Source: a virus
Direction: 5' to 3' (one strand)
Virus record (IMG/VR): IMGVR_UViG_3300029922_000004
Length of the DNA stretch: 64,000 nt
The notes beneath the pieces were generated by a model. The model had not been told where the DNA came from, did not search any database, and worked only from the letters and a program-made list of their open reading frames with translations. This document shows, piece after piece, positions 1-64,000 of the stretch; positions within the stretch are counted from its first letter, which is position 1, and the number at the start of each line of letters is the position of its first letter. The translations under genes and the position numbers were made by a program.

Positions 1-7
1 GACCGCC

Positions 8-3000
8 GTGGATACTAAATTCGCCGTTTCAGCGCAAGACTTGGCAAAAGCTGTTCAGCGTGTCGGTGCGACCGCCGAAGACGCGGGGGTGCGTTTTAAT
101 CAACTCTTAGGCTTCGTAGCCGCCGCTCAAACCGTTACTGCTCGTGGTGGTGCTGTTATCGGTAACGCTTTCAAATCCATATTTACGAGACTGGCTCGTC
201 CACAGGTTTTAGACGACTTGGAAAGTATAGGCGTTACTACCAAAACGGCGGCGGGGCAGATTTTGCCAATGGTGACTATTTTGAAGAATTTGGCGTCTCA
301 ATATGACCATTTGAGCTACTCCCAAAAATCTTTCGTATCTGAAGCTGTCGGCGGCGTTTATCAGGTCAACATTTTAAAAGCCTCTCTCGCTGACTTGGGT
401 AACGGTCTTTCCATTTTTGACAAAGCAACAATGGCCGCAGAACAGTCCACGGGGCTGATAGACAAACGTATGTCTATGCTTAATGAGACTATTTCTTCCA
501 AACTAAATACCTCGGTTTTGGAGATTACCAAATTATTTGCGAATTTTAGCACGATATCATTCGGCTCTTCTTCTAAAAGTGGTCTGGATGGAATGAATCA
601 GGAAATCGCTTCTATTAGTAAATTGTTCGAAGATATTGTTCCTGATGATTCCGTCGGAACTAAAATCGGTAAAACTTTAGCTGTCGGAATAGTTAAAGGA
701 TTGGGGGACATAGTATCAGGTCCGGGTATTCAATTAGCAATGGCTTTATTGGTGAAGTCTTTCGGGACATTGGGAACTTTCGCTATTCAAGCTGGTAGGG
801 AATTTTTGGGGGCTAATAGCCAAGCAGAAAGAATGGCCGCTATTCAGAAAAGTATTAGTTCGTTTATCCTAAGTAACGCTGAAGCTCAAACTGTTTTTAA
901 TAATCAATTATTGACTGGAATCCAACGAACGGAAAAGATAGTCCAGATGTGGATGCAAGCCAACGTCGCCAGCGCGACTTTCCACGCACAAGTCAAAGGA
1001 ATAGCTGAAAAAGGTGCAGTATTGGCTTCTCCTAATATCGGCGGATATCAAAGTAAAGCGTCTGGTTACGTCCCCGATTTCGCATCAGAAGAATCAGAGG
1101 CCCGTTCGCTTGGAGCATTAAATCCTAAAGCCGAATGGGGCAAAGGAACAATCGGCGGCAAGAAGTTCATTAAAAATGACCAAGAAATTGAAATCCCCGG
1201 ATTTGGAAGAAATGGAGACTCGGCGGTTATACCGATGTATGCAGATGGATTTTACCCCGTCCATCCCAAGGAGCCATATAGTGTTTATGACACACAGAAT
1301 CGAACAATCGTCAGGAAGGGTTTTTATGAGAACATTAGGGGGTTGAGAAGAACCTCTGAAAATAAAAATCAAGAATATGGAGCTTATAGATACACGGTAT
1401 TACCTCATTCGGAACTAGAAAGAAGAAGTTTTGAGGGAATGGCTAATAATCCCAATGCCTCCATGTCAGTTGGTAGTAAAACCATCTCTGGAAATGATAT
1501 ATTAGAATATTTTAATCAGAAAGAAAATACAAGAAAGGCTAATTTATGGGGTGGTCAATATGCCGATGGATATGTCCCACCACTGATGGGGCTACATGTT
1601 AAGCCCAGCGGGAATCCATATAGAGATAAGAATGCTCGTAGATTTAATGGTCTTTTAGGCGAATTAGGTACTGGAATAGCTTCGCCAGATGACTCTATTA
1701 GAGGACCGACATCTAAAATATTTGAGAAATTATCTTCAGAATTTTTAAGGAACACCCTCTCGCAACAGGGCGCAGGAGCGATTGAGAGCAGAATTTTAGG
1801 GAAACCAATTAGTCCCCAGCAATTCAAGCAGTTTGAGAAACTATATACTGGCCTAATAAAAGAACCGTATAATGCAGACGAATTCCATAATTATAAAAAA
1901 CCGCTTTACGGTGATAGTTTTCCGGGTTACGATAGCATACATACCTTTTCTACTCATAACGAAGAGCTTGCTAAGAAATTAGGAGTGAACGTCGGAGACC
2001 TAGTGACGCTTGCCCTACAAAGTAAAGGTGGTAAGAATTTGAGGATTGCAGATTTCGCTACCATGGACGATGGCGATTCCGTTCTGCAAAAAGAGGGGTA
2101 TGATAAACCCAGCGTTAGGGCGCTGGCGTTTAGAGATGCAACCACTCTTCCCGGTAATGTACTATATGACGAAATGAATCGTAAAGCCGCAGGATTTCTT
2201 CCATTAACATTTAAGAAAACCTTCAATAGAACCTTCGGAACTCATCGCCTTTTTGGTATGAACGGTAGCGACCCCGTTGGTGATATCGAATATAGCGGCT
2301 CAAAGATGAAAGAGATAGAAGGTTTTGATATCTACGACAAATATCGCGGCAAAGGTCTCGCTAAACAGTTTTATCAAGCATTAGGTAAAGGAAGTATTAA
2401 GGGAACTATTCTTCCGAATACTGACTCCGAAGGCAATACATTTTTCCCCCAATTAAGCCGCGCCAGCGTTGCAAAAGATTCCTATGTTCTCCACTATGGG
2501 TATATGGACAAAAATCAGAAAATTAGCGTCGCCGACTTTAAGAAACTCATTTCCGCTCATAAAGGGGATAGCCAATTCTGGGAAGATAACTCGTTTGACC
2601 TTCATACGCAACATGCCGCTGGTTTTATTCCTAATTTCGCCAGTCAGAATATCATGGATTCAGTATTTGTCGCAGCTAGTAAAATGCCGAACTCTGCTAA
2701 CATTATCGAAAAACTAAAGGAAGGCTCTGGTCTTTCTGATGAATCTTTCTTAAAAGCGGCTAAGATTTTAGGGGTGAATATGGGTGGAGGGTCGCCAGTC
2801 AATCCGAATTCCATGTGGGATAATATCAACCAAGCATTTAATTCAAAGAAACACGATGATTGGTGGAAAAATGTCGACGTAAAACTCAAAGCGAGAGACG
2901 CAAAGTTCGGCTATCCAATTACAGACAACGAACAAACAAACATTAATTTTGTACAGGGGTTATTCAAAAGAAAATTCTCCTCCTTCTCGAATGTTAAGGA

Positions 3001-6000
3001 TATGATGGACCATCGGGAGTACTCTGGTGAACAAAACAATGAAACTGGTGCTTTTGGCACGGGTCTTGATTTCAATTCTGACCATGATACGTTACTAAAC
3101 AAATTTAAAGAAAAATATTTTAGAACGGTAGTTAGCAGAACAAAACCCCAAAATACAAATCTACATTTCTCAATGTTTGGAGCAGAATTCGGATTAGACG
3201 ACGATTTTAAAGATTCGGATATGTCTTATGGGAGACAATCTTCTTTAGAGAAGTTTTTTGCGAAAAGAATGAATAAATACTCTTCTAGAGGGAGATTTTC
3301 GAGTGGATTTGTTCCTAATTTTTCACCTCTTTCAGACGCGGTCAAAAGAGAGATGAGCGCGGGCTATTCTTCATCACAAATCCGTATTGATAAAAGCCCC
3401 TCTTTGATATCTTCGTCTAACCCTAGTGGATTAGGTGTTTATAATTCAACCGAAGGGTCCCTTTCCAATGGAATAACTCTCGCTCAAAGCGCGGGTATTA
3501 ATCCAAAAACCAAAGGTATGGCGGCTGGATTCGTTCCAAACTTCGACATGGGTAATATCGGGATGTCAATGATGCTTGGTATTTTTCAAGGCAGCGTTAC
3601 CGACGTATCTAAAAAGCTTAACTTCCTATCTTATGGATACGACAAACAAATCGAACATCTCCGCAAAATCAACGAAGAATATACCGCCATCGAGAATGAT
3701 ATCAAAGTAAAAGGCAGCGCCACTTATAATGGTCAGACTTATACAACTGGTGGTAGAGGGTCGAAATTCAGAGAAGATTTCAAAGCGGCTAACGCCGGTT
3801 CAGGTTTGACCTTCTATCCAGACGCGGTAAAAAAGCAGGAACAGGATTACGGCCAGTATATAGATAAAAAATCCGCCACTCAACAAAAAATCAAAGGCTT
3901 CGCATTTCAATCGATGTTCGGCGCTCCTATAGCAGCAGAAACATTATCAAGTTCGGCGAGTAGTTTGGGTTTTGCAAATGTCGCCAAAGGTTTGGAGACT
4001 TTCTCCGGCGGTCTTACTTTGGCCTCACAGATGTTGTCTTTATTACCGAATAAGTTGGGTTCTGCGTTGGCAGCAGGAGAATTAATTACCTCGTTGGGGA
4101 GTTCAATATCAGTGGCGGTAGCTAAAGTCGGAACCTACGAAAAAGCATTGGATGTCCAAAGCACGGCATTAGAAAGAATGAGTAGTGCTTCTAATACGGT
4201 CTTGGACTCTTATAACAAACTCAACCAATTATATAATAGCAGTACCTCCACTTTTCAAGATTTTATAACCCAACAGAAGAGACTTTCAGAGGCTTTACAG
4301 GATTTAGGAGCGAGTCTCCCAAATGGAAAGGGAGCCGATTTAGTAAGGCAAATTACTTCTGCCGGAAGCGATGAAGATAGACGCACAGCAGTCGCTCAAG
4401 CACAGGACGCACAACAACAAGAAAGAAACGTCAACGCCACAAAATTGGCTTTAGCCCAAGCGAAAGTTAAAAGTTCTTTCTTCGGAATTGGCGTGGGTAA
4501 TTCTTTCACCGCCAACAACAAAGACGATATCATCGGCAAGAGACAACTATTAGAAGATTCGGCAAAAACGATGGGAGAAGTGGCAGAAAGCAGCATGTCG
4601 CGCTCAATAATGTCCAGACTGACCTCTGGGACTCTGACTGACCGGGATATTTCTGCTATAACCAATCGAGCGGAACAAGGGCCAGATAATAAAGGCAATG
4701 TTCTTGGATTACAGGGGGATTCTTTAAAAACTGCGCTGGCTCAATTAAAATATAACTTGGAGCAATTCAAACTTCCTTCGGGGATTTCTCCAGATGTTTG
4801 GGCTAAACGTAATGAGGATTTCGCTTCCGCGTCACAAGCAGAAATAGCTTTACGCAACAGATACAATCAAGAACTTCAAAATGCCCTTGCTAAAGGAGCC
4901 ATAGTCTCCGACTACCTTTATAAAAGTGCTACAGCCGGAGAAGAAATTAGAAGCGGCAAGGCTTCATACGAAACCCAAAAATCAGGATTCAATGTCAGGC
5001 TCGCCGGACTAACAACCAATGAAGCGGGTATGATTGGTTTAAACGCCCAACAAAAGTCAAGAGAAGCGAATGACGAAATAACGAAAAAGCGAAATCTCAA
5101 TTTTATTAAGGGCAATTCGGATATTAATGGTTTTATCAGTAAGACTATCGCCGAAACTTTCGCTGGAAAACTTAAGTCCGTTCAGGACTCTACTGCTGGC
5201 ATTAGTCCGCAGAAACAGGCCGAGGCCGCTTATCTTGCCAAACAACAAATAGCATTCGCCAAAGACCCCAAAGGCTTAATAGATATTGCTAATAATCCAG
5301 AAGCTTTTGCTCAAAAATTTCTTGGTGGAACTGCTAAAGACGTAATTGGCAACCCGAACAGCGGTATTACCAACGAAAAAGAATATGATGTTTTATCAAA
5401 TTCTCTTTCTAGTCTCGCTAAAACGCCGGAGTTTTACGCCAAACTTCAAGATATTCTAACCAATACACAAGCAATCGAAAAAGAGGGCTTTTTAAGACAG
5501 GCTGGTATTAGTGACGAACAGTTAGAGCAGTGGAAAGAGGTTAATTTTAAGGACTTGGCAAAGTCTTTGTCGGGTTTAAGTTTATTGGACAAAGGAGGGG
5601 CTAGGACAAAAGCTAGGGAAATTAAACAAGCCGAATGGCTTGAACAAAATGCCAAAGACCCAATAACTAGGGGTCGCGGAGCGAGAACTTTGTTGGAAAA
5701 CATGACTTCAGCAGAAAGGGATTATTCAAACCCTTGGGTCAAAAAGTTAGCCAGCGAAGTCTATGCTGGAGAGGTTACTGGGGATAAGTTGGCCAAGGGC
5801 AACGGAGCATTTGCTAACTATACGAATGCTGCCGACCAAAATGACCCTAATAAAGCTGATGCAACAGCAGCAGGATTCGATAACTCTAGGGCCTTCGCTC
5901 AAACATTTAGTATGGGCTTTAGGAATGGACCAAAAATAAGCCTTGGAGATACCAATCCAGCCGGAGCGCCGCCTTCCATAGATATAACTGATTTACAGGC

Positions 6001-7540
6001 TAATATTAAAGTTGCTGATACTAACCTTGATACATTTGGGAAAAACGTAGGACTTGTTGGGTCTCAATTAGCGACTTTGCTACAACAACTTAAAACTTTA
6101 GAATCAACGCCGCGACCCAAACCTCCCACTGGAAATCCAAACACTACACCACCACCGATATCAACCGACGGCTCAATACATTCGTTTTTGGCTAGACATG
6201 GAGAAGGAATAGCTGGAACGATTGGGACTGGACTAGCGTATGGATTTGGTTCCGCAGTCTTTAATAGGGGTGGGACCTTATTAAAGGGTCCAATGAGCAA
6301 AGTCGGTCAATGGGGAAAGAATGCTTATAAAGAATTTAGAGAGGGAAAAGTTGCTGTTCCAGAGGTGAAAATTCCAACATCCGCTGGAATCCCATCGGGT
6401 TCTTCAACAATAGTTACTCCGATGACAGAAGCTGAACAACAGGCTAGAGAATTAAAATTAAGAAAAATAGAAACCTTTGCCAGCCGAACCTCTAAAAGTA
6501 ATGACCCATCAATGGCCGCCCAACATGAGGTAGCGAAAGATTTACACGCAGAGCAAACAGCTAAATATGAAAAACAATTAGAAGACGAGGCAAAATACTC
6601 TAAAGATTTTTCCAAAAATGATTACTCCCACATTCTTAATGCCCCCAAAAAACCAATGTTTTCAAACGCTCCTTTCGCTCAGTTTAAGGGCGACGAAGCA
6701 ACTAAAATATTTAATAAAATTCCACAATCTAGGCTTTTGCCGACGGTGACTAAGGCTACGTCTGCTATGGGAAAATATGCAGCACCGCTTTTACGAACAC
6801 TAAACCCTCTAATGAAGTATGGCGGAAAAGCATTGGGTGTCGCTGGAACTTTGGCTAGTGGATATGATGCTATTCAGGATTTTAGACATGGAGATTATTG
6901 GGGCGCGGCTGGAAACGCAGCAACTACAGCGGCGGGATTTACTGGCGTTGGACGAGCGTTTAACGCAGGATATTATGGTGGGCAAGCTGTCGGAGATGCT
7001 GCCACTTGGTTAGGCGGTCACAAGAACAATGCTCTAGCCGCACAATATGGTCAAAATGCCCAAAACACTTTCGATAATACTAACGCAAGTACCGGCGACA
7101 AAGCCACAAGCCTAGCTTATTTTAACGCTCGAATTAAGAGCTACCAGAATTCCTTAAATAGTTACGGTAATCCATTTAGGGGCGGCGGTAATAGTTTTAA
7201 CCCAGATATTGTTGAAAAACTAAAACAACAAATCTCAAACTTGGAAAATCAAAAGAACTCTCTTTATAATTCCCCCAATAAACCAAAAACTGAGTCTGCG
7301 TCTCCGGCGGAAGGTCCAGCACCCGCTGATGATGATACACAATCCCAAGATAATCTTACAACTTCAATGAATACTTTGGGAGATAAAATCACTGCTTTGA
7401 CAAATGCCAAATCACAAGTAGGGGTTGATATTAATGTGAACTCGGCGTTTTTAACTGCAACGATTAATAGTGCCGTAGGAAATGCTTTCGCTAGACTGAG
7501 TGGGAAGCCGAATCCCGTACAAGTGACTCAACCGGCTTAA
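8..7540 (+). CDS. Tail tape-measure protein (5'-truncated; frame open to the window edge), with internal cargo domains
   Basis: 2510 aa. The N-terminus (DLAKAVQRVGATAEDAGVRFNQLLG...RGGAVIGNAFKSIFTRL) resembles the TP901/PhageMin_Tail tape-measure core. Long Ala/Ser/Gln-rich helical body, directly upstream of tail genes. Confidence 0.85.
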   Translation: MDTKFAVSAQDLAKAVQRVGATAEDAGVRFNQLLGFVAAAQTVTARGGAVIGNAFKSIFTRLARPQVLDDLESIGVTTKTAAGQILPMVTILKNLASQYDHLSYSQKSFVSEAVGGVYQVNILKASLADLGNGLSIFDKATMAAEQSTGLIDKRMSMLNETISSKLNTSVLEITKLFANFSTISFGSSSKSGLDGMNQEIASISKLFEDIVPDDSVGTKIGKTLAVGIVKGLGDIVSGPGIQLAMALLVKSFGTLGTFAIQAGREFLGANSQAERMAAIQKSISSFILSNAEAQTVFNNQLLTGIQRTEKIVQMWMQANVASATFHAQVKGIAEKGAVLASPNIGGYQSKASGYVPDFASEESEARSLGALNPKAEWGKGTIGGKKFIKNDQEIEIPGFGRNGDSAVIPMYADGFYPVHPKEPYSVYDTQNRTIVRKGFYENIRGLRRTSENKNQEYGAYRYTVLPHSELERRSFEGMANNPNASMSVGSKTISGNDILEYFNQKENTRKANLWGGQYADGYVPPLMGLHVKPSGNPYRDKNARRFNGLLGELGTGIASPDDSIRGPTSKIFEKLSSEFLRNTLSQQGAGAIESRILGKPISPQQFKQFEKLYTGLIKEPYNADEFHNYKKPLYGDSFPGYDSIHTFSTHNEELAKKLGVNVGDLVTLALQSKGGKNLRIADFATMDDGDSVLQKEGYDKPSVRALAFRDATTLPGNVLYDEMNRKAAGFLPLTFKKTFNRTFGTHRLFGMNGSDPVGDIEYSGSKMKEIEGFDIYDKYRGKGLAKQFYQALGKGSIKGTILPNTDSEGNTFFPQLSRASVAKDSYVLHYGYMDKNQKISVADFKKLISAHKGDSQFWEDNSFDLHTQHAAGFIPNFASQNIMDSVFVAASKMPNSANIIEKLKEGSGLSDESFLKAAKILGVNMGGGSPVNPNSMWDNINQAFNSKKHDDWWKNVDVKLKARDAKFGYPITDNEQTNINFVQGLFKRKFSSFSNVKDMMDHREYSGEQNNETGAFGTGLDFNSDHDTLLNKFKEKYFRTVVSRTKPQNTNLHFSMFGAEFGLDDDFKDSDMSYGRQSSLEKFFAKRMNKYSSRGRFSSGFVPNFSPLSDAVKREMSAGYSSSQIRIDKSPSLISSSNPSGLGVYNSTEGSLSNGITLAQSAGINPKTKGMAAGFVPNFDMGNIGMSMMLGIFQGSVTDVSKKLNFLSYGYDKQIEHLRKINEEYTAIENDIKVKGSATYNGQTYTTGGRGSKFREDFKAANAGSGLTFYPDAVKKQEQDYGQYIDKKSATQQKIKGFAFQSMFGAPIAAETLSSSASSLGFANVAKGLETFSGGLTLASQMLSLLPNKLGSALAAGELITSLGSSISVAVAKVGTYEKALDVQSTALERMSSASNTVLDSYNKLNQLYNSSTSTFQDFITQQKRLSEALQDLGASLPNGKGADLVRQITSAGSDEDRRTAVAQAQDAQQQERNVNATKLALAQAKVKSSFFGIGVGNSFTANNKDDIIGKRQLLEDSAKTMGEVAESSMSRSIMSRLTSGTLTDRDISAITNRAEQGPDNKGNVLGLQGDSLKTALAQLKYNLEQFKLPSGISPDVWAKRNEDFASASQAEIALRNRYNQELQNALAKGAIVSDYLYKSATAGEEIRSGKASYETQKSGFNVRLAGLTTNEAGMIGLNAQQKSREANDEITKKRNLNFIKGNSDINGFISKTIAETFAGKLKSVQDSTAGISPQKQAEAAYLAKQQIAFAKDPKGLIDIANNPEAFAQKFLGGTAKDVIGNPNSGITNEKEYDVLSNSLSSLAKTPEFYAKLQDILTNTQAIEKEGFLRQAGISDEQLEQWKEVNFKDLAKSLSGLSLLDKGGARTKAREIKQAEWLEQNAKDPITRGRGARTLLENMTSAERDYSNPWVKKLASEVYAGEVTGDKLAKGNGAFANYTNAADQNDPNKADATAAGFDNSRAFAQTFSMGFRNGPKISLGDTNPAGAPPSIDITDLQANIKVADTNLDTFGKNVGLVGSQLATLLQQLKTLESTPRPKPPTGNPNTTPPPISTDGSIHSFLARHGEGIAGTIGTGLAYGFGSAVFNRGGTLLKGPMSKVGQWGKNAYKEFREGKVAVPEVKIPTSAGIPSGSSTIVTPMTEAEQQARELKLRKIETFASRTSKSNDPSMAAQHEVAKDLHAEQTAKYEKQLEDEAKYSKDFSKNDYSHILNAPKKPMFSNAPFAQFKGDEATKIFNKIPQSRLLPTVTKATSAMGKYAAPLLRTLNPLMKYGGKALGVAGTLASGYDAIQDFRHGDYWGAAGNAATTAAGFTGVGRAFNAGYYGGQAVGDAATWLGGHKNNALAAQYGQNAQNTFDNTNASTGDKATSLAYFNARIKSYQNSLNSYGNPFRGGGNSFNPDIVEKLKQQISNLENQKNSLYNSPNKPKTESASPAEGPAPADDDTQSQDNLTTSMNTLGDKITALTNAKSQVGVDINVNSAFLTATINSAVGNAFARLSGKPNPVQVTQPA
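1058..3544 (+). repeat. Seven dispersed copies of a G(F/Y)xP peptide motif, best form (A/S)xGF(V/I)PNF, inside the tape-measure gene
   Basis: ASGYVPDFA 1058, YADGFYP 1238, YADGYVPP 1559, AAGFLP 2186, AAGFIPNFA 2615, FSSGFVPNFS 3296, MAAGFVPNF 3518. All are in the ORF frame. Confidence 0.85.
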
Positions 7541-7557
7541 GCAGTCGTATAAAAAAT

Positions 7558-7728
7558 TTACTCTTCCTCTGGGATTGAGATACCCATTGTGGTTCCGCAG
7601 GAAGAACACTTAAAACTGTCATTTTTACCTTCCTTTTTAACAAGTTCCATAGTCGAAGTTCGACAATCAGGACAGTCTGGAACAAGTAATCTGACCTCTC
7701 TGCCTTCGTTGGTAATCGTTATAATCAT
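7558..7728 (-). CDS. Small zinc-ribbon protein
   Basis: CPDC...CSSC. ATG at 7728 preferred over the track's TTG at 7743. Confidence 0.6.
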   Translation of the reverse strand: MIITITNEGREVRLLVPDCPDCRTSTMELVKKEGKNDSFKCSSCGTTMGISIPEEE

Positions 7729-7748
7729 ATTTATTATAGTCAAATTAA

Positions 7749-7988
7749 TTAAAAACGATAAATATCTGTATTTTGGCGGATATGGTAAGAGCAGTTTTCT
7801 TTAGTGAGAGGATGAGAAGTCCCAATTAGTGATGGTACCATGCTAGATAGCACCTTGTATTTCCATTTTTTATCCTTTTCGTCCTTAAAAACAATAACTT
7901 CTCCGGGGCAACAATCCGTTAGAATGTCTCCATCATATATGGCATTTTCATATGCATCTATAAAACCAGTCTTCTTTTTAGTTTTCAT
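7749..7988 (-). CDS. YopX-like protein (short; C-terminal half of the domain)
   Basis: TGFIDAYENAIYDGDIL matches the YopX TGLKDKNGxEIYEGDIV motif. ATG at 7988 lies 7 nt downstream of a -10 box. Confidence 0.55.
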   Translation of the reverse strand: MKTKKKTGFIDAYENAIYDGDILTDCCPGEVIVFKDEKDKKWKYKVLSSMVPSLIGTSHPLTKENCSYHIRQNTDIYRF

Positions 7989-7995
7989 ACGATAT

Positions 7996-8025
7996 ATGCT
8001 AACAGAGCTTTCGTAAAAAGTCAAG
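7996..8025 (-). promoter_or_regulatory. Sigma70-type promoter
   Basis: C-TTGACT-17 nt (TTTTACGAAAGCTCTGT)-TAGCAT. Confidence 0.65.
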
Positions 8026-8045
8026 CATAATATCCAATTAAAACA

Positions 8046-8052
8046 GTGTAAT
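8046..8052 (+). promoter_or_regulatory. GTGTAAT box (putative late promoter)
   Basis: 9 nt before the ATG at 8062. The same heptamer precedes five other genes. Confidence 0.6.
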
Positions 8053-8061
8053 CAGAAGAAT

Positions 8062-9837
8062 ATGTTGAGTGGGTGTATCACCGGAACTTTGGGCTTTTCG
8101 CTAAAACGAGAATTTTTCTCGGAATCATTCGCGTTTAGGGATGTTTCCACATATAATTACGAAATCTACAGCACGGACTTCAGCGGCCAGAGCGCGGTCA
8201 CAATTCAATCGGGAATCGTCAATCAATTTGCCCAAGTTTACTCAGGCGACATAAGATGCCGCGTTTTTGAGACCCAAAACAGTTACCAGTTTCCTTCGGA
8301 TAGTTTAAGGGCGGCAAAATTCAACGTCAGTATAGAGATAAAAAGTCCCGTCAATAACCTCGGTGGTCAATTCGGGGAATTAAATTCAGGATATTATTCC
8401 GGCGTCAACCCCACTTTCTGGACGGCTTACGGACAATATCTTTTAGGATTTCAAGAAGAGTATACTTTCAATACTAATGAAAATGGCAACCGCGAGTGGA
8501 ATCACGGATTTTCTTTCGGGCTACAGACGGGTTGGAGCGGCGCGAATGATGTAAATGGTAGAAAAGCTTTTGCCCAAACTATAGCCAGCGGAATCTTTTC
8601 GAACGACCAATATACCACCTTCGGCCTCTATACGATGGTGGGGGAAATTTCTGGACTAGCTAATAATAGCGTCTTTCGTAACTATTGGAATGAGTCCTAC
8701 GATTTGTTGAAAAACACTTATTCGTTCGGACGAAAAAGAACTGAGTTGCCTTTTAATGGCGCGGGGACACTTTTTAATATTGCTCAAACTATCGATTTGG
8801 GAACAGACGGAATCACCACCGTTTCTGAAAAAGCATCTACCGTCGGTAAGATAAATTTTGCTACGGTTCAAAGCGATTTAGCCAACTATCTCGCGGGGGC
8901 TTATGGGAGATGTTCGGGCGTTTATAATTCATTCTATAATACCAACGTCATAGCTCAAGATGCGCAGTATTCGGGGGTAAGTATTTACCTGCCTCTAATC
9001 AATACACCCTTAAAAACAACACGAGTTTATGATTCAAGGTCGCTTGCTGCCTCATATGACGTAAGTTTTTCAAACAGCCCCAACGTATCAGGTGACGGCA
9101 CAATCACGAATCAATCGCTTGAGTTCTCGATAGACCCTTATAATAGAGTAGAAGCAACACATTCGTTTGATTTTACTGTGAATAAACTTTTAAATAACTC
9201 TGGATATTTTACAACTTTAATGTCAAACACGACCGGTCAAAGCCCTGCCGCTGTAGCTAGTTACTATCAAAACAACCTATCGGGAGTTTACACAATCTAC
9301 CCCTCTTTGAACCTTGTAAAGAACTCCTTGGACTGGCCCAATATAAAACCCAAAGCAACGGCAAAGTTCAGCTACTCAAATTCTCCTGTATACTTTGTTA
9401 CCACTAATGGGATAACATTTAAGATGTTAGATGTTGAAGTTCAGAATAAATTACCGGCGGATATAATAAATGAATATAAAATAATCAACAGACCGACTAA
9501 TAAAAGTATCTTATCGTACGGTTATCAGAGCGAGCGCGGGGAGATAACTGTGAGTATCAAGTCTTTGTTGGGTAAATCGTCAAAGCAGTTTTTCCCCGAT
9601 GGTGTTGGTAGCTTTACAAACTTGGATGAGGTAGGTTCACCGCTTTCTACATACCTTCAAGCTCTCTACAAATTTGGGGGAAGTGTATTTTTGTCAAATT
9701 TCAGTGGCACTCCCACTATCGCATTAAACTGGTTTCTCCAAGATTCCAAATATAACTTGAATAGCAATGGCGATTTGGGCGTCCAGTTAATTTATACTTA
9801 TACTTGGAAAAAACGCCTTGCACAAAACAACCCCTAA
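8062..9837 (+). CDS. Virion structural protein (tail-tip/baseplate region)
   Basis: 591 aa, N/S/T/Y/F-rich beta-type composition. First plus-strand gene after the tape measure, preceded by a GTGTAAT box. Confidence 0.55.
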   Translation: MLSGCITGTLGFSLKREFFSESFAFRDVSTYNYEIYSTDFSGQSAVTIQSGIVNQFAQVYSGDIRCRVFETQNSYQFPSDSLRAAKFNVSIEIKSPVNNLGGQFGELNSGYYSGVNPTFWTAYGQYLLGFQEEYTFNTNENGNREWNHGFSFGLQTGWSGANDVNGRKAFAQTIASGIFSNDQYTTFGLYTMVGEISGLANNSVFRNYWNESYDLLKNTYSFGRKRTELPFNGAGTLFNIAQTIDLGTDGITTVSEKASTVGKINFATVQSDLANYLAGAYGRCSGVYNSFYNTNVIAQDAQYSGVSIYLPLINTPLKTTRVYDSRSLAASYDVSFSNSPNVSGDGTITNQSLEFSIDPYNRVEATHSFDFTVNKLLNNSGYFTTLMSNTTGQSPAAVASYYQNNLSGVYTIYPSLNLVKNSLDWPNIKPKATAKFSYSNSPVYFVTTNGITFKMLDVEVQNKLPADIINEYKIINRPTNKSILSYGYQSERGEITVSIKSLLGKSSKQFFPDGVGSFTNLDEVGSPLSTYLQALYKFGGSVFLSNFSGTPTIALNWFLQDSKYNLNSNGDLGVQLIYTYTWKKRLAQNNP

Positions 9838-9840
9838 CAT

Positions 9841-11484
9841 ATGGCTACCACCAATTTAAATATTTACTACGGCGGAAATCTAATCTCGCCCTCGCCTCTA
9901 ATTAATTTTTCAGAAGAAAATATTTCTTATGGATACGTTTTTGGATATAATCAAAATTTACAAATTCAAGGTCTATACACAGGAATTTCTACTAGTGGAG
10001 CCTGTGTAAATTACCTAACGGGGATTTTCGGGTCGCAGTTCCAAAATTTATTAGTTCAAGATAATTTATCAAATACTCTCTATAATTTCAGTGGGGTGAC
10101 TGTACAGTCTATAGATATAGAGCCTAGCACATTTTTTTCTGGCAGCTTCGTTAAATGGACCGCAAAATTAAAATCCTATTCCGTTCCGTCGGGCGTTTCA
10201 GACATTGAAAATTCTTATAACTACACTCAAAACACTGATAGTACGGTTGATGTAATACATAAAGTCTCTGCTCGCGGCGTCCGAAACTCTAATGGAGCCT
10301 TAAACAATGCTATTTTATTTGTTCAAATGTTCACGGGAACCGACCCATTTTCTGCCTGTGCGCCCTATTTCGTACCCAGCGGTTCTGGGTGCCTCATCTC
10401 CCAAACCGAAAATATAAACCGCATAGATTCAATTTATTCAATAGTTGAAAATTTTCGTTATAACACTGGCTCCTTTGTTCCCTACATCAAAACTACCAGT
10501 CTCGATATTAGTGAGTCAATCAATGACGAATACCGCAATATTGACTACTCGTGCAAAATTCAAGGAAGTCCAATTACAAAAAATTTAAATTCAATAATTA
10601 CAAGTTACCTCAGTTATGGGATGCTTGCAGACATACAGCAGGATTTCGGAATTTCGACGACCGGCTTTGTTAAAAATTCTTACTCGGTCAACGTTGATTC
10701 TGGGGCGGCTTCTGTCGATATTCGCGTGGGATATTTATCGGGAGCTTCTGCATCAGGTTTTTTTGATTACGTCGTAAGTTTGGAGAACGACCACCTTAAC
10801 AATACAGAAAATTGGAAAATAGCGGGAGAATTTACCTGCTTTGGAATGCTAGAGTATAAGTTACAACAACTTAATAACTTCATCTCTATCAATGAGTCTA
10901 ACTCGTGGCATGGATATTTAACGGGGCTTATAGCAGCTTCTCCTATATTCGCGGCTAACCACGATACTGGAAAACTTTTTTCTAATAATCCTAAAGTGGT
11001 CATCGCGACAAATACCGGCCTAGCGACATTGTCACTATCAATGGACTGGGATAATAATTACGAACCAGTGGGGCTTTCCGATTTAACTTATTCTTTGGAG
11101 GCGAGTCCCGCAAGATGGATTTACGAATTACTCCCGGCGGCTTCGATAGAAGGGGAATTTATTATACAGGATTTAAGAACCCAAAGTCAACCCCGCCAAA
11201 AATTCTCTTTAAGTGCTAAAACTTATAATACTTTAAGCGGTTTGAGTCTTTTGAATGGTTATATGAATAATCTGGTTGGGGGATATGTTATTTCGGGAAC
11301 TGAGAATGCGGTTGTTAATTTCCTAACCGATGAAAATATTAACACTGGTATTTATGATGTATCACATGAGCAAACTTGGTTGGGAGAAGACGTAATTAGT
11401 ACTGGTATTCTCTTTTTACAATCCATCGGAAGCAGCACGGCGGCTGTTCCTGCGAGACCCGGAGGATTTTACTGGGGTTATTAA
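9841..11484 (+). CDS. Virion structural protein (tail-tip/baseplate region)
   Basis: 547 aa, composition like the upstream gene, 3-nt gap to it. Confidence 0.55.
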   Translation: MATTNLNIYYGGNLISPSPLINFSEENISYGYVFGYNQNLQIQGLYTGISTSGACVNYLTGIFGSQFQNLLVQDNLSNTLYNFSGVTVQSIDIEPSTFFSGSFVKWTAKLKSYSVPSGVSDIENSYNYTQNTDSTVDVIHKVSARGVRNSNGALNNAILFVQMFTGTDPFSACAPYFVPSGSGCLISQTENINRIDSIYSIVENFRYNTGSFVPYIKTTSLDISESINDEYRNIDYSCKIQGSPITKNLNSIITSYLSYGMLADIQQDFGISTTGFVKNSYSVNVDSGAASVDIRVGYLSGASASGFFDYVVSLENDHLNNTENWKIAGEFTCFGMLEYKLQQLNNFISINESNSWHGYLTGLIAASPIFAANHDTGKLFSNNPKVVIATNTGLATLSLSMDWDNNYEPVGLSDLTYSLEASPARWIYELLPAASIEGEFIIQDLRTQSQPRQKFSLSAKTYNTLSGLSLLNGYMNNLVGGYVISGTENAVVNFLTDENINTGIYDVSHEQTWLGEDVISTGILFLQSIGSSTAAVPARPGGFYWGY

Positions 11485-11486
11485 TT

Positions 11487-13199
11487 ATGAACGTGCCAAG
11501 TTTTTTATCATGCTTATCATTAACCGGCTTCCAAACCGGGGCGAATTTGCTTGGCTTATATTCAATGCAGAGCGGCACCAATTTGGTAATATTTAACCAA
11601 ATCTTTCCAACGGGTTCATCGGTTATAAGTGGTCTTCCTTACGATGGCGCATTACCCTTGGTGTTTAACGGAAGTGGAAACCAAACCAGCGGATTACTCA
11701 GCGGTAACAACTTTTATCAACTCAGCTACGAATTTAATACAAATTTTAGTTCAATAATTTATCTAAACTATTCTGGCTGTAATTATAGTGGTAATAAGAA
11801 TCTTCTCCTAGTCTCTACTACAACTAATCCCAGTGGTAATTCTAACTCGGTCTACTTGGGTATAACTCCCTCTAACAGGTTATTCATCAATGCCCCGAAT
11901 TACAGTTCGACTATCCCCCGAGAAATTGGAGTGAGTGATTTTGTTTATCTCGGCGTGAATAATAATCAATTCGTCAATTATGGACTATTCTCCATTGCGG
12001 ACAACTATTTCTACGGCGATTCCTATGATGCTGGTGCGCCGACATTAAACATACAGGACTTATCATTCGGCGGGGCGTTAAACTTTCCACCAATGTTCAC
12101 GGGGTATTCTGGAGTTATTAAGGAAATTTATTTATTCAGCGGCGGGCTGCAAAGTAGTTCTATTAACAACTGCGTAGGGTGTGCGTTTGCCACGGGTATA
12201 ACAATTACTTCTGGGCAACTAACATATACTGGTCTACAAATTACGGGGTCTCTATGGAGCGGAGTTTCAGTGGTTAGTGTAACTGGGCAGACTTTGGCAT
12301 TAGTCCCTTATTTAACCCAAACTGGTACAGGATATGTCTACGCTAACTCTGGATTGTCCGGTATGGTCACAAATTATCAGTCATTAGTGCCTCTTACTCA
12401 AAATATTCCTTACTCGGTGAACTATTCTGGTCAATCCGTACTATTTAACAATTCCGCGAAAATCAGTGGATTACTTTACGATATTTACTTTACTCAGGGA
12501 TTAGCTTCTGGTGACGTTTGTGAGATTTATAGTTATAGCACTCCTAATTATCAGATAGGACTTCCTATTAGTAATTTTCAATTCCCTAGTTCTAATCAAG
12601 TTGTTCAAATCTATGGTAACGGATTAGCCGAGACACAAAATATAGACTATAGGGTTGCATTTAATAATTTAATGGTTGGGTTTGATGGAAGCGACGTTTT
12701 ACAATATGACGTATACCCCTCCACCTATACAATGCCTTATGCTACGGGCTATATCCAAACCGGGGTGACTGGTAGTAATTTTGTTCAGATTACCGGAGTC
12801 AGCGGGCTTAACATTTCAGGTTTCCAGTTTTCGTTCTATCTTAATGGACAAAAGATGCCATCCGGCGTTAATTATTCAATCTCCGGCGCGGGGATAGTTG
12901 TTTCGGGGAATGATTTGAGTGATATCAACGATTCCGGCGCGGATTATCTTGAGGCGAAGTTCATCCCCATCTATCCAAACACAACGGACACCGTTTACAC
13001 GATTACCCAGAGCGGAAATTATATCAGTGGCACATCTCCATACAATATTAGCGTGTGGTGGAATGGCCTTAGACTATTTGAAGGAATTGATTATTTTGTG
13101 AATGCACGATGCTCGTTCTGTTCTGGCAATTTTAACTCACCCAATTATCCCTTCTCACTCTATAATAGTAGTCTAGACACAATCAATTTATTTAATTAA
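11487..13199 (+). CDS. Virion structural protein, (S/T)-G rich
   Basis: 570 aa with about 40 SG/TG dipeptides by manual count; sits in the tail operon. Confidence 0.55.
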   Translation: MNVPSFLSCLSLTGFQTGANLLGLYSMQSGTNLVIFNQIFPTGSSVISGLPYDGALPLVFNGSGNQTSGLLSGNNFYQLSYEFNTNFSSIIYLNYSGCNYSGNKNLLLVSTTTNPSGNSNSVYLGITPSNRLFINAPNYSSTIPREIGVSDFVYLGVNNNQFVNYGLFSIADNYFYGDSYDAGAPTLNIQDLSFGGALNFPPMFTGYSGVIKEIYLFSGGLQSSSINNCVGCAFATGITITSGQLTYTGLQITGSLWSGVSVVSVTGQTLALVPYLTQTGTGYVYANSGLSGMVTNYQSLVPLTQNIPYSVNYSGQSVLFNNSAKISGLLYDIYFTQGLASGDVCEIYSYSTPNYQIGLPISNFQFPSSNQVVQIYGNGLAETQNIDYRVAFNNLMVGFDGSDVLQYDVYPSTYTMPYATGYIQTGVTGSNFVQITGVSGLNISGFQFSFYLNGQKMPSGVNYSISGAGIVVSGNDLSDINDSGADYLEAKFIPIYPNTTDTVYTITQSGNYISGTSPYNISVWWNGLRLFEGIDYFVNARCSFCSGNFNSPNYPFSLYNSSLDTINLFN

Positions 13200-13204
13200 A
13201 AATC

Positions 13205-16200
13205 ATGTCAATCCAAATTTTAAAGGGTATTTCTATCATACCTCAGGGCAGCAACAATCGTTTTGTTTCTCAAGCATGGGTTCCAAATTATGGGTTCGGG
13301 GGCTGGACCTATAACGTTTCTGCTGATTTGAGCTACTCAGAAAAGCCCAGCGAAGTAAAAATAAGTTTCGTCCTTGAAACTTCTACCTTCTCTCAATCGG
13401 CGTCTACTTTTGATATTACTCAGGCTGATTTAAATTGTAGCGCAGGTGCGGGCGGTCTTGCGAATGAATCTTGGTATGATTTACAGCTTGACGGCATCAC
13501 CCTCTATAACATGCTCCTATACTCCTACCAGACTAGAATAGAGGCTGGGCAGAAAGTTCTGGATGTAGTCTTTAAGGATTATTCGATTATCTTGGATAAA
13601 ATTTACGTAGGGCTATTTAAGAAGCAGGGATACTTATATCCCCATTTAGTAAACTCTATTTTGGAACTACCTATACGCTGCGCCTCGTGCGAGTATACGG
13701 GTGACGCGATTACTGGAACCGGTTTTGCAACAAGAGATATAGGATTCGGATGTTATATAGGTTCAAACGGTAATACTTATGACTTATTTGAAAACTCATA
13801 CTATACACAGGAGAGTGTATTCCAAGAGTGGCAAGACAACGTCATTAATAATTCTGGTCAGATTAGTCAGCTAGATTTAAATGGAGGTTATATTATTCTA
13901 GGAACCGAAGCTGCAACGGAGGAACGCTGCAACTCAGCGCCCAACATAACCTATTCATTTACTGAACTAATTTGTGCTTTAAGAAAAGGCGGATTAAACT
14001 TCTCCGGCTCTTTTCCGTATGGAACCGGCGACTCTGATTATGTCTATCGCAACAATCATAATGGAAGTTTGCGTGAGGTATTGCAGAATTGGGCGAGCGA
14101 CCTAGGCTATACTTTCTATTGTAGCGGTCGGACCTTTATGGGAATTAACCTCCAAAATCCAATCGACATTTCCGCAATAGCTCAAATCGGCGACCCGAAT
14201 AGTTCAGTTGGGCAATATTTTGAAATTAATGCGGCGTCCGGTAACTCCGCGATTTTGAACTTAAACTTAAGCGCATCTCTTGATAATACTTTCATGCAGT
14301 CTGTAGTCGTCGATAACAGTTACCCCATTACCCAAAAGGATATTTCTAAGAGCGTTAAAAAATATGTCGGTATAACGCCTCTTCATCCTATCGCTCTAAA
14401 CCAAATCTCAAGCGGTATTATCAATGACACAAATCTATATGGTACTAGCTTCTCCCGCAGAGCGTTTGAAACTCCTTGGTTTGACGCCGGACAGTTTAAC
14501 CAAAGTTACTTTGCAACTTTTGGTAGACTGGACGGAAGAAGTTATTCCGACGTTGACGCGGCTATTGCTCTATCAAATTATAACGACGCTTTGAGAGATA
14601 TATTCGTTGCTCAAAGAGCATTAAACAATGTTGGGTCTTTCGGCGGGGTATTGTCTAATACCGTACAAAATAACGCTGTTGTGGGTTCTGGATGCTTGAC
14701 TAATCCTTATTGCCTTTCCAATTTTGCGGCGCTAGGTATGTTCCCCTTAATGGAGATTACTGGCAGTGCTACGAAAGCTGGAATCATACGTGATAATTTC
14801 ACCAATGCCGATAAGAACAATATTTCTAATTTAAACATAGACCAGCAATTTTTTAGAGTCTTTATTGGTTATTATTGTGATGATTTAAAAGGTTCTATTG
14901 TAGAGTGGGAAAAAGCGGCGGCTAATGCAATGTATAAGTATGGTGTTGTTACCAAGGGGATTTTGACAGAGGAGCCATTTGTCCCGCCGAATTTACTGAC
15001 CGATATTTGCCCGACGGCGGGTTTTTTTGGATTAGATGGCCTAATCTATACGCGAGTCACGAATACTTTCACCCCCAACACTGAAAGATACGCGGCTGTT
15101 CAGTATACCCCATTTGCGGACGCCCTGCTTTACTCCGGCTACGTTTCAAGCAACGCCCAAGGTTCATATTACAACAATAACAACCAATACAATCCATTTA
15201 TCCCGCCGGGTTATTCTGATTATCCGGGGAGATTGCCTACTGGTTTATGGGTGTCAACTCTTGACAATTCTTGGGGGACCTTACCAATTGACTTCGCGCG
15301 GTCATTATCATTTAATCTAGATGACCCATGTGCCGACCAGTATTCTTTGAGCGAGGGAGTTCAAAACTTGTTGTCTAATAGCGAACAAACTTTGCAAGAT
15401 TGGAAAATTGAATATTTTAAACCAATAGTAAATTCAGACCTATCTACCATCTCAAATTATATACAAAGCAATACTGAAAACTTTAGCGGTACCTTGGATG
15501 AAACCATTAGCACTTATATTAACCTTAATTACATCAAAAAGAAAGACTGTAAAAAACTTTCTCTTTTTATAATTCCCGATACTACTGGCCATCCTAACGT
15601 TCAGATTAATTTTACTCCAATGCCGGTCAATAAAATTAATAAAGTAGTTTTGGGAGCGTTCAAGCAAAAGTTATATGAGGCTGATTTAAGGAAGAACACG
15701 ACGGAGACTCCTAGCATATGTTCAATCTCGCTATTAGACGAGATGTGTCGTAATATTCTCTCGGGCGCTAATGGTTTTGATGCTCAATTTAATCCGCCGC
15801 TTACTAATCAACAAGTGGGCTGCGTAATCATGGAAGATAAAAATAATTACATGTTGGAAGGTTTTGAAAGCGGGATATTATTTGCCCCTAACGCAAGAAG
15901 CCTTGATATCTCTATCACCAAAAATCCTAACAACACTCCTTATCCGACTCTGGATAACAATGGTGACTATTATTACAGTGATTTAAACATCGGTAGTTTA
16001 ATTCTTAATACATCACAAGTCAATACCTCAATCGTTTACCCAATTCAATCTTTTCCTAATAGTTACTCCAATTATTCGGGGATTCTACAATCTGATATAA
16101 CGACTGAATATAGATTGCCCGCGTTCGCACAAGTATTTGGAACGCCGGTAAATATCATCAACAATAACACTTCCTCATTTAAGCTTGTAATGAACACGGT

Positions 16201-16573
16201 GGATAGTACACTTGACCCGCAATTAGACCCCCTCACGACCGAAGTAAAGTCTTATATCACAGTGTTGGATGGAAGCGGCAATAGCATCATTAAAACGCCG
16301 CAGGAATATTACAATTACGTCCAGAATTTAAATAATTATAATTTAACCACACCAACTAAAGAGGTTTCTCTTACCTTGGCTGGGCCTCCAAGTCAATTCG
16401 GCGGGTTTACTCAATACCTTACTCCGGGGTCTGGATTGCAGCAGTTTAAGTTGAGTATCACTGACAATGGGGTAAAGACCGATTTGGTGTTTGCAGACCG
16501 CCCAAAAGTTCTTCCGAAACAAGAAGCTCTACTAAATAAAATTGGCCCACGAATCAAGGGAAACTACAACTAA
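13205..16573 (+). CDS. Large virion protein, possibly baseplate hub-like
   Basis: 1122 aa in the tail operon. Segments such as VLDVVFKDYSIILDK and GSLREVLQNWASDLGYTF are reminiscent of hub proteins. The hub assignment is inference. Confidence 0.45.
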   Translation: MSIQILKGISIIPQGSNNRFVSQAWVPNYGFGGWTYNVSADLSYSEKPSEVKISFVLETSTFSQSASTFDITQADLNCSAGAGGLANESWYDLQLDGITLYNMLLYSYQTRIEAGQKVLDVVFKDYSIILDKIYVGLFKKQGYLYPHLVNSILELPIRCASCEYTGDAITGTGFATRDIGFGCYIGSNGNTYDLFENSYYTQESVFQEWQDNVINNSGQISQLDLNGGYIILGTEAATEERCNSAPNITYSFTELICALRKGGLNFSGSFPYGTGDSDYVYRNNHNGSLREVLQNWASDLGYTFYCSGRTFMGINLQNPIDISAIAQIGDPNSSVGQYFEINAASGNSAILNLNLSASLDNTFMQSVVVDNSYPITQKDISKSVKKYVGITPLHPIALNQISSGIINDTNLYGTSFSRRAFETPWFDAGQFNQSYFATFGRLDGRSYSDVDAAIALSNYNDALRDIFVAQRALNNVGSFGGVLSNTVQNNAVVGSGCLTNPYCLSNFAALGMFPLMEITGSATKAGIIRDNFTNADKNNISNLNIDQQFFRVFIGYYCDDLKGSIVEWEKAAANAMYKYGVVTKGILTEEPFVPPNLLTDICPTAGFFGLDGLIYTRVTNTFTPNTERYAAVQYTPFADALLYSGYVSSNAQGSYYNNNNQYNPFIPPGYSDYPGRLPTGLWVSTLDNSWGTLPIDFARSLSFNLDDPCADQYSLSEGVQNLLSNSEQTLQDWKIEYFKPIVNSDLSTISNYIQSNTENFSGTLDETISTYINLNYIKKKDCKKLSLFIIPDTTGHPNVQINFTPMPVNKINKVVLGAFKQKLYEADLRKNTTETPSICSISLLDEMCRNILSGANGFDAQFNPPLTNQQVGCVIMEDKNNYMLEGFESGILFAPNARSLDISITKNPNNTPYPTLDNNGDYYYSDLNIGSLILNTSQVNTSIVYPIQSFPNSYSNYSGILQSDITTEYRLPAFAQVFGTPVNIINNNTSSFKLVMNTVDSTLDPQLDPLTTEVKSYITVLDGSGNSIIKTPQEYYNYVQNLNNYNLTTPTKEVSLTLAGPPSQFGGFTQYLTPGSGLQQFKLSITDNGVKTDLVFADRPKVLPKQEALLNKIGPRIKGNYN

Positions 16574-16579
16574 GGGCTA

Positions 16580-16586
16580 GTGTAAT
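16580..16586 (+). promoter_or_regulatory. GTGTAAT box (putative late promoter)
   Basis: 7 nt before the ATG at 16594. Confidence 0.6.
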
Positions 16587-16593
16587 TAAAGTT

Positions 16594-18495
16594 ATGGTAT
16601 TTACCGGCACAAGTAGTTTAAATTTGCCACAGGTTAGTCAATTTAGTTTTTTGATTACCGGCATAAGGATTTCTGATACTGGTCTAATGAACATAAGTTT
16701 TTTGGACACTGGCAGCGGACAATTTTCTTTCGCTTTCTCCGGCGGGTATGTCATCAACAATAAAATCATCTCCACTTACAACACCATCCAAGAAACCAAC
16801 ATCGCGGGATATGTTTCCGGCGGTCAGTTAAGTTATCAGATTAATGGTATAACAAATCAAAATTCCATTGCTTTTTCTACATTGGATACTTTTGAGATTC
16901 AGGCTAATAATTCAACAATGACTTGTGACGCAATATTCTCAGCTAACAACATCAACTACTCCCTAAGTTTTCTCCCTAATTATAACTGTTACGGAATTCT
17001 GACGGGGACACTTACGACTGATACCGCGTTTTATTTAGACAATTACTCTTTTGTATTCGGTAATACTAATCAGCAGATTCTCACAGGAAATTATTCTGGA
17101 GCGTTGATGAACAGCGGCGTTAATACTTTACAATTCCAAGACATAGACTACGTTTTGATGGAGTATACTAATCCTTTTACCTTATCTCTAACTACAACCT
17201 TCGGAGAAATCAATGAAAGTTTCGTTACGCAAAGAACTGGAGTCACCAACCAAAACATACTTTTTATAGCAGATTATGAGACCAACGACTATGCTCAATA
17301 CTCGTTGTTTAATGGATATTGGAGTGGAAATTCATTTACCTATGTTGATAATTATTTAGATTATAATTTGGGGTATAATTTTGGAAACACAGATTATGTT
17401 GGCGATGATTTGTCTGGTGTTTTAACCGTGGCTTTTCAACCAATATCGCCGCTTAATAATTCTGGATATACCGCGAGTTATATTACTGGATTTAACCTAG
17501 TCAGCGGCGGGACTTATAGCGGAGTGCCAAGCATTGCGTTTTCACAATATTACTACGTCACTGGCATTCAAAATGCGATACAAAGTTTCCTGTTTAGCAC
17601 GGGCTGCGTTAATTCGATATCCGTAACCTTTAGCGGTGGCTGCCCCACTTCGGGAGCAAGCGGAAGTCTTATTTTGAAACCAGTTACTTTAAGTGGTATT
17701 TATAACACGGGATTGGCTAAATTCAATATCGTCAGCGGATATTCTGAAATTAGCAATGGGTATGCTTATCAAGCAATTCCGTCGTTTGTTCTGGCAACGG
17801 GGGGCGGTTGCTATAGCGTTCCAGACGCTTCCGGTTCTACGGCCCAGTTTAAGCCCGCAATCGGTCTGGGTGCGGTTTATAGTTTAGCGGCGGGATTGAC
17901 GGGTATTGCATTAACAAGCTCTAAAACGGGCATCAGCGGCGTAATTACGGGGTATTCTGTGACTGGACTAGAGGTGACAAACATCGGATTCGGTTACAAT
18001 ACGACTTTCCCGCCGAATATCCAGTTTATTAGACAAAACGGGGACTCCAACCATAGCAATGCGAGTGGTAATTTCACCTATAAAACCACGGGAAACTACA
18101 ACTTTACAGGCTTTTGGGGCGTTCAATATAACCTAAATTCAGTGGGATATCAGAATCTTAGCGGCTATAATGGCTACTATTCCGGTCAAATCCCATTTTT
18201 TGGTGAGAATAGCGTGACTTTATCGTTATCGTGTTCTGGCTTGGATAATACTTCGGCGGTGTCTGGGATGCTAACTTTATCGTTATCGGGGAATGGAGAT
18301 ATAATGACCGAGCAAAAATACGTTTTTCAATCAAGAACATTCAACTTAAATACTGGTGCTTTAGCCCCCAATTCATATCCGGTGAATAATTTTTATCCAT
18401 TGCCGGATTTATCAAATTTATTTGATGAAAGTCAAAACGATTTGGAATATCAGGCCAATTTCGGCGGCGGGGATAATAACATAATCAATTTCTAA
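16594..18495 (+). CDS. Virion structural protein, (S/T)-G rich
   Basis: 633 aa; about 42 of about 72 Gly are preceded by Ser or Thr (manual count). Confidence 0.55.
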   Translation: MVFTGTSSLNLPQVSQFSFLITGIRISDTGLMNISFLDTGSGQFSFAFSGGYVINNKIISTYNTIQETNIAGYVSGGQLSYQINGITNQNSIAFSTLDTFEIQANNSTMTCDAIFSANNINYSLSFLPNYNCYGILTGTLTTDTAFYLDNYSFVFGNTNQQILTGNYSGALMNSGVNTLQFQDIDYVLMEYTNPFTLSLTTTFGEINESFVTQRTGVTNQNILFIADYETNDYAQYSLFNGYWSGNSFTYVDNYLDYNLGYNFGNTDYVGDDLSGVLTVAFQPISPLNNSGYTASYITGFNLVSGGTYSGVPSIAFSQYYYVTGIQNAIQSFLFSTGCVNSISVTFSGGCPTSGASGSLILKPVTLSGIYNTGLAKFNIVSGYSEISNGYAYQAIPSFVLATGGGCYSVPDASGSTAQFKPAIGLGAVYSLAAGLTGIALTSSKTGISGVITGYSVTGLEVTNIGFGYNTTFPPNIQFIRQNGDSNHSNASGNFTYKTTGNYNFTGFWGVQYNLNSVGYQNLSGYNGYYSGQIPFFGENSVTLSLSCSGLDNTSAVSGMLTLSLSGNGDIMTEQKYVFQSRTFNLNTGALAPNSYPVNNFYPLPDLSNLFDESQNDLEYQANFGGGDNNIINF

Positions 18496-18496
18496 A

Positions 18497-19504
18497 ATGC
18501 CATCTAACAATCCAACTATGGGGTATATTAGTGCTACTAATACGAACACCAAAAACGAGGGTGAAGTATTTGATGCGACAGTCATTGCCAACTACGGAGA
18601 CCCCGGACTTGACGAAGATTATCAGTTTGACTTACTCAGCCGTTATGTAATTTGTATGATTGAGTCGTCTAATCGCGTAGTAACAACAAATCAATTTCAA
18701 AACATGATTGTCGCGGTGAAGAGACCCTATTCGTTGTGGGTAGATTATCAAGGGGGAATGGCGGCTTCTCCAAACGCCCAGCAGCGCATCGATAAACAGT
18801 TAAATTCAAATCTGGGGCCAGCCTCCAATTATACCACTAACAATATCCCGCGCATTAATTACCCTTATAATTTAGGCGACAAAATTAAAATTAAGTTAAT
18901 TAAAAATCAACAATACCATTATATCCTCAATGGGGATACCTTCTTTCAATCGGTGGCGGTATATAACACGCCCGGACAGACTCCTAACTACTGGGGAAGT
19001 CCTAGTGTCGCAGCTACAGAATATTATCAGAGTTGGCACACGCAGGGATTGAACAGCAACGTCTATATTACTAATGGAAACGCGGTTCCGAATTTTCAAT
19101 ATAATCTACAGCAAAAAACCATTACGCCGCTAGGAAAGGGTCCACAGAATAATTTTAATTTACCTAATGGATTCTATTATCCTTGCTTGAATAAGATGCA
19201 GTATGAGGCGTTTGTTTTACAATTATATCCCGCGCAAGCACCGGCCTTAGTATCGCTATTTCAAAATCAATCCAACGCGGGCTACTATTACAATTCAAAT
19301 GGGGGATATGTTTACAAAAATTTATTTACACAGAATATTTTTACGGTGAAGTATGAAGATATTAACGGAGGATTAAAAGCGCGAGTAGGAAATAATCAAT
19401 GTATACCGCTTGTGGTGACAAGCCCAAATTCTTTTGTAGTACCCGCTTCAAGGTCAACCGGGACTGTAAATTATAATCCGAGCGTGATTACGAAGGCGAA
19501 TTAA
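18497..19504 (+). CDS. Putative virion protein, last gene of the tail operon
   Basis: 335 aa, Asn/Gln/Tyr-rich, 1-nt gap to the upstream gene. Overlaps the convergent YopX gene by 17 bp. Confidence 0.45.
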   Translation: MPSNNPTMGYISATNTNTKNEGEVFDATVIANYGDPGLDEDYQFDLLSRYVICMIESSNRVVTTNQFQNMIVAVKRPYSLWVDYQGGMAASPNAQQRIDKQLNSNLGPASNYTTNNIPRINYPYNLGDKIKIKLIKNQQYHYILNGDTFFQSVAVYNTPGQTPNYWGSPSVAATEYYQSWHTQGLNSNVYITNGNAVPNFQYNLQQKTITPLGKGPQNNFNLPNGFYYPCLNKMQYEAFVLQLYPAQAPALVSLFQNQSNAGYYYNSNGGYVYKNLFTQNIFTVKYEDINGGLKARVGNNQCIPLVVTSPNSFVVPASRSTGTVNYNPSVITKAN

Positions 19505-19910
19505 GTAGTTCAGGATTTTCGAAGATGTTGCCGACGATTTCTCCCTCGACTCTATTTTCCGATAAGTCGCAAGATATAAAATCATAAAGTGGGTCTGGAC
19601 TTTTACCGTCTAACCAAAAGCAACCATCTCGGTAAGTAATTTCGCTCAATTCCCATTCTGGATTTTCAGGATTATCATCAATACAAATTTTTACAATATC
19701 TCCTTCATATAAGTCTTTCCCATTACCGTCTTTGAGACCGGTGAATTGTTGGAGAATATATAGGTTCTTATCTACTAACTGAAGGTCGGTATTCCAATCT
19801 CTGGTTTCTACAAAATACAACTCTCCATCAAAATTAATAATCCATTCTTCTTTTGATAGAAAGCAATTTAATTCTTTGTGCCAAACACGAAATTTAATTT
19901 CTCTATTCAT
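19488..19910 (-). CDS. YopX family protein
   Basis: MNREIKFRVW...LQQFTGLKDGNGKDLYEGDIV...EIVGNIFENPELL. ATG at 19910 overlaps the upstream stop (TAATG). Confidence 0.9.
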   Translation of the reverse strand: MNREIKFRVWHKELNCFLSKEEWIINFDGELYFVETRDWNTDLQLVDKNLYILQQFTGLKDGNGKDLYEGDIVKICIDDNPENPEWELSEITYRDGCFWLDGKSPDPLYDFISCDLSENRVEGEIVGNIFENPELLNSPS

Positions 19911-20092
19911 TATTCTCCTCTGTAATCGAATTCTAAGCCTTCCCAATAATTGTTGGATGAGCGATGTCTATAGGGTTGGATTTCTCCGTCAAAAATTTTC
20001 ATATTGATATATGTAGTCGTCTTTTCCTTTTGCAAGTCGAGGCTTTTTAAGACAATATCTATCACCTCTTCTTTTGTTAGTTTGATTTTCAT
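19910..20092 (-). CDS. Hypothetical protein
   Basis: 60 aa, tightly packed between co-oriented genes. Confidence 0.6.
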   Translation of the reverse strand: MKIKLTKEEVIDIVLKSLDLQKEKTTTYINMKIFDGEIQPYRHRSSNNYWEGLEFDYRGE

Positions 20093-20093
20093 A

Positions 20094-20927
20094 TTATTTG
20101 GCGATTTTCTTTTTACATCTCTCCGTCATTTCAAGACATTTGAACTTAGGAATATCTGTTATAACTTTGATATCTTCTGCGCCATCAAACTTTTCCTTAA
20201 TTAACGAGTTCTTAATCGTTTCAAGAGTAACGCCCGCTTCGGTCATGGCATTTTGAAGAAGTTCATAAGTCTTTTCTAGAGGCTTCGATTCTTGATGACC
20301 AGTCGGCGCAAGTTCTTCCTGTGAAACGATATTAATTCTCAAAAAGTTTCTCACCGCGCGGACGAAGGCGCGATTTTCCGCGATTGGTCCGAGGTAGTTC
20401 TTACCAAAGCTGTTGGTATTAAAAGGGCTTGCGTCACCGATTGCACTAAAAGATACTTCCCGCCCTTCTGTTTCAAAATTGGGAATCCAGCGAATCTTAC
20501 AAGCCGCGACAATATATTCGTTAGAGGGTGAAGTAACACTGTATTCGACATCGTAAAACCCCCTGATATGGGCTAAAAATTTAATTCCTGAAAGCAACAA
20601 AAGAAGGTCTTTATCTTCAAGTCCGTCAACCGTCGGCGGGATTGGTTGTTTACGCTTTTCAAAATTAGCCTTGTTGACTGCCAAGTGTTTAGAATCAAGC
20701 ATTTTTCTCCAGTCTACCTGACCTTCTGAGTTGTATACATATTTAACTCCGCTTTCCAATAACCCATGTTCGTTTCGTTTTACGGTTTTTGGAGGGATAC
20801 AACTGGGAACATCTGTAGAAGATGGTTCAGCGGGGTCTGGAACTATTGCGGGGACAGTGGGGAAAAGTCCATCAGGGATTTCTCGCGAAATATGGGAATT
20901 TGGTCCATCTGTGATTGGCTCATTCAT
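20094..20927 (-). CDS. Rad52/Sak-like single-strand annealing protein (putative)
   Basis: LLLSGIKFLAHIRG...YIVAACKIRW...FSAIGDAS...PIAENRAFVRAVRNFLRI fits the Rad52-fold pattern of strands followed by an AxxRAxxRA helix. Confidence 0.55.
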   Translation of the reverse strand: MNEPITDGPNSHISREIPDGLFPTVPAIVPDPAEPSSTDVPSCIPPKTVKRNEHGLLESGVKYVYNSEGQVDWRKMLDSKHLAVNKANFEKRKQPIPPTVDGLEDKDLLLLLSGIKFLAHIRGFYDVEYSVTSPSNEYIVAACKIRWIPNFETEGREVSFSAIGDASPFNTNSFGKNYLGPIAENRAFVRAVRNFLRINIVSQEELAPTGHQESKPLEKTYELLQNAMTEAGVTLETIKNSLIKEKFDGAEDIKVITDIPKFKCLEMTERCKKKIAK

Positions 20928-20936
20928 ATAAAAAAG

Positions 20937-20966
20937 AATATAACCGAGATTTCACTTTTTGTCAAG
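20937..20966 (-). promoter_or_regulatory. Sigma70-type promoter
   Basis: C-TTGACA-17 nt (AAAAGTGAAATCTCGGT)-TATATT, 9 nt before the ATG at 20927. Confidence 0.7.
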
Positions 20967-22146
20967 ACTTTTTCAGCTTGATAATTGTTAAGAATTCAAG
21001 ATTTTCCCAGAAAGCGGGGGAATCTATGACTTTTTGATACTCAAAGTGGTTATTCATCGGAATCCCGCGTTCTTTGGCGGCGAAACTGTAGAAAAATTTA
21101 TCCTCGGATGCCGTGATTTTAGCAGAGCGATAATACAAGTCGCCGATGTCATTTTGCAGTTTAACGATAACGTCGGGCGGGGCTAGTTCAACTTTGTTAA
21201 TGTTTCCGTATTCGTAGTAGTGGATTTTCAACTTCTGAATCTCCTCGGCGGGAAGTTTCGAAATCATTACAAATTTAATCCCCGCTTCTCGTATGGACTG
21301 AATGTATTCGACGCGCTTATCGTCCGAAATCATAATGATGACCATTTGAATATGCGGTTTGAACTGCTTGAGAAGATTGACGTTAATCGGCTGGTCGATA
21401 ATTATAAAACTCTTTTTATAATTCGAGAGTTGATGAATAAAGCATTGTTCGTCGTAACCCAAATCGGTTCTAATTTCGACCATGAATTCGGGGTTAAATA
21501 AGATACGCTTATGGTTAGGAATGGATTCTTGAATGGACGCGCCGGAATATTTGCGGCCCATATACACCGTTTCAAAGGGACATACGAAGTTTAGATTTAA
21601 CAATTTACACACCGCGTTGGCGATTTCTTCAGGGTGAATTAGGTTGATGGTTTTAGGATTCTCGTCGTTGTTAAAAGAGGGTTTTAGACCAGTCTTTTCG
21701 TAGGATTTAAGAAGAATTTGCTTGGATTTATCACCAAAGTAAGGGCCGGTTGTCTCCGCGTATTGCGGCGCGAATAATGCAACTAAGGGGATATCAAAAA
21801 CAGAGGCCACATGAATGGGAAACCCGTCTACGCCAAAATGTAGGAGCGATTTTGAGATTAGATACGCTAATTGATTCGGAGTCGCTTGACCAAGGAGATT
21901 TATGCAGCCGATATGCGGGCGGTCTTTAGCGTCACCAATTTGAACGAGGCGGATGTCGTTTTTTTGGAGAATTGGACTAAGAATATTAATACAATCTTGA
22001 ACGAAGTCATACGAACGCCCCGACCCAAGCCCCTCGGAATGAAAAGTTATATACCGCTCAAATGGAATTGGAAAATAGGTTGTATAGATGAAGGGCTTGC
22101 TTATCTTGCTTCCAGTTGACAATGCAAATTGTTCGGTTTTATTCAT
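20962..22146 (-). CDS. GT9 (heptosyltransferase-like) domain protein
   Basis: LVQIGD...NLLGQATPNQLAYLISKSLLHFGVDGFPIHVASVFDIPLVALF is the GT9 C-terminal Rossmann signature. Confidence 0.7.
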   Translation of the reverse strand: MNKTEQFALSTGSKISKPFIYTTYFPIPFERYITFHSEGLGSGRSYDFVQDCINILSPILQKNDIRLVQIGDAKDRPHIGCINLLGQATPNQLAYLISKSLLHFGVDGFPIHVASVFDIPLVALFAPQYAETTGPYFGDKSKQILLKSYEKTGLKPSFNNDENPKTINLIHPEEIANAVCKLLNLNFVCPFETVYMGRKYSGASIQESIPNHKRILFNPEFMVEIRTDLGYDEQCFIHQLSNYKKSFIIIDQPINVNLLKQFKPHIQMVIIMISDDKRVEYIQSIREAGIKFVMISKLPAEEIQKLKIHYYEYGNINKVELAPPDVIVKLQNDIGDLYYRSAKITASEDKFFYSFAAKERGIPMNNHFEYQKVIDSPAFWENLEFLTIIKLKKS

Positions 22147-24103
22147 GGGTTAGACAACTTTTAAAATCAATGGCGTCTTTGGCATTATGAGAATAGGACT
22201 GATTTTTCAAAGGTAGATATACTATTTCGAAAGTTCCGCGATGTTGCCCTTGTCCTTCACCGAAAAGCGGGTTTTCAAAGATTGGATTATATTCAAGTAT
22301 TCCATTAATATATGGATTACCCTCTATAATAGAGCGAAATGGCGGTTTAGTTGCAACATACAACGCCCAATCGGGGTAGCGATTTTTGATAGATTCGAAA
22401 GTCGCGGTTGCTAGATACACGTCGTCGGCGTTTTCTGGAATTACTACGAGAACGCGGCCTTTATCGGCGGGGTTAAGGAAGTCCTCTAACTTTGACCCTC
22501 CTTTTTGTTCTTGGAGAGTTTTAAACGCGACTTGGCGGAAGTATTGTTCAATTTGGGGGCGCTCTAGGTCTTTATGAATCCTATTGGCCCAGTGAAGAAA
22601 ACCTTCGTCCTTCCTATCCACGGGACGGTCAAGTATTTTTGCGTATAGATACAGAATCCATTCACCATCATCTGCAATTTGGGGTATTTGATGATTCGGG
22701 TCTGCGTTTAACTTTTTATTTTCAAACACAGATGGGTCATTTATAAACGGCGCGGCGTCAATAAACTCTTCATATATTTTTCCAATGCTATCCACAGAAA
22801 ACGTCTTTAAAGCAAACTCTCTGGCGTTATTGCTTAATTTTTTATATTCTTTGGAATCCATCAGGTAAAACTTCTTCATTACCTTGGCAATAGAGTAAGG
22901 AAAGGTCCATGATTTTATGAAGTTCGTTCCAGCCCCTTCAAGATATTCGGAATAGTCCAATGGGAAGGTTGCAGACTCGACGGGTCTTTTACAGAAGTCT
23001 TCTCCACAACTGTAATTAGTCACTGCGCCGGGGAGACCGCATAATTTACTTTCTATTGCAAAGCCAATTTCTAATCCGCCAGAGGTAATTGGTGCAAGAT
23101 AAAAATTAGAGATATTATAAATTTCATTTAATTGTTTTTCTGTAACGCCAAAAGCTGGACCCGTGGTAGTCTGAGATTGGGGTGAGTTACAAAACCTGCA
23201 TTTTAAATTATCTCCTTGATAGTGTTTAATTTCATATTGTCCACAGTCTCGACATATATAGGTGGTTAAAATATCCTGTATTGGTACTCCAAATTGGGCG
23301 CAAAATGAGGGGATATTCCATCCTTCATTAAAACTGGTATGAAAAAGAAATTTTACATTTTTAATTTGTGGATTGTCTTTCTTGAAGAGGGACATTGCTT
23401 CGATAAGATTTGGATAACCTTTTCTTAGCTGATTTCTTGAAACACAGGAAAAAATTACTTCATTTTGTGGTATATTAAACTTTTTTCTAAGTTCAGCTTT
23501 CTCTGCCGAGGGGAGGGGATAAAATGGCGAGCAATCAATAGTTCCATAGACAGTCTTGACGTGACTTAAACCCATCTTATGCATCTCTTCCGTGGAGAAT
23601 TCATTCCAGTTCCAAAAGTGCTTAGACTTCTTGGCTAGGGCAATTGCAGTTGGTAATATGGGTCTACTGTCCAAGGTAACATATGGTACAGAAGTAATCT
23701 TGTTATACCAAGGATGCTCTGCTATAAAATCGACCCCCCAAACGTCGTTAACCATCCACAAAACTTCTACTTTTTCTTTTTTTACAAGTTCATCTATCGT
23801 GAATCTTCCATATGCAGCGGTGCGTTCGATATCCCCATGAGATTGAGGTGGATTTTGTTGTTTTAATTGATTGATTTGTTCTGGAATAATCACGCCGTAA
23901 CATTTCCACGGAACCCTATCGAGGTCTGGATTATTTGCAATAGTCCCCGCACAAAACTGAACAATATCATATTTACCTGTTTGATATAGATAACTAATAA
24001 TAGATTTAGCGTATCTGCCGAAGCCAGTTTTCGCAAGGGCATGGTCAACGAGAAAGGCTACCTTTTTTTTCTTATTTATTCCATTCATAAACTTTATTAC
24101 CAC
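22139..24103 (-). CDS. Multidomain glycosyltransferase (GT4-like core with zinc-ribbon insert; C-terminal GT9-like N-lobe)
   Basis: AKTGFGRY..., SRNQLRKGYPNLIEA, LNEIYNISNFYLAPITSGGLEIG (GT-B). CRDC...CRFC insert. C-terminal DDVYLATATFESIKNRYPDWALYVAT...IEGNPYI. Start may be the ATG at 24088. Confidence 0.75.
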   Translation of the reverse strand: MVIKFMNGINKKKKVAFLVDHALAKTGFGRYAKSIISYLYQTGKYDIVQFCAGTIANNPDLDRVPWKCYGVIIPEQINQLKQQNPPQSHGDIERTAAYGRFTIDELVKKEKVEVLWMVNDVWGVDFIAEHPWYNKITSVPYVTLDSRPILPTAIALAKKSKHFWNWNEFSTEEMHKMGLSHVKTVYGTIDCSPFYPLPSAEKAELRKKFNIPQNEVIFSCVSRNQLRKGYPNLIEAMSLFKKDNPQIKNVKFLFHTSFNEGWNIPSFCAQFGVPIQDILTTYICRDCGQYEIKHYQGDNLKCRFCNSPQSQTTTGPAFGVTEKQLNEIYNISNFYLAPITSGGLEIGFAIESKLCGLPGAVTNYSCGEDFCKRPVESATFPLDYSEYLEGAGTNFIKSWTFPYSIAKVMKKFYLMDSKEYKKLSNNAREFALKTFSVDSIGKIYEEFIDAAPFINDPSVFENKKLNADPNHQIPQIADDGEWILYLYAKILDRPVDRKDEGFLHWANRIHKDLERPQIEQYFRQVAFKTLQEQKGGSKLEDFLNPADKGRVLVVIPENADDVYLATATFESIKNRYPDWALYVATKPPFRSIIEGNPYINGILEYNPIFENPLFGEGQGQHRGTFEIVYLPLKNQSYSHNAKDAIDFKSCLTHE

Positions 24104-25586
24104 AGTCCCATATTCTATTCCAACCGTTATTTTTCATGTTTTCCCATTCTGATAATTCTGGATTAAATTTATCCAAGACTTCCGACAAATGACTTTTTCT
24201 AAAATTATATCGGTGATAAAGCTTCCTCTCTTGCCTTATAAAATACCAATAATTGGGTCTGGAATTATGTTTTAAAGAGAATCCAAGATTCTCGTATAGA
24301 TGTCCCACCGACCATCTTCTATCCGCATAAGATATTATAGTATTAGGTAGTTCTTTTCTCGTAAAAAACTTAAATAATTTGCTTGCTCCACCTATAATTG
24401 AAAAATTTGCGATATTGCAGAATCTACTCAGTTCCCAAGTCCCATGTTTTATATTTTTATGCCCTAGCGCAACTCTGGGTTTACAAAAAGTCATCACAGA
24501 AACTAAACGATTTTTATAGAACAGCCCCAGATTTTTTTGTGATTTATCAGCACCTTGAATATGATATTTAGTAAGAAATTTGTTTTTTGTTACAGCATCT
24601 ATTTCTTTAATATGACATTTCCTTGCATAAATTTTGTATTTTAGTAATCCGAGGATTGATTTTAACCGCGAAAAGACAATTTTGGTTTTTTTAAGAATTT
24701 CGCAGTCATATATCTGAAGCAGTGAAATGTCCTTCTGTTGACATAATTCTAATTTATTTCTGTCGGCATATTTATCTCCGTCGCGTTCGTCTCGAATTAT
24801 TTGACTATGCCAATATAATCCATTACATTCAATCCCTAAATTAAGAGATGGAATAAATATATCTAATTCTTTTCCTTCTAGTATTTTTCTATCATTTTTT
24901 ATATAAACAATATTATGTTTGTCCAGAAAAGAGTGAACGATTGTTTCCAAGCCCTTATTAAAGATTCCGCATTTGGGACACCCACAGACACGGTGAACAG
25001 CTATAGACTTTGAAAACCATCCGTGTTTGGGACATTTGATATTAAGAATCGTCTTATCTGTAACATCTTTTTCATTTTCAATAGTAGAAACATCATAAGT
25101 ATATTTATGATTGTAAATCTTATTAAATAATTTAATATAATAACTAATTCCTTCTCTTGCATTATATCCATTATTTTTTAAAGCACAGGCCGGGCATCCA
25201 TATTTTGAATTAAGATGAACGGCGGGATTTTGGTCGAATTCTCCATGAATAGGACAAATGATGGTTACTTTTCTATGAAAGCCATTGTATTCGACACTAG
25301 AATAGTTAAAAAAATTGTTATACTTTAAATTTGCTCTCTTAATGAATTCATCTTGAGGCAACCGTTGATTTTTATTTACCGTCTCGTTCCTACATTGATG
25401 ACACCCTCCATTCCCGTCGTTTCTTTTATGTCCATGATATCTGATAAAAAAAGACCCATGTTTTTTACAGACAATTTCAAGTTTATCATCGTATCCTGTA
25501 TAATTTACCTTAGAATAATCAAATTTATCCCCATGTTTTTCCGTAAACTTGCGTATGATTTGTTCGTTAGTAAGCCTTAATTTCAT
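24072..25586 (-). mobile_element. Hef-like free-standing homing endonuclease (three Zn-binding repeats, Vsr-like nuclease, C-terminal GNAT/Mom-like domain)
   Basis: Repeats HGDKFDYSKVNY...CKKHG...GCxxC three times; ELDIFIPSLNLGIECNGLYWHS nuclease; C-terminal WELSRFC...GGASKLF...SYADRRWS...RIWDCG. Confidence 0.7.
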
Positions 25587-25607
25587 TTTCTATTAAAGAC
25601 TTATATT

Positions 25608-26126
25608 TTAAATCGTCTCCACGACTTCCTGAATTTTTACTCCGGCGAAAGCCTGTTGAAGACAGAAAATCAAATACTCACGAATAAGCCGACTTTCAGG
25701 ATAGTTCGTTCCAAAATAGAACGAGTTTTTAGGAGCGGTTGAATCCTGTTTGTCGGTGATAGTAATACTGAAACTATAACCCCGTTGCGTAGCCTTCTCC
25801 CCTTCCGGCACCTTATTCATCCACGGCGAAAAATTTATAGATTTGATTTGCTTTTCGGAATCGTGCATTGAAGAATACGCGCGGTTACGGTCGAGAAGGT
25901 CGAGAATCGCGGCCACTTCCATTTGATTTAAAGCCACTGTTACGCTTTTGGCTGGATTATTACGGCTCTCCTTAAACCCGCCGATGCGCTTTTCGGCGTC
26001 CCAAGTCGATTGTTTTAACAATGAAAAAAACACCGTCCCGTCTTTGGCAGATTGGCTAAATGAACAGGCGAAGCCGGTATTTGATTTATTCGGGTGATAC
26101 AATGGGAGCGGGGCGATTTGATTCAT
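25608..26126 (-). CDS. Hypothetical protein, possibly PC4/Whirly-like ssDNA-binding
   Basis: 172 aa with an alternating strand/helix pattern and aromatic-rich strands; has its own sigma70 promoter. The fold call is inference. Confidence 0.35.
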   Translation of the reverse strand: MNQIAPLPLYHPNKSNTGFACSFSQSAKDGTVFFSLLKQSTWDAEKRIGGFKESRNNPAKSVTVALNQMEVAAILDLLDRNRAYSSMHDSEKQIKSINFSPWMNKVPEGEKATQRGYSFSITITDKQDSTAPKNSFYFGTNYPESRLIREYLIFCLQQAFAGVKIQEVVETI

Positions 26127-26140
26127 AATTTTATCTTTCT

Positions 26141-26170
26141 ATTATAATTCAATTCTCGGAAAAAGTCAAG
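26141..26170 (-). promoter_or_regulatory. Sigma70-type promoter
   Basis: C-TTGACT-17 nt (TTTTCCGAGAATTGAAT)-TATAAT, 14 nt before the ATG at 26126. Confidence 0.8.
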
Positions 26171-26176
26171 TAAAAA

Positions 26177-26183
26177 GTGTAAT
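26177..26183 (+). promoter_or_regulatory. GTGTAAT box (putative late promoter)
   Basis: 26 nt before the GTG at 26210; back-to-back with the sigma70 promoter. Confidence 0.55.
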
Positions 26184-26209
26184 TTAATATAATAAAATTA
26201 AGGCAAACG

Positions 26210-29200
26210 GTGGATTTTACAAGCACAACTGGTAATATTATTGTCGGAAACGTTTTTGAAGGGGCATACTCAATCCCAATTCTCCCCACTGGCTACGTTG
26301 ACGGAAGCCCATTTTATTACGCGTTAATCAATCAAGGAATTAATCCTTCTGGCATTACAGGAACTTTTGTATATTTTCAATCTGGGAACGAGTTTATTGA
26401 TTCGGGTTATTTACTATCGGGGCTAATAGGACAATCACAAGTTTTGTCGGGGGCTACTTCAAGCCCATCTAATGCTTCGGGCTATTTGTTTTATAGAATT
26501 AACGCCTCGATATATGGAACATGTTGTGGGGTAGGTTCAGATGCTAACGTCTGGTTTTCGGGGTACAGTTTTTATAATGCCTTTCATCCCGGCGGATACT
26601 ACTCCCCGCCGTTTGGCGAAAACCTTTCCGTCTACAAGCAAAATCAAGATGGTACAAGTTCATTAAGTGAAGTGGGTAGTTGTGATTCTCTTACTACTAC
26701 AGAATACAATGATATTTTCGGCATCAATACCCAGCTAGATGACTTAATTAACGACTCTTCTGATAGCGCAACTGCTTATATCAATTCCCCGGCTATAGCA
26801 TGTCCACAAGATTTGTCGGTGACTTATTACTGGCACGAGACAGATTACAACATCATCGCGGGGACTTCTAGCGCCATCGCGGGTAATACGTTTTATAATA
26901 CTAATCCTATACCTACTTCGCTGGATAACTTTTACGTTAAAACTAATCTAAGATATGCAACAAGTGGAAGTGGATTAGGAATATTAGTAGATAATGGTGA
27001 TGGTACAAAAACCGAGGAAATCCTTGAGACTATCTTATATGATAGTTCTGGAAGACCAATCCCCGCCTATCCAACGTTTGATGGTGGCGTTTCAGGTCAT
27101 GCAAACTCGGATATTTTTAATACACAGACTTGCCCCGGATATATTGCCGAAAATGGTATTGCTATAGGTCAGAATACTGAAAGCCAATTAATAGACGTAG
27201 CTGATGCATCTCAAGGCAGCGATGGACATTTTGACTTTTTCAACTGGTGGAATATATGGCACTTTTTACCAAAGGAGAATAGTGATGGTTTTCCTTTCTC
27301 CAACGGTTATAGTAATAGCGGCAATGTGGGCCTCACAACCGATACTGATGGTAATCAAGGTAGTTCTCTTTTTGAATATAGTCTGGCGGATAGTGACGCT
27401 TACTGGGACAGAAGGCAGTGTCCCGAAGCGATATCATTTCTTCCTCATACTTTTGGGGCGTCAATTTTTGCGTGTCCACAATATTACTTGGATGTTCCGT
27501 ATTATGCAGCCAATAAGAAATTTGGATTTTATGGAACAAGATTTCTAAATGGATGTGTCAGTCTTGAGATGGATTATCCTACCGGTACAACGCCAAACGT
27601 TTCTGACTTACCAACGGGATATACTTATATCACCCCGCAGGAAATTGAACCTTCTCCAGACGCGGGAATTAATTGGAGCTTCCCTAACTACACGAATCTT
27701 CTAAGAATAGCCGCCGCAGAGGAGAAACAATCAGATTTCTATGCTTTAAATAAATCATTCTTCTTGTGGACGAATTCGGGGTTGGTAACGCAATCCTCAG
27801 ATTTTGCCGTTTTAACTGGTAACAGTGGTTTTTATCCCTTGTTTTTGAGTCTTTTCGGGCAATACAACAACTATTTCCCCAGCGGAACAGGTGATTTTGT
27901 TAATAAAAATAGCGGTCTTTTTGAAAGCGGTGTGGGGTCTATTTTCTACGACACCGGCACAACATATGAATTTTTAGGCAATAACGACAATTATATATTA
28001 TTTAAAAATCAATTAACTTCAATACTTACAGGCATTAATGAAATTAATAGTTGGGCATCAATAGAATCCCAGTATGCTTGTGGCGTTTTAGACTCTAATG
28101 GAAATATTGCGTCGGACTTTTATGGGGCATTAAATAGTGGCAAGCAATCAAGATTACAGACTAGATACTTTGAAAATTACGTTAAGGGAAATCCAATTGA
28201 TTTATATCCTACTAATAAAATAACATTTAGTTATGACCACGCGGGAGACTTCATTAATAGTAGTGGGTGGGGTAAATCGCCTTTTGGTTTTGGATTGAAT
28301 AGTAGTTTTGCCGATAGTGGACTTACAAGAAGATATTTTGTCGGTGCTTATGGAGATGGTGAGGATATTTCTGAATTAACCAACTTTATAAGTCAGACCG
28401 CTAACATTAATAACGGCGCGTTCTATCCGGGGTATTTTGATAATAACCAGAATATGGAATTGCCGGAGCCAACCTATACTCCGGTTCTGACAGGTAGCGG
28501 CAGTATGAACGGCGGAACGTTTAATCCTCTTCCTAATGGGTGGATGGCTATGGGTTATAATGGTGTCGGTGAAATGAAAAACAATTTTTCGTGTTTTACT
28601 CCGATATTTATAAGGCAACCATTCAACAAAACGTACTGTAAGGTGGGTCAGTCGCCCACTTTTCGCTCTTTAGCAGTTGATTATCATACAATTCCCGAAG
28701 ACAAGATAAATATCCGCTATCCCGAAATTGTTTACTGGGCAGAAAAGTTAAAAATGATAGATACCAACTACAATAACCTATATCCCCTATCTTATAAGTG
28801 GTACAGAATTCCTACAGGTAGTTGTACTGGTTCTAATGGTCAGGCTAGTTTTTCTAATTTTCTTTTGAATCCTAATTTTGAACTACTAGACCCTTCTAAT
28901 CCTACGGGTGATTGGTGTGCTTTAGAGGGAGATGGTCCGATTTGTACTTTAATTCATCCAACTGGCTGCGTACCGGCATTCACTCCAAATGGGGCATGGG
29001 CTTATCCTAATATTGATACCCCAATATATAAAACCGCGCAACAGAATAACTTCTATATGACAAAAAAGAAGGGCGCAATTAAAGGGGTGGATGACCAGTA
29101 TTACTATTTCTGTATGACTAGAGGAAGGTTTGGAATAAGAATTAGCGAGCCTTCAGAACTATTTATCGAGGATTGGTTAAAATTTGATTTGTCAATACAA

Positions 29201-30961
29201 AATGGAGGCAATGTCACTATTAACCCCACCGTTCAGTTTGTGGCGGGCGATACTGGTATTTCTTGTAGTCCTACTAACGTTGTAAGTTATGGTGGATTCG
29301 TTAGAGACAATGATTCAATTCCAGAAGATGTTATTCAAGAACAAATCCCGCCGCCAAACGCAGGATATGGGGATGTTTTTTCTTATAAATTTGTAGGCTC
29401 GTGGGCTTATCGTGGAGCGAATCAAACTTACGTACCCGGAACTTTAAAAGATACTAGGGGACTTCAAGAAACGTGGGGTAGGTTGCTAGACTACGGAACT
29501 TTGGTTCAATATAATGTAACGTTGGCCCAAGAAGATGGAGATTTTTTGTATGGTAGGAATCATCTCCCAGTTTGCAGCAATAATACTATGGTAACCGCCC
29601 AAGATGGCATTAAAGTCATAGTAGATGGGGTTGTTCATTGGGCTAATATGCAGAGTCCAATCGTGGATACTGACGGAAGATATGGGGTTTTGTGGAATCA
29701 ACTAGGAAATGCCGGTGAACTTTATGTTCCATCTGACATGACAAGTAATGGGGGAATCGCAAGTTGGAGTCCCGGTGTTGGTCAATGGCAGTATGGTAAC
29801 AATTTGGGAACAATACATTCTTTCGGATGGGATAGTCAACTAGCCGACATAACTAAAATAGGAAATGGCGGTTTTGATAATACCAGCCTACAAACTTTGA
29901 AAAAGAACCTTTTGGGTGGTGGGGCTTTGGGTGGAGAAAACTGTGGATGGAATAAGTATGGTTTAGGTAGGAATATGGCTTATTGGATTGAAGGATTTAG
30001 TTCCTTTTATTTATATTGTGACTCGCTTAAGAAAAAGAACATCACTAATTATAATTACATGAATCCCGGCTTGAGGCAGACTAACAGTTCAGTGCAATAT
30101 TTCTGGCTCGGTAAACCTAATAACAGCTATTTAGATAGGTATCCTCTTTTCGGCCCTTATGCTTATCAGTGGAAAACCTATCCACACAACAGAGATAGAA
30201 ACGGTAATGGAATATCAGAGGGGTTATATTCCTATGGATGGAATACTAATTATACTTTACAATATGATGCTCCCGCGATTTATGGATTATTTATGAAGTA
30301 TGGTAGTTCTAATAGAGATAAGGCCACTATTAACGCGGCTAGAGCATCTGTGTTCGGCCCTAATCCCACATCAGTCACCTCTACTCGGTTCGGCTTTACA
30401 AATGGAGATGGGGGTACGCGAGGACAGTACGGAAATATTTGGTTGGGCAATATCTCAGACCCGGGAAATGCGACAAGAGATTACGTTAATTCTGGGGTTT
30501 TTAACGCAGAGACTCAAGAAATGAATTTGTACGGATGTTCCGATGAAGATTTGTTGGCGGGAAGATGTTTTGACCCCTGCTTGAGTATGAGATATCAATT
30601 TGGATTCCTTCCGGGCGGGAAGAGACAGGATATGACAACAAATTATCCCGGCGGTTCTGGTTATAGAATTGTTGCTAATGCCCCAGTCATAAACAATGCT
30701 CCCGTAACCCAAACGCAAGATGTAAATGGAACATTTTTCCGTGGGGCTTTTGGAACCCCTCATATACAATATTTGAAAACTCAAGTGGGTGCCATATTAA
30801 CACATGAATTAAATGGTTTATCTCCTTGTTTCGATGGGGGCGCTGACCACTGCAACTATATCACCCCGACTCTTAATATCGGTTCTTCTATGTATTTAGA
30901 ATCAACAACATCAAACTTTTTTGCGAATGCGAATTTAGCAACTCAATCGGTCAATCTCTAA
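26210..30961 (+). CDS. Large virion/tail-associated protein with an Ig-like domain
   Basis: 1583 aa, Cys/Gly/Asn/Tyr-rich. PIFIRQP...VGQSPTFRSLA...LSYKWY...YYYFC...IRISEPSEL resembles an I-set Ig pattern. Confidence 0.6.
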   Translation: MDFTSTTGNIIVGNVFEGAYSIPILPTGYVDGSPFYYALINQGINPSGITGTFVYFQSGNEFIDSGYLLSGLIGQSQVLSGATSSPSNASGYLFYRINASIYGTCCGVGSDANVWFSGYSFYNAFHPGGYYSPPFGENLSVYKQNQDGTSSLSEVGSCDSLTTTEYNDIFGINTQLDDLINDSSDSATAYINSPAIACPQDLSVTYYWHETDYNIIAGTSSAIAGNTFYNTNPIPTSLDNFYVKTNLRYATSGSGLGILVDNGDGTKTEEILETILYDSSGRPIPAYPTFDGGVSGHANSDIFNTQTCPGYIAENGIAIGQNTESQLIDVADASQGSDGHFDFFNWWNIWHFLPKENSDGFPFSNGYSNSGNVGLTTDTDGNQGSSLFEYSLADSDAYWDRRQCPEAISFLPHTFGASIFACPQYYLDVPYYAANKKFGFYGTRFLNGCVSLEMDYPTGTTPNVSDLPTGYTYITPQEIEPSPDAGINWSFPNYTNLLRIAAAEEKQSDFYALNKSFFLWTNSGLVTQSSDFAVLTGNSGFYPLFLSLFGQYNNYFPSGTGDFVNKNSGLFESGVGSIFYDTGTTYEFLGNNDNYILFKNQLTSILTGINEINSWASIESQYACGVLDSNGNIASDFYGALNSGKQSRLQTRYFENYVKGNPIDLYPTNKITFSYDHAGDFINSSGWGKSPFGFGLNSSFADSGLTRRYFVGAYGDGEDISELTNFISQTANINNGAFYPGYFDNNQNMELPEPTYTPVLTGSGSMNGGTFNPLPNGWMAMGYNGVGEMKNNFSCFTPIFIRQPFNKTYCKVGQSPTFRSLAVDYHTIPEDKINIRYPEIVYWAEKLKMIDTNYNNLYPLSYKWYRIPTGSCTGSNGQASFSNFLLNPNFELLDPSNPTGDWCALEGDGPICTLIHPTGCVPAFTPNGAWAYPNIDTPIYKTAQQNNFYMTKKKGAIKGVDDQYYYFCMTRGRFGIRISEPSELFIEDWLKFDLSIQNGGNVTINPTVQFVAGDTGISCSPTNVVSYGGFVRDNDSIPEDVIQEQIPPPNAGYGDVFSYKFVGSWAYRGANQTYVPGTLKDTRGLQETWGRLLDYGTLVQYNVTLAQEDGDFLYGRNHLPVCSNNTMVTAQDGIKVIVDGVVHWANMQSPIVDTDGRYGVLWNQLGNAGELYVPSDMTSNGGIASWSPGVGQWQYGNNLGTIHSFGWDSQLADITKIGNGGFDNTSLQTLKKNLLGGGALGGENCGWNKYGLGRNMAYWIEGFSSFYLYCDSLKKKNITNYNYMNPGLRQTNSSVQYFWLGKPNNSYLDRYPLFGPYAYQWKTYPHNRDRNGNGISEGLYSYGWNTNYTLQYDAPAIYGLFMKYGSSNRDKATINAARASVFGPNPTSVTSTRFGFTNGDGGTRGQYGNIWLGNISDPGNATRDYVNSGVFNAETQEMNLYGCSDEDLLAGRCFDPCLSMRYQFGFLPGGKRQDMTTNYPGGSGYRIVANAPVINNAPVTQTQDVNGTFFRGAFGTPHIQYLKTQVGAILTHELNGLSPCFDGGADHCNYITPTLNIGSSMYLESTTSNFFANANLATQSVNL

Positions 30962-30971
30962 TATAATAAAC

Positions 30972-33900
30972 GTGAGTCTTATAAGTCAAATTTACGGGTT
31001 AGCGGCTTCTGCGATATATATACGCTGCGGTTCTGGAAGCAATACCTCTTTAGTTTTACAAGCTTTGAGTAGCGGGCTTGGTGCAACCACTGGGGATGGG
31101 GCTTATGCTTATAATTTATTCTTACAAACCAACCCATTTACTTCTAGTGGTTTCGGCGGAAGCTCTTTATACCAAACACAATTAGAATCGGCGGTATCTT
31201 TATTTGAACCAAACACTTATAGTAAAATAGGTACGGCGGCTATTATTTATGGATTTGCAAACTTCCCCAACGCTGACGAGTCGATTATCACAGAAAAAAT
31301 CAACACTTATTGCCAAGGGGTAACTACCCTTCTCGGAGAAAGCAATAATTATTTTCCACAAAGCGGTCTAGATTATATTCTAGGTCAAATTAATCTTTCT
31401 TTAATAAATTCGGGTATTGCTGAGTCTCCTGAAAACATTACTGGAGTTTCTATCAATTACAACTGGTATAATTCCGCCCCATTATTTGCTAATCCAAATC
31501 CAGATTCTACATTAATCAGAGACGTTGAAAATCAGTATTATTATTTAACGGGACGATTAATTTATTCATCTCTTCCTACTGCACAACCATGTATAGAATA
31601 TATTCGTAATATACAAACGCCCACCGGTATTATCACACTTTCAGTCATTCAGAATACTCCATGTTATGACCCTTCATCCTATATTGGGCCTTATTCAGGG
31701 ATAAATTTTTATAGAGAGTTCAATGACGGCCCCGGAAGTTCTGGGTACTTCGACCTACCTACACTGCAAGAGTTTGTAAATTTGGACAAGGCTATTTTAA
31801 AACCTCACGATTATTCTAGTAATGTGGTGGTTGCTTATTCCCACGAAAAAGACGCCAGCGGTAATTATATTTACCTTGATTCTGGAATGGTAAATGATAT
31901 ACCGGGATTTTATAGTTCGGGGGGCGAATATGGTCATGGTGTTACTAATTTTATTACCAATGATAAATACTGCCCTTGGGAAAATTACCAATTAGAGGGC
32001 GCTCCTTTGATGAGAATGCATCAGGGAGACTCACAAGAAAAATGGTACATTTATAAATACTGCCTTGGATTCAATAGTTATGGGAGTTGCACTGGGTGCG
32101 GTTATCAAAGCGGGTTGTATAACTGGACTGGATGGAAATTCGCCCCGGCGACATTAACAATTCCGCCGAAAAGTCTTATTTCAATTAATATGAACCCAAA
32201 AATGGGTAGTGGGGAAATTTTAAATCGCGTATTGAATCTGGATAATTATCAGAATATAGATTCGAGTATAACTTCCCCTTATTTAAGCGCATATGATTCT
32301 GGTGACGGGGTATTGACTTGCGATGCTTACGTAGGCCCCCCGCAACTTAATGGACAATCTACGATGCCGGGATTTGTTTTTTATCAAACGTTTGATAGCT
32401 ATAATTTTCCAAACACAGGAACAAAAGCAGCCGTAAAAATAAGGGCTGCGGTTGAAAATTCCGATAGGAGTTTTACTATCTCGTCTATTGATTTGGCTTC
32501 TGGATTAGACCCGACTAACCATCTCGTCGGTGGGGGTCACGCAAGCGCGAGCATCATTAAAGTTATCAATTCTTCTGGTCAGTCAGATGACGTTTTACAA
32601 AGCTGTTTGACCATTGGAAATAATTTCGGCAATGTCGCCAGCGGGACTTCTTCACTAGAATCAAACGCGGGATTCTTATATACTGGCTATACTTATTACA
32701 TTAGTGGAAATCCAGTCAATATCTTTGACTTAATGCAGTCTGACTCTTCTACTGTCGGTTCTAAATATTCTCAACTAAAATACGTCGGTGGATATGCAAG
32801 CGGTGTTACTAATTTTTCAATCAGCGACCAATATGCCTTTATAGTCACCGGCGATACTCAAACTGGTATAAACTACACAGGTAAATTATTTTATTATTCT
32901 TATTTTAATGATGGGGTTTTGGGAGCTATGAATACAGGATGGACGGGAAATTTTGCTCCGATTCCAGATGTAGTCGCTAATAATTTACCATACTTCAATC
33001 CTAATTATACGACCCAGCCTGTAGAGAACTATTTACCGCGATATTCAACTGGACCATATCTAACTTATAATAATAAATTCTTATATCCTAATGCCAACTT
33101 TTTCGCTAATTTATACGACTCTAATACTAATGGATTCCCAGTGTCGGTCAATTATGTTATCACTATTAAAGAGGAGACTGTAAGAGAAATTTGTTTGACT
33201 TCTGGATTCGGCGGACAGGTCAATAATAGTTATGTAGTTAGAGCGTCTGCTGCAAGTAATCCGTCTGGCATAGGTACTTTAATGGCTACACCGTTTATTC
33301 CCAACGATTCACTTTATACATATACTTACGATTTTACGCGAAACCAGACGCTTTATCCTGAAAATGGAAATTTTATAAATGAGGCTAATCTAGGAGTGAA
33401 TTTAGTTAATAAAAACTACGTTCCTGATACTAATGGCTGTCCTCAAACAAATGTCAATTCTACACAATATAATTCTAATAATTTATTGTTTAACGCGGGA
33501 GTAAGATATACTGGCCAATTGATAGCTCGAAATATCTATACTGGTACTGCTGGTCAAACCGTAACAGTCAGTGTTTCGGAACCGATAGGCAATGGATTAT
33601 ATTGGGGATATAACGGCTCGCAGATTAGCGGTACTCTTTTATACGCGCCGCCAGTATTCGATTTAGAGACCTACTCTATTAGTCCTTCTAATAATTTGAA
33701 TACTTCGATGATTTTGAACAACATGTATTTAACTAGCCCCGTTTTTTCCAATAATGGTTCTATTAGATATGGCAGTCTTTATGACGGGAACGGAAACTAT
33801 AATGGAAAAGACCCTATATTTTACCAGTATGTCGGGGGGAGAAGCGGAACCAACTCTCAATCCGAGGGGGGTTATCATAGCAGTGGGATAATTGGTGACG

Positions 33901-35603
33901 CTTGGTATAACTTTAATGATGTAAATTGGGGTAATAATTATTATTACTGCAATGATGGGAGAAGTTATGTTCGTTGGCCAGAAAGCGACCAGTCTTTATT
34001 TTTAACAGCATTAACTTCTGGCGGGTTAAATGTATTTGCTAGGAACATGAATTATTATCCTTACTACCTTAATTGGAAGTATAATCCATATACTCTAAGC
34101 ACTCTCCCGACGTATCCGGGGGTATCTGTCACGCCAAGAAAGCTTGGAAGCCAATATTTCTTTGATTTTAACCTAAAAAATAACTTTCCTTTACAAACTG
34201 GGATTGGTGCCGGACTTAACATCGGTCCATTTGATAGGGATATTGAGTTGTGTATTACGGGGCAAAATTCCATAATTCCTAGTGGATACCTGATTATAGA
34301 TGGGGAAATATTAACAGACCCGTCTGCCAATGGGGATGGTTGCGCCTCTAATAACGTGGAGGGCTTTAAAATTAATAGTGGGATAATCCCCAATCAGGGA
34401 AACAGGAATGTCTTTACTACTTTCAAGTTAGTACCATCTGGAAGTATTAGTAATATTAACATATCTGGAACTGGAGTAATTGGTTTGAATTATAACTCTA
34501 TAGTAACTATCAGGCCAAGAACATGTTTCGGCGCGGTTGATTATAGCGCAATTCCTTCGGATTCCCTTCTGTCGGGCGATGTCGGCGTGATGGACAATTT
34601 CTTGTATATTACTAACGGCACAGAAAGCTTGTTTAATTTTCCGATGACTAATAATATTAGTTCGTTAGTTGGCTCAAAAATTGCCTTAACTACTGTTCCG
34701 CGAATAGAGGTTTTGTTTCCGGTGCCGGGGAGTGATTTTGATACGATTCTTAATCCCACGATTGATTCTTTCGGTAATAAGACTTATAGACAAGCTAATC
34801 CCACCCAATATTATTGGTCTCAAAAAACTCCGGGCGCAATGTATAGCGGATTACGAGAAACTACGCGAGTTTATCTTCATATTGACTCCCTATCGGCAAA
34901 CATAGGACAGACACCATACCAAGCCTACCAAACCATTATTCCATCGGGTTCATGCACTATTAGCGGAACTTTTGCTTATACTGGTCAGGCTGAGAGTTCA
35001 ATATTGACTGACGGAATAGTTTTGTCGGGAATATCAGGAGCGAGTTCACTGACTGGAATATTTACCCCAATTTACGTTTCTGACGTAATGCAAAGATTAC
35101 CGAGCGGGATAGAAGTTCTGCCTTCAGGAAGTGGTATAAGTCCGGTGTTATCTGCGCCGTCTTATATGAAGAAGAGGAAGAATTATTTTCAAATTACGGG
35201 CGGGGACGCTTATATAGAGACCTCACCTGTTCCTACTGGATTTTCGTATTACTACAACGCCTTCTTATGGCCAGCGTGGAGCGATTTAGCCCTGTTAAAT
35301 CCTAATATAGTATATGAGGCGATGCCGCCGGACGACGGGAATACTTTTTTGGGTAGTTATCTAACTTTTAGTGCGTGTCAAGGGCAAAATGTGGGAACAG
35401 GTTATAATCCTATTGAGAATGTAACTTATGGAGTTACTAGTCAGTGGGCGTTTTTGGATGGTATTTCAACTAATGCTCTTTATAATACGGGTAAGTGTAT
35501 ATTTTCGGGAGCGGCGGGGCAGACTACTTTAACCAGTGGAAATCTTTCGGGAATATTAACGGCACAGGGAAATTCGTTGACGATGGCTATTAATTTAAGA
35601 TAA
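30972..35603 (+). CDS. Large virion/tail-associated protein, (S/T)-G rich
   Basis: 1543 aa, co-oriented with and 10 nt after the previous gene, same composition. Confidence 0.6.
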   Translation: MSLISQIYGLAASAIYIRCGSGSNTSLVLQALSSGLGATTGDGAYAYNLFLQTNPFTSSGFGGSSLYQTQLESAVSLFEPNTYSKIGTAAIIYGFANFPNADESIITEKINTYCQGVTTLLGESNNYFPQSGLDYILGQINLSLINSGIAESPENITGVSINYNWYNSAPLFANPNPDSTLIRDVENQYYYLTGRLIYSSLPTAQPCIEYIRNIQTPTGIITLSVIQNTPCYDPSSYIGPYSGINFYREFNDGPGSSGYFDLPTLQEFVNLDKAILKPHDYSSNVVVAYSHEKDASGNYIYLDSGMVNDIPGFYSSGGEYGHGVTNFITNDKYCPWENYQLEGAPLMRMHQGDSQEKWYIYKYCLGFNSYGSCTGCGYQSGLYNWTGWKFAPATLTIPPKSLISINMNPKMGSGEILNRVLNLDNYQNIDSSITSPYLSAYDSGDGVLTCDAYVGPPQLNGQSTMPGFVFYQTFDSYNFPNTGTKAAVKIRAAVENSDRSFTISSIDLASGLDPTNHLVGGGHASASIIKVINSSGQSDDVLQSCLTIGNNFGNVASGTSSLESNAGFLYTGYTYYISGNPVNIFDLMQSDSSTVGSKYSQLKYVGGYASGVTNFSISDQYAFIVTGDTQTGINYTGKLFYYSYFNDGVLGAMNTGWTGNFAPIPDVVANNLPYFNPNYTTQPVENYLPRYSTGPYLTYNNKFLYPNANFFANLYDSNTNGFPVSVNYVITIKEETVREICLTSGFGGQVNNSYVVRASAASNPSGIGTLMATPFIPNDSLYTYTYDFTRNQTLYPENGNFINEANLGVNLVNKNYVPDTNGCPQTNVNSTQYNSNNLLFNAGVRYTGQLIARNIYTGTAGQTVTVSVSEPIGNGLYWGYNGSQISGTLLYAPPVFDLETYSISPSNNLNTSMILNNMYLTSPVFSNNGSIRYGSLYDGNGNYNGKDPIFYQYVGGRSGTNSQSEGGYHSSGIIGDAWYNFNDVNWGNNYYYCNDGRSYVRWPESDQSLFLTALTSGGLNVFARNMNYYPYYLNWKYNPYTLSTLPTYPGVSVTPRKLGSQYFFDFNLKNNFPLQTGIGAGLNIGPFDRDIELCITGQNSIIPSGYLIIDGEILTDPSANGDGCASNNVEGFKINSGIIPNQGNRNVFTTFKLVPSGSISNINISGTGVIGLNYNSIVTIRPRTCFGAVDYSAIPSDSLLSGDVGVMDNFLYITNGTESLFNFPMTNNISSLVGSKIALTTVPRIEVLFPVPGSDFDTILNPTIDSFGNKTYRQANPTQYYWSQKTPGAMYSGLRETTRVYLHIDSLSANIGQTPYQAYQTIIPSGSCTISGTFAYTGQAESSILTDGIVLSGISGASSLTGIFTPIYVSDVMQRLPSGIEVLPSGSGISPVLSAPSYMKKRKNYFQITGGDAYIETSPVPTGFSYYYNAFLWPAWSDLALLNPNIVYEAMPPDDGNTFLGSYLTFSACQGQNVGTGYNPIENVTYGVTSQWAFLDGISTNALYNTGKCIFSGAAGQTTLTSGNLSGILTAQGNSLTMAINLR

Positions 35604-35910
35604 CTTCTCCCTTGATAATTGTAAAATGAGCGGGGCAAGATTTTTCTTTTCTTGATACGGGATGGTCTTTAATACTTGGCTCAATCGAAACTAAGTCATA
35701 AGCATTTAAAGCATTTCCCTCTGGAGGGAAGGTCCACTTCCAGACCGCTAAAAGCGGTTGTGCTTGTTCGTTTAACAGGGCATGGATAGCGATAAGTTTC
35801 CCACAAACGGGACAGTCAAAAGCGATAGTATGACAACGATTTAAAGGTTCGGGTAAAAGATTATTAGTCCAGCCGCCGAGAATAGATGGATTTAATTGAG
35901 AAAATTTCAT
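35590..35910 (-). CDS. Small Cys/His protein (DUF6527-like pattern)
   Basis: FDCPVCG...W...SIEPSI...CPAHFTIIKG. Confidence 0.5.
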   Translation of the reverse strand: MKFSQLNPSILGGWTNNLLPEPLNRCHTIAFDCPVCGKLIAIHALLNEQAQPLLAVWKWTFPPEGNALNAYDLVSIEPSIKDHPVSRKEKSCPAHFTIIKGEVILN

Positions 35911-36140
35911 TTAATTGGTTTTCCCGTCTCCCAATCCAGTTCTCTTCCTTTGGAGTCATAATAATATTCTGGATATGCTTTTTGACCGCATTTTTCATGC
36001 CAAGGACAATCCATATGAATTTCGGAGGTTTGTTTGGGGACATATTCTTCAAGATATTCTCGCTCGAATAGTGAAGTTCGAGGACACCCTTTATGAAGGC
36101 AACGTATTTTTACAAAGTTTTTTCTCCAATTATTTTTCAT
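35907..36140 (-). CDS. Hypothetical Cys/His-rich protein
   Basis: 77 aa, CLHKGC...CPWHEKC, 4-bp overlap with the downstream gene. Confidence 0.55.
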   Translation of the reverse strand: MKNNWRKNFVKIRCLHKGCPRTSLFEREYLEEYVPKQTSEIHMDCPWHEKCGQKAYPEYYYDSKGRELDWETGKPIK

Positions 36141-36142
36141 AA

Positions 36143-37363
36143 TTATTTAATATCCTTAAGGTCACTTAATTTGTCGTAGATTGAATTTTGTTGCGAGGCC
36201 ACTGAATCCGCGAATAAACTATCATCGGCTGTTTTTGACCCGCTTACTATAACTACCGAACCTTCGGGCGGAATACCGTTATTCATCGTTTTACAATCTT
36301 CTAGCTTATTAGGACGCCATTTGGTTTCCTTAGTGTTTTCGCCGAGGCCGAATAACATCACCTTTATAGACCCGCTTTCGTCGGAGATTTGAAAATTCGC
36401 GTAGGGAGTTCCGGCTTTGGACTTGGTAACTTTAACTTCGTCAATCTTGCCGATGAAGTCGCAGTGGTTCTTTTCTTCTAGTTTTTTCACTTCGGAGATT
36501 GGAATTAGGGTGGACTTTTTGTGGAGGAAGATGTCGCGGAGTTTTTTGCCGGTATTGTAACCGAGGAGTTTTTCGGAATAAAAATAATTTGCAAAATCAA
36601 GGCTAATTTTGTTTTTGTTATAAATTTCCTTGTATTTTTGTGAATTCCGCTTAATTGTTTCAAAACGAGAAGGTTTAATCAAAGGTTTGCCCTTTTCATC
36701 CTTGACTACTTCTACTAATGCTTTAACTGTCTTGGCTACATTGTCTTCGTAGTTTTTGGCGTATTTGGCGACGTTGAGTTTTTCATGGTCTTTTAAAAGA
36801 TTCCAAAGTTGAGCTTCGTAGACGAGTAGGACGCGATTCTTACCGAGAGAGTCTAAACATCCCGCCTGAATGATTGCGCTGATTATCCCAATACCTAAAC
36901 CCGCTTTTTTGGCGGAAGAGAATAACTCAAATTTACTAGCATATTGACGTTGGAAATTATTGAATTTTTCCATTGTTTTTTCGCTGATACCCTTGATAGA
37001 CGCCAGACCGAAACGAATATTCTTATCTTCAATTGCGAAGTCCATGCCGGATAAAGTCAAACTCGGCGGAAGTAATTCCACCCCAAAAGACGACATCTCT
37101 TTATGAATTTTAGAAATTTCGCCAATCGGGTCAGGCTCATTGCGAGTCATTTTTAATAGAGAAAGATAGAATTGAGTTGGATAATTGAACTTGAGGTAAA
37201 CGGTTTGAGCGGTAAGGATAGAATATGCAAAAGAATGGCTATTGCTAGTCACCATGCCTTCAGCATAGAAGTTATGGTCTTTGTGGTCAACTTCTAAATC
37301 AATTGTAGGCTTAACCCCAATCGGTTTGATAGAAATGATTTTTTGTTTTTTTACAGTTTTCAT
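36143..37363 (-). CDS. dnaE: DNA polymerase III alpha (DnaE), C-terminal part, with N-terminal split-intein C fragment
   Basis: After the intein: SHSFAYS...YLKFNYPTQFY, IRFGLASIKGIS, IIQAGCLDSL, and an OB-fold (KSKAGTPYANFQISDESGSIKVMLF). Confidence 0.92.
   Translation of the reverse strand: MKTVKKQKIISIKPIGVKPTIDLEVDHKDHNFYAEGMVTSNSHSFAYSILTAQTVYLKFNYPTQFYLSLLKMTRNEPDPIGEISKIHKEMSSFGVELLPPSLTLSGMDFAIEDKNIRFGLASIKGISEKTMEKFNNFQRQYASKFELFSSAKKAGLGIGIISAIIQAGCLDSLGKNRVLLVYEAQLWNLLKDHEKLNVAKYAKNYEDNVAKTVKALVEVVKDEKGKPLIKPSRFETIKRNSQKYKEIYNKNKISLDFANYFYSEKLLGYNTGKKLRDIFLHKKSTLIPISEVKKLEEKNHCDFIGKIDEVKVTKSKAGTPYANFQISDESGSIKVMLFGLGENTKETKWRPNKLEDCKTMNNGIPPEGSVVIVSGSKTADDSLFADSVASQQNSIYDKLSDLKDIK
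37241..37363 (-). other. Split intein C-fragment (41 aa)
   Basis: MKTVKKQKIISIKPIGVKPTIDLEVDHKDHNFYAEGMVTSN|S: blocks F and G, terminal Asn, Ser+1. Confidence 0.92.
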
Positions 37364-37371
37364 AAATTTAT

Positions 37372-37378
37372 GTGTAAT
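37372..37378 (+). promoter_or_regulatory. GTGTAAT box (putative late promoter)
   Basis: 9 nt before the ATG at 37388. Confidence 0.6.
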
Positions 37379-37387
37379 ATATATTGA

Positions 37388-38236
37388 ATGAATAACATTA
37401 TTGATTTAATAGGCCAAGATAAAGAAATAACCACACTAACAGATATCGTATATCATACGTTCCCGTTAAAGGATTTTGGTTCTTTAAGAGAGATTCGGGC
37501 TTTTTTACATAAAAATGGAGGTATTTATTCTTGGTTTGATTCAGAGACGCGAAAAATATACATAGGCAGCAGTAAAAATTTATGGAGACGATTTCTTTCA
37601 TATAAAAATTCCTTCTTTTATGGTAAAACAAAAAGAGTAAATATTAAATTGCTTCATAGGGTTGAAAAAGTAGGAATTAAAAATATCAAATTCTTTGTAT
37701 TGGAGCTTTTTAATAAAGAAGAGCTAGAACTTAGAAAACTAGAGCAGGAATATCTTGATAAATGTCTACCATTTGGTAAAAATGGATTTAATATACGTAA
37801 AAGCACCATTGTATATAAACCCAAACTCTTACCACAAGAAGTAATTGATAAGATAATCGAAACCCACACTGGGGAAAATTCTTCAAATGCTATCTTGACT
37901 AATGATGCCGTTTTATTAATAAAAAAACAATTAATTAGCGGCGTAAAACTTAAACCCATCTCCAAAGAATTTAAAGTATCAACTACGGTCATTAGTAATA
38001 TCAAAAGAGGCCTTACTTGGTCGCATATAAAATTATCCGAAAAAGAAGAAGAGCAATTAAAATTACTCGTCGAGCGCGATAAACGGCTCAATCTTCCACG
38101 CGAACTCATAAAATCCATTAAACGAGACATAAAATCTGGTATAAAAATGAATTTACTTGCTAAAAAATATAATTTAGGATACACTTGTATAACTGGTTTA
38201 AAATATGGTTCTTTTTATAAAGAAATCAATCCGTAA
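37388..38236 (+). mobile_element. GIY-YIG homing endonuclease, antisense between the dnaE halves
   Basis: GGIYSWFDSETRKIYIGSSKNLWRR, EQEYLD, GFN, then HTGENSSNAILT and two HTH-like repeats. Confidence 0.88.
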
Positions 38237-40046
38237 GTATTCTATATTGTTTTTCTATAATTTCTTTTAAGGGGCGCATAACTTTATCTTCGCATAATAA
38301 TTTATGTTCTAATGAGACGCGCAAGGTTCGTCCATCCTCGATGGTTATTTCATAAAGTTCTTTACTGCCAGCGATGACATCTATAACCTCTACAAAATGA
38401 TTTAGGTCATTTGTTACGTTATAAGCTTTGACTTTATCGCCGACTTTAACGTCTTTCAGCATAATCTTCCCCCTCGTTTCTTCCTGAACCGTCTCTTCTT
38501 CAAAGGCGCATTTATTGAAACTGTATCCGCCGCTATCCTCAATAATTCGCCAAAAAACCTCTCCTACATCTTGTGGTAATTTATTTTCAATAATTTTATC
38601 CTGAATCTTCTTTTCCCAAGACTTAATCTTTTCTAGGTCCTTTTTTCCAATTGCGCGTCGAAGCTGCTCTGATTCGTCAAGCGTAAAACCAATCTTATTA
38701 GCCATTTTAAGAGCCTGTTCTTGATAAAGGCATAAATTTCCGGTCTCGTGCAGAACGTCATCAAAAAATGGATGAATGGAATCAACAACCCCAGTATTAG
38801 AATATGTTGCAAATTTTTCTGTAAACTGAAGCGCTCCGGGTCTGGCTATAGCAAGAACGGCGCTTATTTCTCCTAAATTTTTTGGTTTAACTTTTTGTGT
38901 GACATTGTATCCTACCAAGGTTTCAATTTGGAACAGTCCATGAGGACTCTTTAAATCCTGCAAAGCCCTATAAATAGACAAATCATTAACATTAATGTCT
39001 GTTGGTTTGATACCAAGAGATTTGCAACAGTCCTCAATAACAGATACGCTTCTTAACCCAAGAACATCTAATTTTACTGCGAAAGACGCTACATCATTCA
39101 TACTATAACTTGATACCAAATCTTTATCGGAAGATAATTGGGTGGGGCAACAATCTTCAAGTAAATCAAATGAAATCAATAGGCCCGAAGGGTGTACTCC
39201 GAAATTCTTATTTAAATTATTTAATTTAAGTGAAGTTTCATATATTAAGGGATTTTTATCGCACCATTCTTTGAGTTCGGGAACGGGTTTGACCTTCCAT
39301 TCCCCATTCTTGTCCTTCAAGCCGTTGACTGCATCAGTAATCTCTTCAACGATTCCGTGAGATTTGGGAATCATGCTAGTCACCATAGTCATTTCGTCTT
39401 CGGCCTTCATCCCCAAGACTTTACCAACCTCTTTAATTAGTAGTTTAGAAGAAAGGGTATTTAAGGTGAGAATTTTGCAGGTTCGACCAAGATATTTAGT
39501 TTCAATATACTTTAAAACTTCGCCTCTTCGATAGAATTCGGCGTCAAAATCCACGTCAGGCGTCAGAGTTCCATCAAGGTATGTCACTCCGTCAATAATG
39601 GTTTTTTTGGCTCTGCTTTTTGATACAAATCTCTCGAAGTAGAGACCATGCTTAATGGAGTCGATTTTAGTTACCCCTATAAGGAATAATACCAAACTTC
39701 CAGCGGCAGAACCTCTGCCCGGACCTGTTGAAATATTATTTTCGTGGCAGAAGTTCAAAACATCCCATACTAATAGAATGTAATCTGTAAATCCCAATTC
39801 ATTCAAAGTATCCAATTCGTATTTTATTCTAGCAGTATATTCATCGTATTCTTTGGTTCCTTTTTTGAGATTTAGCGCGAGGAAGCCTTTTTTACATAAG
39901 GCACGGAGAAAGTCGAAATTGGAAGTTTCCTTGGGAAGATTGAGTTCTTTGAGATATTTTTCTTCCAGTTGAATAACTGGTAAGCGAACTCCCAAAACTG
40001 GGTTAGCAATGGGGGAAAATTGTGATATGAAATCGGCGGGATTCAT
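38226..40046 (-). CDS. dnaE: DNA polymerase III alpha (DnaE) core, N-terminal part, ending in a split-intein N fragment
   Basis: GPGRGSAAGSLV, LYFERF, PDVDFD, GVHPSG, KLDVLGL, LYQEQ, SGGYSFNK|C. No PHP domain. Confidence 0.93.
   Translation of the reverse strand: MNPADFISQFSPIANPVLGVRLPVIQLEEKYLKELNLPKETSNFDFLRALCKKGFLALNLKKGTKEYDEYTARIKYELDTLNELGFTDYILLVWDVLNFCHENNISTGPGRGSAAGSLVLFLIGVTKIDSIKHGLYFERFVSKSRAKKTIIDGVTYLDGTLTPDVDFDAEFYRRGEVLKYIETKYLGRTCKILTLNTLSSKLLIKEVGKVLGMKAEDEMTMVTSMIPKSHGIVEEITDAVNGLKDKNGEWKVKPVPELKEWCDKNPLIYETSLKLNNLNKNFGVHPSGLLISFDLLEDCCPTQLSSDKDLVSSYSMNDVASFAVKLDVLGLRSVSVIEDCCKSLGIKPTDINVNDLSIYRALQDLKSPHGLFQIETLVGYNVTQKVKPKNLGEISAVLAIARPGALQFTEKFATYSNTGVVDSIHPFFDDVLHETGNLCLYQEQALKMANKIGFTLDESEQLRRAIGKKDLEKIKSWEKKIQDKIIENKLPQDVGEVFWRIIEDSGGYSFNKCAFEEETVQEETRGKIMLKDVKVGDKVKAYNVTNDLNHFVEVIDVIAGSKELYEITIEDGRTLRVSLEHKLLCEDKVMRPLKEIIEKQYRILTD
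38229..38510 (-). other. Split intein N-fragment (94 aa)
   Basis: CAFEEETVQEETRGKIMLKDVKVGDKV...LRVSLEHKLL: Cys1, block A, block B SxxH, then stop. Confidence 0.92.
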
Positions 40047-40696
40047 TATTTTTCAATTTGGAACTTCATCTTATCAAAGATTTGCTTGTTGATTTTTAAA
40101 TCGTAAAGCGCGGAATGCATAAAATTCTCTTCGGCTGGGATTCCATATTCTTTGGCTAAAAGCGTTAGGTTTGTTTTAATTCCCTTAACTACTGAATTGC
40201 TAAGTCTATACTGGTATTCTAACCAATTATCTGTATCTGGACGATAAGGTTGATTAAGTTTTAATCCTTGGGCAATTGACTTGGTATCTATGATTTTATC
40301 CATTATCCATTTCCAATCTACACCCATCCATTCCGCATATCCTTTTAATAAATAGGCATCAAATCTAAGCAGATTATGACCCACCACAAAATCCGCCCAT
40401 TGTAATACCGGCCAGAACTTTTCAAAGGCGGTTTTGGGATTAATGCATTTTGCATCAAAGGTTTTTTGGTTAAATTGTGTAACTCGCGCCGCGCCTTCGC
40501 CAATTTTAAATTTGCAGTCTTCCCATTTTATGAAGACCTCGATTTCTTCTAAAATTTGCTCTCCTTCGACTTTTAGTACAGCAACAGACCACGGTCTATT
40601 GATTTGGAAATTTTGTGAAAGATTAAATGTCTCACAATCCAAATAACATATTTTAGCCTTTTTATTAAATCTTAGCCAATTTTCTTCTGATGCCAT
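40046..40696 (-). CDS. DEDDh 3'-5' exonuclease (DnaQ-like proofreader)
   Basis: YLDCETF (ExoI), VGHNLLRFD (ExoII), MHSALYD (ExoIII); adjacent to dnaE. Confidence 0.85.
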   Translation of the reverse strand: MASEENWLRFNKKAKICYLDCETFNLSQNFQINRPWSVAVLKVEGEQILEEIEVFIKWEDCKFKIGEGAARVTQFNQKTFDAKCINPKTAFEKFWPVLQWADFVVGHNLLRFDAYLLKGYAEWMGVDWKWIMDKIIDTKSIAQGLKLNQPYRPDTDNWLEYQYRLSNSVVKGIKTNLTLLAKEYGIPAEENFMHSALYDLKINKQIFDKMKFQIEK

Positions 40697-40701
40697 ATTT
40701 G

Positions 40702-40731
40702 ATTATAAACTACTTTTCCGAAAACGTCAAG
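40702..40731 (-). promoter_or_regulatory. Sigma70-type promoter
   Basis: C-TTGACG-17 nt (TTTTCGGAAAAGTAGTT)-TATAAT, 5 nt before the ATG at 40696. Confidence 0.75.
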
Positions 40732-41188
40732 GGAATATATCAACTTTGAGACAAAATGGCTCAAGAACTTCGCGGCTAATCGCATAACCCTCAGCCGTCC
40801 AAAACTTATTATTTATTGTTTTAATCTTGTATTTGTTACTTGCAATCAATTTTTCGAGTTCGCCGCATAGGGTTTCGGGGCTGAACCAAAAGTAAACCTT
40901 ATTTCGGGGGAAGGAATACACAAAGTAATCCACCTTATCTTGGAGTGCGCGGAATGGACCGCCAAGTTTTCCGTGACTTAAAGTTTCCATGAAAAAGTTT
41001 TCCGTTCGTGACATTTCGTAATCGTCACTTTTGAGTTCGAGGCTTTTGCCGTCTTTAAGATGAAAATCAATCGCGCGGTCTTTACTTTTAACTGGCTCTA
41101 AATCCCTGTAGAATTCGCAAAAGAGCCGCTCGCCCTTGTCGCCGACGGCTAACTGGTCTTTCATATTGAAGGTTTTCTTGTATTGCAT
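40727..41188 (-). CDS. PD-(D/E)XK restriction-endonuclease-like protein
   Basis: GDKGE...IDFHLKDGKSLELKSD...FFME. Confidence 0.65.
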   Translation of the reverse strand: MQYKKTFNMKDQLAVGDKGERLFCEFYRDLEPVKSKDRAIDFHLKDGKSLELKSDDYEMSRTENFFMETLSHGKLGGPFRALQDKVDYFVYSFPRNKVYFWFSPETLCGELEKLIASNKYKIKTINNKFWTAEGYAISREVLEPFCLKVDIFP

Positions 41189-41191
41189 AAA

Positions 41192-41620
41192 TCAGTAATG
41201 TATCATCGCAAATGTCGGTCTGTTATCTTCTAGGTTATCGAGAGCCATGTATATTAGCCAAGGCAAGTTTTCGACCATCTCCCCGCGCAGTTTACTTATG
41301 TCCGCGACTTTTATAATCTCAACAGGCTCGTCGGTTTTTGCTTTTACGTCAGTTAAACATCCGGTCGCAACGAAACAATCCACGCGAAATTCGGCGTTGT
41401 CCATCGCGGCGTAATAGAGCCATCTAATTTGGGCGTTGATATGAGATACTTCTTCGTCGAATTCGCGGGAAATACATTCTTCCGGCTCTTCACCCTCTTC
41501 CGTATGCCCTCCGCAACCATTTAGTTTTAGACGCTGCCAAGAGGGCCTATTTTTTCTAATTAGGAGGACGTTCTCATGGGTTTTGTCAAAGAGGAAACCG
41601 AGAGTATAGTAGGTTTTCAT
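41192..41620 (-). CDS. Nudix hydrolase
   Basis: Nudix box GGHTEEGEEPEECISREFDEE. Confidence 0.9.
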   Translation of the reverse strand: MKTYYTLGFLFDKTHENVLLIRKNRPSWQRLKLNGCGGHTEEGEEPEECISREFDEEVSHINAQIRWLYYAAMDNAEFRVDCFVATGCLTDVKAKTDEPVEIIKVADISKLRGEMVENLPWLIYMALDNLEDNRPTFAMIHY

Positions 41621-41621
41621 T

Positions 41622-42029
41622 TTATGATTTTAATAAGTCTGGAGTTTCACAGATATTACCTAAAAGAGTAATGGGGTCTGGTAGCCCGACGCCAGAATAC
41701 TTATGTTGTTTAAATCTCTTGGTAAATCCCCGAAATCCCGTATGTTTATCGCACCAATCCACAAAATACACTACATCAAATCCAATTTCATCATTCCAAT
41801 CGTCATAGCATTTGACAGAAACGATATCACCCTCATAAATTTCTACCCCGTTTTTATCTTTTAATCCAGTAAATTGTTGGGGGTAATTTTCCCCGACTTC
41901 CAACGGCGCTCCATCAATATTCCATACGAATCCCATAGTAGGAACGTATTCGCAATAACGAAATCGTTTTTCTTCTGGAATCCAGACGCGGAATTTAATT
42001 GCTCGGTTAGATGATGGTTGGATTGTCAT
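41622..42029 (-). CDS. YopX family protein
   Basis: IKFRVW...QQFTGLKDKNGVEIYEGDIV...LGNICETPDLL. Confidence 0.9.
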   Translation of the reverse strand: MTIQPSSNRAIKFRVWIPEEKRFRYCEYVPTMGFVWNIDGAPLEVGENYPQQFTGLKDKNGVEIYEGDIVSVKCYDDWNDEIGFDVVYFVDWCDKHTGFRGFTKRFKQHKYSGVGLPDPITLLGNICETPDLLKS

Positions 42030-42784
42030 TTATTCCTTTCTAGCCATCGGTCATAACAGAATCCGTCGCTACAAAAATGACTTAGTTCAGGCTTTTCTAT
42101 CGTCGTCCTCTCGTGAATACATCTGAAAGTCGCGAACGCAATAAAATCTTCCTTACTCTTGTAATAAATACTCTGCGCTTCCAGCGTCTCCAAACCGTTT
42201 TTCGCGGCGTAGTCTATAGCCTTGGCGCGGAGTAAGTCGTCAAACGGCAAACCATTGTCCTCTAAAAATACCGTTGGTTTTATATCCCCAAATTCGGGTA
42301 CGTGAAAGTGTCCTTCCAGCGAGTTAAGATGCAGGAATGAATCGTAGAATGGAATCGCCAAAGTCAAACTGTCATTCCAGAATTTTTTGAGATTTTTAAA
42401 GTCTATACAGGCATTATAGTAGAAGCCTTGGTTGGCGGCAAAACTCCAAATTTTTATAAGTTGTTTATAGCCCGCGTTATTCTTGGCGAAGATGACGTAT
42501 TTGGCGCGATTTTTAAGGGATTTTTCGTCTTGGTTTTCAATATTATTGGTGAATTCCAAGCGAAGACCGAAATTTAAATTAAGTTTGTTAGCAATACATC
42601 CTTCGACGGCTTCAATATACCCAGTCATACAATCTTCTACGAGACACAGCGACTTTTCTCCAGAATGTAAGACTAAATCAAAAATTGAAGGAGGATAATA
42701 GTCTATTTTGCCTTTTACTTTTCCGAGTGTGATGATACTTTTCCCGATGGAAAAGTGGGATTTATAACAGGCTAAAATTTTCAT
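42026..42784 (-). CDS. Stand-alone PHP domain of DnaE
   Basis: KSHFSIGKSI, LCLVED, FGLRL, VIFAKNNAGYKQLIKI match the PHP region of Pol III alpha, which the dnaE core gene lacks. Confidence 0.8.
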   Translation of the reverse strand: MKILACYKSHFSIGKSIITLGKVKGKIDYYPPSIFDLVLHSGEKSLCLVEDCMTGYIEAVEGCIANKLNLNFGLRLEFTNNIENQDEKSLKNRAKYVIFAKNNAGYKQLIKIWSFAANQGFYYNACIDFKNLKKFWNDSLTLAIPFYDSFLHLNSLEGHFHVPEFGDIKPTVFLEDNGLPFDDLLRAKAIDYAAKNGLETLEAQSIYYKSKEDFIAFATFRCIHERTTIEKPELSHFCSDGFCYDRWLERNK

Positions 42785-43809
42785 ACGCGATTTTTCGGAG
42801 GAAGAGAGTTTTGTTTAATTTCAAAGATTCCATTTCCGATTGCTTCCGTGAGAGTAGAATATCCGCTATAACTAACATAGGATGCGATTCCAGACCATAA
42901 ATCTTCCACCAATTCCTTGAGGGGTTTAAGTTCGCGGATTTCATTAATCTCCTTGCCCTCAGAGTGTCTTACTATTTTGCCGTGAGTGAGAATTTGCTGT
43001 TTGTGACTAGCCCCGCCCCAATATGCACCATCTCCATTCAGATTAGATTCCGCTTCCAAAGCGTTCATAAAATACCCGCCTAGCATGATGTAGTCTGCGC
43101 CCGCCGCTAAAGCCTTGCAAGCAGAACTTCCTTTGTGAATCCCGCCGTCTGCACAGATATAAGACTTTAACTGACTCCAATTATCATTACTAGACTTGCC
43201 TTCAACGCACTCCATGATTTCCGTAATCTGCCCGCGATTTACCCCAACAACATCAGAAGTAGAACAAGGGCGACCATTTGCGATACCAACCCTGACAATC
43301 AATTCGGGGATTTCCAAGTCTTTGCAAATTTCCGAGAGATAATAAAAACCCTCTAAGGAGTGAATATTCCCAATAACTAAAGACTCAATCTCAGTCATAT
43401 CTAGCATTTTAGAAAGACTTTCCTTAATTTGGGGCATGTAACCATTAGCACAATCTAAACACCATTTTCGGGGACTGCTAAAATTCGTCAGGTATCCTAT
43501 CCTATCTGCGTCGTCTAAACCAACCGAACAATAAACATTTTGAGTGTTATATTTGTTACCCCAATCATGGTCTATTTTTTCGTAGATATCGCGTTGTGAT
43601 TCGGGTGTTCCAAAACGATGAAGACAAACTGTAAGTCCTAATTTCGCGGCGGCAACGGCGAACTTTTCTCCTACTACTGCCATCATTGGACTGACGATAA
43701 TTCGGCGGAGTTCTTTCGGAACGTCGGCGCGGGATTTAACTTGGCCGACCTGTGCTATAAGATTAACGTCGGGATAGTAAAGGCTTTTGGTTTTTAAAAT
43801 GGTCGCCAT
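42781..43809 (-). CDS. guaC: GMP reductase / IMPDH-family enzyme without CBS domains
   Basis: YYPDVNLI, SPM, CLHRF, RVGIANGRPCST, ICADGGI, KALAAGADYIMLGGYF, RHSEGK, GIASYVSYSG. The SEG flap favours GMP reductase. Confidence 0.7.
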   Translation of the reverse strand: MATILKTKSLYYPDVNLIAQVGQVKSRADVPKELRRIIVSPMMAVVGEKFAVAAAKLGLTVCLHRFGTPESQRDIYEKIDHDWGNKYNTQNVYCSVGLDDADRIGYLTNFSSPRKWCLDCANGYMPQIKESLSKMLDMTEIESLVIGNIHSLEGFYYLSEICKDLEIPELIVRVGIANGRPCSTSDVVGVNRGQITEIMECVEGKSSNDNWSQLKSYICADGGIHKGSSACKALAAGADYIMLGGYFMNALEAESNLNGDGAYWGGASHKQQILTHGKIVRHSEGKEINEIRELKPLKELVEDLWSGIASYVSYSGYSTLTEAIGNGIFEIKQNSLPPKNRV

Positions 43810-43810
43810 G

Positions 43811-44203
43811 TTATTTGTTAAATATATTCCCTACTACTGTCTTTCGAAACAAATCTACGAGCCTTAAGACTCGCCCGCCACAGCGTGTATTTTCCAGTGT
43901 GACAAACGAGCCTCGCGCAATATCTACTGTGACCGCGCCGCGATATTTTAGGAGAACTTTGGTGACCGTGGGAGGATTTTTATCCCAATTGATTGGTTCT
44001 TTCCATTCAATAATGTCACCGTCGTAAATTTCTTTATCGTTAATATCAAGGAGACCGGTGAATTGTTGAATGATATAATCTTTATTGAAAATCTTATTTA
44101 AATCAATTATCCCGCCGCTTACTCCTTGAATTCCAAATCCTGTAGTGATTGGAAGCCAAGTTTTTTCCTTAATATCCCAAAGCCTGAATTTAAGTTTATT
44201 CAC
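43811..44203 (-). CDS. YopX family protein
   Basis: LKFRLWD...IIQQFTGLLDINDKEIYDGDII...VVGNIF. Confidence 0.88.
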   Translation of the reverse strand: MNKLKFRLWDIKEKTWLPITTGFGIQGVSGGIIDLNKIFNKDYIIQQFTGLLDINDKEIYDGDIIEWKEPINWDKNPPTVTKVLLKYRGAVTVDIARGSFVTLENTRCGGRVLRLVDLFRKTVVGNIFNK

Positions 44204-44209
44204 CTCTCC

Positions 44210-44239
44210 AATATATCAGAGTTTTCGGGGAAAGTCAAG
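44210..44239 (-). promoter_or_regulatory. Sigma70-type promoter
   Basis: C-TTGACT-17 nt (TTCCCCGAAAACTCTGA)-TATATT, 6 nt before the GTG at 44203. Confidence 0.75.
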
Positions 44240-45310
44240 CTAAAATAAATCATCCAACACATTAGAAGTATCAAAATTCTTGATTTGAGTCTCTGGGAGG
44301 TCGTTAATCACATTACGGAACTTTGGGCAACCAGAATATGTCCTCTTTTCAATGGTTTCTCCATCGGCGGGATGTAATTCTTCACTTTTGAAGGCTGATT
44401 TTATGATTTTATTATCTTTTATTAAAACGTGATAAAAAAATGCTAGTTTAAAGGGGCATTTCCATTTGAGAGTTCCGTCCTTCTTCAATTCGCCGTGTTT
44501 GTTTGAAAACCCGCACATTAATTTTCCAGAAAAGCCCTCCTTTGGCATTCCCTTATCCGCCGCGAAATTAGAGTAGGCATCTTTCTCGGTAAAATTATCA
44601 ACCGTTTCTTGTGTCGCTGCTAGATAATGTTCAAACCCCTTTAGAGTATCGTCAGAAAATTTGACTTCTTGAACTGGGTTTTCCGGGAATTGCAAAAAGA
44701 TAAATCTTACAATCGGAGTCTTATCGGGGTATAACTTCTTGACCGCGAGAGAATACATCAGGGCTTGGATGGAAGAATGCTCGTCAGAACCCGAAAATTT
44801 CATTTTGGAACTTTTATAGTCTTGGATGATAATAAATTCGTCCTTGAGGGCTATAACGTCCACTGTTCCATAAATGTTGTATTTAGGAGATTCGTTCTTA
44901 ATCTTGAAACGATATTCCCGCCCGATTATTTTGCTGCCTTTAATGAAGAAGTCTGTATTTAATCCAACTAGAATCATGGCATCAATCTTATCAAAAATTT
45001 CTTTATCTGGAGGGAGATGGTTTTTTTTGATTAGTTTCTTGACTAAGCGTTCGGTAGCGGGATGGGCGCAGACTGTTTTAGCTTTGACGATGGGTTTAAA
45101 GAAGTGTTTGTGACGCGGATTAAGTAGACACTCGAAGAACGAATGACAGCAATTACCCTGCAATGCGCCTCTGTTATCTTCCTGTGGTAAATCAAGAACG
45201 TATCGACAATAGTAACTCCAGCTACATGACTCTAAAGTTTTTAGGGCTGAACTACGCTGATAGTTATCTCCGTCAGAAACATAAAATGAAGCATCTGTTT
45301 CTATCTTCAC
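44240..45310 (-). CDS. RecB/Cas4-like PD-(D/E)XK exonuclease
   Basis: SSALKTLESCSWSYY, GNCCHSFFE, E...GTVDVI...IQDYKSS, QALMYSLA, C-terminal Cys cluster. Confidence 0.85.
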   Translation of the reverse strand: MKIETDASFYVSDGDNYQRSSALKTLESCSWSYYCRYVLDLPQEDNRGALQGNCCHSFFECLLNPRHKHFFKPIVKAKTVCAHPATERLVKKLIKKNHLPPDKEIFDKIDAMILVGLNTDFFIKGSKIIGREYRFKIKNESPKYNIYGTVDVIALKDEFIIIQDYKSSKMKFSGSDEHSSIQALMYSLAVKKLYPDKTPIVRFIFLQFPENPVQEVKFSDDTLKGFEHYLAATQETVDNFTEKDAYSNFAADKGMPKEGFSGKLMCGFSNKHGELKKDGTLKWKCPFKLAFFYHVLIKDNKIIKSAFKSEELHPADGETIEKRTYSGCPKFRNVINDLPETQIKNFDTSNVLDDLF

Positions 45311-46191
45311 AGATATTTTTCCTTATACTCTAAAATCTCGGCGGAAGTCATCATTCCAAAATCATTCTTCGGCGGGAGAGCGATTACTACTTGGCTTTCG
45401 TCAAAATAGTTTAGTAACTCCTCTTTAATATCTTCCGCAGCGCGGTTTCCCACGAAGTTATTTTCGAAGTCATTATTTGTGGCTATGATAATTTTGCCCA
45501 CGTCTAATTTGAGGAGATGTTGGATAATTTTAGTGCTGAGATTTACGCCGAAGAGAACGATGACGTTTTTTATACCGTTGTCGAAAAGTTGCAAAAAATC
45601 TCCAATCGATTCTACCAAAAGTACTGAGTTATTTTGCTTGATGTATTGAGTAAACTGAGGAAAGACCCACGAGCTTTTTACTCCGAGGTGCTTCCAGCGG
45701 ATGTCGGCGTCTGTAATTGACCGTCCTGATAAGCCTATTAAATCATCCCCCTCCCAGATTGGGAAAACGTATCGGCCATTCATCCTGTTTTTGACTGCAA
45801 CCCCGCCGCCGAATACATCTAAAGTAGCATTTGATACCCCGCGAGAGTTCCAGTAAGAATTGTCTTTAATTAGCTTTAGAAGTAGGGTTTTATCGAATTT
45901 CTTGGTTTCTGTCAGTTCTGTGCATTCCCCGTTGTAAATGGAGATGGGTAAGTCCTTCAAATACGCGGCGGAATCGCTCAGGCTTGGCAGTTTAAGCGTT
46001 ATTTGCACGAGTTGGGCTAAAGTCCCGCCTTTTCTCTCTACGAAGTCAAACCAAAAACCCGTGGTCTTATTTATGGAAATCGCGGTATTGTTATCTCCGT
46101 CGCGGTAAATTGCCCTAGTAGACCATTCGTGGCCGCAATCCGTCAGGTTTGTATAGCCGATTTCGTGGAGGATGGAGAGAATGTCGGTCAT
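45307..46191 (-). CDS. DNA primase (TOPRIM, DnaG-like)
   Basis: GRYVFPI...GLSGRSI, LLVESIGD, IIIATNND. ATG at 46191 forms an ATGA overlap with the upstream stop; the track start is 46203. Confidence 0.85.
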   Translation of the reverse strand: MTDILSILHEIGYTNLTDCGHEWSTRAIYRDGDNNTAISINKTTGFWFDFVERKGGTLAQLVQITLKLPSLSDSAAYLKDLPISIYNGECTELTETKKFDKTLLLKLIKDNSYWNSRGVSNATLDVFGGGVAVKNRMNGRYVFPIWEGDDLIGLSGRSITDADIRWKHLGVKSSWVFPQFTQYIKQNNSVLLVESIGDFLQLFDNGIKNVIVLFGVNLSTKIIQHLLKLDVGKIIIATNNDFENNFVGNRAAEDIKEELLNYFDESQVVIALPPKNDFGMMTSAEILEYKEKYL

Positions 46192-47051
46192 ACGTATTCC
46201 CATTTGAAACCGCCAGAAGTTTTGGCTTTTCCCTTACAGACCTTCACAATTCCACCGGCTTCTATATTTAATGCTTTTGACGCTATTCTAATTCCATCCC
46301 ATATTTTTATAATTTGGCCAGTCTTTTTATCTATTTGTTTAACAGACTTTCTTTTGTCTTTGTTATTGTTACTTAATTTGGATTTGCACGTGGCTTTGAT
46401 TTTTAATTTTATATGCTCTGGCATAATTCTACCGACATTATATTTGTTCCCCATATTAGCTTTAGAGATTCTTTCTCTAACTTTTTTAGAGTGTGTCTTC
46501 CCAAAAAACGGATTATCTTCTCCTAGTCTGGTATTTTTAAGTGAACTTGATATTTTATTTTTTGTGTCTATAGATAGTTTCTTGCCCTCGTGGGAATGAG
46601 AGATTTTATTACGTATTTTTTTTGAAAGGTGTTTTCCGAAACCCTTATGGTTTTTCCCGCTTCTTGATGCGTATATTCTTTTCTTTTCTTCTCCAGAAAA
46701 AACTCTCAAATTAAAATTTCTACCGATTAGACATACATTATATCCGTGTCCAAACTCTGTTAATGATTTATAGAAGTCAATAAACGCTGTTTCCAACGCA
46801 ACCACCTCCAAAATATCTACGTTCTTATCATCAAAGAAGTGAAGGATTTCTATTTTAAAATTATCTTTACCATATTTAATCATTGCATGATTAATTGGAT
46901 TGTTTGGATGATTTTTGTAATAATATGCTGCAATGCGTCTTTTTAAATTTGTACTCATGCCAACATATCTTTTATTATCTATGATATTTGTGAATAAATA
47001 TATACCCGGTAATTTCGGAATAGTATCTTTGATTTTAGTATAAAAGTTCAT
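46188..47051 (-). mobile_element. GIY-YIG homing endonuclease with NUMOD3 repeats and NUMOD1 HTH
   Basis: PGIYLFTNIIDNKRYVGMSTNLKRR; ETAFI; GYN; repeated GxxNPFFGKTHS-type units; KSVKQID...SGGFKWEY. Confidence 0.9.
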
Positions 47052-47053
47052 TT

Positions 47054-47144
47054 CTATCCTATGGTAACGCAGTCAGGGGTAAGCCTAGAAGTCCCTTCTA
47101 AGGGGAACATAGGATAGTAAAATTTCTTACCGTTTGCTGCGTTA
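47054..47144 (-). ncRNA. Candidate structured 5' leader (pseudoknot-capable) of the GIY-YIG gene
   Basis: Complementary pairs: 47137-47144/47065-47072 (8 bp), 47126-47131/47078-47083 (6 bp), 47108-47117/47054-47063 (10 bp, crossing the first two), plus hairpin 47084-47103. Confidence 0.6.
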
Positions 47145-47150
47145 AAATAT

Positions 47151-47157
47151 ATTACAC
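47151..47157 (-). promoter_or_regulatory. GTGTAAT box (putative late promoter)
   Basis: 6 nt upstream of the first stem of the structured leader. Confidence 0.55.
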
Positions 47158-47172
47158 CTAATTTCATAAAAG

Positions 47173-48654
47173 TTATAAAGTTTCTTCAACTATTTCGGGT
47201 TTATCCGAAACTAAAAACTGAGCATTAGCACGAGCGATTGAATCTTTTAACGAGCCACATTCAGTTACTTTAAAATTCTTAATATCAAAATTTACAAAGT
47301 TATTTATATACTTTTTCTTTCCATCGGGAAAGACGCGTAAAATTTTGTCCTGATGGCCAGCGGCATCGCGCCCGCAGAATCTGTTGACCAAGCAAATTAA
47401 TTTGTGTGAACCTGATTCAATAGTGTCTAAAACTATTTCTTCCGAGACTCTCCTTCTTAAAATCCAAACTCCGCTAGAATACCATGTGATTCTGTCACTG
47501 ACCGCCACCGAACTCTCATCATCGTTTAAATCTTCTACGCTTTTATTACTCGTAATTCCTTGTCTGTTTGACTGCACAGCAGAAAGGACTGGACACTGTA
47601 ATTCTTCTGCGAGTTTCTTAAGGGCGTCGACTTTTTCGCCCATAAGGGCAAACTCTGATTGGTTGTAGCCTAATTTATCCAAAGCTTTAATATAATCAAA
47701 ACAAATCAAACATTTATTACCTCGACCCACTTTTTTTAAATACCATCTGCGGGCTATAGAAATTACTTGTTCTATCTTTTTATTGCCAATGGCGTAGTGG
47801 GTAACATTATATTCTGTTTTAATACCTTTTAAGGTGTCTCTTACTCTTTTAAGATAATCGGGATTCTTTCTAAAGTTCCCAGTTTCTATGAACCACATTG
47901 GAACTCCACTTTTTGCGGCTATCGTTCTAAATTGGACTTCTTCTGTCGATAATTCGGTGTCTAAAATTAGGACCGGACATTTATGCATCTTACTCATCTC
48001 ACTCGCTGTTTCGTCAATCCAATTACTTTTACCAGCCTTGGCTCTTGCAGCGATAATATATAGATTTCCGGCACGTAGACCCCCATACAATCTATTAAAT
48101 TCCGGGTATGGCGTCTGTAGGCCCGTTTCTTCAACGGGATTATTTCCCCTTTCCTCGACCAAATCTTCCATCCCATCAAACAAATCAACTTCACCATCTT
48201 CTACTGCAAATGAATTAATTTTTGCTCCGTAGATTCCATCAATTTCGGTTATCGTAGCTTCAAGCTCTTGGTTGACTGATTTTTTAATGTGGGATTGAAT
48301 CTCATTGCAAGTCCCATCTATTTCCCTTAAAACGCGGAGCTTGACTAATTCCTTACAAGCCTTAATCGTAGCGTCTTTTGTAAGAGGTGTAAAAGTTATG
48401 CTTTCGAGGTAAGAGAAAATATCAATTTCTCCTTTGAACGCTATCCCCAAATTCTTAATTTTCTGTGCCAGTAAAACCTTGTCAATTTTCTCATTTGCGA
48501 GATAAGAAGATTTTAGGACACTATAAATCGTACTATGCGGTTGAGCCACGAAGTCTTTCTCAGACATGAAAGATTCGACTTCTGCCAAGATATCGGGATT
48601 ATTTACAAGTCCAGAGAGAGCGTGGCGTTCAACTTGAATCGAAGATAGTGACAT
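47173..48654 (-). CDS. dnaB: Replicative DNA helicase DnaB
   Basis: IQVERHALSGL, TPYPEFNRLYGGLRAGNLYIIAARAKAGKS, LILDTEL, ICFDYIK, SAVQSNR. Confidence 0.93.
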   Translation of the reverse strand: MSLSSIQVERHALSGLVNNPDILAEVESFMSEKDFVAQPHSTIYSVLKSSYLANEKIDKVLLAQKIKNLGIAFKGEIDIFSYLESITFTPLTKDATIKACKELVKLRVLREIDGTCNEIQSHIKKSVNQELEATITEIDGIYGAKINSFAVEDGEVDLFDGMEDLVEERGNNPVEETGLQTPYPEFNRLYGGLRAGNLYIIAARAKAGKSNWIDETASEMSKMHKCPVLILDTELSTEEVQFRTIAAKSGVPMWFIETGNFRKNPDYLKRVRDTLKGIKTEYNVTHYAIGNKKIEQVISIARRWYLKKVGRGNKCLICFDYIKALDKLGYNQSEFALMGEKVDALKKLAEELQCPVLSAVQSNRQGITSNKSVEDLNDDESSVAVSDRITWYSSGVWILRRRVSEEIVLDTIESGSHKLICLVNRFCGRDAAGHQDKILRVFPDGKKKYINNFVNFDIKNFKVTECGSLKDSIARANAQFLVSDKPEIVEETL

Positions 48655-48663
48655 TTCCTAATA

Positions 48664-48693
48664 ACTATATCAGGATTTTCGGGAAAAGTCAAG
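48664..48693 (-). promoter_or_regulatory. Sigma70-type promoter
   Basis: C-TTGACT-17 nt (TTTCCCGAAAATCCTGA)-TATAGT, 9 nt before the ATG at 48654. Confidence 0.75.
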
Positions 48694-48695
48694 GA

Positions 48696-48989
48696 TTAAG
48701 CTTCCTTAAATTCTTCTTCCCCGTCTTCCGGCGGTTCCATACCCATCATAAACTCGGCCTTTTGACTTTCAACGCCCAAGTCTGAAATGGCTTTACTCCA
48801 CGCTCCGATGTGTTGTTGTAATGCCAAACAATGAGCGGGGGAATCAAAAGTAACGGCCTCTTCGGGATGCCCATGCTCCGAGTTAAAGTAGAAAACGATA
48901 AATCCGCCGACACAATGCTCGTTCAACTGGTCAAGAACTTCCTCTGGAATTCTGCCGTCGTTTTGCGGGGCTTGTTGTTCTTCTTTCAT
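48696..48989 (-). CDS. Hypothetical acidic protein
   Basis: 97 aa, preceded by a GTGTAAT box 7 nt before the ATG. Confidence 0.65.
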   Translation of the reverse strand: MKEEQQAPQNDGRIPEEVLDQLNEHCVGGFIVFYFNSEHGHPEEAVTFDSPAHCLALQQHIGAWSKAISDLGVESQKAEFMMGMEPPEDGEEEFKEA

Positions 48990-48996
48990 ACTAATA

Positions 48997-49003
48997 ATTA
49001 CAC
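48997..49003 (-). promoter_or_regulatory. GTGTAAT box (putative late promoter), with an extended -10 TGCTATAAT just upstream
   Basis: Minus strand reads CTGCTATAATAAAGTGTAATTATTAGTATG. Confidence 0.55.
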
Positions 49004-49049
49004 TTTATTATAGCAGAAAATATTCAGAAGTTATGGCGTAATTTACTCT

Positions 49050-49463
49050 TTACAAAGTAATATCAAATTTTTCTTTGAAGAAGGCGGGGGAAAGTTTGTC
49101 TACCTCATCATAATTGATTCTGACCAACTGAAATTCGTTCTTCTCAAGCCAAGCGTCTTTTTTTATATCATTTTTAATTGCGGCGAGATACTTAGAGGGG
49201 CTGTTGTTATGAAACCATCCCATCTCATTATGTTGCTGGCCGTCAATTTCAACTGCTATCTTTAGGGTAAGATTAACGATATCTACCTTCAATAAAGACC
49301 CGAAGGCAGGGAATTCTTCGTAGCAAAGCATATTAGACCAAAATGGCTTAAGAAATTGCTTCACATTAAACTGTAACTTCGACCGACTCTTACCGTCCCA
49401 ATCAATCAAATATTGGGAGACATTTTTATTAACTAATTTACCGTATGTATTATAGAGCCTCAT
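49050..49463 (-). CDS. Vsr/DUF559-like endonuclease
   Basis: YEEF...VDIVNLTLKIAVEIDGQQH...DIKKDAWLEKNEFQLVRI. Confidence 0.8.
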   Translation of the reverse strand: MRLYNTYGKLVNKNVSQYLIDWDGKSRSKLQFNVKQFLKPFWSNMLCYEEFPAFGSLLKVDIVNLTLKIAVEIDGQQHNEMGWFHNNSPSKYLAAIKNDIKKDAWLEKNEFQLVRINYDEVDKLSPAFFKEKFDITL

Positions 49464-51633
49464 TTGAAGTTGCTCCGGCCACTAATTTTTTAATTTTAGT
49501 ATATAGAAACTGTGATACTTTTGGGTTGGCTTCAAAAAGTTTTACGCATTTATCTTCGCCCTGTATCTTTTCGGGGAAATCGGGGTTAATCTCTCGAATT
49601 TCTTTAAGAACGGATGAATCAAATTCAATCCAAGAACCCTTGCTTTTTAACATTTGATAAAACAAACCCAAATCATACAATTCTTTTTCAACCCATATTG
49701 AGTTTCCGGCTTCACGCCCATAGATAATAGGATACCTTACTGTCTCTCCCGTTGTCTCGTTGGTCGTTTTTTGTAGTCGTATAATGCAGTTATGTCCAAT
49801 CTTTTTGCTTTTATACATTTCGCCGTCCCAAAACATGTCAATCTGACCATTCTGAACTGGTAGAAATTCAAAAGCCCAAGAAGCGGCGTGTTCAAGACTC
49901 CTTCCGCCGGAGGTCTTCATTTGTTTCCAAGCGGCTTGCTGTTTCCCAATTTGAACTGTATCTCGAAATTGAGAAATCATTATGGTCGTGTGGCCAAGTC
50001 GCGGCAATAAGATATTAAAACATTTAAAAAAATGTGAAGTAATAGCCGTAATTCCGCCTTTTTGAGAAGACTCTCCAAAGTCAACGTCGAAAGCCGCTCT
50101 AGGGGCAAAATTATCCATCGAGTCCAGAACAAAAATGTATTGTTTATCTGTAAAATATTTTCCGCCTGAACCGATTAATCCTTTAATTGTGTTGCAAACG
50201 GTCTCATATTCGCGGGTACGAATAATATAACAGGTCCCATCTTCCCAATCCTCTAGTTTATCCACAAATTTTACCCCACATCTTTCAAGAAGGTTTTCGC
50301 TAAGGTCTTTATCTGAAAGAAAGTAAACTCCACGCCGATTTTTTTCTGAAAGAAATATTTTAGCGACATTTAGGGAAAATGAAGTATTATGGGTAAGATT
50401 AAATCCCTCGGTTAGGTAAAGATTATCTGGTGAGTCAACTTGAATACAGACGCATTCTTTTTCTCCGGCGGGTTGGATGTCTACTATCAGTTTTTCGGAT
50501 TCAAAAATTCTATTTTGATAGAGATTTTTTTTGCGTTCGAGAATAAAGGGACAAAAATTTGAAAAACTCATTCTAACTCTGTAACTTATATGACCTTTCT
50601 TTTTGATTCCTTTATGAGTAAAGGATGTAATTCTGCTTTTGTAAGTGGCTCGCCCTCCTAAACTTCTTACTAAAAAGACTACTTGTTCTGCTAATTTAAT
50701 GGATGTCGAAGAAAATTCCGCTCCACTATTTTTATCTGGCCGAGTATTATTGCCATCGGTATCCATTAATCCCTGTAGAATTTTTTTTCTGTTGAGAATA
50801 GAGGAGTATAAGTAAGTTTCAGGAATAAACTTATCATAAGACAACTTACCCCATAATCCCATCTCGGTAAGGGTATTTCTTAATTTCGGGGAATAGATAT
50901 AATATTCGTATCTCCTTGTTTTTCCTATTTTTTTAATTCTTTTATCAGAGAATTTAAGTCTCTTGTCTATCTCGTTCAACAATTGTTGGTCAGCCGTAGT
51001 ATATGAAACCTCATTCTTCCTTCTAAAAGAACCGTCTCCAAGCAATAACCCTAATACATATGGGTCTATTGGTAGTTTTTCATTTTGGGTTTTAAACTCG
51101 ACAGCCTTAACATAAGGAATGGAATGATTTTTATGGTCGCCTATTTTTAACGTTTGCTTAAGAAAGCCGGTCGTCTTTACTGAACCTTTTTTATTTCGCT
51201 CTCTGTCATTTTGGTTTCTGGTCAGCCACAGATGCTCATCGCAACAATAAACCTCTGTATAGTCTTCAAATATAACCTTATTAATTTTTTTTATCCCTTG
51301 GGGGAAAATATTAAGAACTTGTTTTGCTTTCCCATCGGAACCAATAACAAGACAGCTCTGTTTCAAATCCCCGATTGATTTCCATCCATAGGGGGTCATT
51401 ACTTTACTATCAATCGGCTGTGCTTTACCTGCTTCGGCTGGACCCGCGCAACGGACAATGGTGTTATGCAACCCCCCGCCGAGTTGTAGGTCGAATTTAA
51501 GGCTACCAGTTGATATTTCGTATGACTGAGGCTCAATGTCGTTGAAGTGGCCGTTTTTGTCGAGAACGGCTTGCATCCTTGCTTGTTGTGAATCTGTTTT
51601 TTCTTCTGGTTTTTGTATTTTTTCTTTTGCCAT
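49450..51633 (-). CDS. recA: RecA/UvsX recombinase with intein
   Basis: ISTGSLKFDLQLGGGL...GPAEAGK|intein|TSF; IFVLDS; ISQFR; TSGGRSLEHAAS. Confidence 0.9.
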   Translation of the reverse strand: MAKEKIQKPEEKTDSQQARMQAVLDKNGHFNDIEPQSYEISTGSLKFDLQLGGGLHNTIVRCAGPAEAGKAQPIDSKVMTPYGWKSIGDLKQSCLVIGSDGKAKQVLNIFPQGIKKINKVIFEDYTEVYCCDEHLWLTRNQNDRERNKKGSVKTTGFLKQTLKIGDHKNHSIPYVKAVEFKTQNEKLPIDPYVLGLLLGDGSFRRKNEVSYTTADQQLLNEIDKRLKFSDKRIKKIGKTRRYEYYIYSPKLRNTLTEMGLWGKLSYDKFIPETYLYSSILNRKKILQGLMDTDGNNTRPDKNSGAEFSSTSIKLAEQVVFLVRSLGGRATYKSRITSFTHKGIKKKGHISYRVRMSFSNFCPFILERKKNLYQNRIFESEKLIVDIQPAGEKECVCIQVDSPDNLYLTEGFNLTHNTSFSLNVAKIFLSEKNRRGVYFLSDKDLSENLLERCGVKFVDKLEDWEDGTCYIIRTREYETVCNTIKGLIGSGGKYFTDKQYIFVLDSMDNFAPRAAFDVDFGESSQKGGITAITSHFFKCFNILLPRLGHTTIMISQFRDTVQIGKQQAAWKQMKTSGGRSLEHAASWAFEFLPVQNGQIDMFWDGEMYKSKKIGHNCIIRLQKTTNETTGETVRYPIIYGREAGNSIWVEKELYDLGLFYQMLKSKGSWIEFDSSVLKEIREINPDFPEKIQGEDKCVKLFEANPKVSQFLYTKIKKLVAGATSNEAL
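50386..51423 (-). mobile_element. Class 3 (Ala-start, WCT) LAGLIDADG intein, 346 aa, in the RecA P-loop
   Basis: Starts AQPIDSKVMTP; block B EHLW; LGLLLGDG and LQGLMDTDG; block F CVCIQV; ends LTHN|T. Confidence 0.92.
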
Positions 51634-51636
51634 AAA

Positions 51637-51861
51637 TTAATATTGTATCTTTGTATGTTTATGCGGCGGATTTTCGTAAAGTAACTCTTCAATACGCGAT
51701 AGTCTCTCTTCGGGAGTCAGGCCCTTTAAACCGGACAAAAACTGACGCTTGGCTTTATTGTATTTCTTCCAGCGACAGTCTTGACAGACTCCGCTTCCAT
51801 CAACAACCTCGTATTTGTCTTTTTCGCATTCCAAGCAGGTCAATGTTGTGATTAGAGCCAT
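51637..51861 (-). CDS. Small zinc-finger protein
   Basis: CLEC...CQDC. Confidence 0.6.
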   Translation of the reverse strand: MALITTLTCLECEKDKYEVVDGSGVCQDCRWKKYNKAKRQFLSGLKGLTPEERLSRIEELLYENPPHKHTKIQY

Positions 51862-51864
51862 AAA

Positions 51865-52254
51865 TTACATTACCGATGTCTGATACATGCCAAGAAAATC
51901 CTTCAACGTGCGCGGCTTTTTCTCAATTATAACGTCTTCGCCGATTTTGGTGTTTTCGAGGGGGATGGATTCAATTTTCGGGGAGAAATCACTTGTTGAT
52001 TTTTTATAATTATAAAACGCTTCCTGTAGGTATTGCTGGCCGTAATCCGCGATGAAATATGCGAGAGACGGAACCCTTTTGCCGTAGGGTGGAATCGCCG
52101 CCAATAAAAACTGCAAATCGTAAGTCTTAATGAGCTTTGAAGCAATTTTCATTTCGCGAGGCCAGAACCCCTTGTCCGAAAAACGCTCAGAATCAACGAA
52201 TTTGTTGATTAGAATTTGCGGGTTGCTGAGTTTGCGACCGGATTTGCTTAACAT
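51865..52254 (-). CDS. Hypothetical protein
   Basis: 129 aa with its own sigma70 promoter 7 nt before the ATG. Confidence 0.65.
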   Translation of the reverse strand: MLSKSGRKLSNPQILINKFVDSERFSDKGFWPREMKIASKLIKTYDLQFLLAAIPPYGKRVPSLAYFIADYGQQYLQEAFYNYKKSTSDFSPKIESIPLENTKIGEDVIIEKKPRTLKDFLGMYQTSVM

Positions 52255-52261
52255 ACCTCTA

Positions 52262-52291
52262 ATATTAGGGTATTTTTAAGATTTTGTCAAG
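52262..52291 (-). promoter_or_regulatory. Sigma70-type promoter
   Basis: C-TTGACA-17 nt (AAATCTTAAAAATACCC)-TAATAT. Confidence 0.7.
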
Positions 52292-53337
52292 TTAAAAACG
52301 TCGGGGCGTTTGGGATTTAACCCTTGTTCAAGCTGATAGTCAAAATCACACATGAGGTCAATGTGCTGTTTGAACGAGATTCTTTCGGGAATCCAGCCGA
52401 GTTTTTGTTGGGCTTTGGTTGAATCCGCGACAAGACGAACCACTTCATTTGGCCGAAGCAGCGTTTTATCAAATTCAACATAGTCATGCCAATCAAGATT
52501 AAAATGTTTAAATGCCAAATCTACATAACTGGTTCCCCAATTCGCGATTCCATTGCCTAGGACGTAATTTTCTGGTTTCTCTTGCTGTAACATTTGCCAC
52601 ATACCCTCACAAGAAAAGTCCGCCCAACTTTCGTCTCTAGCCCACTCTAAATGTCCTAGTTTTAGTTTATCCTGCTTTCCGAGCGCAATTCTAGCTGCTG
52701 TATTGGTAATTTTTTTGACAGCAAAGTCCAGAGTTCTTTCACAATTGGAGTGATTCCCCAAAATACCCACACAACAAAACATACCTATATCGGTAGAATC
52801 GCGATAGAAATTCATCCATCTTGCCCCTAACTCTTTCCCAATTGAATATGCACTTCTAGGATTCCAAGGGGTATTTTCATTAAATGACCCGCTTTCTATC
52901 CCGCCAATTAGTTCGCTGGTTCCCGCGAAATACGTTCGAGTGCTGGGGCTAAAATTCTTAAGACATTCAAGAAAAAAATATACGCTCTGACCATTAACTA
53001 AAATACATAATTCTTTATTTTTGAAAGACTCTCCGACGTGTGAATTGGCTGCAAGAAGATATAACTCATCAATCCTACTGTGTCTTTTAAGTGTTGACTT
53101 AAGACATTCATTGACGCTATTCTGGTCAGAGATGTCACATGGCTCAAAATATAGTTCGGAATTTGGATATTTAGTCAACTCATCTTGAAAAAGAGATTTC
53201 ATTTTACTGATATCCCAATATGTGCTACGCCTATAGGTTAAAATAACTTTATAATCTTTACTTAACAAAAGTCTTGTTAAAGCTTTCGCGTCCATACCAT
53301 TTGCACCAGTTATAAGGGCTATATTATTCATTTTCAT
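52276..53337 (-). CDS. gmd: GDP-mannose 4,6-dehydratase (divergent)
   Basis: ALITGANGMD, YLLAANSHVGESF, GTSELIG, PRSAYSIGK, LKLGHLEWARD, LLRPNEVVRLVADSTKAQQKLGW. Confidence 0.85.
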   Translation of the reverse strand: MKMNNIALITGANGMDAKALTRLLLSKDYKVILTYRRSTYWDISKMKSLFQDELTKYPNSELYFEPCDISDQNSVNECLKSTLKRHSRIDELYLLAANSHVGESFKNKELCILVNGQSVYFFLECLKNFSPSTRTYFAGTSELIGGIESGSFNENTPWNPRSAYSIGKELGARWMNFYRDSTDIGMFCCVGILGNHSNCERTLDFAVKKITNTAARIALGKQDKLKLGHLEWARDESWADFSCEGMWQMLQQEKPENYVLGNGIANWGTSYVDLAFKHFNLDWHDYVEFDKTLLRPNEVVRLVADSTKAQQKLGWIPERISFKQHIDLMCDFDYQLEQGLNPKRPDVFNLTKS

Positions 53338-53348
53338 GTATCATTATA

Positions 53349-53963
53349 TTAGACGATTAGAGGGATTTTATCCAAAAAACTTTTATTTACATACCAATCC
53401 TCAAACGGAAGTCCTCGCGGGTCTTTTGCATCATCAACAATTCTCATAAATCCCCTGTTAGTTAGTAGTTCGAAAAGCTGGTTCTTCTTTTCGGGGCCGT
53501 CTTTGTAAGAGTTGTGCTCAATCGTAAGCAGGGTTACGTTCCACTTATTAAACGGAAAATCTTTCAAGGCTCGGTATTCACAACCCTCGATATCCACGGA
53601 CATATAATCAATATTTAGGGGCGCGTTATTGGCCGTCAGAAGGTTATCCAAGGTATCGCAATCTACGAGATGACGGTTAGGAGTTTCAGAAACGGTGTCT
53701 TCCCCGAAGTAAATCGTTCCCTTATAATCCATCACCGCGACTTTAAGATTGACGCTTTTGCGGTTGGCGGCGAGTTTGTCAAAGATGTGAGGCGCGGGTT
53801 CGATGCAGATACCCTTCCATCCGAGTTCTTTTTCGACGAAGTAAGTGTTGCTGGATTCTATTCCGTCATACGCGCCGATTTCAACGAAGTATCCGTCTTT
53901 CTTAAAGTCAAGAATTTCGCATACCCACTTATCTTGTTCGGCCTGTGAGTAGTATTGTGTCAT
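53349..53963 (-). CDS. FkbM-family methyltransferase
   Basis: YSQAEQD, YFVEIGAYDGIESSNT, GICIEP, IDYMSVDIEGCE, LTIEHN. ATG at 53963 forms an ATGA overlap. Confidence 0.88.
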   Translation of the reverse strand: MTQYYSQAEQDKWVCEILDFKKDGYFVEIGAYDGIESSNTYFVEKELGWKGICIEPAPHIFDKLAANRKSVNLKVAVMDYKGTIYFGEDTVSETPNRHLVDCDTLDNLLTANNAPLNIDYMSVDIEGCEYRALKDFPFNKWNVTLLTIEHNSYKDGPEKKNQLFELLTNRGFMRIVDDAKDPRGLPFEDWYVNKSFLDKIPLIV

Positions 53964-55186
53964 TGCTTTCCAATAATCTGAAATTCGGGACAAGGTATGA
54001 TAAACTTGCCACCCCTATCTAAGAACTCCTTTTCTCGTTCGACGAATTCCTTGACGAACGGCCAAGCAATCATTAAAAGATAGTCCGGCTTTCTCGCGCG
54101 AGCTTCATCTTCGGAGATAATCGGAATGTTTGACCCGACTGTAACCAAGCCATATTTATAAGGAGAACGTTCAGCGATGAAATCAATCAAAGTTTCATCC
54201 AAGCCGTAAACTTGTAACATGGTGTTACCCTTTGTACTTGCTGCATACGCGCCAACAATTTTCCCCTTGGCTCTTTCGGCTTTAATAAATGAAACTGTTT
54301 CATGTTTTAATTTTTGGATTTGGTCTCCAAACTTCTTCCATGAGTCAAGATTAGTCATGTCAGCATGGGTATTTTCGTAAGTAATGAGGGAATCAATGCG
54401 ATAATCATAAACTGCTCGTGCGGGCGCGGTAGAAAACGAGGTAACATTACGTTCTTTTCTTTGAAAATAAACTCGAACACTGCCGCCATTAACGTCATTT
54501 AAGTTCGCATCAACAATGACCATTCCGTGTTTTTCGAATAATTTTTTTAAACTATTTAAAGAATAGTAATAATAATGCTCCATTCCAATATTGTCATAGG
54601 CCATTTGTTGAAGCATTAGCGGAGAATACGATAATTGTATAATAAAAACGCCATCATCTTCCAAAATTTTCTTAATTTCTTCAATAAAGTCACCCGGCTT
54701 TTGCAAATCATAAAACATAGCAATACAAGTAATAACCTTTGCTTTTTGACTATATCCTGCTTTGGCGTAGATATCTGCACTAAAATAATCTTGAATAACT
54801 TTATCTGCTACTTTTGAAGACTCTGCCAGATAGGTGTCATCGGCGGGGTCGACACCAATTTTAATAAATTCACTTGGAATAAATTTAAACATCGTTCCAT
54901 CGTTGCAAGCAATATCCAGCCATATATCGCCTTTCTTATATTTAATCCTACTGCAAATTTCATCGACAATATTCTTAAGGGCGTCTCTCATTGTCTGATT
55001 AATACCGGACCTATACCAATATTCTCCCCACATTTCGCTGGCTGGCGGCTGTTCTGTAAGATGCGCGGCTCCTATTTCTTCGTCCAATACCAAGTCGTAA
55101 GAGTATTTCGGCCAGTTGATATAATCCGCTTTGCTCTTTACGAAGCCAGAGTTGTAAAATTTGCCGAGTTCAAGAAGTTTTTTCAT
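53960..55186 (-). CDS. NDP-hexose 3-C-methyltransferase-like protein
   Basis: YWYRSGINQTM, WLDIACNDG, IAMFYDL, EHYYYYSL, NGGSVR, YAASTKGNTMLQ, KYG...GSNIPIISE, PDYLLMIAWPF. ATG at 55186 preferred. Confidence 0.88.
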   Translation of the reverse strand: MKKLLELGKFYNSGFVKSKADYINWPKYSYDLVLDEEIGAAHLTEQPPASEMWGEYWYRSGINQTMRDALKNIVDEICSRIKYKKGDIWLDIACNDGTMFKFIPSEFIKIGVDPADDTYLAESSKVADKVIQDYFSADIYAKAGYSQKAKVITCIAMFYDLQKPGDFIEEIKKILEDDGVFIIQLSYSPLMLQQMAYDNIGMEHYYYYSLNSLKKLFEKHGMVIVDANLNDVNGGSVRVYFQRKERNVTSFSTAPARAVYDYRIDSLITYENTHADMTNLDSWKKFGDQIQKLKHETVSFIKAERAKGKIVGAYAASTKGNTMLQVYGLDETLIDFIAERSPYKYGLVTVGSNIPIISEDEARARKPDYLLMIAWPFVKEFVEREKEFLDRGGKFIIPCPEFQIIGKQ

Positions 55187-55193
55187 GCTATTA

Positions 55194-56120
55194 TTATATT
55201 CTTTCAAGGACATTTTCAATATGTTTTGTGAAATTTTCATGGCTCCAAGCGTCGTAGAGCGGTTGAAGCGGCGCGAAACCATTTTTAATTATTTCCTTAA
55301 GGGGTGTTTCTTCCACACAAATCGAGGGTTTTACGCGATTTATATGGGAAAACATGCTGCTTTTACAGATGGCGATTGGCTTTCTTACTGATAAAAAGTA
55401 ATCCGTCACACCGGAAATTCCGTTGTAATTATCGTAATACTGGTAGAGGTAAATATTTAAATCATTCCCCGCCAAAAACGTCAAAAGCCCATCGTCATCC
55501 AAAAATTCTTCACTGAAAACGAGATTGATATAGGGTCTAGTGATGAGGCTGCGACACTCGGCTTTAATCTCTTCCAGTTCGTTCTTATTGGGAATAAAAT
55601 GCGAAAGAGTCATATGCATTTTCAAATCCACGGGTTCATAAATTTGCGCGTTTACTAATTTACAAATATCCTGAAAACGCTTCACCTTAAATCCGAAACC
55701 GAAGGTTCCTATGGTTAATTTGCCATTCGGCGGGAGAGTTTTATCCCACTTAAATAAAGGTCGCGGGAGCGCGTAATTATTTCCATTTTCCGGGTATTCG
55801 GGGATTTGATGTAAGTAAAAATCGAAGACGTGAGCGTATCCTACATTGTGAACTAATAGTCCTTGCTTAATACCTTTCGCGCGGCAGTAGTTTAACTCAT
55901 AAGCCCCGAACCAAGGCATAGTATCAGGGAGATAATTGTAGATTATAATGTCGGGTTTGAGTTCATTAACTTGAGTTCGAAAGTTGAGTTTGTCGTATGG
56001 CTCATAATAGAATCCGCGATAATTGACTGAGGTTTTGGCAAAAATATTTCCTACCCTTTTTCCGAATTGATACACTCCACACGCTTTTTCGCGATGGTTA
56101 ATAAAAAGTACTGTTTTCAT
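55194..56120 (-). CDS. Glycosyltransferase-like protein (GT-B)
   Basis: CGVYQFG, IGTFGFG, FLAGNDLNIYLY, GISGVTDYFLSVRKPIAI; located in the sugar cluster. Confidence 0.55.
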   Translation of the reverse strand: MKTVLFINHREKACGVYQFGKRVGNIFAKTSVNYRGFYYEPYDKLNFRTQVNELKPDIIIYNYLPDTMPWFGAYELNYCRAKGIKQGLLVHNVGYAHVFDFYLHQIPEYPENGNNYALPRPLFKWDKTLPPNGKLTIGTFGFGFKVKRFQDICKLVNAQIYEPVDLKMHMTLSHFIPNKNELEEIKAECRSLITRPYINLVFSEEFLDDDGLLTFLAGNDLNIYLYQYYDNYNGISGVTDYFLSVRKPIAICKSSMFSHINRVKPSICVEETPLKEIIKNGFAPLQPLYDAWSHENFTKHIENVLERI

Positions 56121-56869
56121 GCTAAATTTCCACTCCCATATTTAGTTTTTCTCTTAGGATAATATTCTGTAAATTGATGAACGAGGGGACAATTCGTATT
56201 AACCCAATTAGGATTACGATTACATTCTACGATGTCGGGGTTAAAAGTTTCAGATTCTCCTATTAAAGAAAATATGGAGGGAAGTAAAACATCATGCGCG
56301 AACATAGCATAAAATGCCGCGCACATTTCGTCAAGAATAGTAGGGTATTTGTTTAAGATTTCCATCGCTTGCAAAAACTTAAACGCATTGAAAACGCAGG
56401 GCGTTGCTCCCCACTTGTCAATCGGTTTTCCGCCGTACTTTAATAAAACTTGATTAAGTTTATCTAATTGCCCTTGATTAACATTTATTCGCGAGCCAAG
56501 CAACGCCACTCCGTCAGGAATCGTCAATTGTCCGCGAACTAAAGCATCAGGGTCTAACATAAGAATATAGTCAGAATTTAAGAAGGGAATAGCAGAATTC
56601 AGCCGATTAATTACGTCCAATGTTGCTCTTTTAACTGCTCCGGGGTGAAAAGCATCTACTTTGCCTTTAAGGGCTACGCTTAAATGGTCTTCTTCTTTAG
56701 TTGCTAAGAGATTCATTGTCTCTGTCTCTAAGAATTTGAAATTTATATTTCCTTCGTAGAATAACCGAATTGGAATTCCGGGGTAGACCCGTTTTAAATA
56801 GAAGATTGAAACTCGCGTGGCTTCAAGTTCGTCAAAACATGTAAAGTAGACTCCTAGTTTATTTTTCAT
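56117..56869 (-). CDS. Glycosyltransferase-like protein (GT-A, DxD)
   Basis: YILMLDPDALV DxD-type motif; located in the sugar cluster. Confidence 0.5.
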   Translation of the reverse strand: MKNKLGVYFTCFDELEATRVSIFYLKRVYPGIPIRLFYEGNINFKFLETETMNLLATKEEDHLSVALKGKVDAFHPGAVKRATLDVINRLNSAIPFLNSDYILMLDPDALVRGQLTIPDGVALLGSRINVNQGQLDKLNQVLLKYGGKPIDKWGATPCVFNAFKFLQAMEILNKYPTILDEMCAAFYAMFAHDVLLPSIFSLIGESETFNPDIVECNRNPNWVNTNCPLVHQFTEYYPKRKTKYGSGNLA

Positions 56870-57812
56870 TCAGGTAGCTATTATACTTCGCGGCGATATT
56901 TTTCCAATCAAATTCGGCGGCATAATCTACTATTTCTTGCCGATGACTGACTGAATAAAGCCCATTTTCATGTATGGTATATTGTATAAAATCATAATTG
57001 TTTAATTGACTATCCGGTATAACGGATATGAACTTCTTCGATAAATCAAGGTTTTCAATGCAAGCCTCTGAGATAACTAAACCAAGGCTAGATGCCAAGG
57101 CTTCGAGACATACTAAAGGTTGTAATTCAGATTCAGACAAAAGAATTAAATTAGTAAAATGGGGGAGTTTATTATAAACATCTTCCCTTGACCATTCCCC
57201 AAGATAATTCCTATCTTTGATGTCAAAATCAGGAGATTCGTTTTTCCCAGCGAAGAATAATTGAGGTATTTTTGCTTTTTGGAGTTGGGCTTGTCTTTTC
57301 CGGGCGTCTATTTTCCCTAAACAGATACTGTTGCCGAATATAAAGTCATTCCCGCCGGTTTTTTTTGTAAGGTTTATCCAAGGTTTAAAATCTGATATAC
57401 TGACACCGTTGGGGAGTATTTTGATTCTATTAGGTGATATACCGAGTTTAATTAGGAAATCTTTCTCGAACTTGGTGAGACTAAAAAATTCGCAATCATA
57501 GAGGTATTTTCTAACTACCATTTCGTGAAGTCTAATCGAGTGTTTATAGCTTCCGTCGTGACACGTGACAATTTTCCTGCATCCAAAATGTGGTAAAATT
57601 TCATAATGACAGCCATAGTGGAGGTGGATTACGTCAGGATTCACCGACTCAACTTTATCATAAGTGGCCGCAGCAGTCTTTTCATTAATGATAATCGTTT
57701 CGTGACCGAGTGTTTTTAATTGCTCGCTTTGATTATAAACCACGGTTTCCAAAGCTCCCCATGAACGAGGAGGAATTTCGATTTGACCCGGTGCTATAAA
57801 ACAGATTTTCAC
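56859..57812 (-). CDS. GT4-family glycosyltransferase
   Basis: IPPRSWGALETVV, ILPNGV, ICLGKIDARKRQ, LLSESELQPLVCLEALASSL. Confidence 0.85.
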   Translation of the reverse strand: MKICFIAPGQIEIPPRSWGALETVVYNQSEQLKTLGHETIIINEKTAAATYDKVESVNPDVIHLHYGCHYEILPHFGCRKIVTCHDGSYKHSIRLHEMVVRKYLYDCEFFSLTKFEKDFLIKLGISPNRIKILPNGVSISDFKPWINLTKKTGGNDFIFGNSICLGKIDARKRQAQLQKAKIPQLFFAGKNESPDFDIKDRNYLGEWSREDVYNKLPHFTNLILLSESELQPLVCLEALASSLGLVISEACIENLDLSKKFISVIPDSQLNNYDFIQYTIHENGLYSVSHRQEIVDYAAEFDWKNIAAKYNSYLNEK

Positions 57813-58034
57813 TTAAATTAATGTTAGTTTATAATAAAAAGACGGATGACAAATCAGTGAATCGTTGCCTATATAATATGCTGTAGGATTATAAACAAAG
57901 TTCTTTTCTTGTTTGGCCCACTTATTGCGGATGCGCTTCTTTTTTGTCCTTGGAAAACGATTCTGTCTTCGTTCCATACAAAGGTCGGATTGGATAATCT
58001 TTATGCCTAAAAAATTAGGAATTATAGAGTCCAT
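57813..58034 (-). CDS. Hypothetical basic protein
   Basis: 73 aa, FPRTKKKRIRNKW; tightly packed. Confidence 0.55.
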   Translation of the reverse strand: MDSIIPNFLGIKIIQSDLCMERRQNRFPRTKKKRIRNKWAKQEKNFVYNPTAYYIGNDSLICHPSFYYKLTLI

Positions 58035-58989
58035 TATATTTCTCCAATACCCTCTTAAGATATTCCATTTGATTTTCTACATCCAATATAAGACCGGCAA
58101 AATTCTTCTGTTTCTCTATTAGTTCGGCGGCAGAAAATTCAAAATACATAGCCAATTCATCAAAATTATTAAAATGTTGGATTATACTATCTTTACAAAG
58201 GGTAGGTAGGATTCTTTCTTTTAGGATAAATGGATGATACCAGCTTACTTGATTGCATAGGCTTGACTGTAAATGTATTAGTAGACTATTGGAGTTCATA
58301 GCCCAAGGGATTCGGTCGAAAGAATTTGTATTTCCGTCAATATTTAAAATGTATTTATATTTAAGTTGCTCTTGGATGCTGCAATAATGACTCCCAATTA
58401 AATCCATATCAATTCCGCGATTGCCTAACATTTCTTTGTTAAAGTGAACAAAATTTGTAACCTTGGCGTAGATTCGGGGGTGAAGGTCTGGGGCGTGGCA
58501 AAAATCTATGCGTTGATTGGTTAGATTATCGTTAATAGCCCCCGTGTCAGAGCCTACAAAGATTAATTTATCTTGTTTGTTTTTAAAGGACAAGGTATCA
58601 ACAATTTCGGGGTTGTTAATATATCTAAAAATGTGAGGGTCAGGAATTTGTATGTGATTTGAATCGGGCGCGGCAGAGAAGCAAAGGCGCGTATATTTTT
58701 CATCAGGAGCGACTCCATCCCCGGCGGAAATTATAATCTTGCAGTCCAGATTTAAATTATGTTTCTTAATGACTTCGGTGAATAATCCCCAAACGAAGCC
58801 TACCCTTAATTTATCTTGAGAATTACTAGCCCCGATTATTTTCATCGTCTGACCCTTTATTTCCAAAGCAAATTCCAAGTCGCGGAGAGGCCAATTTTCG
58901 CGGCAACGTAAATGCCGGATACAATTATGTTCGAAATTCTTTTCGAGGCAAAAATCTATGAGTTCTTTACTTGTGTATGAAGTAGACAT
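58015..58989 (-). CDS. GT90 (CAP10/KDELC-like) glycosyltransferase
   Basis: KLIFVGSDTG...QRIDF, QLKYKYILNIDGNTNSFDRIPWAMNSNSLLI, WYHPF. Confidence 0.7.
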   Translation of the reverse strand: MSTSYTSKELIDFCLEKNFEHNCIRHLRCRENWPLRDLEFALEIKGQTMKIIGASNSQDKLRVGFVWGLFTEVIKKHNLNLDCKIIISAGDGVAPDEKYTRLCFSAAPDSNHIQIPDPHIFRYINNPEIVDTLSFKNKQDKLIFVGSDTGAINDNLTNQRIDFCHAPDLHPRIYAKVTNFVHFNKEMLGNRGIDMDLIGSHYCSIQEQLKYKYILNIDGNTNSFDRIPWAMNSNSLLIHLQSSLCNQVSWYHPFILKERILPTLCKDSIIQHFNNFDELAMYFEFSAAELIEKQKNFAGLILDVENQMEYLKRVLEKYNGLYNS

Positions 58990-59710
58990 CTTTCCTTTCT
59001 AGTTCGTAGTTTTTGAAGCGGCTCGTAAAAGGTTCCCCGATAAGCAGTTTTTTATCAGCTAGTAAATGGCGGAATGTATAATTACCCGTCCAAATGTCAG
59101 AATTAAACGTAGGTGTACCAATTTTGATACGTTCTCGACAGAGGGTATTAAGAAAAAGCATAGTATTTTCGTAATTACCGCCGATTACGCCCATGTTTAT
59201 CAACTCCCATTCGTATTGGTTGACGAAAAATGACATGTAATTCTCCCATCCGACCTTTTGATGGAATTGTAAATATGGAAATTGGAAAAGTTTAATGCTG
59301 TCCTTGCAGATGAAGTAATCCATTTCGGGGAAATCTTGTAGGATTTGGGAGGGGTCTTTTACTACTGTAACGTCCGAGGAGTCCGTCATAAAGACTGAAT
59401 CAAATTTATTGTTTTCGAGATAATTGCGGTAATAGAAAAAACGTCCGTCGTTATATGAGTAGGGCGAGTCTTCTACATAAATAAATTGAATACCGGGCGT
59501 GGTATATTTTACAACAAATTCAGGGGTAAGGTTGTCGTAGAAAATGCGAACTTGTAAATTGAGATTTTTAACTGATTCGTAAAAACCGCCGATGTAAGAA
59601 ATATCGTTTTGTTTTACGCGCCCATCTTCTGCCATTCCCTTCAAATCAGGGTCTCCCATTTGGGGGTGTTGGCGTTTGCTGAAATATGTGGTAAGAATAA
59701 CTGATGACAT
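58967..59710 (-). CDS. Glycosyltransferase-like protein
   Basis: NDGRFFYY, VFMTDSSDVTVVKDP, INMGVIGG, YFIHK; GT-A-like, in the sugar cluster. Confidence 0.5.
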   Translation of the reverse strand: MSSVILTTYFSKRQHPQMGDPDLKGMAEDGRVKQNDISYIGGFYESVKNLNLQVRIFYDNLTPEFVVKYTTPGIQFIYVEDSPYSYNDGRFFYYRNYLENNKFDSVFMTDSSDVTVVKDPSQILQDFPEMDYFICKDSIKLFQFPYLQFHQKVGWENYMSFFVNQYEWELINMGVIGGNYENTMLFLNTLCRERIKIGTPTFNSDIWTGNYTFRHLLADKKLLIGEPFTSRFKNYELERKDVYFIHK

Positions 59711-59712
59711 AA

Positions 59713-59907
59713 TTATTCTCCGAAAACATCATCTATTAATTCAAAGGGGCATTGATTATATTTCTTTTGAAATTTTTTGGTCAAGGTAAGAAGACCCATG
59801 GAATACTGGCCGCGAGATTTAATGGATTTTAATTTGTTTATTTTTTGAATAAGTTTGATTATCTCAAACAAATCCTGACCCTTTTGAGTTTTACTAAAGG
59901 CATACAT
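59713..59907 (-). CDS. Hypothetical protein
   Basis: 64 aa with its own sigma70 promoter. Confidence 0.55.
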   Translation of the reverse strand: MYAFSKTQKGQDLFEIIKLIQKINKLKSIKSRGQYSMGLLTLTKKFQKKYNQCPFELIDDVFGE

Positions 59908-59913
59908 AAGATA

Positions 59914-59943
59914 ATATTAGCCTACATTTCGTAAAATGTCAAG
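59914..59943 (-). promoter_or_regulatory. Sigma70-type promoter
   Basis: C-TTGACA-17 nt (TTTTACGAAATGTAGGC)-TAATAT, 6 nt before the ATG at 59907. Confidence 0.75.
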
Positions 59944-59945
59944 GA

Positions 59946-60350
59946 TTAAATGAGGAATTTTTCTTGCTTCTTACGATGGGGATGTTTCGCGCCCTTAGTT
60001 TTTTCAGAATACTTTTGTTCAGCCTTGACGCGGACTTCATCTACGCCGGACATTCCCTCTCGTTTCTCGGAACACTCCTGACTAAGTGACCAAAGTTCTC
60101 CTAAATTGTAATTTTTGCCGCGCGTTTTATCGACGAATGACTTTTTATCGTTTGGGTCTATGACGGAATTAATTGCTACTTGGGGGTTTACAAATTGTCT
60201 CTCCCATACAACTCCCTTTTCATCAGTAAAGATATGCTCTTCGCTCATCCTCTGAACGACTTCCTTTACCTCTTTGGTAACTGGGTGTTGGAACGTGTAG
60301 AGTGGGATAATATTACTTGGAGTAACTAAAACGAATCTTGGCGGGGTCAA
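59946..60350 (-). CDS. Hypothetical protein, FmdB-like N-terminus (start uncertain)
   Basis: PLYTFQHPVTKEVKEVVQRMSEEH...WERQF. No ATG in frame before this motif; TTG at 60350 or ATT/ATC at 60311/60308. Confidence 0.6.
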   Translation of the reverse strand: MTPPRFVLVTPSNIIPLYTFQHPVTKEVKEVVQRMSEEHIFTDEKGVVWERQFVNPQVAINSVIDPNDKKSFVDKTRGKNYNLGELWSLSQECSEKREGMSGVDEVRVKAEQKYSEKTKGAKHPHRKKQEKFLI

Positions 60351-60492
60351 ATGGAACCCACTTATTGTCCTTATTTAAAACTTCTGTTTTGATATCGGCG
60401 GGTGTCGCGGTGATGTTTTCTACCTTGAGGGCGGCGACGATAAGGTCGACGGTCTCTGTTCCTAGTTGTTCAGCATTTATCTTGATTTGCAT
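60313..60492 (-). CDS. Hypothetical 59-aa protein (not in the ORF track)
   Basis: ATG 60492 to TAA 60313: MQIKINAEQLGTETVDLIVAALKVENITATPADIKTEVLNKDNKWVPFDPAKIRFSYSK. Fills the gap on the coding strand. Confidence 0.7.
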   Translation of the reverse strand: MQIKINAEQLGTETVDLIVAALKVENITATPADIKTEVLNKDNKWVPFDPAKIRFSYSK

Positions 60493-60561
60493 ATATGTTT
60501 TGTTTTTGTGTCTTTTTTGATTTGAAAATACATTTTTTCTATCCTTGGCTCTCTAATATCA

Positions 60562-60780
60562 TCAAGGATTATTCATGTCGGGAAATTCTTCGGGTTTAAC
60601 GGTCTCAGGTTCTCCAGAGTTTACTTTAATATGGCATGAGCATAAATTACCAGAACCCGGTTTATCCCAAAGTCCGAGGTTATTTGCTAGAAAACGCTTA
60701 ATAGATTTTGATATCTTCCTGAATAAAATTTTCTTTTTAGTCTTAATCTTCGCCCTTGGAATTACGTGAATGTTACCCAT
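60562..60780 (-). CDS. Hypothetical protein
   Basis: 72 aa, Lys-rich, LCSCH motif. Confidence 0.5.
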   Translation of the reverse strand: MGNIHVIPRAKIKTKKKILFRKISKSIKRFLANNLGLWDKPGSGNLCSCHIKVNSGEPETVKPEEFPDMNNP

Positions 60781-60793
60781 ACTTATTATACGT

Positions 60794-61522
60794 TTATTCT
60801 ACAAAATTATCTGATAGACTCTTCTTTGAAGCCCAGAAAAGTACCCTGTCTTGGTTACTAGGAACGCTGCCGGGAATGTCTTGATTCCAAACCTTGGTCG
60901 GCGGGGCTGATTTAAAATTCGAGAAACCTTTTAAACTCATTTGTTTCTTGAAATCCAATAATTGTTCGTCAGTCACCGTAATCTCGCCGCAGCAAGCCTC
61001 CACGTTCGTTTCTAGCGACTTTGATGCTAAAAGTATCTCCCGCTCGGCATATCCAATCGCGAGCTTTAAAATGTCAATCTGCTCGTTAAAACAGTAGTTT
61101 TGGAGGATTGTATCAAGGGTTTGGCATTGACAAGGATAAAAATTGCCGTCTTTAACAGTAGAAAGGCCAATATTCGCGTGGTCAAAATACAACCCGTCAA
61201 ACAATTGCGGAGGGGCGAATTCTCCCAAAATTGAGTGAGTATAAACGCCGATTTGGTAAGGCGTGACTTTGCCCGCAAAATTCGGGGTATAGACGTTTTT
61301 GAGGAGAACGGCAAAGTTATCTATAAATGGCTCCAGACAATATACTTTTCTCGCCCCAAGAGAAAGCGCGGTAAAAACGAAGTAGCCAGCATGGGAACCG
61401 ATGTCTACAACTATGGGGTGGGTTTCTTTGTGGCCTTTGAGATTATAGCGATTATTGAAGAATACGTCTTCGAAGACTTTGGAATCGTTAGAAAAACTTC
61501 TAGTTATGATTTCGGGGGTCAT
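60794..61522 (-). CDS. FkbM-family methyltransferase
   Basis: VFEDVFFNNRY, VVDIGSHAGYF, VYCLEP, IDILKLAIGYAE. Confidence 0.8.
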   Translation of the reverse strand: MTPEIITRSFSNDSKVFEDVFFNNRYNLKGHKETHPIVVDIGSHAGYFVFTALSLGARKVYCLEPFIDNFAVLLKNVYTPNFAGKVTPYQIGVYTHSILGEFAPPQLFDGLYFDHANIGLSTVKDGNFYPCQCQTLDTILQNYCFNEQIDILKLAIGYAEREILLASKSLETNVEACCGEITVTDEQLLDFKKQMSLKGFSNFKSAPPTKVWNQDIPGSVPSNQDRVLFWASKKSLSDNFVE

Positions 61523-61704
61523 ATATCATCAAGAGCGTCTCTGATTTCGTCTTTATCGTCAGACAACTCTTCAAACTTACGCGAAGTATGACTGCGGTTT
61601 CCATCAATATAACCGCCTGCGCCCGGAATCGCATCCTTGACTAAGGAGATGGGTGAAGTTGCTATATCAAGGCCAGTTTTAAGTATTTTACCGAAGAGTC
61701 CCAT
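61519..61704 (-). CDS. Hypothetical protein
   Basis: MGLFGKILKTGLDIATSPISLVKDAIPGAGG...; ATG at 61704, 1 nt after the upstream stop. Confidence 0.6.
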   Translation of the reverse strand: MGLFGKILKTGLDIATSPISLVKDAIPGAGGYIDGNRSHTSRKFEELSDDKDEIRDALDDI

Positions 61705-61705
61705 A

Positions 61706-62803
61706 TTAGTTAAACGTCGCCAATACTGCATCCACAAATTTTTCCTTTGAGAAGTCGGTTTGTAACTTTAATCCGGCGTGGTTGATACGGTCTTTTTGGA
61801 CTCGTTGAATGGCTGATTCGCAACCAGCGATGAAGGCGTCTTCGGTGAACGAGAAAATATTACCAAGATTATAATTTCCAGTAGGCTGAAAAAACATACC
61901 ATCAACCGCTGACTCCATACCAGAAGGTTCGACTAATACCGAATTTTCGGGGGTTGCCCATTCTTTGTGACCGTTGCAATTTAGAATAACTGCGTGTTTC
62001 CCCATGCCTACTGCATGGAAAGCTGGAAGGCTCCACGATTCCGTACCAAGGCTCACAATAATATTACAAGAATTTAAAAATTCATTATATAATTGATTCT
62101 GGGCGAGGGGAGGATAGAAGTTGACGTTGAAGGGCTTTGGTTGTCCTTGTAACATTTGACCAATTAACTGTTGGTTCTGCTGTTCGTTTAAAAAAGGGTT
62201 ATATATCGCGCATTGCAGAGCATACTTAGGATTATTGCCGTATTTACGAATCCATGCCGGAATCGCCTTCGGAAATCCCTTCCTTTTCTCCCATTTTCCC
62301 GCGAAACAGGTTACTATTCGGTCGTCATTGTGATACTTTTTATTAATGGTTTTATAAGAGTAGTTGTCGAAACCTAACTGCAAAAATTGCGTATCTACTT
62401 CCACTGATTTAAAAACATCACAAGTATATTTTGAAGTAAAGTAAGTTTTGTTATTCCTAGCCGCGTTCCTCTCTGGAAGTGTGGGGCTATCCAATTCATA
62501 GAATGAAAGCAATGTCTGATTTTTAGAAAACGATTGAACACCGCCCGAAAGATGCCAGAGCTTTAGACATGGAATTTCGCGGGAATAATTCTCTAGTCCG
62601 TTTTGAATCTTGGATTGAATCCATTTATTAAATTCTTCGTTGGGAACTTGGTTGGATAGGTCAACGTTGCCGATGGGGAAAAAGAAGATATCGTATTTTT
62701 GACCATTTGCCTTTTCTTGCTCGAAAATAGTACGGAGAAGAAGATATCCAATATTGCCGAAGGATAAGTTATTTAGAGCTAGTTCAAATGCGATTTTTTG
62801 CAT
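61706..62803 (-). CDS. GT4-like glycosyltransferase
   Basis: NNLSFGNIG, FLQLGFD, FAGKWEKRKG, ESWSLPAFHAVGMGK, GHKEWAT. Confidence 0.8.
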   Translation of the reverse strand: MQKIAFELALNNLSFGNIGYLLLRTIFEQEKANGQKYDIFFFPIGNVDLSNQVPNEEFNKWIQSKIQNGLENYSREIPCLKLWHLSGGVQSFSKNQTLLSFYELDSPTLPERNAARNNKTYFTSKYTCDVFKSVEVDTQFLQLGFDNYSYKTINKKYHNDDRIVTCFAGKWEKRKGFPKAIPAWIRKYGNNPKYALQCAIYNPFLNEQQNQQLIGQMLQGQPKPFNVNFYPPLAQNQLYNEFLNSCNIIVSLGTESWSLPAFHAVGMGKHAVILNCNGHKEWATPENSVLVEPSGMESAVDGMFFQPTGNYNLGNIFSFTEDAFIAGCESAIQRVQKDRINHAGLKLQTDFSKEKFVDAVLATFN

Positions 62804-62804
62804 C

Positions 62805-63086
62805 TTATGTATTTTCTTTTATAAACTTTTGGACTGCGCTCATGTCCCAGAGTTGTCCCAAGCCGTAATTCTTCCCACGGGTTTTATTAAAGTTCGCGTC
62901 AAAAACCGATTCGGCGGCGTTAGTCATATTCACCGCCAAATCCTCAGAAATCCAGCCATCCCAAAATCCCTCTTCCTCGGCGGCTTGTTCAAGAACTCCT
63001 ACAATTGCTAATTCCAATCTTGCTTTTAATTCAGTTTTCATAAAAAGTTGCGGAGCGATTTCTCGCCCCGCTCTTGGTATTGTCAC
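62805..63086 (-). CDS. Hypothetical protein
   Basis: 93 aa; the C-terminus shares KTRGKNYxLGxLW with the 59946 gene. Confidence 0.55.
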   Translation of the reverse strand: MTIPRAGREIAPQLFMKTELKARLELAIVGVLEQAAEEEGFWDGWISEDLAVNMTNAAESVFDANFNKTRGKNYGLGQLWDMSAVQKFIKENT

Positions 63087-63100
63087 GTTTCAGCTAAAAA

Positions 63101-63412
63101 TTAGATGATTTCGTCATCTGCAACGATTTCTTGCTGGACTTCTGCAACTTTCGTTGGAGCGACCGGTTTTGTAGCTACAACAGGTTCTTTAGGTTTAGAA
63201 AGATAAACGCGAAGGTCTGGATGATTCTCTGACTTCTTAAATTTATTCGTAAAAATTACGACGTTAATTTGCTTATTAATGCCGAGCGGCACTAAATTTA
63301 GAACACCCGTTAGATATTTTTGGGTTGCACTTTTTTTCGACCATAAGGCTCCAATCTCAATTTGGTCTGACTTGGGCTTCGTGGTCGCGGGGGCGGTTGT
63401 GGTTTCACTCAT
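63101..63412 (-). CDS. DUF736-like protein
   Basis: EIGALWSKKS...YLTG...VVIFTNKFKKSENHPDLRVYLS. Confidence 0.6.
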   Translation of the reverse strand: MSETTTAPATTKPKSDQIEIGALWSKKSATQKYLTGVLNLVPLGINKQINVVIFTNKFKKSENHPDLRVYLSKPKEPVVATKPVAPTKVAEVQQEIVADDEII

Positions 63413-63459
63413 AGTTTTTTGGTATTTTAGTTAATGTTTGTTCCAATTAAGGATATTCA

Positions 63460-63489
63460 ATCATAACCTACTTTTCAAATTTTGTCAAG
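63460..63489 (-). promoter_or_regulatory. Sigma70-type promoter
   Basis: C-TTGACA-17 nt (AAATTTGAAAAGTAGGT)-TATGAT, 47 nt before the ATG at 63412. Confidence 0.7.
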
Positions 63490-63552
63490 AACTATTTTTA
63501 GATTCCAATCCTAGATAGAAAATTAAGGATTTCTCCAATGAATAGCCTAATT

Positions 63553-63999
63553 TTAAACCAAATTTTCCAAATGTTCACAACTTTTAAGCTCGTCTCTGAG
63601 AAGAGTAAGTCCCTTTTTATGTAAAAGCATTGCGGTTTGTGGTGTAGTTTTTAATTTGTCAGCCACGTCCTGCCAAATCATCTTGCTTCGGCCACTATAG
63701 CGCAGTTTAAAAACCCTCTTAATTCTCTTATCGGGGATTTTAGATAATATATTAAAAATGTAGTCCTTGCTACCTTCCAGATTTCTGTGAGACTCAAAAT
63801 AATTGTGGTGAGTTTGCTTGTCTTCGATGTGACCGTGGAGTTCTTCGCTTGAAGAGGGGACTATAAGTTTTCTGGCCGCAATGCTGTTAAGACAAAGATA
63901 ACGCGCGTAATTCCCAATCCAAGAGGAAAGTTTGGTTTTCTTAGAGAGCTTAAAAGTATTAACACAATGTAAAATTAAAGTATCTCTCTCATCAAAAAT
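63553..63999 (-). CDS. Phage RNA polymerase sigma factor (sigma70 family), 3' part; start lies beyond the window; not in the ORF track
   Basis: Manual translation: ...HCVNTFKLSKKTKLSSWIGNYARYLCLNSI (region 2.3-2.4-like)...RIKRVFKLRY...WQDVADKLKTTPQTAMLLHKKGLTLLR (region 4 HTH), TAA at 63553. Confidence 0.8.
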   Translation of the reverse strand: MFDERDTLILHCVNTFKLSKKTKLSSWIGNYARYLCLNSIAARKLIVPSSSEELHGHIEDKQTHHNYFESHRNLEGSKDYIFNILSKIPDKRIKRVFKLRYSGRSKMIWQDVADKLKTTPQTAMLLHKKGLTLLRDELKSCEHLENLV

Positions 64000-64000
64000 G

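Follow-up and report, generated by a model that had tools for sequence, protein, structure and literature searches.

Tape measure proteins (TMPs) are known as rulers, as channel formers and, at times, as carriers of one cell-wall hydrolase. In mycobacteriophage TM4, a cell-wall hydrolase motif is said to be embedded in the TMP, reportedly a finding of Piuri and Hatfull from 2006. TMPs of this type reportedly resemble the protein analyzed here in holding, within the ruler, a functional domain that is active at infection, but are said to bear one or two motifs directed at peptidoglycan and to lack both a repeated junction peptide and cassette exchange.

The TMP of phage T5, pb2, is cut during maturation after R1127 into pb2* and pb2C (Linares et al., 2023, PMC10038345), at one near-C-terminal site that frees pb2C, a muralytic peptide with a metallopeptidase motif. 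Polyvalent proteins of phages and conjugative elements are large proteins with several unrelated and often exchanged domains, including GNAT; they are presumed to accompany the DNA into the host, and proteolytic release of their domains has been proposed (Iyer et al., 2017, PMC5512222). They are typically described as packaged in the head or transferred by conjugation, and hub domains, the MPTase peptidase among them, form their core; the paper contains no occurrence of tape measure proteins and no junction motif. Finally, the Sle1-type TMP-related effectors of actinobacterial contractile injection systems combine a TMP-derived scaffold inside a tail-like tube with an exchangeable functional domain (Nagakubo et al., 2026, PMC13277306).

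Here we analyzed a 64,000-nucleotide stretch of DNA (hereafter the window) from an uncultured large phage, which encodes a TMP with a series of unrelated modules separated by copies of a short peptide. This protein resembles polyvalent proteins in that its modules are unrelated and exchangeable; however, its carrier is a TMP, Pfam analysis detected no peptidase, MPTase or hub domain in it, and most of its modules have no known family. In contrast to the present protein, Sle1 carries a single C-terminal functional domain in a non-phage injection system, with no motif-delimited multi-cassette array described. We found no paper describing a motif-delimited cassette architecture in a TMP.

A giant tape measure protein with a repeated peptide

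The TMP gene (positions 2–7540, on the plus strand, as are all features below) is truncated at its 5′ end by the window edge and encodes 2512 of the 2705 amino acids of the full protein; the identical full-length TMP (P0002) is encoded on a 186-kb contig. This ORF was identified as a TP901-type TMP: PF10145 (PhageMin_Tail) matches it with 52.3 bits, above the Pfam gathering score of 33.2 (E = 8.5e-14), it also matches tape-measure families of PHROG (E = 3e-27 to 4e-13), and a Pfam search of the whole protein at E up to 1 returned nothing else apart from one chance-level match to DUF3606. The C-terminal body (3548–7537; aa 1183–2512, 1330 aa) is Ala/Ser/Gln-rich by composition, and is colinear with and 61% identical to that of the closest relative, P0003. 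The gene order around the TMP is kept in seven relatives (ORFs of ~300, 95–120, 260 and 290 aa, the TMP, and ORFs of ~550 and 545 aa), and none of the neighboring genes matched a named family. The TMP family had no match among 50,697 GenBank phage records and has no cultured member.

The original prediction held that seven copies of a G[FY]xP motif punctuate this protein. Our analysis confirmed exactly seven, at aa 355, 416, 523, 731, 874, 1102 and 1176 (nt 1064–3544), where 0.68 are expected from composition and none of 5000 shuffles reached seven. The rest of the TMP lacks G[FY]xP, and when all six frames of the 64-kb window were translated, no motif copy lay outside the TMP. An [AS]-x pair precedes every one of the seven (such copies expected, 0.13), and the inter-motif segments, of 52, 98, 199, 134, 219 and 65 aa, agree with the lengths first given.

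Each copy was scored in bits on a 9-residue matrix derived from the protein family, which separated three canonical copies (GF[IV]PNF; 26–30 bits), one near-canonical copy (PDF; 20 bits) and three copies decayed at the Pro-Asn-Phe positions (−8 to +7 bits). Copy 1 (ASGYVPDFA; 1058–1084, aa 353–361; 20.5 bits) is near-canonical, with Asp for Asn, and sits at the fixed start of the array, which in relatives is always near aa 547 (the median first motif of full-length relatives). The decayed copies are copy 2 (ADGFYPVHP; 1241–1267; −7.8 bits), copy 3 (ADGYVPPLM; 1562–1588; 6.8 bits) and copy 4 (AAGFLPLTF; 2186–2212; −1.3 bits); the closest relative has a canonical ADGFVPNFS at the position of copy 2 and AAGNVSLSF at that of copy 4. 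Copy 5 (AAGFIPNFA; 2615–2641; 29.7 bits), copy 6 (SSGFVPNFS; 3299–3325; 28.1 bits) and copy 7 (AAGFVPNFD; 3521–3547; 25.8 bits) are canonical, the latter being followed by a mildly hydrophobic stretch. Since three of the seven junctions lack the Pro-Asn-Phe core, single junctions can do without the motif.

The seven copies differ in their codons (12–20 of 27 nucleotides identical, longest common run 10 nt), which indicates that selection acts on the peptide itself and not on the DNA. In AlphaFold models, the motifs fall in stretches of pLDDT <50 between domains of pLDDT 66–91, so that the peptide is predicted to sit in a flexible linker. Across the family, motif variants are concordant within a protein more than between proteins (observed concordance reached in 0 of 2000 shuffles), as in P0083, where all six copies read G-x-[VI]-P-N-L. 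Taking into account this linker position, the protein-level selection and the concerted variation, the sequences suggest that one common factor may read all motif copies of a protein.

Modules between the motif copies

As had been proposed, the six inter-motif segments (S1 to S6) are mutually unrelated (no pairwise comparison was significant, best E = 0.09), and the long ones, S2 to S5, are rich in aromatic (9–13%) and charged (26%) residues compared with the TMP body (6–8% and 17–22%, respectively). Pfam searches of the segments at E up to 10 returned no family for five of them and a weak GNAT match for S4, and none reached a Pfam threshold. Homologs of the modules are confined to giant TMP-like proteins (17 matches in 1.84 billion representatives), and tail-specific parts would therefore fit equally with effectors.

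The outermost modules are conserved. S1 (1085–1240; aa 362–413), the first small module, was found in over 30 relatives, among them cargo-less TMPs 1400–1570 aa long, and is modeled as a helix with a small β-sheet (pLDDT 66–76). S6 (3326–3520; aa 1109–1173), the last small module, occurs in ~80 of 90 related proteins, is modeled as an α-β-β-α unit (pLDDT 70–82) and retains G-x-[VI]-P-N-F on its flanks in the cargo-less TMPs P0056 and P0079 as well.

Between them, S2 (1268–1561; aa 423–520) is confidently predicted to be an α/β domain (pLDDT 67–91) whose model gave no consistent fold match; it is missing in the closest relative, and an exhaustive HMMER search found its sole homolog in P0086. 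S3 (1589–2185; aa 530–728) is a composite of S3a (~aa 530–625), modeled as low-confidence helices (pLDDT <50), and S3b (~aa 625–728), a β-α-β unit common to P0003 and P0004 (pLDDT 50–73). The S3b model gave weak but recurring matches to restriction-endonuclease-like proteins (AF1548, NucS, Hjc, VRR-NUC and SEN15; Z = 4.2–6.0 at pLDDT 50–73); of the D...(D/E)xK residues expected in a PD-(D/E)xK nuclease, the acidic one before Lys is replaced by Gln or Ser in all three homologs. S5 (2642–3298; aa 881–1099) is modeled as helical with pLDDT <50, has full-length homologs in P0003, P0083 and P0085 only, and gave no lead in the ESM Atlas.

The module S4 (2213–2614; aa 738–871; pLDDT 55–91) is the only one with an enzyme-type fold in this TMP, S3b being weakly nuclease-like. 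It had been described as a recognizable GNAT, a description that fails at the Pfam threshold (the best match, PF14542, scores 12.6 bits where 30 are required; E = 0.15) and is supported by fold. A profile search of the PDB likewise placed GNAT chains below threshold (E = 0.4–1.1), and the 50 best Foldseek and 50 best VIA structure matches were all GNAT proteins, with middling scores (Foldseek E = 2e-3 and TM 0.35–0.46; VIA Z = 5.5–6.8 over 92–120 residues, rmsd 3.2–5.8). An acetyl-CoA pyrophosphate loop, R-G-K-G-L-A (aa 782–787), fits the pattern [QR]-x-x-G-x-[GA] and aligns with the loops of YycN and further GNAT chains; five of its residues (R, G, K, G and A) do not vary across six of six orthologous modules (50–69% identity). 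A GNAT α/β fold of S4 is thus supported at the level of the model.

The AlphaFold models indicate that S1, S2, S4 and S6 are folded domains. The expectation that the segments are globular and not helical tape measure was thereby borne out at least for S2 and S4, whereas S5 and S3a gave low-confidence helices.

Module exchange among related proteins

A set of 90 related giant TMPs yielded the consensus [AS]-x-G-[FYH]-[VI]-P-N-F-[AS], at 0–12 copies per protein. In total, 82 of these proteins carry 370 canonical copies, with variable flanks and an invariant G..PN core. The N-terminal domain, S1, S6 and the helical body are kept in relatives, and the number and identity of the modules between S1 and S6 vary: the 337 inter-motif segments fall into 91 clusters, with at least 77 families of modules that are 90 aa or longer. 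The GNAT-like family of S4 takes slots 1–7 in different relatives, P0017 and P0029 carry a bona fide PF00583 GNAT, and modules of other relatives have a Walker-A (P-loop) sequence signature. In relatives, hydrophobic stretches follow the last motif, and both sides of the array are moderately hydrophobic.

Homology between these proteins breaks at the motif: of 3716 homology blocks, 63–69% end no more than 10 aa from a motif, compared with 12% of random points. It is very probable that the TMP has a motif-delimited cassette architecture. The original prediction, which saw in the motif a processing or export signal and/or a recombination junction of a swappable magazine of injected effectors, is thus partly supported: the architecture and the exchange of modules at the motif stand, but recombination between DNA repeats is unlikely, as identical DNA runs between copies do not exceed 10 nt.

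Interpretation of the motif and its modules

We favor, with a probability of about 0.4, the reading that this region is a motif-coded cargo polyprotein that would be cut at the motif and whose modules would be delivered to the host, a reading drawn from sequence and from analogy with T5 pb2. The region would be the cargo section of a giant TP901-family TMP, in which a fixed insertion site, ~550 aa from the N-terminus, lies between S1 and S6 and is here occupied by S2, S3, the GNAT-fold S4 and S5. Every junction carries, or once carried, the octapeptide [AS]-x-G-[FYH]-[VI]-P-N-F-[AS], most likely a processing site, with the cut placed after its Asn by analogy with the T5 site FVPR/A (the slash marks the cut). 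The modules would travel in or with the tail as parts of the ruler polyprotein, and would be released as individual proteins, either during assembly or in the host envelope or cytoplasm once ejected; at the three junctions with decayed motifs, the adjoining modules would stay fused. Because related phages swap domains at the peptide, we infer that enzymes may reach the host through the tail.

In both T5 pb2 and this TMP, a short site (here a candidate site) by a hydrophobic stretch parts a functional module from the ruler. The T5 cut site, ANSFVPR/AE, ranks first of 1211 pb2 positions on the family motif matrix, with a negative score (−4.1 bits); it has F-V-P alone in common with the family motif, and Arg replaces the invariant Asn. 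Unlike pb2 with its one near-C-terminal site, the family analyzed here has as many as 12, all in the N-terminal half and between many unrelated modules, with flanks that are not homologous to T5; profiles built from 102 S1 and 214 S6 sequences had no match in T5 pb2 or lambda gpH. More tentatively, and at odds well short of even, the octapeptide could be the cleavage code of a large lineage of uncultured phages, whose TMP would be cut at G-[FY]-[VI]-P-N/F into enzymes delivered before the DNA, the T5 pb2 cut being a minimal form. Such a programmable polyprotein would comprise acetyltransferase, nuclease-like and P-loop modules together with dozens of modules of unknown fold, and cutting would follow assembly or ejection.

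The lumen of the tail tube measures ~4 nm, and three or six copies of folded domains of 100–220 aa fit poorly in it, which counts against the cargo reading. Also weighing against cleavage are the junctions that lack the Pro-Asn-Phe core and the negative search for a protease in the window and beside the TMP in relatives. It is possible, although we would not bet on it, that the motif serves in docking or registration without being cut, each copy binding a tail or assembly partner such as the tube lumen, an assembly chaperone or the same motif in other TMP chains. Three or six chains would be held in register between bulky modules that remain joined in a single chain and that, once ejected, make a large loop flanked by membrane-entering hydrophobic segments; the moderately hydrophobic stretches on either side of the array accord with this. 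Conservation of the peptide, concerted variants and linker position would suit a binding site equally with a cut site; a search for a protease in the window and beside the TMP in relatives found none; and the motifs flanking S6 in cargo-less TMPs suggest that their role belongs to the TMP itself. However, no binding partner was identified, AlphaFold models built on shallow alignments show no pairing of motifs within a chain, decayed copies are tolerated, and the top-ranked pb2 site on the matrix is known for cutting and not for docking.

We consider it unlikely that the modules are parts of the tail or ejection channel (spacers, plugs or periplasm-spanning pieces) and not host-directed enzymes, with the GNAT fold as an inactive scaffold. 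Their confinement to giant TMP-like proteins, the lack of any module at a Pfam threshold, the low-confidence helices of S5 and S3a, and the persistence of S1 and motif-flanked S6 in cargo-less relatives are consistent with such a role. Against it stand the acetyl-CoA loop, invariant as R-G-K-G-[LF]-A across the six orthologous S4 modules despite 50–69% identity, the PF00583 GNAT and Walker-A modules of relatives, and the fast gain, loss and reordering of modules, which are typical of conflict genes and not of structural parts.

Least probable is that the motif has no virion function and is a turn-forming insulating linker (Gly ... Pro-Asn), kept for independent domain folding and marking spots where illegitimate recombination gives viable chimeras: the homology breakpoints, the tolerated decayed copies and the S2 insertion joint, which lies inside the motif and destroyed it (ADGF/YPVHP compared with ADGFVPNFS in P0003; here the slash marks the joint), would agree with it, but such a linker would neither hold eight residues near-invariant over 370 copies amid freely varying flanks nor vary in concert inside one protein, and shared runs of at most 10 nt offer little substrate for homologous exchange.

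If the cargo polyprotein reading is true, an entire phage lineage would use the lumen of its tails to deliver a variable assortment of proteins, which would reach the cell before phage gene expression, when host defenses act. The octapeptide would provide a simple sequence rule for the boundaries of ~80 uncharacterized module families, and a natural plug-in site for engineered cargo in phage tails. It would also offer a candidate explanation for the cleavage of TMPs, for which the protease is unknown in T5 and both site and catalyst are unknown in lambda (PMC12617516). If the motif is a docking element instead, the least-resolved part of long phage tails would nonetheless contain an assembly signal of a new kind.

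Distribution of the motif in the tape measure protein and its gene context

The tape measure protein (TMP) is encoded by an ORF on the plus strand (2..7540) that is open at the 5' end of the window and specifies 2512 aa, and an identical full-length protein of 2705 aa (P0002) is located on a 186-kb metagenomic contig. Its N-terminus matches the PhageMin_Tail family (PF10145; 52 bits, E = 8.5e-14 in Pfam) and also four PHROG tape-measure families. The only occurrences of the motif G[FY]xP in the protein are at aa 355, 416, 523, 731, 874, 1102, and 1176 (nt 1064-3544). These seven copies, all preceded by [AS]-x, compare with 0.68 predicted by composition, and none of 5000 shuffles reached this count. 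The copies delimit six segments (S1 to S6, from N- to C-terminus) of 52, 98, 199, 134, 219, and 65 aa, which are mutually dissimilar (best E = 0.09 in a segment-versus-segment comparison), and S2-S5 are enriched in aromatic and charged residues relative to the rest of the TMP. These results bear out the original prediction of seven motif copies bounding mutually unrelated segments.

A scoring matrix derived from all family members rates three of the seven copies as canonical (26-30 bits) and the first, with PDF, as near-canonical (20 bits); in the remaining three, the Pro-Asn-Phe positions have decayed (-8 to +7 bits). The copies differ in their codons, with a longest common nucleotide run of 10 nt, and six-frame translation of the 64-kb window confined the motif to the TMP. 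Judged from these sequences, the motif is conserved as a peptide and not as a DNA repeat.

The genes upstream of the TMP were read from relatives only. At locus L002 (8288-9112 and 9114-9965) and its equivalents in L004-L008 and L010, the TMP is directly preceded by two conserved ORFs of ~260-280 and 280-300 aa. Their frames differ, and they are either separated by 1 nt or share a few nt; they occupy the position of the tail assembly chaperones (G/GT), are twice the usual size, and match no family. Just downstream of the TMP, relatives carry a GIY-YIG gene (L002 19532-20350, L010 11409-12218). Homing endonucleases are also dense in the window, including an HNH endonuclease (24072-25586, minus strand; phrog_559, E = 1e-121), a GIY-YIG/NUMOD3 endonuclease (46188-47051, minus strand), and a 727-aa ORF (49450-51633, minus strand) that contains a LAGLIDADG insert and probably hosts an intein. 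A DNA polymerase III alpha (DnaE-type) gene (36143-43809, minus strand) appears split into separate ORFs for the PHP domain (42026-42784, minus strand), the NTPase and finger domains (38226-40046, minus strand; C-terminal end weakly intein-like), and the HHH and OB domains (36143-37363, minus strand), between which lie a GIY-YIG endonuclease gene (37388-38236, plus strand) and an RNase T-like exonuclease (40046-40696). Further genes include sugar-pathway genes (two glycosyltransferases, a GDP-mannose 4,6-dehydratase, and a C-methyltransferase; 20962-24103 and 52276-55282, minus strand) and two adjacent giant ORFs of 1583 and 1543 aa without PHROG match (26210-35603, plus strand).

Exchange of inter-motif modules among relatives

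A word-indexed search with aa 340-1200 as query identified 79 proteins, all of them TMPs of 1400-3900 aa. When S2-S5 were searched exhaustively with HMMER against 1.84 billion representatives, the 17 hits added ten proteins of 1700-3360 aa and a single 60-aa fragment, with no further finds. The consensus [AS]-x-G-[FY]-[IV]-P-N-F-[AS] is present in 82 of 90 proteins, in 370 canonical copies with unconserved flanks, and the first copy has a median position of aa 547 among relatives.

S1 and S6, the first and last segments, are conserved family-wide, even in some cargo-less TMPs, two of which (P0056 and P0079) still have G-x-[VI]-P-N-F on both sides of S6. The modules between them vary in number, kind, and order: 337 segments fell into 91 clusters, with 77 families of at least 90 aa (45 of these being singletons), and a GNAT-like module family occupies slots 1 to 7 in different relatives. 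Local homology blocks (3716 cases) terminate no more than 10 aa from a motif 63-69% of the time, versus 12% for random points. The closest relative, P0003, is 61% identical along the colinear part and has neither S2 nor the N-terminal half of S3. At the position of ADGFYPVHP in this phage it carries the canonical ADGFVPNFS, which places the joint inside a motif. Conserved flanks, variable inter-motif content, and breakpoints at the motif were the outcome named in advance as support for swappable cargo, and we consider a motif-delimited cassette architecture very likely.

No cultured relative was identified: searches of GenBank phages with the array, S6, and the whole TMP (megablast, tblastn) produced matches only at the N-terminal domain, at ~25% identity. 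A scan of IMG/VR with S4 yielded no close relative. The motif's DNA pattern gave mostly chance single matches across 185,579 genomes, together with three real arrays; these occur on 4-6.5 kb contigs that were binned to Flavobacterium, Proteobacteria, and Paceibacterota, so they do not identify a host.

The sole stand-alone match to S6 is a 153-aa protein (P0093) that belongs to a divided TMP at L011 (5675-12093). This TMP, from a 49-kb ENA contig with the label 4.13x, was called as three ORFs of 781, 153, and 1189 aa with a +1 shift at each step, and the middle one consists of exactly motif-S6-motif. The division is probably a frameshift error from assembly indels and was therefore not counted as evidence for natural splitting.

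Predicted folds of the modules

Two AlphaFold runs, with shallow fragment alignments of 8-11 rows, predicted an alpha/beta domain for S2 (pLDDT 67-91), a helix and small sheet for S1 (66-76), an alpha-beta-beta-alpha arrangement for S6 (70-82), and a beta-alpha-beta arrangement for S3b, the second part of S3 (50-73); S4 was modeled at 55-91. The first part of S3 (S3a) and the helical S5 had pLDDT <50, and every motif lies within stretches of pLDDT <50. According to these models, the predicted globular cargo holds for S2 and S4, is plausible for S3b, and is a possibility for S3a and S5.

The top-50 Foldseek and top-50 VIA matches of the S4 model were all GNAT acetyltransferases, with middling scores (E = 2e-3; Z 5.5-6.8 over 92-120 residues). 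The acetyl-CoA loop of S4, R-G-K-G-L-A, does not vary among six orthologous modules and aligns with its counterpart in solved GNAT chains. S4 is below Pfam's threshold; its designation as a recognisable GNAT is supported at the fold level. S3b showed recurring weak matches to restriction-endonuclease-like folds (Z 4.2-6.0), with an acidic residue that is not conserved. The S2 model had no consistent fold match, and neither features in the ESM Atlas nor the AlphaFold model provided a lead for S5. Profiles of S1 and S6 searched against the PDB returned chance-level matches only (E of 0.09 and above), among them a chain called TmpF (E = 0.21). Some cargo modules of relatives contain a Walker-A P-loop (GPSGSGKT, GPMGSGKT; P0087 aa ~75-85 and P0083 aa ~1023-1031), suggesting that the module pool includes putative NTPase- or kinase-like domains besides GNAT.

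Possible roles of the motif

The reading that we rank first, with a probability of roughly 0.4, is a putative polyprotein that is cleaved at the motif and whose modules travel with the tail. Alternative candidate chemistries for the motif would be cleavage of a signal-peptidase-like (A-x-G|F) or prepilin-peptidase-like (G|F) kind, Asn-dependent self-cleavage (N|F), and N-glycosylation. Asn-dependent self-cleavage at N|F occurs in tetravirus coat proteins, and the N-glycosylation sequence N-F-S is found in only ~12% of motif copies. In a literature search with four motif strings, an unrelated human serum proteomics study was the only paper to contain any of them.

Phage T5 cuts its TMP, pb2, after R1127 (PMC10038345), in the sequence ANSFVPR|AE. 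The 9-residue matrix of the family motif ranked this position first of 1211 in pb2, yet with a negative score; the chance of matching any register across the bond is roughly 8 in 1211, and F-V-P alone is shared. The cut site of the lambda TMP, gpH, is not known (PMC12617516), and the S1 and S6 profiles detected neither pb2 nor gpH. Searches of the window, and of the genes next to the TMP in relatives, yielded no protease gene. That the motif is instead an uncut docking or registration element comes second and is possible, if doubtful; modules that are structural rather than host-directed rank third, as an improbable alternative.

All six motif copies of P0083 (3099 aa; aa 556-1683) read [AS]-x-G-x-[VI]-P-N-L, without the aromatic residue after Gly and with Leu replacing Phe. 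P-N-L also appears in three of five copies in P0008, and several proteins use G-H-[VI]-P-N-F mixed with the F/Y form. Within-protein concordance exceeded all 2000 shuffles, although the excess is modest and may partly reflect shared ancestry. This concerted change suggests, from sequence comparison, that whatever reads the motif co-evolves with it. The least probable reading is that the motif is an inert insulating linker and does no more than mark viable recombination joints, since the invariance of a flexible-linker octapeptide over hundreds of copies, together with its concerted change, points to a single reader shared by all copies.

TMPs with one embedded hydrolase are known, as is the single cut of T5 pb2. 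TMP-derived injection-system effectors have one exchangeable domain (PMC13277306), and the paper on polyvalent proteins does not mention tape measures (PMC5512222). The original prediction knew of no description of this architecture, and our literature search likewise found no paper on a repeated junction peptide delimiting an exchangeable multi-cassette array within a TMP.

The lumen of the tail tube measures ~4 nm, and fitting three or six copies of folded domains into it is a real difficulty for any reading that places the cargo there in folded form; the array may be in an unfolded state in the tube, or it may occupy the head-proximal end. If the TMP is a motif-coded polyprotein, the tail would carry its modules and release them at assembly or after ejection.

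Follow-up and report, generated by a model that had tools for sequence, protein, structure and literature searches.

Homing endonucleases need to be expressed without harm to the genes between which they land, and to our knowledge the only well-studied solution is that of T4, in which the late promoter is placed between the two arms of a hairpin. RBS-occluding structures in the transposase leaders of IS200 and IS10 protect a selfish gene from read-through expression; these transposases additionally have a terminator hairpin and an antisense RNA, and their leaders share no sequence similarity with the one described here. T4-type homing endonuclease genes are regulated by structures that sequester the ribosome binding site (RBS), and the late promoter between the arms yields late transcripts without the 5' arm (PMC2988022). 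In seg43(25) of Aeromonas phage 25, a very stable hairpin lies just upstream of the RBS, which it does not include (PMC2988022). In translationally coupled gene pairs, the downstream gene is often silenced by a structure that translation of the upstream gene unfolds (PMC12548453). The T4 gene 32 leader contains a small classical H-type pseudoknot, 67 nt upstream, that nucleates binding of the gene 32 protein without pairing with the RBS (PMC3014915).

The leader analysed here is found in a 64-kb stretch of DNA (the window) from a very distant, uncultured phage, and the stretch is present in peat metagenome runs. Megablast and blastn searches of 50,697 phage records returned no DNA relative of the window, its helicase shares less than 30% identity with those of cultured phages, and most genes of the phage appear leaderless or translationally coupled. 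The leader is embedded in a minus-strand cluster with the following features:

47173..48654, minus strand: DnaB-type replicative helicase gene (Pfam DnaB and DnaB_C; PHROG 19)
47054..47167, minus strand: 37-codon mini-ORF, ATG to TAG, bridging helicase and endonuclease
47151..47157, minus strand: GTGTAAT box, promoter-like start signal conserved in the clade, with 6 nt between it and helix A
46188..47051, minus strand: GIY-YIG/NUMOD3 free-standing homing endonuclease gene, 287 aa (Pfam GIY-YIG, NUMOD3 and I-HmuI NUMOD-like; PHROG 314)
45307..46191, minus strand: DNA primase (Toprim) gene (Pfam Toprim; N-terminus set by alignment with three relatives)

A sigma70-like promoter (48692..48664) precedes the helicase gene, 9 nt upstream of its ATG, and no terminator-like site is present on the minus strand between the helicase stop codon (TAA, 47175-47173) and the endonuclease. 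The endonuclease gene starts with an AUG at 47051 and stops with a TGA at 46190-46188, and its GIY-YIG and NUMOD3 matches in Pfam bear out the homing endonuclease assignment made in an earlier reading of the sequence alone. The conserved N-terminus of the primase aligns to the Met at 46191-46189; this is the true primase ATG, and the endonuclease TGA therefore overlaps it in a shared ATGA.

The leader comprises 91 nt of the minus strand (47144-47054, with 47144 as leader position 1) and consists largely of the following pairing elements:

47137..47144, minus strand: 5' strand of helix A (UAACGCAG), 8 bp, perfect, pairing with 47065-47072
47126..47131, minus strand: 5' strand of helix B (GGUAAG), 6 bp, perfect, pairing with 47078-47083
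47108..47117, minus strand: strand C (CUAUCCUAUG), 10 bp, perfect, pairing with C' (47054-47063)
47084..47103, minus strand: hairpin P3, 8 bp, closed by a GGA loop and carrying one bulged U, directly abutting B'
47065..47083, minus strand: 3' strands B' (47083-47078) and A' (47072-47065), with CCUGA between them
47054..47063, minus strand: strand C' (CAUAGGAUAG), holding AGGA and the mini-ORF stop UAG (47056-47054)

Along the minus strand, the helicase stop is followed by 5 nt, the ATG at 47167, GTGTAAT, 6 nt, A, 5 nt, B, 8 nt and C; after C come 4 nt, P3, an immediately abutting B', 5 nt, A', 1 nt, C', 2 nt and the endonuclease AUG. Strand C, which contains the internal AUG of the mini-ORF, sits in a 22-nt loop between B and P3, and its arm is separated from that of C' by 44 nt. 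C' ends 2 nt upstream of the endonuclease AUG, and its AGGA (47060-47057) is placed 5 nt before that codon. Since sequences resembling a Shine-Dalgarno (SD) motif are rare in this phage, an AGGA in front of an internal endonuclease start stands out. The sequence-only reading had described two stems, a hairpin and a crossing 10-bp pairing whose 3' strand carries AGGA and ends 2 nt before the AUG; when the minus strand was re-read, every pairing proved exact and the coordinates agreed.

To what extent such pairing arises by chance was gauged by summing the lengths of perfect Watson-Crick helices that do not overlap and have 6 bp or more. This sum is 30 nt for the leader, as against a mean of 4.5 and a maximum of 24 among dinucleotide shuffles (0/5000 reach the leader), and when the same statistic was slid over the real sequence, the leader was the top 96-nt window of the 64 kb. 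An inverted-repeat search ranked A/B:B'/A' first by length in the 64-kb window and returned C:C' as a 13-nt arm pair, in which, with one A-A mismatch, 12 of 13 positions pair, up to the A of the AUG. The pseudoknot-free fold of a 93-nt leader has an energy of -25.0 kcal/mol (z = -3.06); the weaker score of a 136-nt piece (z = -1.13) is attributable to AU-rich flanks that dilute the signal. Pure chance is not credible as the origin of the leader pairing: the complementarity is real and unusual in form.

The leader had been called the longest intergenic stretch of its block, a description that does not hold as it stands, for a 37-codon ORF runs across it. The ATG of this mini-ORF is located 5 nt past the helicase stop and its TAG 2 nt ahead of the endonuclease ATG, while the other two sense frames of the 121-nt gap carry 5 and 4 stops. 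When the gap was dinucleotide-shuffled 20,000 times, ORFs of 37 codons or more arose at a frequency of 0.0003 and bridging ORFs at 0.0011. The frame and the helices share their bases: strand C corresponds to codons 17-20, with an internal ATG (codon 20) at 47110-47108, and the stop codon is made of the last three bases of C'. GTGTAAT occupies codons 4-6, so an RNA initiated at this promoter would miss the first AUG of the mini-ORF. The mini-ORF has no SD, no family match in Pfam or PHROG and no real homologue; an identical 37-aa sequence exists as a record in the protein library. Its HMMER matches are repeat units of Rib-domain surface proteins, judged to be chance because the scores are inflated by 10-12 repeats. 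The idea that it is a decayed GIY-YIG N-terminus (GVIY...YYP) was rejected on the missing Pfam and PHROG matches and the lack of any BLASTP alignment to the endonuclease. A leader-peptide transcription attenuator was likewise rejected, as no terminator (stem plus U-tract) is found among the structures. The sequence-only reading contained neither the mini-ORF nor the ATGA overlap with the primase, nor the status of the cassette as an insertion.

Without exception (6/6), exact copies of GTGTAAT in the window fall between genes and share the strand of the gene that follows. Four of the six precede an ATG by 7-9 nt and one by 26 nt; for the leader copy, the distance is 93 nt. Of 68 copies in relatives, 26 have the ATG of a long ORF 7-12 nt downstream; among these is the copy at the orthologue of the small ORF that precedes the helicase, in genomes with a helicase no more than 34-68% identical. 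The intergenic, co-oriented copies in the window, together with conservation in relatives, mark GTGTAAT as a real start signal. Most simply, it would be a -10-like promoter element giving rise to leaderless or near-leaderless mRNAs. Judged by the spacing at the other copies, transcription from the leader copy is predicted to start at about 47144-47141, the foot of helix A, which agrees with the start at the first stem proposed earlier; the "late" character of the box is presumed. Both C (47117-47108) and C' (47063-47054) lie downstream of the box, and neither a second GTGTAAT nor a sigma70-like site is present between these two arms on the minus strand.

To place the locus in its clade, 82 related loci were gathered with the window's helicase and then with an alignment of four helicases; 74 of them hold both helicase and primase. 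In 57 of the 74, the primase starts between -8 and +13 nt from the helicase stop, and in three relatives (L025, L026 and L027) the two genes abut. The remaining 17 have a gene inserted between the two, which was looked at in two cases. Sixteen of the 74 share an identical 640-nt helicase-primase gap, which in one (L043) is a Thy1/ThyX ORF overlapping both neighbours; in the remaining one (L094), a CoiA-like nuclease ORF sits between helicase and primase and also overlaps both. A non-coding spacer, the present endonuclease or the present leader occurs in none of the 74. From the helicase-primase layout of the relatives and the placement of the primase ATG, it follows that 47172-46192 is an inserted cassette, which takes in the promoter box, then the leader, then the endonuclease reading frame as far as the stop that overlaps the primase ATG. 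The helicase-primase junction is a hot spot of insertion in the clade, and contiguous translation seems to survive there. The idea that the 5' end of the leader is a remnant of the ancestral primase 5' end was rejected, its local alignments being no better than those of shuffles (P 0.08 to 0.7).

Leader and endonuclease are both isolated in the collections searched. Its own cluster aside, the endonuclease has a best match of 37% identity among 5.8 billion proteins. The upstream regions of 16 IMG/VR endonuclease homologues hold nothing comparable to the leader and belong to AT-rich giant-virus or intron contexts, two leader 19-20-mers found no match in IMG/VR, and GTDB genomes contain no relatives of the helicase. 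In DNA contigs from another four peat runs, the leader recurs with zero differences; no contig without the cassette was seen in these runs, where coverage is thin and fragmented, so that this absence proves little. The leader is a singleton with no homologue in the collections searched.

Folding calculations place the crossing helix in a different position from the rest. The A, B and P3 scaffold as drawn has an energy of -20.9 kcal/mol, the pseudoknot-free optimum -25.0 kcal/mol and the best fold with C:C' enforced -19.3 kcal/mol, while the C:C' duplex by itself contributes -12.7 kcal/mol. Pseudoknot-free ensembles give A and B a probability close to 1 and C:C' one close to 0, whether the transcript is late-type or read-through; folding of this kind shows no difference between early and late transcripts, with A and B forming in both. 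Given the near-zero probability of C:C' in these ensembles, hiding of the endonuclease start depends on C:C' adding to the scaffold. The topology of a pseudoknot is present, with C inside the loop closed by B and C' lying 3' of A'. However, the A'-C' linker is 1 nt and would need to cross 14 bp and a 5x5 internal loop. On geometric grounds, the three long helices probably cannot coexist as a classical coaxial H-type pseudoknot, and all helices together would require the internal loop to bend sharply or some base pairs to fray. By the same reasoning, C could form its 10-bp helix beside the B/P3 junction, with linkers of 8 and 4 nt, and if A were open, B, P3 and C:C' would make a conventional pseudoknot whose loops have 8 and 14 nt. 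The complete pseudoknot is sterically doubtful. "Pseudoknot-capable", as the leader had been described, is accordingly a fair term, whereas "almost fully paired" is doubtful if taken to mean all helices at once.

We tentatively favour, at somewhat less than even confidence, the reading that the leader is a cis-acting translational gate on an endonuclease cassette inserted into a translationally coupled helicase-primase pair. The untranslated leader would fold such that the A, B and P3 scaffold keeps C in a loop near C', and C:C' would hide the endonuclease start, preventing free ribosomes from loading. On the early polycistronic mRNA, a fraction of the ribosomes terminating at the helicase stop may start again at the AUG of the mini-ORF and open the helices while translating it. 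These would stop 2 nt before the endonuclease AUG, reinitiate there with the aid of AGGA and, after translating the endonuclease, be handed to the primase via ATGA. Nuclease output would thereby be low and relayed, and the essential primase would keep its ribosome supply. Transcripts started at GTGTAAT would lack the first mini-ORF AUG and carry helix A at their 5' end; on these, the fold may mainly repress and perhaps stabilise the RNA. We infer C:C' formation, mini-ORF translation and reinitiation alike. It is the mini-ORF, the ATGA and the insertion that shift the interpretation from a free-standing riboregulator to structure-gated translational coupling, a known kind of mechanism. Against the gate stand the near-zero probability of C:C' in the pseudoknot-free ensembles, a mini-ORF with neither SD nor homologue, and a leader with no homologous sequence to show covariation. 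The escape of T4 late transcripts is not applicable, as the box is upstream of both C:C' arms, and the purpose of the promoter is left unaccounted for. Moreover, if the endonuclease were tightly repressed, the primase coupled to it would run short of ribosomes without a working relay.

Several features of the locus recur in described systems. Like I-TevI, I-TevII, I-TevIII, segB and Aeh1 mobE, the leader's endonuclease is co-directional within an early or middle operon for replication and nucleotide metabolism, and, as with T4-type endonucleases, it has its own late-type promoter box and its SD lies in a predicted stable helix (PMC2988022). Unlike the simple T4 hairpin, in which the late promoter falls between the arms, the occluding helix here is long-range (44 nt), crosses a three-helix scaffold and is accompanied by a mini-ORF, and the box is upstream of both arms (PMC2988022). 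The foot of A/B/P3 is immediately upstream of the endonuclease RBS and leaves the RBS outside, as does the hairpin of seg43(25); seg43(25), in turn, has no additional RBS-capturing helix and no mini-ORF described (PMC2988022). In line with structure-gated coupling, the downstream start can pair with sequence of the upstream ORF, and stop-start distances are a few nt (PMC12548453). What differs is that the upstream ORF here is a 37-codon orphan in a gap opened by the insertion and would in turn need reinitiation past a third gene, so that the putative relay of the leader would comprise three couplings. The T4 gene 32 mRNA, also from a phage replication region, has a pseudoknot-type fold in its 5' leader that is tied to translational repression, the role proposed for the present leader; that fold differs in its small classical architecture and its protein-nucleating role (PMC3014915).

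The most likely function of the leader, as far as one sequence and in-silico support allow, is thus control of known kinds, namely of the endonuclease and of translational coupling. Relative to the T4 arrangement, the locus suggests an alternative in which a scaffolded long-range helix hides the nuclease start while a mini-ORF and stop-start overlaps re-stitch the helicase-primase coupling. If the gate reading is true, a selfish gene can integrate into the translational wiring of its host, perhaps becoming indispensable to it, and structure-gated coupling would gain a compact natural part in this leader.

The strongest competitor, which we regard as rather unlikely, is that the mini-ORF is untranslated and the leader is a constitutive repressor and stabiliser, the fold keeping a toxic nuclease low on every transcript and helix A guarding the 5' end from decay. 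This amounts to the hairpin idea of T4 mobE and I-TevI minus the temporal switch. It is consistent with C:C' covering AGGA and nearing the AUG, with the predicted transcription start at the foot of helix A, and with the RBS-sequestering hairpins known in T4-type endonucleases and the stable hairpin by the seg43(25) RBS (PMC2988022). However, it leaves the open 37-codon frame from the helicase stop to the endonuclease start unexplained (P about 0.001), as well as the translation of the ATGA-coupled primase. In a stronger form of the relay, the leader would be a ribosome-operated pseudoknot device that makes the endonuclease an obligatory translational conduit from the helicase to the essential primase, such that losing or silencing it starves the primase. 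We consider this form unlikely. We know of no such "translational addiction" device described for homing endonucleases.

Our confidence in the gate reading stays below one half mainly on account of the strand symmetry of the complementarity, a property absent from the sequence-only reading. All 32 base pairs are Watson-Crick with zero G-U, and the antisense (plus-strand) RNA folds better than the sense RNA (-31.6 kcal/mol, z = -3.36, versus -25.0 kcal/mol); the sequence therefore gives no preference for sense RNA over DNA or antisense RNA. The leader could accordingly act at the DNA level, as a cruciform, a protein-binding site or an insertion/repair scar, or encode a stable antisense RNA to the endonuclease start, for which RNA-OUT of IS10 is a model. 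The 32/32 Watson-Crick pairs and the plus-strand fold suit such a role, as do a weak plus-strand sigma70-like site (46957-46985) aimed into the leader and the location of the junction in an insertion hot spot of the clade. Against it, plus-strand promoter matches of this kind are no better than those of shuffles (13 found versus 9.3 expected), there is no U-tract terminator on either strand, and the inverted repeats, 42-44 bp apart and interleaved, are unlike operators. A repeated mobile element, such as a MITE or an IS200/IS605-derived palindrome, was rejected, as neither the 64-kb window nor the other examined windows of the phage genome hold a second copy of the leader and the two 19-20-mers have no IMG/VR match. 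Overall, we consider a DNA-level or antisense role quite unlikely.

An RNase III-type processing site, in which the stacked A, B and P3 (about 22 bp plus the internal loop) would be cut to part the helicase from the endonuclease-primase mRNA, appears improbable. Intergenic R sites of T7 and the lambda N leader are precedents, and two stems around a symmetric 5x5 loop with a coaxial hairpin, placed between genes of a polycistronic early transcript, fit this pattern. Yet the stack is broken by a 22-nt bulge where B meets P3, there is no homologous site to compare, and such a site gives no role to C:C' or the mini-ORF.

The leader also resists assignment to known RNA classes. A scan of 1.2 kb at E up to 10 against Rfam 15, whose families include riboswitches, hammerhead, HDV-like, twister, pistol, hatchet, GIR1 and group I intron RNAs, found nothing in the leader, and lax filters on 156 nt returned two chance matches (10.8 and 9.8 bits, compared with gathering thresholds of 40 and 127), in agreement with the earlier failure to match it to a ribozyme or common riboswitch consensus. 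ARAGORN detects no tRNA or tmRNA, and no intrinsic terminator exists in the leader on either strand, with no U-run after A', B' or P3. A self-cleaving ribozyme or a new endonuclease-associated structured RNA class is very improbable: only pairing density and pseudoknot-like topology speak for it, while there is no Rfam family at E up to 10 or under lax filters and no tRNA or tmRNA, the leader is missing from all relatives and upstream of distant endonuclease homologues, the likeness to HDV appears superficial (P3 has 8 bp and a 3-nt loop, with no room for P1.1), and a reading frame runs through the whole element. Of the options offered earlier, translational control is therefore retained, with C:C' over AGGA and near the AUG, a ribozyme finds no support, and the term "undescribed class" goes too far where there is one sequence, no homologue and no covariation.

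The phage has one other GIY-YIG gene (at 37388), 28% identical to the endonuclease and antisense to its neighbours, with a GTGTAAT 9 nt before its ATG and without a leader. As this gene has the box but not the leader, the leader goes with co-directional embedding in an operon.

The helicase-primase junction in this phage clade is an insertion hot spot, as seen among 74 relatives (drawn from the related loci L025-L106) that carry both genes. An identical 640-nt helicase-primase gap is present in 16 of the 74, and two inserts were inspected:
L043:4988-5644, ThyX (Thy1) gene, occupying the 640-nt gap
L094:3499-4125, CoiA-like nuclease gene, at the junction in one relative
Both inserts overlap both neighbours, leaving no spacer. 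In the window itself, the junction is occupied by the GIY-YIG gene, and the replication block is dense in selfish elements.

The start codon of this endonuclease (window 46188-47051, minus strand) is mis-called in the public gene call P0001 (256 aa), which begins at Met32; the GIY motif comprises residues 16-18, upstream of the called start, and, read back from the ATG at 47051, the frame stays open for no more than 21 nt. Among all gene starts in the window, few have a Shine-Dalgarno-like sequence at -6 to -12, and the majority of genes are overlapped or abutted, or have a promoter box ahead of them. The start signals are:
42029, 47051 and 58989 (minus strand) and 26210 (plus strand), starts with clear Shine-Dalgarno-like sequences
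8046, 16580, 26177 and 37372 (plus strand), 47157 and 49003 (minus strand), GTGTAAT copies
48692-48664, minus strand, predicted sigma70-like promoter (TTGACT, 17 nt, TATAGT, with TG), ending 9 nt upstream of the helicase ATG, a spacing in keeping with near-leaderless early transcription

GTGTAAT followed by an ATG 7-12 nt on is kept across relatives whose helicases are only 34-68% identical (e.g., L026:3670), and the motif looks like a clade-wide single-box promoter that gives rise to leaderless mRNAs.

Elsewhere on the minus strand, 49050-51633 encodes a 727-aa ATPase-like protein, which contains a LAGLIDADG/Hom_end (intein-type) insert, and a downstream DUF559 (Vsr-like endonuclease) ORF, the next after it, with a 14-nt overlap.

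Second in density of short perfect helices in the window is 32209-32465, within a 1543-aa ORF (30972-35603), where the summed length of non-overlapping perfect Watson-Crick helices of at least 6 bp is 24-25, versus 30 for the 91-nt leader preceding the endonuclease.
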